From a virus (lineage: Duplodnaviria > Caudoviricetes): a DNA stretch of 35,747 nucleotides. Positions 1 through 35,747 of this stretch are shown here, one piece after another (positions within the stretch are counted from its first letter, which is position 1; every line of letters begins with the position of its first letter). The notes below the pieces were generated by a model, which had not been told where the DNA came from, made no database searches, and saw only the letters and a program-made list of their open reading frames with translations. Location of the stretch: the IMG/VR virus record IMGVR_UViG_3300033067_001185, positions 1-35,747 of that record; one strand, written 5' to 3'. Both the position numbers and the translations under genes were made by a program.

Positions 1-2
1 AT

Positions 3-413
3 GCTTCTTATGACTCTCCCGAAGGCACGGTCTGGGGACCACCGATAACCTCCCAGCCCTTCCGCACCTCTCGCTCCATCCACCTCCCCGGTGTTCGCCC
101 TGAGCTTCTCGCCAAGGCCTACGAAATCACCGCCACCTGCGGCTCCCGCGTCATCTCCGGCTATCGCCACACCCACGTCGCCGGCACCCGTCGCTGGTCG
201 CTCCATGCTTCCGGCAAAGCCATCGACGTAGCTGGCAATCCCACCTGCGTCTATTCCCACCTGCGTTCTTGGCCCGGCGGAGTCTCCATCGACTACGGCC
301 GAGTCCAGCACGTTCATATCTCCTACGACCCCGAATCCGGCCGCGAAATGGGCATTCGCTTTGCTCACTACGGCCATCGCCGGTATGCCCATCGCCATGG
401 GAGGCGAGCATGA
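3..413 (+). CDS. Peptidase M15A-like (D-Ala-D-Ala carboxypeptidase fold) zinc peptidase, 5' partial
   Basis: Not in ORF track. Frame 3 is open from the window start to TGA 411-413: ...CGSRVISGYRHTHVAGTRRWSLHASGKAIDVAG...HVHISYD, i.e. SxHxxGxAxD plus HxH motifs; ATGA overlap with next gene. Confidence 0.8.
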   Translation, partial: ASYDSPEGTVWGPPITSQPFRTSRSIHLPGVRPELLAKAYEITATCGSRVISGYRHTHVAGTRRWSLHASGKAIDVAGNPTCVYSHLRSWPGGVSIDYGRVQHVHISYDPESGREMGIRFAHYGHRRYAHRHGRRA

Positions 414-772
414 GCGACCTCAGACAAGCCGCGCAGATGGCACGGGAGGCTTTGCTCGAAATCGACCTTCTGACAAGTGCAGTCGGAGACGATGAATATC
501 TGAATGACTTAGTTCAGAAGCCGCTCGCCGCCCTCACATCAGCCCTAGAGGCGGATGGGTGGAGGGGGATAGAAACGGCCCCGAAAGATAAAACACACTT
601 TCTTGTGTGGGACGCACATTACGGTACCCGCATCGGGAAGGTCCATATCCGCGCCGATCATGATGACTGGCTTTCGTATGTTGACGCACACGGCAACTCG
701 TCCAAAGGCGGGATACGCGCGACCCACTGGCACCCGCTGCCCCTCCCGCCGCCACCGCAAGGAGAGAAGTGA
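410..772 (+). CDS. DUF551/Eaa-like phage protein
   Basis: GGAGG SD then ATG 410; C-terminal WRGIETAPKD...THWHPLPLPP signature; more G-rich than neighbours. Confidence 0.7.
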   Translation: MSDLRQAAQMAREALLEIDLLTSAVGDDEYLNDLVQKPLAALTSALEADGWRGIETAPKDKTHFLVWDAHYGTRIGKVHIRADHDDWLSYVDAHGNSSKGGIRATHWHPLPLPPPPQGEK

Positions 773-819
773 TGCGCGTTGCTGGAAACACTTGGGGCGC
801 AGTTTTCCAAACTTTCCCC

Positions 820-848
820 TCGACTTATCAGCCATATCCAGGTATAAT
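820..848 (+). promoter_or_regulatory. Sigma70-type promoter for the replication operon
   Basis: TCGACT (820-825), 17 nt spacer, TATAAT (843-848), in the only sizeable early intergenic gap, followed by AAGGAG SD and ATG 875. Confidence 0.7.
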
Positions 849-874
849 CAGAGAACAATCAAGGAGTCCAAGCT

Positions 875-1177
875 ATGGCCACCATCTGCACCCACGCATT
901 CGGCGAAGACTGGATTATCGAATTCGACTACCACATCACCGCCAAGGCCCAGCGCGGTATCGGCCCAAGCTGGAACGATCCCGGTGCCCCTGCCGAGCCA
1001 ATGGAATACGAAATCACTTCCGTCGCTCTCTACCGCGACCGCTCTGGCTTCGGCCGTGGCCCCAATCCCGAACCTGCTCTCGACCTGCCACGGTGGCTGG
1101 AATCCCAGATCATCGACTGGCTCTCCGAGGATGCCAGCGCCTACGAGGAGATTGAAAAATGCGAATCATCCTACTGA
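875..1177 (+). CDS. Hypothetical acidic protein
   Basis: AAGGAG SD, C-ending codon usage typical of this arm. Confidence 0.75.
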   Translation: MATICTHAFGEDWIIEFDYHITAKAQRGIGPSWNDPGAPAEPMEYEITSVALYRDRSGFGRGPNPEPALDLPRWLESQIIDWLSEDASAYEEIEKCESSY

Positions 1178-1251
1178 TCCTTGCCCTATCCCTCGCTGGC
1201 TGCGCGACGAGCAACTGTCCTAGAGGCCACTTCACCTGCGGATTCAACTGA
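1159..1251 (+). CDS. 30-aa mini-lipoprotein
   Basis: MRIILLILALSLAG-CATSNCPRGHFTCGFN; GAGGAG SD; LAGC lipobox; TGATG coupling to helicase. Confidence 0.7.
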   Translation: MRIILLILALSLAGCATSNCPRGHFTCGFN

Positions 1252-2654
1252 TGACCCACAAGCCAACCCCAGAACAAGACGCAATCCTCACCGCCGTCGC
1301 TTCCTCCTCGGCCAACCTCATGCTCGTAGCCCGCGCAGGCTGTGGCAAAACCTCCACCCTCAAACTCATCGATTCCACCCTCCGTTCCGCCGCGCTCCTC
1401 GTCTGCTTCAACAAATCCATTGCCGAAGACGCGCGCAAGGAAGTCCGCTCCACCACCACAGTCAAAACCTTCAACTCCCTAGGCCACTCCATCTGGGCCG
1501 AATACCATGGCCGCAAACTCACCCTCAACAAGAACAAACTCCGGGACATCTACAAAGCCTTCGCCGACGATGCCCCACGTTCCGACCGATCATTCCTTTG
1601 GTCTCTCTACGACTCCGTTACCGCTGCCATCAACATGGCCCGAGCCATCGGCTATATCCCACCTACCCACGCCCTCGCCCGCAAGGCCATCGCCACATGG
1701 TCCGATGTCGAACGGCGCCTTGATGAAACCCCACTCCCCGAAGTCCAAGCCATCGCTGATAAGCTCCTCAACCTCTCCATCGCCCAAGCCTATGCCGGGG
1801 TCATCGACTTCAACGACCAAGTCTACATGCCAGCCCTCTTTGCCGGTCACTACCCCTCCTTCCCCATGGTGATGATCGATGAATACCAAGACCTCTCTCC
1901 TGTCAACCACGCGATGGTTTCCAAGCTCTGCCGAAATTCTCGCCAGATCGGCGTCGGCGACCCAGCCCAAGCCATCTACGAATTTCGCGGCGCAGATTCC
2001 AATGCCATGGCCCGAGCCACAAACCAGTTCTCCATGGACACCTATCCTCTCTCCCTCTCCTTCCGATGCCCCTCCGCCATCACCTCTAACGTCCATTGGC
2101 TTGTCCCCGACATTCGTTCAGTCCGTGATGGAGGAACTATATCTCACGGGGGTAGCTTGGACCTGCGACCAGACACTGCTGTCATCTGCCGATACAACGC
2201 TCCCCTTGTCCGCCTCGCCCTCGAGACCTTGGTCTCCGGCACCCGAGTCGACGTAGCTGGCGTCGATATCGGCTCCCGAATAATCCGCCTCCTCGAAAAA
2301 CTCGGCCCAACCTCCCTCACCCGATCCCAAGCCCTCGACGCCATCGCCAACTGGGAAGCCGAACGTGAATCTCTTGACTCCAAAACCGCCCCTGACCTTG
2401 CCGATTGCATGCGAGTCTTCGTCTCCAAAACCCAAACCCTCGACGGCGCAATCTCCTACGCCCAGCACCTATTCTCCTCCTCCGAAGGCGAAATCCGATT
2501 CTTCTCTGGCCACCGAGCCAAGGGCCTGGAATTCGATCATGTCTATCATCTTGACCATGAATCAATTAAAACCACCGGCCAAGACCCAAACATCCACTAC
2601 GTGATCGACACCCGGCCCAAAGAATCCTTGACCTATATCAAATCCCACCACTAG
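1251..2654 (+). CDS. UvrD/Rep-like SF1 DNA helicase
   Basis: ARAGCGKTST (Walker A), IDEYQD, VGDPAQAIYEFRGA, SFRCP, HRAKGLEFD, YVIDTR motifs. Confidence 0.9.
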   Translation: MTHKPTPEQDAILTAVASSSANLMLVARAGCGKTSTLKLIDSTLRSAALLVCFNKSIAEDARKEVRSTTTVKTFNSLGHSIWAEYHGRKLTLNKNKLRDIYKAFADDAPRSDRSFLWSLYDSVTAAINMARAIGYIPPTHALARKAIATWSDVERRLDETPLPEVQAIADKLLNLSIAQAYAGVIDFNDQVYMPALFAGHYPSFPMVMIDEYQDLSPVNHAMVSKLCRNSRQIGVGDPAQAIYEFRGADSNAMARATNQFSMDTYPLSLSFRCPSAITSNVHWLVPDIRSVRDGGTISHGGSLDLRPDTAVICRYNAPLVRLALETLVSGTRVDVAGVDIGSRIIRLLEKLGPTSLTRSQALDAIANWEAERESLDSKTAPDLADCMRVFVSKTQTLDGAISYAQHLFSSSEGEIRFFSGHRAKGLEFDHVYHLDHESIKTTGQDPNIHYVIDTRPKESLTYIKSHH

Positions 2655-2663
2655 GAGGATCCC

Positions 2664-2978
2664 TTGGCACTCTCCGAATCCATGGCAGCCTACACCGACT
2701 GCTATGAAATCTACGACGCCGCCCGAGACAACCCCAAGGGCGTTCGCGTTCTGATCGGTGAATACAACCAAGCCGGTATTATGCGTATGCGAATGAACCA
2801 AGCCAGAGTCCTCGAGCGCAAAGAAGCCAAGCGCCTCTACGACCGCACCGACCCCAAGTACGGAAAGTCCGAGAACGACAAATTCCGCAACAAAATCCTC
2901 GAAGACACCGAAGGCAACTGGTGGCTCTACGTGGAACCTTGGGGCCTATCCGGTCTAGAAATCGAACCTCTGGAGTAG
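2664..2978 (+). CDS. Hypothetical protein (TTG start)
   Basis: AGGAGG SD before TTG; fills the gap between neighbours. Confidence 0.7.
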   Translation: MALSESMAAYTDCYEIYDAARDNPKGVRVLIGEYNQAGIMRMRMNQARVLERKEAKRLYDRTDPKYGKSENDKFRNKILEDTEGNWWLYVEPWGLSGLEIEPLE

Positions 2979-2982
2979 TCCA

Positions 2983-3213
2983 ATGTCCCTACGAGAAGAA
3001 ATCTACCTCAACCTCCTCGACCGAGCCCTCGAAGAAGAGCTCGGCCTAGTGGTCGAAACCTCCAATCCATCTCGCCTATCCCACCTCCTCCATGACTACT
3101 CCAAACTCGATCGCTACGGTTCCCTCGCCATCTGCGTTCCATCCATCCCCAACCATGTCTTCATCACCCAACGTACCGTGGAGCTAGACGATGCCCTCTC
3201 GGAAAGTCCATAG
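2983..3213 (+). CDS. Hypothetical protein
   Basis: GGAG SD, C-ending codons, tight packing. Confidence 0.7.
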   Translation: MSLREEIYLNLLDRALEEELGLVVETSNPSRLSHLLHDYSKLDRYGSLAICVPSIPNHVFITQRTVELDDALSESP

Positions 3214-3364
3214 AACCAACCTCCATCTCTGGGCCGAGGATGTCGAATACCTTCGTCGCATCTTCGGCCACGGCTGGACCACCCATGTCCGTGACATGGT
3301 CTCCAAGAAAGTCCGTGAAATCAAAGCCACCCGTGAAGCCAACAACATAGGACTCCCCGAATGA
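3191..3364 (+). CDS. 57-aa probable ribbon-helix-helix DNA-binding protein
   Basis: Not in ORF track. MPSRKVHRTNLHLWAEDVEYLRRIFGHGWTTHVRDMVSKKVREIK...; beta-alpha-alpha pattern, GGAG SD, ATGA overlap with next gene. Confidence 0.6.
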   Translation: MPSRKVHRTNLHLWAEDVEYLRRIFGHGWTTHVRDMVSKKVREIKATREANNIGLPE

Positions 3365-3570
3365 GCGACGTTGACCTCCTGATGGACCTCGATCCACTCT
3401 CTCTATCCGACGCCGACATCGACGCCATCGTCGCCTACCACCGCAACATCCGCGCGAAGAAGGCCGCTGGCGAAAAGCCCACCAAGACCAAGGTCGATGT
3501 TTCCTCGGCTGTCTCCTCGATCCTCAACAAGATCAAGCCTGCCGAAACCAAACCAGTCCGGAGAATCTAA
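3361..3570 (+). CDS. Hypothetical protein (acidic N-terminus, basic C-terminus)
   Basis: Coupled on both sides (ATGA, TAATG). Confidence 0.7.
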   Translation: MSDVDLLMDLDPLSLSDADIDAIVAYHRNIRAKKAAGEKPTKTKVDVSSAVSSILNKIKPAETKPVRRI

Positions 3571-3728
3571 TGTCCGCCGTTCTCTGCGCCATCTGCGATC
3601 GCCTAGTCAACTCCGACGATGATCCCGATGGCTTCTATGTCCGCGGCTACGACGACAAATTCGTCTGCGAATTCTGTCGAGATGGCCTTGGCTCAACACT
3701 AGACTCCGAGGAAGACTCCAATGACTGA
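3570..3728 (+). CDS. 52-aa CxxC...CxxC zinc-finger protein
   Basis: Not in ORF track. MSAVLCAICDRLVNSDDDPDGFYVRGYDDKFVCEFCRDG...; GGAG SD, TAATG coupling. Confidence 0.65.
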   Translation: MSAVLCAICDRLVNSDDDPDGFYVRGYDDKFVCEFCRDGLGSTLDSEEDSND

Positions 3729-4722
3729 CCTCTCCCCCGACCACCTCACCGTCGGCTCCACTTCCCCATTCCTCCCCGGCACCAACATCCAGTTCGCTTG
3801 GGATTCCACCTCCCTTGGCTATCTCAAAACCTGCCCACGCCTCTACCAATACATCATGATCGAAGGCTGGGGCTCTGCCGCCGAATCCATCCACCTCCGG
3901 TTCGGCATCGAGTATCACTCCGCCCTCCAAAACTACGACATCATCCGTGCCGAAGGAATCCCCCATGAAGATGCAGTCCATCGTGTGGTTCGAGACCTCC
4001 TCGTATCTTCGGCGGATTGGTCTCCTGATCGAGAGTCGCGTGCTGGCAAGTACAAGAACCGTGACACTCTGCTGTCACTTGTGGTCGATTACTTGGATCA
4101 TTTCGTTGACGATCCAGCGCAGACCCTTATCATGTCCAACGGAAAGCCGGCAGTGGAGTTGAGCTTTAGGTTTGAGCTTGACTGGGGGCCGAATGGTTGG
4201 CATCATGGTGATACATACACTAATGCCGATCCCCAACCCTATCTCCTCTCCGGCCACCTCGATCGAGTCGTCGAATTCAACGACCATCTCTTCGTCATGG
4301 ACCACAAGACCACCACCACAACCCCGGGCCAGTACTACTTCCACCAGTACGAACCCAACAACCAAATGACCCTCTATACCCTCGGAGGCCAAGTCGTCCT
4401 TAATTCCCCAATCAAGGGCGTCATCATCTCCGCGGCCCAGATATTGCTGGATAAGGAAAACCGCTTCGTCCGAGGCTTCACCTACCGAACCCAAGACCAA
4501 ATCGAAGAATGGCTCAATGACCTGCGCATCTTGTTGCAAACTAATGAGAGTTATGCGGACGCCAACTACTGGCCTATGAACGACACCGCCTGCGACAAGT
4601 TCGGCGGCTGCCGATTCCGTGAGGTCTGTTCCAAAACCCCCGAGGCCCGAGCGATGTTCCTCAAAACCGATTTCACCAAACTAGAGGAGTCCGAACGATG
4701 GAATCCCCTGAGAAGCCGGTAA
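3721..4722 (+). CDS. PD-(D/E)XK exonuclease, Cas4/AddB-like with Fe-S cysteines
   Basis: CPR near N-terminus, GHLDRV, DHKTT, QMTLY, C-terminal CDKFGGCRFREVC. Confidence 0.85.
   Translation: MTDLSPDHLTVGSTSPFLPGTNIQFAWDSTSLGYLKTCPRLYQYIMIEGWGSAAESIHLRFGIEYHSALQNYDIIRAEGIPHEDAVHRVVRDLLVSSADWSPDRESRAGKYKNRDTLLSLVVDYLDHFVDDPAQTLIMSNGKPAVELSFRFELDWGPNGWHHGDTYTNADPQPYLLSGHLDRVVEFNDHLFVMDHKTTTTTPGQYYFHQYEPNNQMTLYTLGGQVVLNSPIKGVIISAAQILLDKENRFVRGFTYRTQDQIEEWLNDLRILLQTNESYADANYWPMNDTACDKFGGCRFREVCSKTPEARAMFLKTDFTKLEESERWNPLRSR
3965..4162 (+). CDS. Candidate nested (+1 frame) 65-aa protein inside the nuclease
   Basis: GAAGGA 3952-3957, ATG 3965; coincides with loss of C3 bias in the host frame. Confidence 0.4.
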   Translation: MKMQSIVWFETSSYLRRIGLLIESRVLASTRTVTLCCHLWSITWIISLTIQRRPLSCPTESRQWS

Positions 4723-4901
4723 GCCTACCTAGCTGGCTTCGCTGGCCCCCGAACTGTTGCGAAACCTGCGTCGGCTGGGAACGCCACGACACCTACACCG
4801 GCCGATGCCAAAAGCATAACTCCCTAGATGTCTCCACCATCACCGACACCCGCTATCGTTGCCCAGCATTCCAAAGGAAACCTGACAATGCCAAGCCTTA
4901 G
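4698..4901 (+). CDS. Small Cys-rich (CxxC..C..C) protein
   Basis: GAGGAG SD; NCCETCVGW...GRC...RCPAF; bridges the nuclease and ATPase genes. Confidence 0.6.
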   Translation: MESPEKPVSLPSWLRWPPNCCETCVGWERHDTYTGRCQKHNSLDVSTITDTRYRCPAFQRKPDNAKP

Positions 4902-5742
4902 CAACCACCAATCCAACTCCAACACCAAGCTCCTCCTCCTCGGCGATGCCAAGTCCGGTAAGACCGGGTCCCTCGTGTCCCTTGTCAAGGCTGGATACAA
5001 ACTCCGCATCCTTGACATGGACAACCTCCTCGACATCCTTAAGTACAAAATCCTCGAGGAATGCCCAGACAAAATCGACAACGTAGAGTTCGTCACCATC
5101 CGTGACAAATACAAAACCGGCCCAGCAGGGAGCATGATCGATGGAAAACCCCGCGCATGGATGGACGCTATTAAAATGCTCGATAACTGGAAATATGACG
5201 ACACTGATCTTGGAAAACCAGCTGACTGGGGGCCAGACTGTATCCTCGTCATCGACAGTCTCTCACGGCTTTGTGATGCAGCTTATGACTTCCATGAATC
5301 TATTATCCCGCGGGGGAAATCTGGGGATTACGATGGACGAGCAGTTTATGGAAATGCGCAAGACGATGTCGAAAAAGTCCTAGCAATGCTAACCTCCCGC
5401 GGCATGGCCACCAACGTCATCGTCATCGCCCATGGCAACTACATGGACCTGCCGGATGGCACCAAGAAAATCTTCCCGCAGGGCGTCGGCCAAAAGCTCT
5501 CCCTCCGCATTCCCCAATACTTCCCCAACTACGTCCGCTACCGTAACAAGAACGGCAAGCGAACCATCCAACTCGAATCCGATCCCATGATCGACCTTGC
5601 CAACACTCGGCCGGGGTTCCTCAACAAGGAACTCGACATCTCCACCGGCCTTGCAGAGTTTTTCGGAGCACTCCGTGACGGTGCCCCGAAAACGGCGGAA
5701 TCCCCCGCCAAGCCTAAGTCTGTCACACTCATCCGCAAGTAA
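4888..5742 (+). CDS. AAA_24/Sak4-like recombination ATPase
   Basis: LLLLGDAKSGKTGS Walker A, LVIDSLS Walker B, IVIAH; AGGA SD before ATG 4888; between nuclease and SSB-like gene. Confidence 0.8.
   Translation: MPSLSNHQSNSNTKLLLLGDAKSGKTGSLVSLVKAGYKLRILDMDNLLDILKYKILEECPDKIDNVEFVTIRDKYKTGPAGSMIDGKPRAWMDAIKMLDNWKYDDTDLGKPADWGPDCILVIDSLSRLCDAAYDFHESIIPRGKSGDYDGRAVYGNAQDDVEKVLAMLTSRGMATNVIVIAHGNYMDLPDGTKKIFPQGVGQKLSLRIPQYFPNYVRYRNKNGKRTIQLESDPMIDLANTRPGFLNKELDISTGLAEFFGALRDGAPKTAESPAKPKSVTLIRK
5141..5383 (+). CDS. Candidate nested (+1 frame) 80-aa protein inside the Sak4-like ATPase
   Basis: GGGAG 5128-5132, 8 nt, ATG; ORF limits match an A/T-ending codon patch in the host gene. Confidence 0.5.
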   Translation: MENPAHGWTLLKCSITGNMTTLILENQLTGGQTVSSSSTVSHGFVMQLMTSMNLLSRGGNLGITMDEQFMEMRKTMSKKS

Positions 5743-5754
5743 GGAAACTCAACC

Positions 5755-6198
5755 ATGTCCAACACACCCAACTTCGCATCCATCCTCGACGAAGCTCCCT
5801 CTGAAGTCGATCGCCCGAAGCCCCTCCCTGCTGGCACCTACACCTGCATCGTCGCTGGGACCCCGATCTACGACAAGTCCTCCAAGAAAGGCACCCCGTT
5901 CGTTCAGTTCACCCTCAAGCCCATCTCGGCAGAGTCCGACGTTGACGAGGAAGACCTCCACGAAATGGGAGGCTTCGAAAACAAGACCATCCGCGCGACC
6001 TACTACCTCACCGAAGACGCAGTCTTCCGCCTCGATGAGTTCCATCAGCATTGCGGCCTTGACCTCGGGAAGGAACAGTCCCGGCGCCAGCGCAATGACG
6101 AGGTCGTCAACTGTGAGGTCCGCGCGGTAGTCAAGCACCGTACCTCGGACGACGGCTCGCAAATCTTTGCCGAACTCGCCCGCACTCTCGCGGCGTGA
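5755..6198 (+). CDS. Phage SSB-like protein (DUF669-like)
   Basis: PLPAGTYTCIV...SKKGTPFV pattern; position after the Sak4-like ATPase. Confidence 0.7.
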   Translation: MSNTPNFASILDEAPSEVDRPKPLPAGTYTCIVAGTPIYDKSSKKGTPFVQFTLKPISAESDVDEEDLHEMGGFENKTIRATYYLTEDAVFRLDEFHQHCGLDLGKEQSRRQRNDEVVNCEVRAVVKHRTSDDGSQIFAELARTLAA

Positions 6199-6204
6199 TC
6201 TACC

Positions 6205-6235
6205 TTGGGAGGGGCTTCGGTCCCTCCCAACTTTT
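6205..6235 (+). terminator. Intrinsic terminator / stable hairpin after ssb
   Basis: TTGGGAGGGGC-TTCG-GTCCCTCCCAA stem with cUUCGg tetraloop followed by CTTTT. Confidence 0.75.
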
Positions 6236-6245
6236 GGAGGGGCCA

Positions 6246-6422
6246 ATGTCACCGGAAGAATTCGCCAAGCTACCGATGCAGATAGTTATCACCTTTACCG
6301 ACAATCAATACAAAGTCACCATCATGTCCGCGGTCTCAGTTACTGATGTCCAATACTACGATTCATTCGAAGAAGCCGTTTCCTTTATCCGCGCCCACGC
6401 CACCGCATTGAGGTCGTCATGA
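6246..6422 (+). CDS. Hypothetical 58-aa protein
   Basis: GGAGG SD before ATG 6246; ATGA overlap downstream. Confidence 0.6.
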   Translation: MSPEEFAKLPMQIVITFTDNQYKVTIMSAVSVTDVQYYDSFEEAVSFIRAHATALRSS

Positions 6423-6529
6423 AATACGACATCGCAGGACTCATCGGCACATGCACCGGAACCTTGGCCAGAGGCTTTTTCTGGGGTGCTGGCTTTATCC
6501 TCGCCGTTAAACTTATAGGCTTCCCATGA
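6419..6529 (+). CDS. 36-aa small membrane protein
   Basis: Not in ORF track. MKYDIAGLIGTCTGTLARGFFWGAGFILAVKLIGFP; GAGG SD; ATGA overlaps at both ends. Confidence 0.6.
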   Translation: MKYDIAGLIGTCTGTLARGFFWGAGFILAVKLIGFP

Positions 6530-6657
6530 GCAAGAATCATCCAGTCGGCAAAGCCTTCGACAAACTCGCCCGAAAGACTCTCGATAAGAAAGCTCATAAG
6601 CGAGCAATTAAGGCGGCTAAAAAAGCCAAACAAGGACGGAAGGTTATTTCCAAATGA
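6526..6657 (+). CDS. 43-aa very basic (Lys/Ala-rich) protein
   Basis: Not in ORF track. MSKNHPVGKAFDKLARKTLDKKAHKRAIKAAKKAKQGRKVISK; ATGA overlaps at both ends. Confidence 0.55.
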   Translation: MSKNHPVGKAFDKLARKTLDKKAHKRAIKAAKKAKQGRKVISK

Positions 6658-7754
6658 AACCCATCTTCCTCCTTGGCGAAGCCCCCGGCGAACTCGAGGT
6701 CCGCCTAGGCCGCCCCTTCGTCGGCCCATCCGGCATCGAACTAATCCGCATGCTCGGCGAATCTGGCCTTATCACCCTCACCACCTTCGACCGAGACTAC
6801 ATCCATCGCTACTACACCACCAACGACCCATCCGCAATCGCCGCGATCTGGGACCTCCACCCCGAAGTCTATCGCACCAACGTCTTCTCCACCCACCCAC
6901 CCCGCAACGACATTGAATACTTCTGTGGCCCACGCGCCGAAGGCATCCCCGGCTTCCCGGCCCTGCTCAAGTCCAAATACGTCCGAGGAGAATTCGAACA
7001 TGACCTCGATCGACTGGCTGATGATCTACTTCGCCTCGACCCAAATCTTGTTATTTGCCTCGGTAATTCTGCTATCTGGGCTCTTGCTGGTCGGACAGGT
7101 ATCACCAAACTCCGCGGCACTACTCTTCTCAGCACTCATACTGTTGCTGACTTTAAGCTACTTCCCACTTATCATCCCTCTGCTGTCCTTCGCCAGTGGG
7201 AACTCCGCCCCACCGTCATCGCCGACTTCATGAAAGCCGCCCGCGAATCCGCCTACCCCGAAATACGGAGACCGCCCCGTGAAATCTGGATCGAACCCAC
7301 CCTTGCTGATATCCGCCATTTCATCGTTGAACACATCAACGAATGCAAACTCCTTTCTGTCGATATTGAAACAGCTGGACACCGCGTCACTTGCATTGGC
7401 TTCGCTCCCAACCCACACCTTGCGATTGTTATTCCTTTCGATGACGAGCGAAGAAAGAACGGATGCTATTGGCCGACTGCACAGGATGAACTTGCATGTT
7501 GGCGCCTTGTCCGATCTGTTCTTGGCAATGCAAAAATCCCAAAGCTCTTCCAAAATGGCCAATACGATGTAGCTTTTCTTTGGCGCGCATATGGCATCCC
7601 TACATATGGCTGCGCTGAAGATACAATGCTACTTAGCCATGCTTTACAACCTGAATCACTAAAGGGCCTAGGATATTTAGGCTCACTATATAGTGATGAA
7701 GGCAGCTGGAAACATATGCGAAAGAAAACTGAAACTATTAAGAGGGACAACTGA
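6654..7754 (+). CDS. Uracil-DNA glycosylase (family 4/SPO1-Pol type) fused to the N-terminal part of a PolA 3'-5' exonuclease
   Basis: GEAPG, PFVGPSG, RTNV, YHPSAVLR (UDG); VDIET (ExoI), FQNGQYD (ExoII), EDTMLL; ExoIII absent. Confidence 0.85.
   Translation: MKPIFLLGEAPGELEVRLGRPFVGPSGIELIRMLGESGLITLTTFDRDYIHRYYTTNDPSAIAAIWDLHPEVYRTNVFSTHPPRNDIEYFCGPRAEGIPGFPALLKSKYVRGEFEHDLDRLADDLLRLDPNLVICLGNSAIWALAGRTGITKLRGTTLLSTHTVADFKLLPTYHPSAVLRQWELRPTVIADFMKAARESAYPEIRRPPREIWIEPTLADIRHFIVEHINECKLLSVDIETAGHRVTCIGFAPNPHLAIVIPFDDERRKNGCYWPTAQDELACWRLVRSVLGNAKIPKLFQNGQYDVAFLWRAYGIPTYGCAEDTMLLSHALQPESLKGLGYLGSLYSDEGSWKHMRKKTETIKRDN
7000..7233 (+). CDS. Candidate nested (+1 frame) 77-aa two-TM membrane protein inside the UDG domain
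   Basis: GAGGAG 6985-6990, ATG 7000; two long hydrophobic segments; host T3 rises from about 3/64 to about 35/64 codons (hand count). Confidence 0.65.
   Translation: MTSIDWLMIYFASTQILLFASVILLSGLLLVGQVSPNSAALLFSALILLLTLSYFPLIIPLLSFASGNSAPPSSPTS
7279..7572 (+). CDS. Candidate nested (+1 frame) 97-aa protein inside the exonuclease domain
   Basis: GGAG 7267-7270 (host codons CGG AGA), 8 nt, GTG 7279; host codons shift to A/T endings. Confidence 0.5.
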   Translation: MKSGSNPPLLISAISSLNTSTNANSFLSILKQLDTASLALASLPTHTLRLLFLSMTSEERTDAIGRLHRMNLHVGALSDLFLAMQKSQSSSKMANTM

Positions 7755-8215
7755 TGGCTATAATCACCTTAACTAAAGGCTTCGTCACTTATATAGACGA
7801 TGATCTATATGAAGAATTGAATCAGCATAAATGGCATGCGGCTGGTATAGAAGGCCGACCTGCGAGACGACGAATTTCTGATAGAAAGATAATATTCATA
7901 TATCACCAAATTTTAAATGTATTACCTTGGGAACTACGCCAACAAGGTCTCTGTGTAGATCATATAAACAACGATCCTTTAGACAATCGACGATTGAATC
8001 TTAGAGTTGTATCTGTATCAGAAAATAACAGAAATAAATTCAAAGGTCGCGCTGGTATAGGTTTTGATGGCACCCACAACAAATACAAAGCTTATCTTGA
8101 CCGAGACGGATATAAGCGACTAAACATAGGTACATTCAAGCATCGAATAGATGCCGAACGAGCTTTATATCAAACCAAAAAGGAACTTGATCTTGAAGAT
8201 AATAAAGACTCATGA
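7754..8215 (+). CDS. Free-standing HNH homing endonuclease with AP2-like C-terminus
   Basis: VDHINNDPLDNRRLNLRVVSVSENNRN; YKAY...NIGTF...AERA; AT-rich; TGATG coupling. Confidence 0.85.
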   Translation: MAIITLTKGFVTYIDDDLYEELNQHKWHAAGIEGRPARRRISDRKIIFIYHQILNVLPWELRQQGLCVDHINNDPLDNRRLNLRVVSVSENNRNKFKGRAGIGFDGTHNKYKAYLDRDGYKRLNIGTFKHRIDAERALYQTKKELDLEDNKDS

Positions 8216-9692
8216 AGCCAATCCCGAAGACTTCACAGACTTCGAAAGGGACTGTGTTTACAACGGCCTCGACGTTTGCGTTACCCATGACTGCTTCGCG
8301 GCCATGTCCCCCCAACTCGACCCTATCTCCACCGCCACCTACGAATTCTCCAAAGCCCTCCAAGGCCCAACCCTCGAGATGCGCTGCCGCGGAGTCCTAG
8401 TCGACCAAGCCCGCAAGGCCGAAGTCATTGACGAATACTTCGAAGCCATCGAACACCTCGAAGCCAATCTCAACCGCATTGTCTTCGAAGGCGTAGGCCT
8501 TCTCACCTTCAACTGGCGATCCCACGCAGACCTACGGAGACTCTTCTATGACACCCTCGGCCTCCCCATCGTCCGCAAAGCCGGCCGACCAACTACGGAT
8601 CGAGCCGCCCGAGAGAAGCTTTCCCTCTACCCCATCGCCCAGCAACTTGTTGCACATATCAACGCTCTTACAGAACTTGGTGACAAAATTTCGGTCCTAC
8701 GAACTGAAATCGATCCAGATGATAGAATACGAACGAGCTATAATATCGCTGGAACCAGCACAGGTCGATTCTCTTCGAGCTTCTCTGAATTCGGAACAGG
8801 TGGAAATCTACAGAACGTTGAGGAATCTCTCCGCAGCATTTTTATCTCAGACCCCGGTACTAAGTTCGCCAAGTTCGATGCCAAGTCCGGAGAGTCCTTC
8901 TGCGTCGGCGCCATAGAATGGAACCTATTCCAAGACGGGAGATACCTCGATGCCTGCGAATCTGGTGATCCTCACACTGCCGTCGCGCGAATCTGTTGGC
9001 CTTCTTTGCCTTGGACCGGAGATATTAAACAAGACAAACATCTCGCTGAGTCACCATACTATCGTCACTATACCTACCGATTCATGTGTAAAAAGCTGGG
9101 CCATGGTTCAAACTACGGTGGAAAGCCTCAGACACTTTCTGAACAAGCGAAGCTCCCGCTTGAAGTCGTTAAGCAATTCCAACCGAAGTATTTCGATGCC
9201 TTCCCTGCGCACCAGCAATGGCAAGCTTGGGTCGACGAGCAACTCCGCCGAAAGGGATACCTAACTTCCCTCCTCGGCCGACGCCGCTGGTTCTTCGGCC
9301 GACGCTCTGACAACTCCACCCTCCGCGAAGCCATTGCCTACGATCCCCAGTCCTCCCTTGCCGATATCGTCAACACCGCTATGCTCAAAATCTGGCGCAT
9401 GGGAATCGCCACCGTTATGATGCACGACCACGACGCTCTCACCTTCCAATACCCTGAACGCGACGAAGACAAGATCATCCCTATCCTCCAAGAAAACCTT
9501 ATCGTCCCGGTAGAACTGGCTGGTGGCCGTATTCTCCGGATTCCTTATGATTGCAAGACAGGGTGGAACAAAGGTGAATATGATGACCAAAAGAACCCTA
9601 ACGGGCTCAAAGACTACTTCGGCCACGACAGCCGGAAACGGCAAAAGACGTCTGGAATCTTGGATCGAGTCGTTCGTCGAGCAGACCGCTAA
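8193..9692 (+). CDS. polA: DNA polymerase family A, C-terminal polypeptide (ExoIII plus polymerase domain)
   Basis: YNGLD (ExoIII), TGRFSS, NLQNV, DAKSGE (motif A), RFMCKKLGHGSNYG (motif B), HDAL (motif C); AAGGA SD 8180-8184 favours TTG 8193 over ATG 8151. Confidence 0.9.
   Translation: MKIIKTHEANPEDFTDFERDCVYNGLDVCVTHDCFAAMSPQLDPISTATYEFSKALQGPTLEMRCRGVLVDQARKAEVIDEYFEAIEHLEANLNRIVFEGVGLLTFNWRSHADLRRLFYDTLGLPIVRKAGRPTTDRAAREKLSLYPIAQQLVAHINALTELGDKISVLRTEIDPDDRIRTSYNIAGTSTGRFSSSFSEFGTGGNLQNVEESLRSIFISDPGTKFAKFDAKSGESFCVGAIEWNLFQDGRYLDACESGDPHTAVARICWPSLPWTGDIKQDKHLAESPYYRHYTYRFMCKKLGHGSNYGGKPQTLSEQAKLPLEVVKQFQPKYFDAFPAHQQWQAWVDEQLRRKGYLTSLLGRRRWFFGRRSDNSTLREAIAYDPQSSLADIVNTAMLKIWRMGIATVMMHDHDALTFQYPERDEDKIIPILQENLIVPVELAGGRILRIPYDCKTGWNKGEYDDQKNPNGLKDYFGHDSRKRQKTSGILDRVVRRADR
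8548..8916 (+). CDS. Candidate nested (+1 frame) 122-aa helical protein inside polA
   Basis: GGAG 8536-8539 (host CGG AGA), 8 nt, ATG; amphipathic core LLHISTLLQNLVTKFRSYELKSIQMIEYERAII over an A/T3 patch. Confidence 0.55.
   Translation: MTPSASPSSAKPADQLRIEPPERSFPSTPSPSNLLHISTLLQNLVTKFRSYELKSIQMIEYERAIISLEPAQVDSLRASLNSEQVEIYRTLRNLSAAFLSQTPVLSSPSSMPSPESPSASAP
8950..9264 (+). CDS. Candidate nested (+1 frame) 104-aa protein inside polA
   Basis: GGGAG 8937-8941 (host GGG AGA), 8 nt, ATG; A/T3 patch about 8950-9200. Confidence 0.5.
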   Translation: MPANLVILTLPSRESVGLLCLGPEILNKTNISLSHHTIVTIPTDSCVKSWAMVQTTVESLRHFLNKRSSRLKSLSNSNRSISMPSLRTSNGKLGSTSNSAERDT

Positions 9693-10827
9693 CATCCATT
9701 CCCCGGCGATCTTCCGTCGCTGGTCAGCAATCTCCACCCTTGCCGCGGTACTTGAACAAAAGGTCTGGGTCAAGACCGCTCGGCCGATGTACCCAAACAT
9801 GTACGTGTTCCTCGTCGGCCACCCCGGCGTCGGCAAGACCCGGACCATGCGCGAAGGTACCTCCTACGTCCGCGACCTCCCCGACTTCCACCTTGCCCCA
9901 ATCTCCATGACCTTCGCATCCCTTGTCGATTCCCTCGTCAAGGCCAAGCGCTTTATCGCCCGCCCAACCGAAGACCCGCTAGAGTACAATTCCATGTACA
10001 TCGCCGCCGACGAACTCGGAACCTTCGTCCATAAATACGACAACGAAATGATCGACGGGCTCTCTGCCTTCTACGACCCCGATCCCTACCAACAAGTTCG
10101 CCGAACCTCCGACGTCAACATCAAGATCAAATCCCCACAACTTAACATCCTCTGCGGCACCACTCCCCAGAACCTAACCGACTTCATGCCCGAGAAGGCT
10201 TGGGGCCAAGGCTTTACCTCCCGGCTTATCATGGTCTTCTCTGACGAACGCATCATCGGCGATGACTTTGCCCCGGTCGAATCCTCCCATTCCGTTGACC
10301 TTCTCCATGACATTGAAATCATCAACGGCATTATTGGTGAGTTCCAAGTCACCGATCAATACCGCAAAGCGGTCAACGATTGGCGCCAACTCGGTGAGAC
10401 CCCAGTCCCCAACCATCCCAAGCTCATCCACTACGTCACCCGCCGGCGAGCGCATCTCTACAAGATGTCCATGATATCCGCTATCGACCGAAGCAATTCC
10501 CTGATCCTCACCAAGGACGACTTCAACCGCGCCATGGGCTGGCTCCTAGAAGCCGAAGACACCATGATCGAAATCTTCAAGGCCGGGGCTACCAATGCCG
10601 ACGCTGCGGCTATGGAAGAAATCATTCACTTCATCAAAATCAACGACCGAGGCTTTGGGGTCTCGGAACAGAAAATCACCCGGTTCGCTAGCGACCGGAT
10701 TCCACTTCACTCAATCCTTCGGGTTATCGAAATCATGGAACGTAGCGGGCAGATACACCTCAAGGGCCGGGATAAGGTCACCAAGCTCCGCTACTACTCC
10801 ATTGGCGAATCACTTGCTGGGGGTTAG
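9580..10827 (+). CDS. DUF3987-like P-loop ATPase (putative replicative helicase), no primase domain
   Basis: LVGHPGVGKT Walker A, IAADELG Walker B, GFTSR; AAGGTG SD before ATG 9580; overlaps the polA 3' end. Confidence 0.75.
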   Translation: MMTKRTLTGSKTTSATTAGNGKRRLESWIESFVEQTANIHSPAIFRRWSAISTLAAVLEQKVWVKTARPMYPNMYVFLVGHPGVGKTRTMREGTSYVRDLPDFHLAPISMTFASLVDSLVKAKRFIARPTEDPLEYNSMYIAADELGTFVHKYDNEMIDGLSAFYDPDPYQQVRRTSDVNIKIKSPQLNILCGTTPQNLTDFMPEKAWGQGFTSRLIMVFSDERIIGDDFAPVESSHSVDLLHDIEIINGIIGEFQVTDQYRKAVNDWRQLGETPVPNHPKLIHYVTRRRAHLYKMSMISAIDRSNSLILTKDDFNRAMGWLLEAEDTMIEIFKAGATNADAAAMEEIIHFIKINDRGFGVSEQKITRFASDRIPLHSILRVIEIMERSGQIHLKGRDKVTKLRYYSIGESLAGG

Positions 10828-11061
10828 GGTAAAGTGCCCAACCACCCAGTTCACCGCCGTGCCGATCAGGCCTATGACCGTCCCCACAACCCAAACTGCT
10901 AGGTTCCGATCCTTGGTCAGCCCATCGATCTTAACTATCATCTTCTGTTGATTCTCAAGCGCCAAGGCGTTTGATTCCTTCAACTCCGTAATATCCGATT
11001 TGATATTACTAATCTCAGTCAGCGCAGTGATGACTTTGTCTCGGGTGTCTTGCTCAGTCAT
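10810..11061 (-). CDS. Coiled-coil protein with C-terminal TM helix (lysis-associated)
   Basis: MTEQDTRDKVIT...LAVWVVGTVIGLIGTAVNWVVG; ATGA coupling to the o-spanin. Confidence 0.6.
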   Translation of the reverse strand: MTEQDTRDKVITALTEISNIKSDITELKESNALALENQQKMIVKIDGLTKDRNLAVWVVGTVIGLIGTAVNWVVGHFTLTPSK

Positions 11062-11282
11062 TTCATCCCCCAACCACAAAGAGACTTTCCCACCGCGTTG
11101 TGTTCTTTGATCTGCACAATTGTCTTCGGCGTATCGGCCTTGGACCAATAAATCGCCTGTCCAACTACACAGAACGGAGCATCAGTCCCGCCGGAACCCG
11201 TCGTCGTCAGGCACCCTGCCGGGGTTACGCTCAGCATCAGCGCGAATATCTTCGCGGGCTTTGAGTGCTTTCCTAATTGCAT
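11058..11282 (-). CDS. o-spanin (Rz1-like) lipoprotein
   Basis: Signal plus AGC lipobox, C...WSKADT...HNA...C; overlaps the i-spanin in another frame. Confidence 0.7.
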   Translation of the reverse strand: MQLGKHSKPAKIFALMLSVTPAGCLTTTGSGGTDAPFCVVGQAIYWSKADTPKTIVQIKEHNAVGKSLCGWGMK

Positions 11283-11412
11283 TGGATTGAGTCTCCAATT
11301 CTTGGGCAACCTGCGAAGCTTTCCCCGCATCGAGCATCTGCCGATCATGAAGCCACTGGGTGAAGACACCCAGCAGCTTCACAACGGCCAGGACAAGGCC
11401 CAGCCAATCCAT
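11182..11412 (-). CDS. i-spanin (Rz-like)
   Basis: N-terminal TM MDWLGLVLAVVKLLGVF then helical periplasmic part; overlapped by a lipoprotein ORF. Confidence 0.7.
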   Translation of the reverse strand: MDWLGLVLAVVKLLGVFTQWLHDRQMLDAGKASQVAQELETQSNAIRKALKAREDIRADAERNPGRVPDDDGFRRD

Positions 11413-11413
11413 G

Positions 11414-11596
11414 TTACGACGAGACGCCTGTGACCGAGGCATCCTTGCCAAAGATCAGGCCGATGCCCGCGGCGATGGAAATCGACTGATTCCCTTCCAC
11501 GCCCGGGATGTGAATCCCAAACATTGACGCAATCGACAGGGCAATGATCACCACCCCAGCCAGTGTCGTTTTCCAGTTCGTCAATAGATTCTGCAT
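11414..11596 (-). CDS. Holin-like two-TM protein
   Basis: NWKTTLAG...GLIFGKD pattern; AGGAG SD; in the lysis cassette. Confidence 0.7.
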   Translation of the reverse strand: MQNLLTNWKTTLAGVVIIALSIASMFGIHIPGVEGNQSISIAAGIGLIFGKDASVTGVSS

Positions 11597-11605
11597 AGGT
11601 TTCTC

Positions 11606-11689
11606 CTATCGCCAGAAGATCATTACCAAAAGCATCGTGCTGGCGACACACGCTGCTAACCAAAACTTATCTTTGACGCTCTCACGCAT
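11606..11689 (-). CDS. 27-aa single-TM peptide
   Basis: Not in ORF track. MRESVKDKFWLAACVASTMLLVMIFWR; TGATG coupled to the endolysin. Confidence 0.5.
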   Translation of the reverse strand: MRESVKDKFWLAACVASTMLLVMIFWR

Positions 11690-12168
11690 CAGCCGACCTT
11701 GGCATACTGAAAGTGCATCGCATCACGACGACCTTTCCAGTCCCCGCCCCAGACCCAGCCTTCTTCCTTGAAGGCCCCGACCACAAGGGAGTCCGGCTTG
11801 AACAGAGTTCTATCAACCGGAGCCCCCAGCGGATTCGCCGGGGCATTGATATCAACAGCCAAGGCATACGAATGCATCGAGAGAGTCTTCCCTCCACGGA
11901 TCGGCCGCCCGCCGGGGTAGTACGATCCTGAAAAACAATCACAGCCAGCATGATGAATCGCACCCTGCGCATGATCGCACCGATCCCAGATTTTCTTAAT
12001 CACCGCCGCGAGCGAATCCGCAGCGACCTTGTTGATCGGGATAACCCGAATCGGCGTCGGGCCCATGGACATATTCCACGACACCGGAACCCGGACTACG
12101 TTCTTAGCCTCCCAGCCTTTGGCTGTAGGATCGCCAAAGAGGGACGCGCATTGAGATTGGAGTATCAT
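11689..12168 (-). CDS. Endolysin, peptidase M15 (L-Ala-D-Glu peptidase-like)
   Basis: SMHSYALAVD, WGGDW, DAMHFQ; GGAG SD; TGATG coupling. Confidence 0.85.
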   Translation of the reverse strand: MILQSQCASLFGDPTAKGWEAKNVVRVPVSWNMSMGPTPIRVIPINKVAADSLAAVIKKIWDRCDHAQGAIHHAGCDCFSGSYYPGGRPIRGGKTLSMHSYALAVDINAPANPLGAPVDRTLFKPDSLVVGAFKEEGWVWGGDWKGRRDAMHFQYAKVG

Positions 12169-15100
12169 CAGTATTCTCCTTTCCAATACTCTTCAAAGGA
12201 CTGCGAATGTTTCTTAGTCGTGCCATACCTAGCACCAACCAACCACTGCCAAGCATTATCTGGGTTTTCTTCCTCAGTACCAACGTCATGAGCGAATCTC
12301 ATAATCCGCCCAGCCTGCAAAGGCATCAACCCAGTCATAGCTCCCACAAAGAACGCGCTGTCTTGCAGGAACTTTCCTCGGTTGGATTCATCAAACGCAT
12401 CTTCCTTGTGAATATCTCGCCACCAATTCGTGGTCGCCTGATACGCTGTACCAGTCAGACCAAACTGCGGATCGCGGCCAGATACCAATCCGTGGGTCAT
12501 ATCACGAACACCGACCCAACTGGACCCAAGAGTAAACGCCAATTGAATCGCAGCTTTCTTGGCCCAAGGATCGTCTTCATCGTGGACCTCTGGCGAGACC
12601 ATACTTTCCACAATCGCTGGCCAGATCACATAGGCAAACGCACCACCAGCTACGATCTTGCTCCAAGCCAATCCCTTCGCCAGCGACCCGCCGTCAGTCA
12701 ACTTTGCAGCTTCGCCAGCCCGCCAAATGGTTTCCACCTGCCGATTCATAATCTCAGACCAGAAGTTATACACCGCAGTCAGCCACGGAGTGACGTTCCG
12801 TTGAATGGCCGTGCGATTGGTACTAGCCGTGGACCCATGTGCCCTGCGGACAGACCTATCTGCCTCAAACACCGCATCGCCATGACTAGCTCCGTTCTCA
12901 ATCTCTTCATGATACTTCGCCAGCCATGTCGGCACAGCAGACATCATATCCGACAGCGCTACTGGTTTTGATCCCCATTCCATAATCCGCTGCCGCCAAG
13001 GCGCGTACTTATCGCCCGGGGTCAACCCTGCCTCAACGCCATAAAGGCTCTCCTGCCAATTCCTATCCCTGCGCTGAAGTTCAAGCGAATTATCAACTGC
13101 AAACTTCCAAGCAGTCTCGGCAGTTTCACTGTTGAGGTTGAACAACCCCTTGACCCAATGCGCGAACTTCTCAGAATTGACCCCAAAGAATTTCGGGATA
13201 AAGTCCCCAGCACCGATTTCTTTCATAGACAACCCAAACGCTGTCGGGCCGTGCTTCATAACCGTTCCGGGGTTGAACCCGATCAATGTTGAAATCATAT
13301 TCTGGCGAATGAATTCACTTGCCACAGATATCGCCTGCTGATTCTTAGGGATGTAATTCTGTGAATTCGCAATCGACCGGAGCCAATCCAAAAGCCCATC
13401 ACGATATTCTGCGCCAAAGTGCTTGTAGATCGCATCACGAATTTCTTTATCCCTAAACACTTTCGTGGCATTAATCAACGCTTCTCTCGTTGCTGTATTA
13501 TGAATCTCCTGAGCCATTCGATTCGTCATCATATCCAGATCAAGCGACAACGGTCCGACATACCCAGTACGGTCCTTAGTATGCGCAGCATTCGGCAGGG
13601 TATTCGTGTAGTTATCAAAGAACAACGGGTCCTTGCCCATGAGCTTCTTTGACGTACCTTCAAACTCCGGATGAGCGATGATCGGATAGTACCCACCTTC
13701 GGCAACTTGCCTGCCCTGCAAATCTAGTACCGGCCGCACAGGTATCGACTTCGGCGCAATGCCCGACGCATGACGATACATTCTATCCGAATTATCTTTT
13801 AGCTCCTTAAATATATCCCAGATGCCTTGGACAAAATCCCACTCATCTGGCCGAGCGTGTTTGAATACCCACTCTGCAACTTCAGGGACCTGTAGTCCAT
13901 GGCCCTCAGCAATCCGCTTCATATTATAATCATTACCCATGTTAAGCATAACCGTCAGCAGATTCTTTCGCGTAAACGGTATAGCATCACCAGTCGCTGG
14001 GTTCCGGAACAGATTGTTCTCAATGGTCCGGTCGATGCCTTCTGGCGTACCTAGAGCCTTGATCTTCTTTGCGACTGTCGATCGCATAACATCGGATTCA
14101 TTCACCGAATTGATCAAATCTCTTAGAACATATTGCGTCCAAGTTCCCTTGGAATCAAAGCTATCCCAACGACCGAAGATATTCTCCATCTGAAGATGGT
14201 TGACGAAGTACGTCATCGGCAGCTTGCTGATCTTTCGTAGATGCGTAGCGGTTTCGCCAAAGGCAGAATCAACCACTCCTTGGATTAGCTTCTCTCTAAT
14301 CTCCACAAAGTCAGCTTCCTTACCAGCAGAATAAAGTTTTTTCTCACTCCGTCCATTGTGTACCAACGTATCTATCGAAGCCTTTACTGCACGGAAGTCT
14401 TCAACCGAAAGCTCGCCGCGTTCCTTAGCCCAGCTTGGGTCAAACAACTGTTCCCAAACATCCATCACTCGGCCGTCACCTTGCTTGGACGCCACAAAGC
14501 TTTCGAGGTTCTTACCCGACTCGCCAGCCGCAATCTCCTTTGCGATATCCGCCGGAGTACGATTTATCTTATACCCAATTCGCTGAAGGATATCGTGGAT
14601 ATGGTTATTATATTCCGCATCAACACTCGGCACTTCGCGTTTACGGAATTGCTTAGCTGTTCTGTCCAAGCTAGCAATGTCCTTTTCCAACTTCATGGCC
14701 TGTGCCGCCATCAAGCCAGTAAGATACTTCCGCTCCATCGCCCGTACCGCATCGGCAGGCTTCCCGGCGATTAGCGTCCGCTCGGCATCCCGTCCAAGCT
14801 TGAGCATCTGTGACATCAACCGAGACCTATCCACCTCGCCAGCTGCCATCTTAGAGAACATCTGCTCAGCAACCTGCTTCGCAAAGTCCTTATCCACCAC
14901 CTCGATCCCGGCCTGCATCGCCGCACCCTGCCACTCCTCCGCGAGGATATTCAGGTTTGTCTCGCTTAGCGCTTGATCCCGCGCCTCCAGCATAATATTC
15001 TCATCAAGCTTCCCGTACTGGGCTTCCATTTGACGCTGGACTTCATCCTCAGTCACCTTCTTAAGTTGCTCCAACGGCGTCCGACCTTCTTTCGCCGCGT

Positions 15101-17933
15101 TGTATTCTGACAGGGTCCGGACGAATTCATCGCCAGAATGGAACCCAAGGAGATTCGCAACGGCATCAACCGGCAGGCCTTCCTTGGAATAGTAATGCCT
15201 CGGAAGCCCAGCCTTCTGTTCCTCAGTCAGGTCCTCAGCCCGCAGCGGATATCTCCGCTTTTCCAGCTGATTTCCATTGATCTGGCCCTGACCCACAAAG
15301 AGGTCCGCCATCACATCCGGGCGCTGTTGGATATTTTCCTCTACCCCTTTCCGAATCTCCTTCGCGTTCTCCTTCCATTCCTTGGTTTGTTCCTTTTTCT
15401 GTATCTTCTCGGCCCGAGCCTGTGCTGCGTTCAGGTCCTCGGCAAACCGATCTTGGATCAGCGTCTGCATTTTCTTCCAAGACTTTAGGTCAAGGCCAGC
15501 CGCCTCGGCCCGGAGATTGTCGAGTTTGACTTGGTAGTCTTCGGGGGAGAGGGAGAACTTAGGCCCAGCCCCCTCTGCCTCAATTCCAGCCCGCTTCCCA
15601 ATCTCCCCACTATCTACCTTCTCAAACAACTCATGCACATCCCCGCCCCACGGAAGAATCTCCTTGACTCGTTCCTTGATTGCTTCCAGTAAATCATGAA
15701 TCTTCTGGAAGGCCATTCTCACCAGTGAATCCGGATGCGAGACCTTGTCCTTGGTCGAAGCCCATTCCCGATATGCCTCGGCAATGGCTTCCTCGTGCAT
15801 GCTCAGATCATCCAGCCCCATCCCGCTGTAGCGCTTATCGATCCCATATCGCTCTCGCCATTTGTTCTCCTCCGAGGCCTTGAGCAACGCGCTCCATTCG
15901 GCATCGGTAAACAGCCCTGAGTGGTACAGATGATGAATCGCCTCATGCCGAGCGATCCCCACTGCCTCCGGGTCCATAAGATCAAACAGAATCTTCGGGA
16001 GGGTCTTTTCCCCGCCAAGGTACACCCCACGGAAATCGCCGGGGATGGATTCATGTTCAATCCCATGTGTGGCTATGGCCTCTGCCGATCCACCAGTCAT
16101 TCGCCGGATCACATCCTGAACGGCATTGTTAATCAAATGCTCGTTTTCCAACCACATCCGCTTGGGGATCATATGCGCGGAGATGCCTTGGGAGAACTGC
16201 TGGGTGTAGAGTCCATCGAGAAGTTGGCCGAGGTGGGCATCTTCCGGAGCATCGAGTGAAAGCTTCACCACTGGATGATCGGTAGGATTCCGTTGGTCTA
16301 AATTCTCATTAAACCATTTATCCGCATACCGAGCCCCTGTGACTCGATGTCCAGTGATCGTCTCGTATTCCGGATAAAGTTCTTTCAGTTGTCGCTTAAG
16401 ATCACGAATCAAACTTGGCCCAAAGCTATTCGAATACAACCCTGCTTTGCCGCCAATCATCCCAATATAAAGCTGTTTCTTTGCTTCGTCAGGGTAAAGT
16501 TCAAGGAAACCTACATCGTTTCCATCCTGATCAAGAAATTTATATTCATGGCGCTCCAAGCCAACTGCATCAGTTTCCTTTAAACTAGGCTCAAGCGTCA
16601 GCTTCCTATCCCCAATAGCAAACATCGGCTCAAGCCCATTCGCTCGGACCTTTGCCATTGGCGAATCCACAACCGGCTTCTGTTCTAGTTTCTCGATCGC
16701 TTCGGTCTTGGTGATCCCACCGGGCCAAGCCTTGATGTCATCTTTCAATTCCTTGGCCAATGCCGGGTCAACCTTGCTAAACCAATCCGCCAGAGGAATA
16801 TGAACTCCATTCCCAGTCGCCCGGGCTGCTTCAAGCTTAGCTTCAATCCCCGGAACCCAGCCAAGAAGGTTATCATCTGGCATTGGGGTCTTATCCCCAT
16901 ACAACTTCGCAACACGATCCCCATCAATCTCAATCATAGAATCCTTGGCTATATCCTTGGCCAAGCTTTCAAACAATTCTATTCCAATATCCCGTGTCTC
17001 GGACTTGCTTGCTTTCTCTAAGACATCCCGCAACCGATCGACAAACAAACTATTCATCTGTTCCTTGGCTTGGTCAATCAGCGGATGCACTCCACGCGGA
17101 GGCTCCAACCCAGCATCAAGCCATTCCTTCGCAGCTTCATGGACCTCGAGCATCTGCTGGGCCAGCCGCTGCTTTGCTTGGGTATATTCCTTAACCTGTT
17201 TAGAAATATCCCCAGTATCCTTCATCCGAAGGAAATTTCCATCATTGACTTTGGTTGGCAGTTCATGACTACCAGCCCGACCCATTTCGGACTCAACAAT
17301 CCCACGAGCCTCGCGTTCTGCCGAGGCCTGTGCAGATTCATCATACCCAAAGTCCTTGGCCAAGGTAGCCGCAAACTTCCCTGCGCCTTTAAATGTAGCT
17401 TCGGCAGCAGCATTCATAAGCCTAACAGGAATCGACAGACCCTGCCAAGCTACCCAAGACGACAAGGATCGATTGTAAAGTTCATCAAACCAATCCTGCC
17501 GATGCAGTGGTGCAGTGAAGCCTTCCTTAAAGCCTTCCAAAGCCCCAACCAACCCAGACTTAACCGGATCGCGATCCGAGACAAAATCATGAATTTGCTT
17601 AAGGATACTAGCCCCTCGCGTGAAATCATCAAGGTTCCCCCAATCATTCGCAGAAACCTGCCCTGCCATAGGGTTGCCATTAATATACGCCATCAAATGT
17701 GGATTGCGACTGACGATATCCGTCGCCAGATCGGCCTTATGACCTTGTTCAAAATTCTCCGGATTCAGCGCAACAACCGATGGGTCTGTGCCAGTCGCCC
17801 GAGACAGCTGCAATATCTTCGCGCTGGCTTCGGGCTTTTGATCTAGCCCACCAACAACTCGGCTAAGGGCACTGGATTGCCAGTTCCCTACAGCAGACGC
17901 AGGATCGAAATCTTCGGCGAGTTCTTCAGCCAT
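12168..17933 (-). CDS. Large internal virion / DNA ejection protein (1921 aa)
   Basis: Size and position as last of three ejection genes; helical; contains HEAIH...EEAIAE zincin-like motif. Confidence 0.75.
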   Translation of the reverse strand: MAEELAEDFDPASAVGNWQSSALSRVVGGLDQKPEASAKILQLSRATGTDPSVVALNPENFEQGHKADLATDIVSRNPHLMAYINGNPMAGQVSANDWGNLDDFTRGASILKQIHDFVSDRDPVKSGLVGALEGFKEGFTAPLHRQDWFDELYNRSLSSWVAWQGLSIPVRLMNAAAEATFKGAGKFAATLAKDFGYDESAQASAEREARGIVESEMGRAGSHELPTKVNDGNFLRMKDTGDISKQVKEYTQAKQRLAQQMLEVHEAAKEWLDAGLEPPRGVHPLIDQAKEQMNSLFVDRLRDVLEKASKSETRDIGIELFESLAKDIAKDSMIEIDGDRVAKLYGDKTPMPDDNLLGWVPGIEAKLEAARATGNGVHIPLADWFSKVDPALAKELKDDIKAWPGGITKTEAIEKLEQKPVVDSPMAKVRANGLEPMFAIGDRKLTLEPSLKETDAVGLERHEYKFLDQDGNDVGFLELYPDEAKKQLYIGMIGGKAGLYSNSFGPSLIRDLKRQLKELYPEYETITGHRVTGARYADKWFNENLDQRNPTDHPVVKLSLDAPEDAHLGQLLDGLYTQQFSQGISAHMIPKRMWLENEHLINNAVQDVIRRMTGGSAEAIATHGIEHESIPGDFRGVYLGGEKTLPKILFDLMDPEAVGIARHEAIHHLYHSGLFTDAEWSALLKASEENKWRERYGIDKRYSGMGLDDLSMHEEAIAEAYREWASTKDKVSHPDSLVRMAFQKIHDLLEAIKERVKEILPWGGDVHELFEKVDSGEIGKRAGIEAEGAGPKFSLSPEDYQVKLDNLRAEAAGLDLKSWKKMQTLIQDRFAEDLNAAQARAEKIQKKEQTKEWKENAKEIRKGVEENIQQRPDVMADLFVGQGQINGNQLEKRRYPLRAEDLTEEQKAGLPRHYYSKEGLPVDAVANLLGFHSGDEFVRTLSEYNAAKEGRTPLEQLKKVTEDEVQRQMEAQYGKLDENIMLEARDQALSETNLNILAEEWQGAAMQAGIEVVDKDFAKQVAEQMFSKMAAGEVDRSRLMSQMLKLGRDAERTLIAGKPADAVRAMERKYLTGLMAAQAMKLEKDIASLDRTAKQFRKREVPSVDAEYNNHIHDILQRIGYKINRTPADIAKEIAAGESGKNLESFVASKQGDGRVMDVWEQLFDPSWAKERGELSVEDFRAVKASIDTLVHNGRSEKKLYSAGKEADFVEIREKLIQGVVDSAFGETATHLRKISKLPMTYFVNHLQMENIFGRWDSFDSKGTWTQYVLRDLINSVNESDVMRSTVAKKIKALGTPEGIDRTIENNLFRNPATGDAIPFTRKNLLTVMLNMGNDYNMKRIAEGHGLQVPEVAEWVFKHARPDEWDFVQGIWDIFKELKDNSDRMYRHASGIAPKSIPVRPVLDLQGRQVAEGGYYPIIAHPEFEGTSKKLMGKDPLFFDNYTNTLPNAAHTKDRTGYVGPLSLDLDMMTNRMAQEIHNTATREALINATKVFRDKEIRDAIYKHFGAEYRDGLLDWLRSIANSQNYIPKNQQAISVASEFIRQNMISTLIGFNPGTVMKHGPTAFGLSMKEIGAGDFIPKFFGVNSEKFAHWVKGLFNLNSETAETAWKFAVDNSLELQRRDRNWQESLYGVEAGLTPGDKYAPWRQRIMEWGSKPVALSDMMSAVPTWLAKYHEEIENGASHGDAVFEADRSVRRAHGSTASTNRTAIQRNVTPWLTAVYNFWSEIMNRQVETIWRAGEAAKLTDGGSLAKGLAWSKIVAGGAFAYVIWPAIVESMVSPEVHDEDDPWAKKAAIQLAFTLGSSWVGVRDMTHGLVSGRDPQFGLTGTAYQATTNWWRDIHKEDAFDESNRGKFLQDSAFFVGAMTGLMPLQAGRIMRFAHDVGTEEENPDNAWQWLVGARYGTTKKHSQSFEEYWKGEY

Positions 17934-20092
17934 TATTCAGATTCCCTACGGTTCGGCATTTGCGGGGCTTTGGTAGATTTACCATACGTCTTGGTGTATA
18001 GCTTCGCGGCGTAGACTTGCTGAATCTGCTTCGCCGTCGGCTGTAGCCCCGGGTTGTCTTTTTGAATCTCAGCAATAATCCCGGGGATTTTGCTCGTCGG
18101 CACAGGAACCTTGGTCGGGATATCCGATCCTTTCCAGAAATTCCCAAACACCGTTCCAGGGTGGCTGATCTTGGTCAACAGGTTCTGGCCGATAGCCCGA
18201 ATCTCATCAGGCGTAATAGGCTTCTTGGTTTCTGTCATCTGTTGTTCAATCAGCAACTTCGCGGTGCCAATAAATTTATAATACTCATCTTTGTTCTTGC
18301 TCTTATTGATCTTCACTCGATCCATAGTATCGCCAAGCTCGTTCAACACCTTTTCCACCGTAGTGTCTTTATACGAGGCCTTCAATGCCTTTCGTTGTAG
18401 ATCAACCAGCTGATCGATCTGATGGTGAGGCAATGGCAGAGTCTGGGGATCAATCTTCCAGATGCCCTTGGCATCTTCATCAGACTTTCTCGAATCGAGA
18501 ATCTGTCCAACGTACTTCTGGAACATAGCCTGATTCTCAGGTGTCTCAGTGTATCCGCCAATCGCATTCTGCGTCAACCTCGCCCGGAACTTTTCCTTGT
18601 CTACATTCGTGAGCCTGTCCCAAGCCTGTGCAACTTTAAGATCGTTGAAGTCTATCTGTGTCGGCAGCTTCCCATCCGGCGCAGGAGCCAACGCTTGATT
18701 GATCGTATTCAACGAATCAACCCGCTGCTCTCGTTGAATCTGCATATCAGCAGCATGATCCGTACGGACCTTATGCGAAAACACATCTTCGAATTCTAAA
18801 TCTCCGGGGGCAATTGATTTCGATACCCGGCGAGCTACGTTATCAACCTCTTCCACAGAAGCATTCTGCGCCAGCTTCCTGCCGACCTTTTGCATATATT
18901 GGGCTTCGGTTTCGCCGGAGGCAAGGTCCTTACCACCAAGCCCTCGCCAGCGCTTGATAGCTTCATTCGCAGTCCCATTCTGCGTTTGATATTGATTAAA
19001 CTTAAACCAAGCAAGATCGTCCTGTGCCTTGGGATTGGCCAAGAATTCCTGTTCGGTCATTGGCTTCATCCCAGCTTCCTTAAGCCAAGGCTGAAGATTC
19101 GATTGCATAATCCCATAAGCCCCAAGGCCGTGTTCGGTAACGGTCTCGCCATTGACCTTATGAGTAACATCCGGATGAATCTGATTGTAGTTATCAGAAC
19201 TCTCAACTCCACGAAGCGCGGACAAAGCTCGAGTTCTAGACAAGGTTCCTTGGCCCCAAGCATCGCTATCGCCAGACATCAACTTGGCAGTTTCAATCCG
19301 GGTTGATACATTCAAGTTCTGGGTACGAAGGAACCTTGCCGCACGACCGGCCTGCTCAGAATTGATAATCCCTCCTTTCATTGCTTGATCTAGAAACTTC
19401 TGTGCTGCCCTAGGCTGTTCTAGCCCAAGCGCAGTTGCTCGCTTGAAGACCAAGCCAGATTTCATATCCTTGATCTTTTGGTCAGTCTCAACGTCAGAAA
19501 GCCCACCGACAGTTTGGATCATTGATCGGCTGCCGTCGATTTCCTTAATCGCCGCTCGATAAGAATTCTCATCGGCAGGTGAATTAGCTGACCCATCAAT
19601 AAACGATTGAATCTTAGCGGTCTGAGCGCCTACAATGAATTTCTTGTTCTGATCGCCCATATGGGCCGCAGCCGAGAACACCGACCGAGCTTGGATGCTC
19701 CGAGACTCTTGGAGATAAGTCTTTCGAGCATATTCCGAAGTCAGGCCGTTACCAATGGACTCGCGAGTGGAATTTAGATCGTCAATATATGGCTGATATC
19801 CCTTGACCGCAGCATTTCCTTCAAGGCTTCGGTAGTTCGCATACTTCTCGCCCATCGCGGTGGTGAACTTCGCAACCGCCTCGGCAGCTTCCGCCTGCTG
19901 ATTAAGCTGCTGCATCGCAATGGCCCGGGCGTAGAGCTCATTCCCGGTCTTGTCAAACGCCCCACCCAGCCGCTGGGTTGCCTCAGCCGTCGCCCCACCG
20001 AACGCAGCCAGCGGCGTGTCGATGTGCTCATACGGCGTCCCGCTCTGCTCCGGGGTGACTGTCGGAGCGCCAGTGTAAGGTACCTGTGCCAT
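17933..20092 (-). CDS. Ejection protein with lysozyme/transglycosylase-like domain
   Basis: GVESSDNY...GLGAYGIM motif; TAATG coupling. Confidence 0.7.
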   Translation of the reverse strand: MAQVPYTGAPTVTPEQSGTPYEHIDTPLAAFGGATAEATQRLGGAFDKTGNELYARAIAMQQLNQQAEAAEAVAKFTTAMGEKYANYRSLEGNAAVKGYQPYIDDLNSTRESIGNGLTSEYARKTYLQESRSIQARSVFSAAAHMGDQNKKFIVGAQTAKIQSFIDGSANSPADENSYRAAIKEIDGSRSMIQTVGGLSDVETDQKIKDMKSGLVFKRATALGLEQPRAAQKFLDQAMKGGIINSEQAGRAARFLRTQNLNVSTRIETAKLMSGDSDAWGQGTLSRTRALSALRGVESSDNYNQIHPDVTHKVNGETVTEHGLGAYGIMQSNLQPWLKEAGMKPMTEQEFLANPKAQDDLAWFKFNQYQTQNGTANEAIKRWRGLGGKDLASGETEAQYMQKVGRKLAQNASVEEVDNVARRVSKSIAPGDLEFEDVFSHKVRTDHAADMQIQREQRVDSLNTINQALAPAPDGKLPTQIDFNDLKVAQAWDRLTNVDKEKFRARLTQNAIGGYTETPENQAMFQKYVGQILDSRKSDEDAKGIWKIDPQTLPLPHHQIDQLVDLQRKALKASYKDTTVEKVLNELGDTMDRVKINKSKNKDEYYKFIGTAKLLIEQQMTETKKPITPDEIRAIGQNLLTKISHPGTVFGNFWKGSDIPTKVPVPTSKIPGIIAEIQKDNPGLQPTAKQIQQVYAAKLYTKTYGKSTKAPQMPNRRESE

Positions 20093-20697
20093 TACCGTCC
20101 AAGGCTCCATTCAGTAAGAGGATCAGGCCCGGGATTGGCGCTGCTGCCAGCGGTTCCGCCCCAGAGGCCCATCGTCTGGCCCTGTAGCCACTTGCTCGCA
20201 ACCGATCCAACCCCGCCGACGATCGAGCTCGCAACGTTGATCGCCCCAGCTTCCTTGGCATTGGCCGATGCCGAGTCATACATCTTCCCTTGAGTCCCAA
20301 ACTGCGCCGCCTGAACATCGTAGTTATACGCAGTCTTCGCAGCGTTCGCCCGGATGGTATCCATATCCATTCGCGAGACTATATGCTGGGAATCGGCCAC
20401 GGACTTAGCCGAGCCGGAGTTCACATCCAGCCCCGAGGCTCCCTGCCCTGCCCTGATCTGCCCTGCCTGTTGCCGGGCTCCCATGCCATACTTCTGGGCC
20501 TGACCTTCGCCTTGGTCTCGGGCATAATCCGCATTCTGCAATGCGATCTGTTGATTAAGCCTCGCCACCGCAGCTTGGTAGCCATACATCTGGCCTTGGG
20601 CCGATGCACTCGACGCTGCGCCAGCCGCACTCAACCCAGTGCCTACCACCGAGGAGCCAATGCTGATTGCAGCTAATGAGATTGGATCAGCCATCAA
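20092..20697 (-). CDS. Small ejection protein (internal virion protein B-like)
   Basis: Ala/Gly/Gln-rich, hydrophobic N-terminus, GASGLDVNSGS motif. Confidence 0.7.
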   Translation of the reverse strand: MMADPISLAAISIGSSVVGTGLSAAGAASSASAQGQMYGYQAAVARLNQQIALQNADYARDQGEGQAQKYGMGARQQAGQIRAGQGASGLDVNSGSAKSVADSQHIVSRMDMDTIRANAAKTAYNYDVQAAQFGTQGKMYDSASANAKEAGAINVASSIVGGVGSVASKWLQGQTMGLWGGTAGSSANPGPDPLTEWSLGR

Positions 20698-21089
20698 ACC
20701 CTCCGAATTTCAAATTCTTTGTCATTGACAAAGACCGCGCCTAGAGTCCGAAGCCAAACCTTCGAGGCTTCAGAGAAGCAAATCCCAAACAGCCGAGGGT
20801 AGACTTCCAGCGCCCGGCGAACTACCTTAAGCGCATGCCGAGCAAAGACCAGCTTATGATCAGCCCCAGCTTCGGTGACATGGACCCAGATATACGCCGA
20901 TTCCGAAAGCATACTCATTGGGATGAACCCAACAAGGCAGAGAATCTTAGAGTCATAGACCCCAACAAGGATCGGCTCAGAGACCCTAGCCGCCAGCCAA
21001 AGCCGATGCCGCTCGAGTTCGCCGAAGTCTAGGTCCGAGATGACCTCCAAGGCCTGGTCCAGACTCAACTGGTAAACCTTCCCGTTCAT
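20694..21089 (-). CDS. GNAT-fold internal virion protein A-like protein
   Basis: ATG 21089 in ATGA overlap with the nozzle stop; WLRTLGAVF C-terminal motif; position after nozzle. Confidence 0.6.
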   Translation of the reverse strand: MNGKVYQLSLDQALEVISDLDFGELERHRLWLAARVSEPILVGVYDSKILCLVGFIPMSMLSESAYIWVHVTEAGADHKLVFARHALKVVRRALEVYPRLFGICFSEASKVWLRTLGAVFVNDKEFEIRRV

Positions 21090-23914
21090 CGGTCGTCTCC
21101 GACAGTGTAGGTCGGGAAGACACCAAGGACCGTTGCCGGATAGGGATTCGGCTGGGTGATGCAGTATTGGCCGGGGATGGTGTAGGTTGGGGAGAGCCAA
21201 GTCTTGGCATCGCCAGTAACTAGGTCCGTGACCACCTGAACCGCTTGACCAGTTAGCATCGAGGAGACATTCCCACGGACTAGGTCCTTCATCGGGACTT
21301 GGTTGTTAAAGTCGTTGCCAATGGTCAGGCCTAGAGTCTGGGAGACCCTGACATCCACCGCGGTGATCTTCTTGACCTTACCTTGGACCGATGGCTCGCC
21401 GAGTTCCAGCGCCAAGGTTTGGAGCTTACAGGTATAGGCTAGGCCAATAGTGACCTTGCTCGCTGGGGTCGGCAGGGTAAACTGCCCATTGGTCGGCATC
21501 ACAAACGGGGTGATGATCTGGCCATCGGCCAAGCCAGTGACTGTTTGCCCAGCGAGATGCTCTGCGCCTTGAAACGAGGTTGTCGCGGAGCCAGTGTATT
21601 GAAGCCCAGCATCCACGCACCAAGCATCGGCAACGCCATTGGGGAACGCCCGTTCAGCAAAGCGCTCGATGTACTTGACGGTATGGCCGTTGATGACCCG
21701 CTCGACAACGGTGTAGACCGCGTCCACGTTCCCGGCCGAAGCTGTCGATTCCGTCACGGTGCAGACCGACTTGAACAATCCATTCGTCGTCAGGTGATGC
21801 GTCCAGCCGATGAATTCCTGCTCCTTGAGGAACGTCAAGGTCAGCATCTGGCCATCATCTCTCACCGCCCAAGCCATGTAGAACGGAAGCTCGGCCCAGC
21901 CCCATTCTAGGATATTATATCCGTAGAAAAGGTGAGATGAAAGCACTGATATATCGGTGCCTGTGAATACGTTAAAATAGATATTATACGCAAGGTCTCG
22001 AACCCCCGAACCTTTCGATTGAACGTACAGGATATCGTAGTTCGCAACGATCGGCGGGACATCGTTGGCTCCAACGAATGACTGGGGATTGGCAACGATC
22101 GCAGACGGGGTAATCGCAGACCCACCGGAGCCACCGTTTACAACCCAAGAACCCTTGTCGGTGAGGATCAACATCCCGGTGGCTGAGCCGACGATGGACT
22201 TGATTGAGTTCAAGGTGCTGGAAACCAGCGTTCCGGTGATGGCATTATCCGCAGCCGCCGGTTCGGTGATGTCGAAGTTGAAGTACCTCCCCGGCTGGGA
22301 CATATGGAAAGTCTGCGGCGCCCCGGGGGCACCAGCCAAGACCAGCCGCTGCTGGACAAATGCCGGGACGGTGGGATTGCCAGAGGAGGTCGGGCCAAGG
22401 CTCGAGGTCGCGGTAGCTGTCGGGGACCCTGCGGTGAAGCTGACACTCGGGGCAGAAGCATACCCTGCGCCAGAGGTCAGCATCGTCACATAGCCCACGC
22501 CCCAAGTGAAGGAGCCAGTGCAACCGGTCCCTGAGCCAGAAGTCGAGACCTGTGCCACAGGGTTGCTAGGGACCACCCCAGAGCTAATCCCACCGGGGTT
22601 GACTGTGGACCAAGCCGTAACCGCTCCGGCCGAGACATTGGTCACCTGCATGATAACCGAATTGCCGAAGTTGATGGTATCGCCAATGGCATATCCAGAG
22701 CCACCGGCAGAGATAGTCGGCGGATAGGTAACGTATTCGGACTGAAGTGTGGCGATAGCCGTCGCCGGGATCGATGGCGATCCGCCGAAGGTCACAGTTG
22801 GGACTGAGGTATAAACCCCGACGCCAGTGACCGTAACCGAAGCCACGCCTGAGCCTACGAATGGGTTCTGGGATATCGGCGGGGCTAGGGAGAAGTCCGG
22901 GCCAATGTTAGAGTCGATGAACGTGGTCCCGGTACAGGTTCCGATGAATCCGTAGTTGACCCCAGACGGCACTACGCCGAAGTAAGACACTGTGGATTCG
23001 TAGATGTTGTAGCCTACGGCACCGGCGACTGCGGACCAAGTGATTGAGTTCGACCCAGCGACCGACCGAATGTCCTGCTTCGAGGCCAAGGACCCGGCCG
23101 TTGACGGTGAGGATTCCTGCCCGGTGGAGTCGATCGAGGTTACAACATAAGAATAGTTCGTTGACCCTGCCGCCAGAGTCGTGGTAATTGTCGGTGTTCC
23201 CGGCGCAGGGACTGTGGCCCCGATTACCGCAGGGGTCAAGGTCCAGTTCGTCGCGGTGATTAGGTTCAGAACATAGACCGGGTGGTTCGGATGGCAGAGG
23301 ATCATCTCGTTGATCGACTGAGTGAACTTAATCAACCGCAGGTCGTCAGCCGAGGTATATGGCGAGACGATAGTGTAAACCCGGGCCACGGTGCCGCCAG
23401 AGGTGTAGGTTGAGAACCCAGTGGAGTTAATCGCAGTGCCGTTCAAGTCACCGAGGGTAATGCTCGATCCCGACGCCGCGATCACCGAGAAGTATCGGCC
23501 GTTGACCTGAGTCATTCCACCGACGCCGGTGATGTAAACCCAATCCCCGACTGCGTAGGTGTTCGTCACCGAGACCACACAGGGATTGGCCTTGGTGATC
23601 CCGGTAATGTTCAGCGCGGTCTCGAGAATCGGCGAGCCTTGGTAGATGAACCGAATATACCCATTGCCGAATTCCAGAACATACCCAACGTTGAACGAGG
23701 CTTGGAAGGAAATCAACCGAACCGAAGTCGAGGACTTGTAGGCTTGGATAATGTACTTGGTCCCGGTCCGAGTGCTAGCGCCACCCCGGTAGTCCACAAA
23801 GAAGTTCTCGAGCAGCGCCGCGCCGGATTTGTATTTCTGCATATCCACGCGGGCGTTGAGATGCGGAGACCACTCACCAGCGTTGAATGAAGCTTGAACT
23901 GCTACGTCAGACAT
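21086..23914 (-). CDS. Tail tubular protein B / nozzle with inserted beta-rich domains
   Basis: QASFNAGEWSP N-terminus, LEFGNGYIRF, ITGITKANPCVV (FCCH-like), QQRLVLAG, IGWTHH. Confidence 0.85.
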   Translation of the reverse strand: MSDVAVQASFNAGEWSPHLNARVDMQKYKSGAALLENFFVDYRGGASTRTGTKYIIQAYKSSTSVRLISFQASFNVGYVLEFGNGYIRFIYQGSPILETALNITGITKANPCVVSVTNTYAVGDWVYITGVGGMTQVNGRYFSVIAASGSSITLGDLNGTAINSTGFSTYTSGGTVARVYTIVSPYTSADDLRLIKFTQSINEMILCHPNHPVYVLNLITATNWTLTPAVIGATVPAPGTPTITTTLAAGSTNYSYVVTSIDSTGQESSPSTAGSLASKQDIRSVAGSNSITWSAVAGAVGYNIYESTVSYFGVVPSGVNYGFIGTCTGTTFIDSNIGPDFSLAPPISQNPFVGSGVASVTVTGVGVYTSVPTVTFGGSPSIPATAIATLQSEYVTYPPTISAGGSGYAIGDTINFGNSVIMQVTNVSAGAVTAWSTVNPGGISSGVVPSNPVAQVSTSGSGTGCTGSFTWGVGYVTMLTSGAGYASAPSVSFTAGSPTATATSSLGPTSSGNPTVPAFVQQRLVLAGAPGAPQTFHMSQPGRYFNFDITEPAAADNAITGTLVSSTLNSIKSIVGSATGMLILTDKGSWVVNGGSGGSAITPSAIVANPQSFVGANDVPPIVANYDILYVQSKGSGVRDLAYNIYFNVFTGTDISVLSSHLFYGYNILEWGWAELPFYMAWAVRDDGQMLTLTFLKEQEFIGWTHHLTTNGLFKSVCTVTESTASAGNVDAVYTVVERVINGHTVKYIERFAERAFPNGVADAWCVDAGLQYTGSATTSFQGAEHLAGQTVTGLADGQIITPFVMPTNGQFTLPTPASKVTIGLAYTCKLQTLALELGEPSVQGKVKKITAVDVRVSQTLGLTIGNDFNNQVPMKDLVRGNVSSMLTGQAVQVVTDLVTGDAKTWLSPTYTIPGQYCITQPNPYPATVLGVFPTYTVGDDR
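21907..22062 (-). CDS. Candidate nested (+1 frame) 51-aa protein inside the nozzle gene
   Basis: GGAG 6 nt before ATG 22062; coincides with an AT-rich patch about 21905-22030. Confidence 0.35.
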   Translation of the reverse strand: MSRRSLRTTISCTFNRKVRGFETLRIISILTYSQAPIYQCFHLTFSTDIIS

Positions 23915-23917
23915 GGA

Positions 23918-25003
23918 TCACCCATACTGCGGCCACATCGAACCCCATTCGAAGCCTTGGTAAGGGCCAGAGGGAGAGTTCGGCATATCAATCCCGCGGA
24001 ATCGAATCCAGTCCGGGGTAACGTCGTTGATCGTCAGGCCTTCATTCCCATCGACATTCCTCGCCCGCTCAATCATTCGGTTGGCTTCATTGATCGCGCC
24101 ATTGGCGATCTTCTTATCCCCGGTCAGGGCCATGGTGATCGTCGCACCAAGGACCTTGGCCCAAGCATCTTGGAACAGGTCGTCCATGATGTTCGGGTCA
24201 GTGATGTTCTGGCAGTAGACGAGGGTGGCGAATTCTTGGTTGCAGAGGACGACCCGCTGCGAGGCTTGTGCGCCGAAAGTTAGATTGAAGGTCGCACCAG
24301 TGCCAGAGCCGGTTGACGATCCCTGCGCCACCGGATTGGCCTGCGGCTGGAAGTAGCTCCCACCAAACGGCACCGTGGCATTCGGCAGAACGGAGATAAC
24401 AGAGACAGCCGAAACCACACCCGCAGGCGCTGCGGTCACAAGAAGCTGGGCCGGTGCGCCGATCGGCGGGTTGGTGTTGGCTCCAGCGACCAGCGTGATG
24501 ATATCGCCAACTGCGTAGCCAGACCCACCCGAAGCTACAGCCGCCGCGGTCACCGGATAGAACTGATCGTTCTGAACTTTGAACTTCACCGCTGGGCCAA
24601 GCCAGAAGCTCGGGGCGCCGCCAGTCACGGCTGTGGTGATTGGCACACCACCAGCGTAACCAGTCTGTGTCGCAGGGATGATCCAGCAGGCCCGGAGACA
24701 ATCCACCGGGTATTGGTATTCATAGGCCCACGGAGGGGAGGGCTGCCCCGGCTGCCACAGTGTCGTGGCCGCTGAGGTATTCTCCGGGGTCCCCGGCGTT
24801 GAAGAGATGTAAACCAAATTCATGGTCTTCAACGCCGAGTCCCACGGAGCCATCCGGATCAACTGCCGGCGAATGGAGTCCGCCACGAGGTTGATCTGAA
24901 TAGCTTCGTTGGTGGTATTACCGGCAAGCTCCGCATCGGTGACAGTCGTCCGCGTACCGGGAACTTGCAACGCGCGGTTGGCGATATCTGTTAAGGTAGT
25001 AAT
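23918..25003 (-). CDS. Head-tail adaptor / tail tubular protein A, probable ATT start
   Basis: Reading from ATT 25003 gives (M)TTLTDIANRALQVPG, the usual adaptor N-terminus; GGGAGG 5 nt upstream; WAYEYQYPVDCLR motif. Confidence 0.8.
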   Translation of the reverse strand: MTTLTDIANRALQVPGTRTTVTDAELAGNTTNEAIQINLVADSIRRQLIRMAPWDSALKTMNLVYISSTPGTPENTSAATTLWQPGQPSPPWAYEYQYPVDCLRACWIIPATQTGYAGGVPITTAVTGGAPSFWLGPAVKFKVQNDQFYPVTAAAVASGGSGYAVGDIITLVAGANTNPPIGAPAQLLVTAAPAGVVSAVSVISVLPNATVPFGGSYFQPQANPVAQGSSTGSGTGATFNLTFGAQASQRVVLCNQEFATLVYCQNITDPNIMDDLFQDAWAKVLGATITMALTGDKKIANGAINEANRMIERARNVDGNEGLTINDVTPDWIRFRGIDMPNSPSGPYQGFEWGSMWPQYG

Positions 25004-25509
25004 GGCAGCCTCCCATGTTCTCCATGGAATTGAAGGATAGCATCTTGTGCTGCTTCAACTGCGTCTTCCATATCAGAATAGCAGCCAATATGCAAACCAG
25101 ACACGCGAACTCTGAACTTACCCGAAGGCAAGATGTCAATGCACTTTATTCCAGATGAACTATTGCATTGTGCATTTCTATTGAACATATTTTGTTGATG
25201 GGTAACTTTTCTAAGATTGTCCCATGAGTTATTGAAATGACACAAATCTATATGATCTATTTCATCGTCATCAGTTAGGATATCATCAGCTACCATTGCA
25301 TAGATAATGCGATGGACAGCATAGCTAATTCCATTCAACCTCACACCAAGTCCGTTAGAATTTGGCGTACCGACTACCTTCCCGGCAAATCTAGAGTTGA
25401 CGCATGCAGGTACATCATCACGAGATTTCCAATAAAGATCACCAGATTCAGGATCGTAAGTGAACGTCCTATTCAGGTATTCTTTGGAAGGTAGTCGATT
25501 AGCCTTCAT
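24991..25509 (-). CDS. Free-standing HNH homing endonuclease with AP2-like C-terminus
   Basis: YDPESGDLYW, HRIIYAM, IDHIDLCHFNNSWDNLRKVTHQQN, HIGCY...AVEA...FHGE; AT-rich. Confidence 0.85.
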   Translation of the reverse strand: MKANRLPSKEYLNRTFTYDPESGDLYWKSRDDVPACVNSRFAGKVVGTPNSNGLGVRLNGISYAVHRIIYAMVADDILTDDDEIDHIDLCHFNNSWDNLRKVTHQQNMFNRNAQCNSSSGIKCIDILPSGKFRVRVSGLHIGCYSDMEDAVEAAQDAILQFHGEHGRLPLLP

Positions 25510-25512
25510 GGC

Positions 25513-25671
25513 TTATCTTCCTTTCGGACCAGACTGAGTTCCACAATTGCCGTGGTTGTCACCGCCACCGAGCCCGGGCTTTTCATAGTTGATGGACTTC
25601 GGCCCTACCGGCGGGGAATACGGCCGATCCTTTTTCTCTGGCTTCCCGCCATCGCGTGTCATCTTGCTCAT
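25513..25671 (-). CDS. 52-aa basic Gly/Pro-rich protein
   Basis: Not in ORF track. MSKMTRDGGKPEKKDRPYSPPVGPKSINYEKPGLGGGDNHGNCGTQSGPKGR; TGATG coupling. Confidence 0.55.
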   Translation of the reverse strand: MSKMTRDGGKPEKKDRPYSPPVGPKSINYEKPGLGGGDNHGNCGTQSGPKGR

Positions 25672-25880
25672 CAGTGCTTCCCCTGCGATCCGCGTTTGTG
25701 ATTAGATGCGACGGCCCGGGGCGCTTCGTACCCCCGACCCTTGTACAGTTCCTTCGTCTCGGGATGCGTTCTCACTCTGTGCAGCCCAATCCCAGAGACC
25801 TTGTCCAGACTCACTTCCCGAGACTTCGGCTCGGTCTTCATCTGGCCCGGGGCCGATCGGCCCGGATGCTTCTGATTCAT
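25671..25880 (-). CDS. 69-aa basic protein
   Basis: AAGGAG SD before ATG 25880; ends NHKRGSQGKH. Confidence 0.6.
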   Translation of the reverse strand: MNQKHPGRSAPGQMKTEPKSREVSLDKVSGIGLHRVRTHPETKELYKGRGYEAPRAVASNHKRGSQGKH

Positions 25881-26253
25881 CGCTTTCTCCTTTTGGTGCC
25901 ATGAGTTCGCGGGAGTGATCCCAGCGATTCTTCGGATCGCTAGCCATCTCCCGGCGGACCTTCTCGAACGCCCCGCCATCGAGATGAAGCTGTTCCAGAA
26001 GCTGGCGCAGGCGATCATCACAGCGTTCGAGTTCACGCATTACATAGGCCGGAACCTCGAGCCCATGTTCCACAAACATGTTCTTCACGTCGTGCATGTC
26101 ATGGAGGTACATGACAAACCGACGCATCTTTTCTGGCACCTCGGACTCGGCTTCGTGAATCGCATTCACGACCTTGGAGACAAGCTGCCGGATGGTTGTA
26201 AGTTCCCGAGAGCATCGCTCGAGATAGACTTCTGGCTTATGGTAATCGGACAT
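25702..26253 (-). CDS. Hypothetical helical protein
   Basis: GGAGG SD, TAATG coupling with the HNH stop; 3' tail overlaps the next gene. Confidence 0.7.
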   Translation of the reverse strand: MSDYHKPEVYLERCSRELTTIRQLVSKVVNAIHEAESEVPEKMRRFVMYLHDMHDVKNMFVEHGLEVPAYVMRELERCDDRLRQLLEQLHLDGGAFEKVRREMASDPKNRWDHSRELMAPKGESDESEASGPIGPGPDEDRAEVSGSESGQGLWDWAAQSENASRDEGTVQGSGVRSAPGRRI

Positions 26254-26690
26254 TATAAGTGCCTCCATTGCCTACGGAGTTTTATATTGGTTATGGTTTT
26301 TGGATCAACGTTAAACTTCTCTGCTATTTCATATTGGAATAGATTATCTTCATCACATAATTTACGTATCTCTAAGACTTCCTCATCTGTTAATTTTGAT
26401 GTCCCATTATCCATACCTTTTGCCTGTCTATTCTTATTGACCTTGTCCGTCATATTATCCTGCTGAGACCCAATAAACAGATGAGCTGGGTTCACGCAGA
26501 ATCCATTGTCACAAGTATGCAAAACTTGCTCGCCCATTGGAATATCATCACAGTGAAGTGTGTATGAAAATCTATGAGCAAGCCAAGTCTTACCATCTAC
26601 GACAACAAATCCATACCGATCGTTGCAAGCACCAAGCCAACGCCAGCATCCTGATTCTAGTACGGAAATCTTATCATAGAACTTTTTCAT
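26253..26690 (-). CDS. Free-standing HNH homing endonuclease with C-terminal HTH
   Basis: GCWRW, AHRFSY, VLHTCDNGFCVNPAHL, KLTDEEVLEIR...IAEKFNV; AT-rich. Confidence 0.85.
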   Translation of the reverse strand: MKKFYDKISVLESGCWRWLGACNDRYGFVVVDGKTWLAHRFSYTLHCDDIPMGEQVLHTCDNGFCVNPAHLFIGSQQDNMTDKVNKNRQAKGMDNGTSKLTDEEVLEIRKLCDEDNLFQYEIAEKFNVDPKTITNIKLRRQWRHL

Positions 26691-27061
26691 AAGTTGCTAT
26701 CCATCACGGTGAGTGGATTGGTAGTCTCAGCGCCAGTGACGGCCAGAGCCTGCCATGCGCCTTGGCATTCCCCTTCGACAGCAAGGGTGCCGCCATTGGC
26801 ATAGACCCGAAAGGTCCCGCCAAGGGCAGCGTTGCTTGGAGTCAGGGTGACGCTTGAGCCAGTTGTCTGGACCAGCACCGGGGAGATGAAGATATCATAA
26901 CTCCCCGGGTTGTGGAACATGATCTTCTGGCGCTGGGTATTGGCCGGAGCCACCAAGGTGTTGGTGGTCTCGTTGATGTTGTTGAAGGCATAGACCTTAC
27001 CGCCACTGGCCGAGGAGAATGCTAGTGGCGATCCGGGGCCGGTGGCGATAAGTCCCATCAC
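26687..27061 (-). CDS. Putative virion structural beta-rich protein
   Basis: Coupled in the head module; Thr/Gly/Asn-rich. Confidence 0.65.
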   Translation of the reverse strand: MMGLIATGPGSPLAFSSASGGKVYAFNNINETTNTLVAPANTQRQKIMFHNPGSYDIFISPVLVQTTGSSVTLTPSNAALGGTFRVYANGGTLAVEGECQGAWQALAVTGAETTNPLTVMDSNL

Positions 27062-27546
27062 GCCCTCCGTTCGATGAGTTTCTGGTTGGTCTCAACCAGC
27101 TTGCCGATTGCCGATGTGAGGTCGGCAAGGCCCGGGACCTCGGCCGCTGCGGAGGTCTTCTCCGCAAGCTGCTCTTGGAACCGGTCGATCAGAGACTGCG
27201 AATAGGTCTCGTTGCCCTCGGGCTTATATCGCCAGAGTTCAGCGAAGCCCGCCGAGATTTCCTCGGCCTCGGAGTCCACCGGCTGCATGTCCGGGGTGGG
27301 ATCGCCATGGAAGACGATATCCGTGGAGTCACCTTTGCCTTCCCAGCAGACGATGACTTCGCCGTCTTCGTCGTCCTTCCGGCCCCAGCGCTTGGTCCAG
27401 CTAGACGGATCGCGAGGGTCGAGGAGGCGAGGGACCCGGAACTTGGTCCTACGCGGCCGACCGGTCTGCCGATCGGTCTCTTGGTATTCCCATTCCTCGC
27501 CATCGACATTGAGATAGTGAGGAGTCATGAGCTTCCATCTGGCCAT
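27058..27546 (-). CDS. Conserved-looking hypothetical protein of the head module
   Basis: AGGAG SD, TAATG coupling; MARWKLMTPHYLNV...GDPTPDMQPVD. Confidence 0.7.
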   Translation of the reverse strand: MARWKLMTPHYLNVDGEEWEYQETDRQTGRPRRTKFRVPRLLDPRDPSSWTKRWGRKDDEDGEVIVCWEGKGDSTDIVFHGDPTPDMQPVDSEAEEISAGFAELWRYKPEGNETYSQSLIDRFQEQLAEKTSAAAEVPGLADLTSAIGKLVETNQKLIERRA

Positions 27547-27683
27547 TACGGACTCTCCTGCCATTCCATGTTGATGATCGAGTTGATCTGGCCGACCTGA
27601 GGAACAACATTGACCTGCGCGAGGGCCGAAGCCCCCGCCAGAGCCAGCGCTGCCCCTGCAAGAAGAATCTTACGAAGGGTCAT
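27546..27683 (-). CDS. 45-aa Sec-signal peptide mini-protein
   Basis: GAGGA SD; MTLRKILLAGAALALAGASALA-QVNVVPQVGQINSIINMEWQESP. Confidence 0.6.
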   Translation of the reverse strand: MTLRKILLAGAALALAGASALAQVNVVPQVGQINSIINMEWQESP

Positions 27684-27693
27684 GGGAGGTTCC

Positions 27694-28251
27694 TCAGTTC
27701 GCGATAGTGATGCCAGCCGGATAGCCCGAGTAGGCGCCACCCGTGCCCATGATCTGATCGTCACGATCGATAACGATATTGCATTCGATGGCGCCCGCGG
27801 AATGGGTGCCGACCGAGATGAAGTTCAGCTTCAGGAACCGGGGGATCGGCTGGCCGAACACGACACGCGGGATGCCGATGTTGGCAAGCTGAGCACCGGC
27901 CACGAGGGAGGCCTCAGCGATAGCCGCCGAAGTCCACATCGTGGTGTAGGAGCCCGGAGCGCCGGAGCCGTTGTCCGGGGCGCCCTGAAGCTGAAGCTGA
28001 AGGCTGGTGCCGACCGTGAAGGCCGTCGTGACAATCGCCGAGAGCTTCAGCGAGGGATCGTCGCCAACGCCGATGTCACGAGCGCCGCCACCATTGGCCG
28101 ACGACGGAACGCCAGAAGCGACGCCGAGGTCAATGATGTTCGACGCAGCCTGAGTGCCGGTCGTGGGGGCGTCGGTCTGTGCCCCGGAAGTAATGCCACC
28201 GGTGGCGCCGTTCGACGTGCCGGTGAAGGTGAGAAGTCCGTCCAAAATCAT
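27694..28251 (-). CDS. Capsid cement protein (Bbp16-like)
   Basis: MILDGLLTF...SNIIDLG...RDIGVGD...RFLKLNF; directly after the capsid gene. Confidence 0.75.
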   Translation of the reverse strand: MILDGLLTFTGTSNGATGGITSGAQTDAPTTGTQAASNIIDLGVASGVPSSANGGGARDIGVGDDPSLKLSAIVTTAFTVGTSLQLQLQGAPDNGSGAPGSYTTMWTSAAIAEASLVAGAQLANIGIPRVVFGQPIPRFLKLNFISVGTHSAGAIECNIVIDRDDQIMGTGGAYSGYPAGITIAN

Positions 28252-28288
28252 AGCTATACTCCTTGTTGAGGTTTCGGCGAGGAGAGGA

Positions 28289-29332
28289 CTAGGTCACCTG
28301 CGCTTCGTTGGACAGGATCGCGTCGCAGGTGCGGCAGGGGATGCCACGGAACGTGGTGACGACCTTGCCGTCGAACTCGTCGAGGCGGAGCAGGACGTTG
28401 GTCTTGTTCATCGCCTGAAGGTCGAGGTAGGTGCGAACCACGCGGTTGGCGTAGATCACCGTGCGGCCCTGCGTAGCGCGGACTTCCGGGGTGTCGGAGG
28501 TCTGGACAGCCGTGGCCGTCGCGGGCGTCGTCGGCAGGCGATAGAGCCCACGGACGAGGAGGTTGATGAGGTTCGCAGCCGAGACACCAGTCAGCTGAGT
28601 GACATCGATGTTCGCAATGCGGACCTGATAACGCCAGTCACGCAGGACCATACCGATTTCCCACTTGAAGTGGTCGCGGTAGGCCTGATAGGTGTTCCCT
28701 GCGGAATCCTGAACCGGCCACTCGCCCATGTCACGATGCTGGAGGCCCGTGATCTTGCCCTTCGGGAAGGTACCATGCAGGGTGTCATTGCCCCACGTGG
28801 TGATCCAGATCGAAGTGTTGGTCGAGGAGGCGCCACCAGCGTCAAGGACGTTGTTGGCCGTCTGCGAGTTCGAGGTGTTCTTGGTGGAGTACCTAGGGGC
28901 AAGGCCCGTGAACCGTTCCGGGTTCGTGTGCTGGTTGCCATAGATGATCGTCGCAGCGACCTGCTGGGACATGCCTTCGAGGAACGCGCGAACTTCGGAG
29001 AGCCGGAACTCAGCGGTGTTGCCGTTGAGGTCAGCGATGTCCTTGTCGATCACCGCGTAGGTCTCGAGGTTGCCGCAGGTATCGACGATCTGCGCGGTCG
29101 TTGACTTGGCATTTGGGACGCCGGTGTTCAGCAAGCGCCACGTTGCCTGAGGCAGGCCGGTGCGGACGGTGGTTTTGTGCCCCGTCGGCAGGTTGCCTTC
29201 CATGACGAGCATGTCGTCGAGGATTTCGTTCGTCTGCGAAAGCAGTTCGATGATGGAAGCGACGCGGTATCCGTCGTCCATACGCTTGGCCCAATCCGCG
29301 TAGGTAAGGGCCACAGAGCCAATAGTTGCCAT
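28289..29332 (-). CDS. Major capsid protein (BPP-1/epsilon15-like)
   Basis: ELLSQTNEILDDM, RTGLPQATWR, FTGLAPRY, RDWRYQVRIANID, FRGIPCRTCDAIL. Confidence 0.92.
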   Translation of the reverse strand: MATIGSVALTYADWAKRMDDGYRVASIIELLSQTNEILDDMLVMEGNLPTGHKTTVRTGLPQATWRLLNTGVPNAKSTTAQIVDTCGNLETYAVIDKDIADLNGNTAEFRLSEVRAFLEGMSQQVAATIIYGNQHTNPERFTGLAPRYSTKNTSNSQTANNVLDAGGASSTNTSIWITTWGNDTLHGTFPKGKITGLQHRDMGEWPVQDSAGNTYQAYRDHFKWEIGMVLRDWRYQVRIANIDVTQLTGVSAANLINLLVRGLYRLPTTPATATAVQTSDTPEVRATQGRTVIYANRVVRTYLDLQAMNKTNVLLRLDEFDGKVVTTFRGIPCRTCDAILSNEAQVT

Positions 29333-29402
29333 AGGTTAAGTTCCTTTCAGGTGAGGTCCGCGGACTGGTCTGGCGATTGCGTTCATCCTCTCTGAGGCCC
29401 AG

Positions 29403-30056
29403 TTACGACGGAAGATTGGGGTACATTGCCGAGGCCATTGACGGCCGGGAGACATTGCCAGTCGCGGACTGGCCATGCTTCGAAGGACCGGAACCCGAGA
29501 CATGGGTCCCTTCGTTTACCATCTGGGCCAGCTTGTAGAAAGCCTTGACGACCGCAGGATGGTCTCCGGCGCCGGTGATGTCCAAGGCCTCACGAAGGGC
29601 TTTGGATTCCTCGGCGGGAAGCTGAGCAAAGGCCTTGCCGATTTCGGCCTTCACGGATTCGATCTTGGAACCGAGTTCCTTATCGGCCATGACTTGGTTG
29701 CGCCAGTCAGCGCGGACAGTGTTGATGGCCTCGGCGTCCTTGGTCGCGGCATCGCCAGAGACCTTAGTGTAGAAATCTACGAGCTTCTGGGCACCAGCTT
29801 GGTCGAGCCCAAGTTCGCGGAAGATGGGGGTGGCACTGTCGATGAGCGCCGCGTCGAGGGTCTGGCCCTCGGGGACAGTGAATTCGTATTTGTCTGGGAC
29901 GACGGGGGTGGAAGATTCAGTGGTGGTAGCTGCGGCATCTTTGATTTCACCTGTAGATGTCCTCGCGTCCGGCGAGTTCGCCAGTGGCGCGGTCGTCTGC
30001 TCCGTCGTCGTAGTCTCCGTCGTCGTCGCCGGAGTTGTCGTCGTCTCTTCGGTCAT
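29403..30056 (-). CDS. Capsid scaffolding protein
   Basis: Low-complexity N-terminus, PDKYEF, TGAGDHPAVVKAF, ends AMYPNL; precedes capsid gene. Confidence 0.75.
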   Translation of the reverse strand: MTEETTTTPATTTETTTTEQTTAPLANSPDARTSTGEIKDAAATTTESSTPVVPDKYEFTVPEGQTLDAALIDSATPIFRELGLDQAGAQKLVDFYTKVSGDAATKDAEAINTVRADWRNQVMADKELGSKIESVKAEIGKAFAQLPAEESKALREALDITGAGDHPAVVKAFYKLAQMVNEGTHVSGSGPSKHGQSATGNVSRPSMASAMYPNLPS

Positions 30057-30357
30057 TGACTTGTTCCTTTATGTTGGCTTCTTTCATCATCGTCACAAAC
30101 TGGTCGGGGCAGTTGGTGACAATGTCGTTGTAGACTCTAAGCCCGACATTGCGTTCGCCTTTGGAATAGGCTTCGATCAGGGCATCGCCGGTGAAGGGAT
30201 CGGAGAAGATGTGGCAGGTAACGAGGAATTCGTGGAACCAAGCCCGGCCTTGGAGGGTGTCCATTGCCGCGCAGATGAATTCGATCCGAGAGCGTTCATC
30301 GACTGCGGCCTGCTTCTCGGCTACTCGGATGGATTTGCGCTGGGCCGCATTGCGCAT
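29947..30357 (-). CDS. Bbp19-like small protein between portal and scaffold
   Basis: AMDTLQGRAWF...AYSKGERNVGL pattern. Confidence 0.65.
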   Translation of the reverse strand: MRNAAQRKSIRVAEKQAAVDERSRIEFICAAMDTLQGRAWFHEFLVTCHIFSDPFTGDALIEAYSKGERNVGLRVYNDIVTNCPDQFVTMMKEANIKEQVNDRRDDDNSGDDDGDYDDGADDRATGELAGREDIYR

Positions 30358-30533
30358 TAGTGCACCGTGTAGATGGTGACCATTTCCTTGGCCACACCCA
30401 CGAAGTCATCGGCAGCGACCTTGACCACGACCGCTTCGGCCGAGGCTAGGTCTTCAACCTTGTCCCCGTCGCGGTTCACAAGACCGACGATGGGAAAGGA
30501 ATTCCCATGGGAGTCTTCTACCATGTATCTCAT
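30357..30533 (-). CDS. 58-aa hypothetical protein
   Basis: Not in ORF track. MRYMVEDSHGNSFPIVGLVNRDGDKVED...IYTVH; ATGA/TAATG coupling. Confidence 0.6.
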   Translation of the reverse strand: MRYMVEDSHGNSFPIVGLVNRDGDKVEDLASAEAVVVKVAADDFVGVAKEMVTIYTVH

Positions 30534-32263
30534 TGGCCACCCCCAGTCATTGCCGATAGGATATTCTGGCCTCCACCGACATCGGCTTGGGCCAGATTCT
30601 TGGCGCCCTTGGAAAGCTGCTCCGCGATCTGCGCTTGCTGGGCCTGTTGCTGGGCCTGCGCACGTTGCTGGCGGATTTGAGCCAAGGCCTCCGGACTTCT
30701 GATCATCTTAGGATCATTGTTCAGTAGGCTGGAATATTTGTCAAGGGAATAGTCAACATCGATGTTGTCCATAGCCTCAGGGACTACGCCGACGAGATTA
30801 CCGGCCAGGGATAGGACTCGCTCGATGGAACCAGCCTGGGTTGCCTGTTGGGCCTTGGCGAGCATCGAGACGAATTCGATGTTCATCAGCTGGCCTTGAA
30901 TTTCAGGCGGGGGCGGAGGGATAATCTCAGCGCGATTGGCAATGGCGAAGACGCGTTCGATCAGAGGCTTAAGGACCTCGTTGTCGATGCGTTCGAGTGC
31001 GGGGCCGAGCATGACGAGGGATTCGGACTTACGCAGGTCCCACTCGACAGCGGTGACGTTGGACCGGGTTTCGTACTGAGACGCAACCTTGAGAACGTCG
31101 TTGAAGAAGATTTGGGACAGCCGAGTTTTGACCTCGGTCAGGTCTTCGGTGATTTCTTGGACCGGGAACTTGGTGTCGTAGACGGATGAGAACCCGGGCT
31201 TGCCGGATGCGGTGTAGCCTGCGACATAGGTGACGCCACCGGGGGTCAGGTTCGCCGGCTGGTTCTTGAGTTGGACGTCGGCGACGAGCGGCGGGTTGAC
31301 CATCTTGTCGATGGCTTGGGCCTTGCGCCGGGTCTCGAGCTGAAGTTGCTTTTGATCCGGGAGCGCGTCCATGCCGGGGGAGCGGCCATAGGGATCGTTC
31401 GAGACAATGTCCCAGCGCCCGGTGACGACAGGGTTTTCGTAGTAGCCCTTGCGCCGGAGAAAGCCCGGAGGGGACGCAGCGCCGCCTTGGGGCGAGGTCG
31501 ATCCGCCCCATTCCCAGTAGGCCTCGCGGAATGCGGACCGGGGAGAGAAGCCGAATTCCTTAGCTCGGCCGTCGTCGTTGGGCTCGATGGAATGAGCGAT
31601 GATAAGTTCGCGGGTGAGGTTGGCGCCGCCCGGGTCTTCGTAGAGTTTGCGAACTGCTTCGGAGACGTTCTCGATGCCGAACTCCTTGACGCAGGCATCA
31701 ATGGTCATGGTGAATTCGCGATAGAAGACCGTCGGCCGGTACTTGCCATCGATGTCGATGTAGTATTCCCCAAGGCAGGGGTTGATGCAGTTGATGACGT
31801 TGTCGAAGTCTTCGTAGATCAACATCGTGGCTGTGCCGAAGATGACAAGGTCGTAGTAGAAGACACCGATGGAATTGTAGAAGTTGGACTCGGCGAAGAC
31901 GAGGTAAAGAAGGCGCTCGCATTCGGCGAGCCAGAGGGAAACCGGCGAGGTCTTGGTGGAGTCGAGGTGCCCGATCTTAAGCTGGAACCACGCAGCGGTC
32001 GGTGAGGATTTGCCAGAGACCAAACCGGATGCGAGATTGCGAGCGAAGATGCATCCTGAGGAATCGAGAATGTGTTGGTTGATCGGCGACCCGCGGCCCA
32101 TCATGTTCGGGGTGATGAGCCACTTGTATCGGCGAGGGAGGAAGTAATCCGCGAGCTCGCGCCAATGGGTCCACCAAGAGTATCGGTTGACGCGCAGGGC
32201 AATCAGCCGACCTTCGGAGTAGCGACGGAAGCGGATGTCGGCTTCACTTACTAGCTTTGTCAT
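30530..32263 (-). CDS. Portal (head-tail connector) protein
   Basis: WRELADYFLPRR, SNFY, DLVIFGTA, YGRSPGMDALPD, VTAVEW...LGPALER; start set at ATG 32263. Confidence 0.92.
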   Translation of the reverse strand: MTKLVSEADIRFRRYSEGRLIALRVNRYSWWTHWRELADYFLPRRYKWLITPNMMGRGSPINQHILDSSGCIFARNLASGLVSGKSSPTAAWFQLKIGHLDSTKTSPVSLWLAECERLLYLVFAESNFYNSIGVFYYDLVIFGTATMLIYEDFDNVINCINPCLGEYYIDIDGKYRPTVFYREFTMTIDACVKEFGIENVSEAVRKLYEDPGGANLTRELIIAHSIEPNDDGRAKEFGFSPRSAFREAYWEWGGSTSPQGGAASPPGFLRRKGYYENPVVTGRWDIVSNDPYGRSPGMDALPDQKQLQLETRRKAQAIDKMVNPPLVADVQLKNQPANLTPGGVTYVAGYTASGKPGFSSVYDTKFPVQEITEDLTEVKTRLSQIFFNDVLKVASQYETRSNVTAVEWDLRKSESLVMLGPALERIDNEVLKPLIERVFAIANRAEIIPPPPPEIQGQLMNIEFVSMLAKAQQATQAGSIERVLSLAGNLVGVVPEAMDNIDVDYSLDKYSSLLNNDPKMIRSPEALAQIRQQRAQAQQQAQQAQIAEQLSKGAKNLAQADVGGGQNILSAMTGGGQ

Positions 32264-32408
32264 CGGTCGCTCGCTTAAGTTCAGGGCTCGGCTCGAATTT
32301 ACCTTCCCCATGCATCTGCGCTGCGGCCATCGCAAGGTAGGTGGGGTCTACCTGAGGCGGCTGCTGAGGCTGGGTTGCGGTCCGTTTACGGATAGGAACT
32401 ACCGGCAT
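32244..32408 (-). CDS. 54-aa hypothetical protein
   Basis: Not in ORF track. MPVVPIRKRT...YLAMAAAQMHGEGKF...; fills the gap before the portal. Confidence 0.55.
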   Translation of the reverse strand: MPVVPIRKRTATQPQQPPQVDPTYLAMAAAQMHGEGKFEPSPELKRATDDKASK

Positions 32409-32410
32409 GG

Positions 32411-32623
32411 CTACTGTCCCAACAAGGTCTTGTTCGAGGTGTTCTGTTGCTGCGGGGTGGCCGCGGCAGACATAAACGACGGAGCGTTGCCGCCTTTGTT
32501 GGTCGATGGCGTCCCGACCGGCTGTTGTACCGGCGGTGCCTGTGGAGGCGGGGCGGAGTTTATAACCGTCGGCTGCTGCTGGCCTCCGCCGAAGCCGAAG
32601 ATGTGTTTGATTGCGCTGGCCAT
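32411..32623 (-). CDS. Small Pro/Gln-rich virion protein
   Basis: Ends KTLLGQ, typical of the small gene between TerL and portal. Confidence 0.65.
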   Translation of the reverse strand: MASAIKHIFGFGGGQQQPTVINSAPPPQAPPVQQPVGTPSTNKGGNAPSFMSAAATPQQQNTSNKTLLGQ

Positions 32624-34128
32624 TAGGCTAACATCCTTTCTTTGGCATAAGGATCATATTCAGTGACGGTGAGGGATTCTTGTGGGTAATCCCCACCAGC
32701 CGATCGGTTGGGATTGAGCGGATGGGCAAAGGTCAGGACCAAGGCGTCGATGTCGTCAAGGGAGATACCCGAGCCGTCTTCGTCAACAAGGTCTTCCTTG
32801 CGTTCGAGGATGATTTCATCCCGGATGTTGTAGGTGTACCGGATCGCCAGCATCTGGCGCTTGAGTTCTGGGTCCGGAGGCAGGGCCCCAGTTTTAAGCC
32901 AAGCTCGGCAGGCACCGTACATTGCTGCGCGGTTGTTGGCATATTTCTCGCCGGTGTTGCCCCAGATGGAGTTGTGGATCACGTCTTTGCCACCGAATTG
33001 AACCTCGTAGCAATGTAAGCGTTTGTTGCGAACATTGTCAACCACGCCACCGCCGACACCGCCACCGTCGATCATGATGCCATCGGCATGGTAGCGGAAG
33101 TGGGCCTGGAGGATGCGATCAGCGAGCTCAACAGTGGAGAGTCCGTTGAAGCGTTCGCGTTCGATGGTCCGGGCATCGCGGCCTTTGCGAGGGAAGATGA
33201 CCGATGCGTTCATGCCGAAGCGAGCAACGTCAACGCCGAGGGCAAGCGGATCGGACTTGTCGGTATAGACATCCCGAGACATGGCTTCGTCAATGTCCGC
33301 GGCCGAGAAGAATTCCATCAGGCCCTTACGCGGGAACTGACCTAGAACACGAACTCGAACGAAATCGGAATCGAGACCGTAGGCATCGATCCATCCTTGG
33401 AGTCGCTTTTTGTTGGTAATTCGCACGGTGCGAGAGTCGATCTGTAAGTGGTGCCATTGATTAGCAAACTTACCTCCGGGGAAACACTCACGGAACCTTC
33501 CGGAGTTTCGGGTAGGGTTCCCAAAAGCCAGCCAGATAATTTCAGTATCAGCATCGGTCAGGGCACCTTCGGCTGTTTCCCAGATGATGTCAGGGATTTC
33601 GGAGGCTTCGTCAAAGACCAATAGCAGGCGCTTGCCTTTGTTGTGAAGCCCGGCGAAGGCCGCGGGGTTCTTCTCGGACCACGGGATCATGTCGATGCGC
33701 CACGTGCGTTCGCGGTCGGGGTCCTTGGAGAATAGGCCCGTGGCCGAGAGGGTGAAATGGTCTCTGGCGAAGAAGCAAAGGTTGAACCACTTACCCAACT
33801 CGGCCCACGTTTTGGTTTTAAGCTGGGTCTCGGTGTTGGCTGTGACAACTCCACGGGTGTCAGGCGCGGTGCAGAAGGCCCATAGGCAAAGCTGGGCGAC
33901 GGTTGCGGATTTGGCAATGCCGTGGCCAGAGGCGATGGCTTCTTGGATCGCTTGGTTGAGGTCGAGGATGCCGACCTTGATTCGATTCATTAGGTCTACG
34001 GCCCAGTCCTCAGGGCCGGTTGAGTTCGCAAGGACCGTGCCTTCTTCGCCCCATGGGTAGGCTCCCATGGTGAAGGCAAGCGGGTCCCCGCGGACTTCAG
34101 CTAGCCAAGAGTGAAGGTCTTCGATCAT
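32623..34128 (-). CDS. terL: Terminase large subunit
   Basis: ASGHGIAKSA, LVFDEAS, FGNPTRNSGRF, LGVDVARFG, DDIDALVLTFA. Confidence 0.92.
   Translation of the reverse strand: MIEDLHSWLAEVRGDPLAFTMGAYPWGEEGTVLANSTGPEDWAVDLMNRIKVGILDLNQAIQEAIASGHGIAKSATVAQLCLWAFCTAPDTRGVVTANTETQLKTKTWAELGKWFNLCFFARDHFTLSATGLFSKDPDRERTWRIDMIPWSEKNPAAFAGLHNKGKRLLLVFDEASEIPDIIWETAEGALTDADTEIIWLAFGNPTRNSGRFRECFPGGKFANQWHHLQIDSRTVRITNKKRLQGWIDAYGLDSDFVRVRVLGQFPRKGLMEFFSAADIDEAMSRDVYTDKSDPLALGVDVARFGMNASVIFPRKGRDARTIERERFNGLSTVELADRILQAHFRYHADGIMIDGGGVGGGVVDNVRNKRLHCYEVQFGGKDVIHNSIWGNTGEKYANNRAAMYGACRAWLKTGALPPDPELKRQMLAIRYTYNIRDEIILERKEDLVDEDGSGISLDDIDALVLTFAHPLNPNRSAGGDYPQESLTVTEYDPYAKERMLA
33342..33554 (-). CDS. 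Candidate nested (+1 frame) 70-aa protein inside terL
   Basis: AAGGTG 9 nt before ATG 33554; ORF limits match an A/T3 patch in an otherwise C3 gene. Confidence 0.35.
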   Translation of the reverse strand: MLILKLSGWLLGTLPETPEGSVSVSPEVSLLINGTTYRSTLAPCELPTKSDSKDGSMPTVSIPISFEFVF

Positions 34129-35747
34129 GGGCAGACGTATCCGTAGTTGGCAGTCTGGCCACCGCCTGAGGGGATGGCTGTACCGGAGATAGCGCAGCCA
34201 TGGCCAGAGGCGATGGCAGCGATGTTGCCATTGACCGTGGCAGTAGCCCCGGTGAAGATGATAATGCTATAGAGTTGGGTTGAGACGGTGTTGGATGCAG
34301 TGTCGTTGTTGGTGACTGCGGCAAGGTTGGTACCAGAGATAGGGGCTACGACGATGCCGGAGTAGGTACCGGAATGGCCAGTGCCGTAGGAATTGTCAGT
34401 GACGTGGTTGCTGGAGACAACAGCGTAGGAAGACGGCGCTTGGATGTAGATGCCGTTGTAGCCGTTGAAGGTGGAGGTGACTCCGTTGACGATAAGCTGT
34501 TTGCCTGAGAAGAAGTTAATCCCGTTGCCTTGGTAGTTGGGATTCTTGGTCAGGCCAGTGCGGCCGCAGGTTTGGCCGGTGAGGCCCCCGGCGTATTCAA
34601 AGAGTCCGCCGATGATTCGATTGTTAACGCCACCACCAGTAGAGCCGTGTTTGAGGTCGAGGAGAACTCCGTCGCCGCAGTCGGCAGAGGAAGTGGCATT
34701 GATTAGGTGAATGTCGTTGATGGTGTTTAAAGGCGAGGTCGAGACATAGGCAAACCCGCCGGAATAGTTGGCGAAGGAATTAGCGTTGTACCAAGGGATG
34801 CCCATGATGGTATTGGAATTGGCGCCGTTGATGTAGTAACCTGCGCCGGTGGAGGCAGTGGTAGAGCCGTTAAATTGGCTCAAGGTATTGGTCAGGGACC
34901 ATTGAAGGGCTGAGGATGAGCCGGTGGAATAAGCCGGAAAGTAGAACCCATGGGAATAGTTTTGTTCGGCGATGCAAGAGTCGCACTGGGAAAAGTCAGT
35001 AGGGGCAAGGACGAAGCCATACCAGCTGTTCTGGACATGGATATTGCGGAAGACAGCTTGGGAAACGGCAGTTGCCGAGGCGGTGTCGGTAGCTAGGCCA
35101 TGTGCCGATGAAGTCGGTGTCGCTGATCGGTCGAGGGACATATCGGCGATGAGGATATGAACACCGCCCGCCGCAGGGCAGATGACTGACGCAGTTGTAG
35201 AGCTAGAGGTGACGGTGGTTGCGCCTTGGCCAGCGCCCCAAAGGGATTTGCCAGAGGGGACAGAGATGCAGACTGAGGTCTTGTAGGTGCCTGCGCGGAG
35301 GGAGACCGAAGAGTAATTGGTGAGGCAGGTGTTGAGGGCTGAGCCTGTGTCGGTTGCGCCGGTGTTGTCGACGGAGCAGGTAGAGACTGCGTCTACGCCG
35401 GGGGTATAGGAACCACCACCAGCCGAGCAGCTGCCCCAAGAAGGATTGGCTGATGCGCCATTGGAGTTCAGGCATTGACCAGCGGTGCCGGGCCCGAGGG
35501 CGGTCCAAGCCGAAGCGCCACGGTAGAGGAGCGAGCCTTGGGAGGAGCCAAAGACGTTGTCGAGGATATAGGTGAGGTTGGTAAAGGCTGGGTAGGTCGA
35601 GCCACCGTTGGACATGTAGACTTGGTAAAGGGAGCCTACTAAGCCAGCGACCGGGGCTGCGCCGGCGCCACCGCCATAGAGCGGGCCGTACTGGGTCAAG
35701 GCACCGGAGGATGCGATGGTGGATGCGGATGAGAAGTAGGGGATACC
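34125..35747 (-). CDS. Tail fibre/spike with pectate-lyase-like beta-helix, 5' partial
   Basis: Frame open to the window edge (GIPYFSSASTIASSGALTQYG...); DNTGATDTGSAL...AGTY...WGAG beta-helix entry motif; N/G/S/T-rich repeats. Confidence 0.8.
   Translation of the reverse strand, partial: GIPYFSSASTIASSGALTQYGPLYGGGAGAAPVAGLVGSLYQVYMSNGGSTYPAFTNLTYILDNVFGSSQGSLLYRGASAWTALGPGTAGQCLNSNGASANPSWGSCSAGGGSYTPGVDAVSTCSVDNTGATDTGSALNTCLTNYSSVSLRAGTYKTSVCISVPSGKSLWGAGQGATTVTSSSTTASVICPAAGGVHILIADMSLDRSATPTSSAHGLATDTASATAVSQAVFRNIHVQNSWYGFVLAPTDFSQCDSCIAEQNYSHGFYFPAYSTGSSSALQWSLTNTLSQFNGSTTASTGAGYYINGANSNTIMGIPWYNANSFANYSGGFAYVSTSPLNTINDIHLINATSSADCGDGVLLDLKHGSTGGGVNNRIIGGLFEYAGGLTGQTCGRTGLTKNPNYQGNGINFFSGKQLIVNGVTSTFNGYNGIYIQAPSSYAVVSSNHVTDNSYGTGHSGTYSGIVVAPISGTNLAAVTNNDTASNTVSTQLYSIIIFTGATATVNGNIAAIASGHGCAISGTAIPSGGGQTANYGYVCP

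Follow-up and report, generated by a model that had tools for sequence, protein, structure and literature searches.

The window analysed in this study, a 35,747-nt stretch of an uncultured podovirus-like phage from a widespread family (IMG/VR record IMGVR_UViG_3300033067_001185), in all likelihood has two or more selected genes, probably between five and seven, in the +1 frame of its replication genes; they are likely translated and would encode accessory products. The frames themselves, their pairs of SD motif and start codon, stop avoidance specific to the +1 frame, and third-base patterns spelling a hydrophobic or amphipathic +1 protein were seen directly. The first-pass annotation, made from the window alone, had proposed six overprinted genes (A–F). 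This interpretation was supported in relatives by +1-specific stop avoidance and recurring starts, with uneven strength across the ORFs. A seventh ORF (G) was not in its list. The host genes and the candidate nested ORFs were as follows.

3721..4722, + strand: PD-(D/E)XK exonuclease, host gene of A (PF12705, 8e-14; phrog_1218)
4888..5742, + strand: Sak4-like ssDNA annealing ATPase, host gene of B (PF13479; phrog_124, 2e-13)
6654..7754, + strand: uracil-DNA glycosylase (UDG) plus 3'-5' exonuclease, host gene of C and D (PF03167, PF01612, phrog_17)
7754..8215, + strand: HNH homing endonuclease, AT-rich, not nested (PF13392, phrog_99)
8196..9692, + strand: DNA polymerase A, C-terminal part, host gene of E and F (PF00476, 8.5e-32; TTG start inferred)
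9625..10827, + strand: primase/helicase DUF3987, host gene of G (PF13148, phrog_14296; exact start not fixed, frame overlapping the polymerase 3' end)
3965..4162, + strand: ORF A, 65 aa, +1 in the exonuclease; AAGGA+7 ATG
5141..5383, + strand: ORF B, 80 aa, +1 in the Sak4-like ATPase; GGAG+8 ATG
7000..7233, + strand: ORF C, 77 aa, +1 in the UDG domain of the UDG-exonuclease gene; AGGAG+9 ATG
7279..7572, + strand: ORF D, 97 aa, +1 in the exonuclease domain of the same gene; GGAG+8 GTG
8548..8916, + strand: ORF E, 122 aa, +1 in the polymerase C-terminal part; GGAG+8 ATG
8950..9264, + strand: ORF F, 104 aa, +1 in the polymerase C-terminal part; GGAG+8 ATG
10262..10474, + strand: ORF G, +1 in the primase

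The UDG-exonuclease gene is the N-terminal part of a split PolA, and the HNH gene separates the two polymerase parts. The nested ORFs took up 37% of four core genes, with six to seven ORFs within about 7 kb. A lysis cassette on the other strand (11058–12186), with endolysin and Rz-like matches and a 60-aa hydrophobic ORF, closes the late arm. Among genome contigs, a possible clue to the host was a single 1.8-kb contig in a Planktophila MAG, which may be mis-binned. Contigs of RNA run X18 covered 28 of 30 bins; such contigs carry neither strand nor translation information.

All six reported ORFs were present on the same strand in frame +1 of their host genes. An SD motif was found 7–9 nt upstream of every one, in four cases as GGAG plus 8 nt (5141, 7279, 8548, and 8950), and a T-ending host codon supplied each start. 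The host codons said to build the SDs were as described for five starts, whereas 3965 uses GAA GGA. Their claimed scarcity applied to AGA (7/169 Arg), but CGG (23/169 Arg), GGG (19/158 Gly), and GGA (28/158 Gly) were only moderately scarce. Synonymous shuffling of the seven early genes produced a mean of 0.35 nested SD-started +1 ORFs of at least 60 aa (maximum 4 in 1000 shuffles), compared with six in the window.

C-ending codons dominated outside the six ORFs, with C at 1222 of 1777 (0.69) informative third positions. Within ORFs A to F the proportion fell to 17/56, 22/68, 29/71, 35/81, 50/106, and 29/77 (0.30–0.47), as had been noted. The patches had been called sharply bounded. With a two-state HMM, the 5' edge lay within 20 nt of the start at 3965, 5141, and 7000, but 74 nt and 38 nt downstream of the start at 7279 and 8548. 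E and F formed a single patch (8586–9266), the patches over 3965 and 7279 extended beyond the ORF stops to 4230 and 7754, and additional non-C3 patches were called at 2094–2180 and at gene ends. The mRNA folding around the starts was no weaker than average.

Selection was investigated in 85–94 non-redundant relatives per gene, with relatives of at least 89% identity left out and relationships taken from a quick tree. The chimeric genome L186 was also left out of the tree and start-turnover, intact-frame, KD19, raw +1 identity, and E–F continuity analyses. Stops in the +1 frame were depleted over five of the six intervals (observed/expected 0.21–0.64: D 43/200, F 72/131, E 154/274, C 124/215, and B 122/191), but barely over interval A (130/141, 0.92). 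Whole-gene counts were close to expectation (nuclease 871/857, primase 887/867). In core regions, whose limits for the stop-frame and intact-frame tests were set after the family profile was seen, depletion was limited to the +1 frame. The other four alternative frames stayed at 0.84 of expectation or above, and no stop depletion was found in the antisense and +2 frames. Outside the cores, 4128 +1 stops were found vs. 4009 expected, and stops accumulated directly after the cores (160 vs. 106 at 7194, 52 vs. 26 at 7554, and 100 vs. 39 at 4126). In a composition-independent test, NTA codons were avoided only where the following base would complete a +1 stop, with odds ratios of 0.11–0.43 in cores A–G and 1.02 outside; the Ala/Pro/Thr/Gly controls gave 1.2–2.0. 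The terminase, a late-gene comparison, had 662 +1 stops vs. 675 expected in total among 55 relatives, with no more than a slight local decrease.

The six start positions, all picked from the window sequence only, each recurred in relatives more often than under a synonymous codon-shuffle null: D 31 vs. 0.7 expected, C 24 vs. 5.4, A 16 vs. 5.5 (of 86), F 15 vs. 1.3, B 13 vs. 2.6 (of 94), and E 7 vs. 1.5. Intact SD-started frames were counted in a divergent subset with amino acid identity up to 70%, in which 4-fold sites were near saturation (0.29–0.36 vs. 0.28–0.29). The frame was intact in 38/50 relatives for D (0.9 expected), 24/51 for C (1.5), 23/38 for E (1.3), 11/30 for G (0.6), 14/47 for A (6.2), 7/35 for B (1.4), and 6/39 for F (0.9). 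Three of eight control windows were also above the null for an open frame with SD (8/42 vs. 0.6; 5/51 vs. 1.2; 3/34 vs. 0.1), which points either to a rather permissive null or to further lineage-specific ORFs.

Reduced synonymous variation, which overprinting had been expected to leave, was observed only for D (0.232 vs. 0.346) and A (0.264 vs. 0.347). In close pairs, host-synonymous divergence showed no overall drop in the overlaps (0.341 vs. 0.340) and no reduction in B, E, F, or G; in E it was higher (0.454 vs. 0.315). Third bases were fixed in C and D, and the polymerase/primase end overlap (9645–9681) served as positive control for such fixation. Raw +1 identity of C, E, and F (0.33–0.35) was no higher than that of control stretches (0.36–0.46). 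The host frames match Pfam and PHROG families and the nested frames have no meaningful match, which indicates that the host frame is older and more widespread; the six ORFs of the window themselves had no matches in Pfam or PHROGs.

ORF D was the strongest candidate, with strong support from these comparisons, and is highly likely to be a translated, selected gene. It was open in 85 of 89 relatives. Its start differed between lineages (7261, 7279, 7315, 7324, and 7327) around a constant core, and the T of its start codon was in excess (7278: 49 vs. 19). At third bases, T or A was fixed in the pattern of a helix (e.g., 82/90 vs. 24 expected), and the structure model predicted an amphipathic three-helix protein (pLDDT 88). 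ORF D would be a soluble helical-hairpin or coiled-coil protein, likely binding a host or phage replication protein. Its profile matched only 4 proteins among 5.8 billion predicted, in a search taking in proteins of 37–144 aa, and all resembled the same frame. Set against the 85 relatives with an open frame, this suggested that gene callers skip nested genes. Scans of 85 members against Pfam and PHROGs gave scattered weak matches, the best recurrent one (PF24769, 7/85) being below cut-off. The profile had 0 matches to PDB sequences. The model had nothing at E ≤ 0.001 in PDB and BFVD by Foldseek, its best VIA-align Z of 6.9 was to generic helical hairpins and uninformative, and the ESM Atlas gave no usable match.

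ORF C, in the same UDG-exonuclease gene, also had strong support, C and D being the strongest two, and is very probably a translated, selected gene. Its core had 56 +1 stops vs. 169 expected and a 1.69-fold T3. An SD start was scored in 46 of 95 relatives, about half being without one. Helix 1 had a KD19 of 1.71 vs. 0.26, and among 92 relatives KD19 reached at least 1.6 for helix 1 in 63% and for helix 2 in 50%. The structure model had two helices (pLDDT 73), and a membrane protein with one or two transmembrane helices is predicted. It would be an early-made inner-membrane protein, with superinfection exclusion or another host-envelope effect favoured over lysis. Superinfection exclusion specifically is a possible but doubtful assignment, and lysis is disfavoured because the phage has its own lysis cassette at the end of the late arm. 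A holin identity was considered and is likewise disfavoured: the size and one to three transmembrane helices fit, but the early-arm position, not beside the endolysin, does not. Among 75 members, PHROG matches were weak and scattered, with no family matched by more than two, and ESM Atlas matches (≤0.78) identified no known exclusion family.

ORF E had good support and is probably translated and selected. Its conserved core (about 8692–8830) had 20 +1 stops vs. 62 expected, and relatives often start at 8692 or 8719. For ORF F support was moderate, and a translated, selected gene is rather likely; E and F were continuous in 17 of 74 relatives. ORF G is a likely gene in the family. Its SD was found in relatives (AAGGA+9 in L160–162) and is absent from the window; the SD-start recurred in 22 of 60 relatives (1.8 expected), the interval had 65 +1 stops vs. 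137, and the T of the start codon was in excess (10261: 46 vs. 24). ORF B, also moderately supported, is slightly favoured as a translated, selected gene. It remains open in L160–162, where the synonymous differences of the gene mostly cluster in 4920–5400. ORF A was the weakest candidate, with weak support, and its chance of being such a gene is just short of even. Stops in A, B, and F were dispersed over many positions.

That scatter, the small depletion and few excess intact frames of A, the few intact frames of B and F, and the missing SD of G in the window are consistent with a narrower reading, in which only C, D, and perhaps E are real and the others are young, noisy, or decaying, translated at low level, and functionless. 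This reading is a serious possibility, though not the expected one: A, B, F, and G keep context-specific stop avoidance (odds ratios 0.18–0.43) and their starts recur above the null. The patches could also be recombination or homing tracts with foreign codon habits over conserved motifs, the ORFs being by-products of T3-richness. Mosaicism is real, as differences from L160–162 cluster in 4920–5400 and 7320–7750, and the HNH gene adjoins the exonuclease. However, the same positions were T3/A3-shifted in about 90 divergent genomes, measured against each genome's own usage, SD-starts were retained and replaced across relatives, and stop avoidance depended on the next base in the +1 frame only. 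This reading is therefore largely refuted and highly improbable.

Programmed +1 frameshifting from the host frame would likewise produce +1 stop avoidance and amino acid patterning. The products would be truncated enzymes with new tails, such as a membrane-anchored UDG, with the SD-like motifs acting as stimulators; the positions of C within the UDG domain and of D within the exonuclease domain would fit. Yet the motifs stand at initiation spacing (7–9 nt) before ATG or GTG, the T of the start codon is itself selected (7278 and 10261), and frameshifting would cut through catalytic domains. No slippery motif was common to the starts; the sole candidates were CCCCC at A and CCCCGA at D. Frameshifting is accordingly very unlikely. 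Slow-codon or RNA/DNA regulatory elements (pausing, promoters, or processing sites) in place of genes are very unlikely too. Promoter-like matches over 3500–11000 exceeded the shuffle (15 vs. 5.1), some within patches, but elements of this kind would account neither for stop avoidance confined to a single frame nor for a leucine/helix pattern there.

Under overprinting, the host frame would be the old one, in line with its homology to enzymes of distant phages. Stops in the +1 frame would be kept rare by the C3 bias, and synonymous changes would create an SD, plus ATG or GTG from a T-ending codon. Selection throughout the family would keep the nested frames in the nuclease, recombinase, polymerase, and primase genes open. 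Ribosomes would initiate internally on the early polycistronic mRNA, at the ribosome-binding sites of these frames, and make small accessory proteins from them. Tentatively, and with somewhat less than even probability, the +1 frame of this C3-biased operon may be a standing gene nursery, in which C and D are old, A, B, E–F, and G come, fuse, and decay, and the same polymerase frame has been filled in relatives about 30% identical. If so, codon-skewed tailed phages would conceal a substantial set of unannotated host-interaction proteins that third-base patterns alone could reveal. About 90 divergent genomes of the family carry nested genes that are old, young, fused, or decaying within one shared set of essential genes, which makes de novo gene birth by overprinting directly testable in a dsDNA phage. 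C and D represent two candidate protein families that matched nothing in the searched libraries. The third-base shift with an SD start is a simple signature, and it has already pointed to candidates in Mel-JY34 and phiKMV, both open to bench work.

The polymerase genes of phages about 30% identical showed this signature. In the cultured Mel-JY34, T3 was 0.41 within a 139-aa SD-started +1 ORF and 0.16 elsewhere; the corresponding values in the metagenomic ctMlz233, where the start of ORF E maps to the same codon, were 0.32 and 0.12. The closest cultured relatives found, Caulobacter phage Kuura and Microcystis phage Mel-JY34, have the same replication gene order, with UDG-exonucleases 32–35% identical to that of the window, and their records annotate no nested genes. 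In Mel-JY34, an unannotated SD-started +1 ORF, beginning near position 14274 of the record, spans the region of C and reaches into the beginning of D. Kuura, the closest, has a 182-aa +1 ORF with AAGGAGG, but no significant patch or third-base shift. The profiles of C and D also matched +1 frames of distant polymerases, but such matches follow inevitably from host-frame homology, with or without a patch, and were not counted as evidence.

Nested genes are a classic feature of small viruses, and in T7 they have been annotated one by one. In the RefSeq annotation of T7, with frames and SDs computed here, genes 4.1 and 4.2 (in primase/helicase gene 4), 18.7 (in 18.5), and 19.2 and 19.3 (in terminase gene 19) are likewise on the same strand in frame +1, each with an SD-like motif and wholly or mostly inside podovirus core genes; no sequence relation to the window ORFs was found. 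T7 differs in having five nested genes in 40 kb, two of them in replication genes, compared with six to seven in about 7 kb here, where selection was seen across the family. In phiX174, lysis gene E is nested in D (PMC8227390), and host third-position T becomes nested second-position T, giving a leucine-rich transmembrane protein. ORF C resembles E in this respect. phiX174 is, however, a 5.4-kb ssDNA phage that is T3-rich genome-wide, whereas the window phage is a dsDNA phage of more than 35 kb with local T3 on a C3 background and a separate lysis cassette. Pseudomonas phage Fc02 has small overlapping genes (olg1/olg2 and gene 10), and a 7.9-kDa product gives superinfection exclusion; these genes lie in the lysis-lysogeny control region, partly antisense and outside replication enzymes (PMC9936078). 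Nested genes as a kind are known from T7 and phiX174 E, and it is their density and family-wide conservation that are unusual here.

The window covered the greater part of an uncultured podovirus-like phage genome. Of the cultured phages found, Kuura (Caulobacter) and Mel-JY34 (Microcystis) were the closest, with 32–35% identity. Among the matches listed, near-identical DNA was present in 20 runs from 11 studies; the labelled runs were wastewater, river, freshwater, marine or viral metagenomes. The genes were as follows:

1251–2654 (+): UvrD helicase
3721–4722 (+): PD-(D/E)XK nuclease
4888–5742 (+): Sak4-like ATPase
5755–6198 (+): SSB
6654–7754 (+): UDG plus 3'-5' exonuclease (UDG-exo)
7754–8215 (+): HNH gene
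8196–9692 (+): PolA
to 10827 (+): DUF3987 primase
− strand: terminase, portal, capsid, tail, internal proteins, lysis cassette

Three AT-rich HNH endonuclease genes were present (7754–8215, 24991–25509 and 26253–26690). The first lay between both polymerase parts, and relatives L160–162 had no alignment across it.

The first-pass annotation had described six +1-frame ORFs (A–F) inside the nuclease, recombinase and polymerase genes. All six were found with the SDs and spacings claimed, and the reported drop of C-ending codons was confirmed: C at informative third positions was 0.69 outside the ORFs and 0.30–0.47 inside. The window held 6 nested SD-started +1 ORFs of at least 60 aa versus 0.35 by synonymous shuffle (n = 1000, maximum 4). 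The patches had been called sharply bounded; edges and starts agreed well in A, B and C and more loosely in D and E. One patch spanned both E and F, and two patches extended beyond the ORF stops.

Five scans yielded 187 relative loci. Near-copies and relatives at 89% identity or more were left out, and 86 nuclease, 94 Sak4, 93 UDG-exo, 85 polymerase, 60 primase, 53 SSB and 27 helicase genes were kept. L186 was treated as chimeric, its UDG gene giving way to another gene at about 1400–1890; the sequence after the switch presumably represents a membrane transporter, from the way it reads. Expected stops were calculated with amino acids fixed and the codon usage of each genome itself.

Table. Nested +1 ORFs in relatives. 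Intervals A–F were chosen independently of the relatives' data; core limits were drawn afterwards. Columns: ORF; position (+); host gene; +1 stops observed/expected in interval; stop ratio in core; SD starts observed/expected by shuffle; core open with SD start among relatives at most 70% identical to each other (expected).
A; 3965–4162; nuclease; 130/141; 0.70; 16/5.5; 14/47 (6.2)
B; 5141–5383; Sak4; 122/191; 0.58; 13/2.6; 7/35 (1.4)
C; 7000–7233; UDG-exo; 124/215; 0.33; 24/5.4; 24/51 (1.5)
D; 7279–7572; UDG-exo; 43/200; 0.14; 31/0.7; 38/50 (0.9)
E; 8548–8916; polymerase; 154/274; 0.32; 7/1.5; 23/38 (1.3)
F; 8950–9264; polymerase; 72/131; 0.42; 15/1.3; 6/39 (0.9)
G; 10262–10474; primase; –; 0.45; 22/1.8; 11/30 (0.6)

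The stop ratio was 1.03 outside the cores, and no depletion was found in the remaining alternative frames of the cores. Since T3 richness by itself might reduce +1 stops, a context test was run. A-ending Leu, Val and Ile codons were avoided only where the next base completed a +1 stop (odds ratio 0.11–0.43 in cores A–G, 1.02 outside). The effect was absent in control amino acids.

All six starts recurred with an SD more often than under the shuffle null. The SD of the seventh start, at 10262, was kept in L160–162 and lost from the window sequence. The 70% set, with four-fold sites near saturation, served as kinship control. Open cores with SD starts numbered 0 or 1 in five of eight control windows; the three others were above the null (8/42 vs 0.6, 5/51 vs 1.2 and 3/34 vs 0.1). 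No unusual openness of mRNA structure was found at nested starts. Further +1 SD-starts were enriched in relatives and missing from the window, at 8299, 8341 (15 vs 1.5 expected) and 8899 (+) in polymerase and at 6925 and 6940 (+) in UDG; these are candidate lineage-specific nested ORFs.

The frames and starts exist, and selection acts on the +1 frame specifically. Less likely, the patches are recombination tracts, the alternative raised at first pass, or regulatory elements, or the +1 frames are read through frameshifting. None of these predicts that stop avoidance would depend on the following base and that start codons would also be under selection. A quick tree built from 90 UDG-exo proteins required 13 changes of the 7279 start of ORF D, and most lineages without this start used 7261, 7315, 7324 or 7327. 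Such turnover is easier to reconcile with selection for a protein product than with a fixed nucleotide element. Under overprinting, a C3-biased operon would have gained the nested frames, ribosomes would initiate internally on early mRNA, and the products may fill accessory roles.

Synonymous constraint was found only in part. Divergence between independent close pairs was reduced in D and A, but raised in E and equal overall (0.341 inside vs 0.340 outside overlaps). Raw +1 identity of C, E and F was not above control stretches. Except for D, therefore, frame openness and hydrophobic character seem to be selected more than exact sequence. The comparisons argue for a real, family-wide overprinted gene set, in which selection is certain for D and C and supported to varying degrees for the others.

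In ORF C, conserved third-base T produced two leucine stretches; helix 1 hydrophobicity was 1.71 vs 0.26 expected, and the AlphaFold model had two helices (pLDDT 73). In ORF D, T and A were both fixed in a helical pattern, with several columns at 74–82 of ~90 vs 22–34 expected, a hydrophobic moment of 1.90 vs 1.54 and a three-helix model (pLDDT 88). The pol/primase end overlap, a positive control, gave a column signal of the same kind as D. E and F were mildly amphipathic and joined as a single frame in 17/74 relatives; C and D were continuous in 0/89. Family, structure and fold searches gave no informative match. Among 5.8 billion proteins, the D profile had 4 matches of 37–144 aa; all resembled the ORF D frame, and one was the exact product of L106. 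By anatomy and analogy, ORF C is most likely an early inner-membrane protein for exclusion or another envelope effect, a role favoured because a lysis cassette is present elsewhere in the genome. Exclusion by a small overlapping gene is described for Fc02 (PMC9936078). On similar grounds, we commit to ORF D as a putative helical binding protein.

Other stretches were also observed:

1926–2285 (+): helicase T3 excess, +1 stops 56 vs 85 expected, dispersed SD starts (27 relatives); the window ORF 1879–2256 (+) has no SD
4171–4230 (+): T3/G3 shift in relatives directly past ORF A, +1 stops not depleted, two promoter-like matches nearby (4106–4206); possibly a cis element
4698–4901 (+): Cys-rich 67-aa ORF, frame +2, overlapping the nuclease 3' end; SD-start in 47/86 relatives vs 12.7 expected, no PHROG match found; probably an ordinary small gene
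22062–21907 (−): 51-aa +1 ORF (GGAG) within a tail-gene patch rich in AT3, as seen in the window sequence
33554–33342 (−): 70-aa +1 ORF with AAGG inside terL, starting at an AT3-rich segment edge; +1 stops dip weakly and only locally (codons 225–300, 55 relatives); a possible counterpart of T7 19.2/19.3

Mel-JY34 had a 139-aa +1 ORF (AAGGA+8) matching the sole AT3-rich polymerase segment (codons 101–258; T3 0.41 vs 0.16), equivalent to window 7032–7425. ctMlz233 had two SD-started AT3-rich +1 ORFs (T3 0.32 vs 0.12), the first beginning at the codon equivalent to 8548. The patch in vir526 was marginal, and no significant third-base patch was found in Kuura, one Vibrio phage and one Desulfofustis phage. 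Kuura 6203–6751 (+) carried a 182-aa +1 ORF (AAGGAGG+9 GTG) in its UDG-exo gene, with no significant third-base shift. Long genes of eight genomes were scanned uniformly for nested SD ORFs of at least 50 aa with AT3 enrichment (p < 0.01). Against a null that is lenient because it removes all regional codon variation, the counts were 5 in the window, 2 each in ctMlz233 and phiKMV, 1 in Mel-JY34 and 0 in Kuura, BPP-1, phiV10 and T7. In phiKMV, unannotated SD-started, AT3-enriched +1 ORFs lay at 18906–19808 (+) (300 aa, RNA polymerase gene) and 32029–32364 (+) (111 aa, gp37, with a hydrophobic stretch).

In the literature searched, with most subscription papers outside it, no report of a nested gene set in a tailed-phage replication module was found, and no mention of Mel-JY34. 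The word "overlap" was not found in the main text of the Kuura paper (PMC9959647). In the T7 annotation, five genes lie wholly or mostly inside others; each is in frame +1 and has an SD-like motif, and two of them are in the primase/helicase gene. The scan missed these genes, which have no codon shift. phiX174 E displays the mechanism in which third-base T gives hydrophobic residues in the nested frame (PMC8227390). The density of the present set and its visibility across ~90 genomes are notable.
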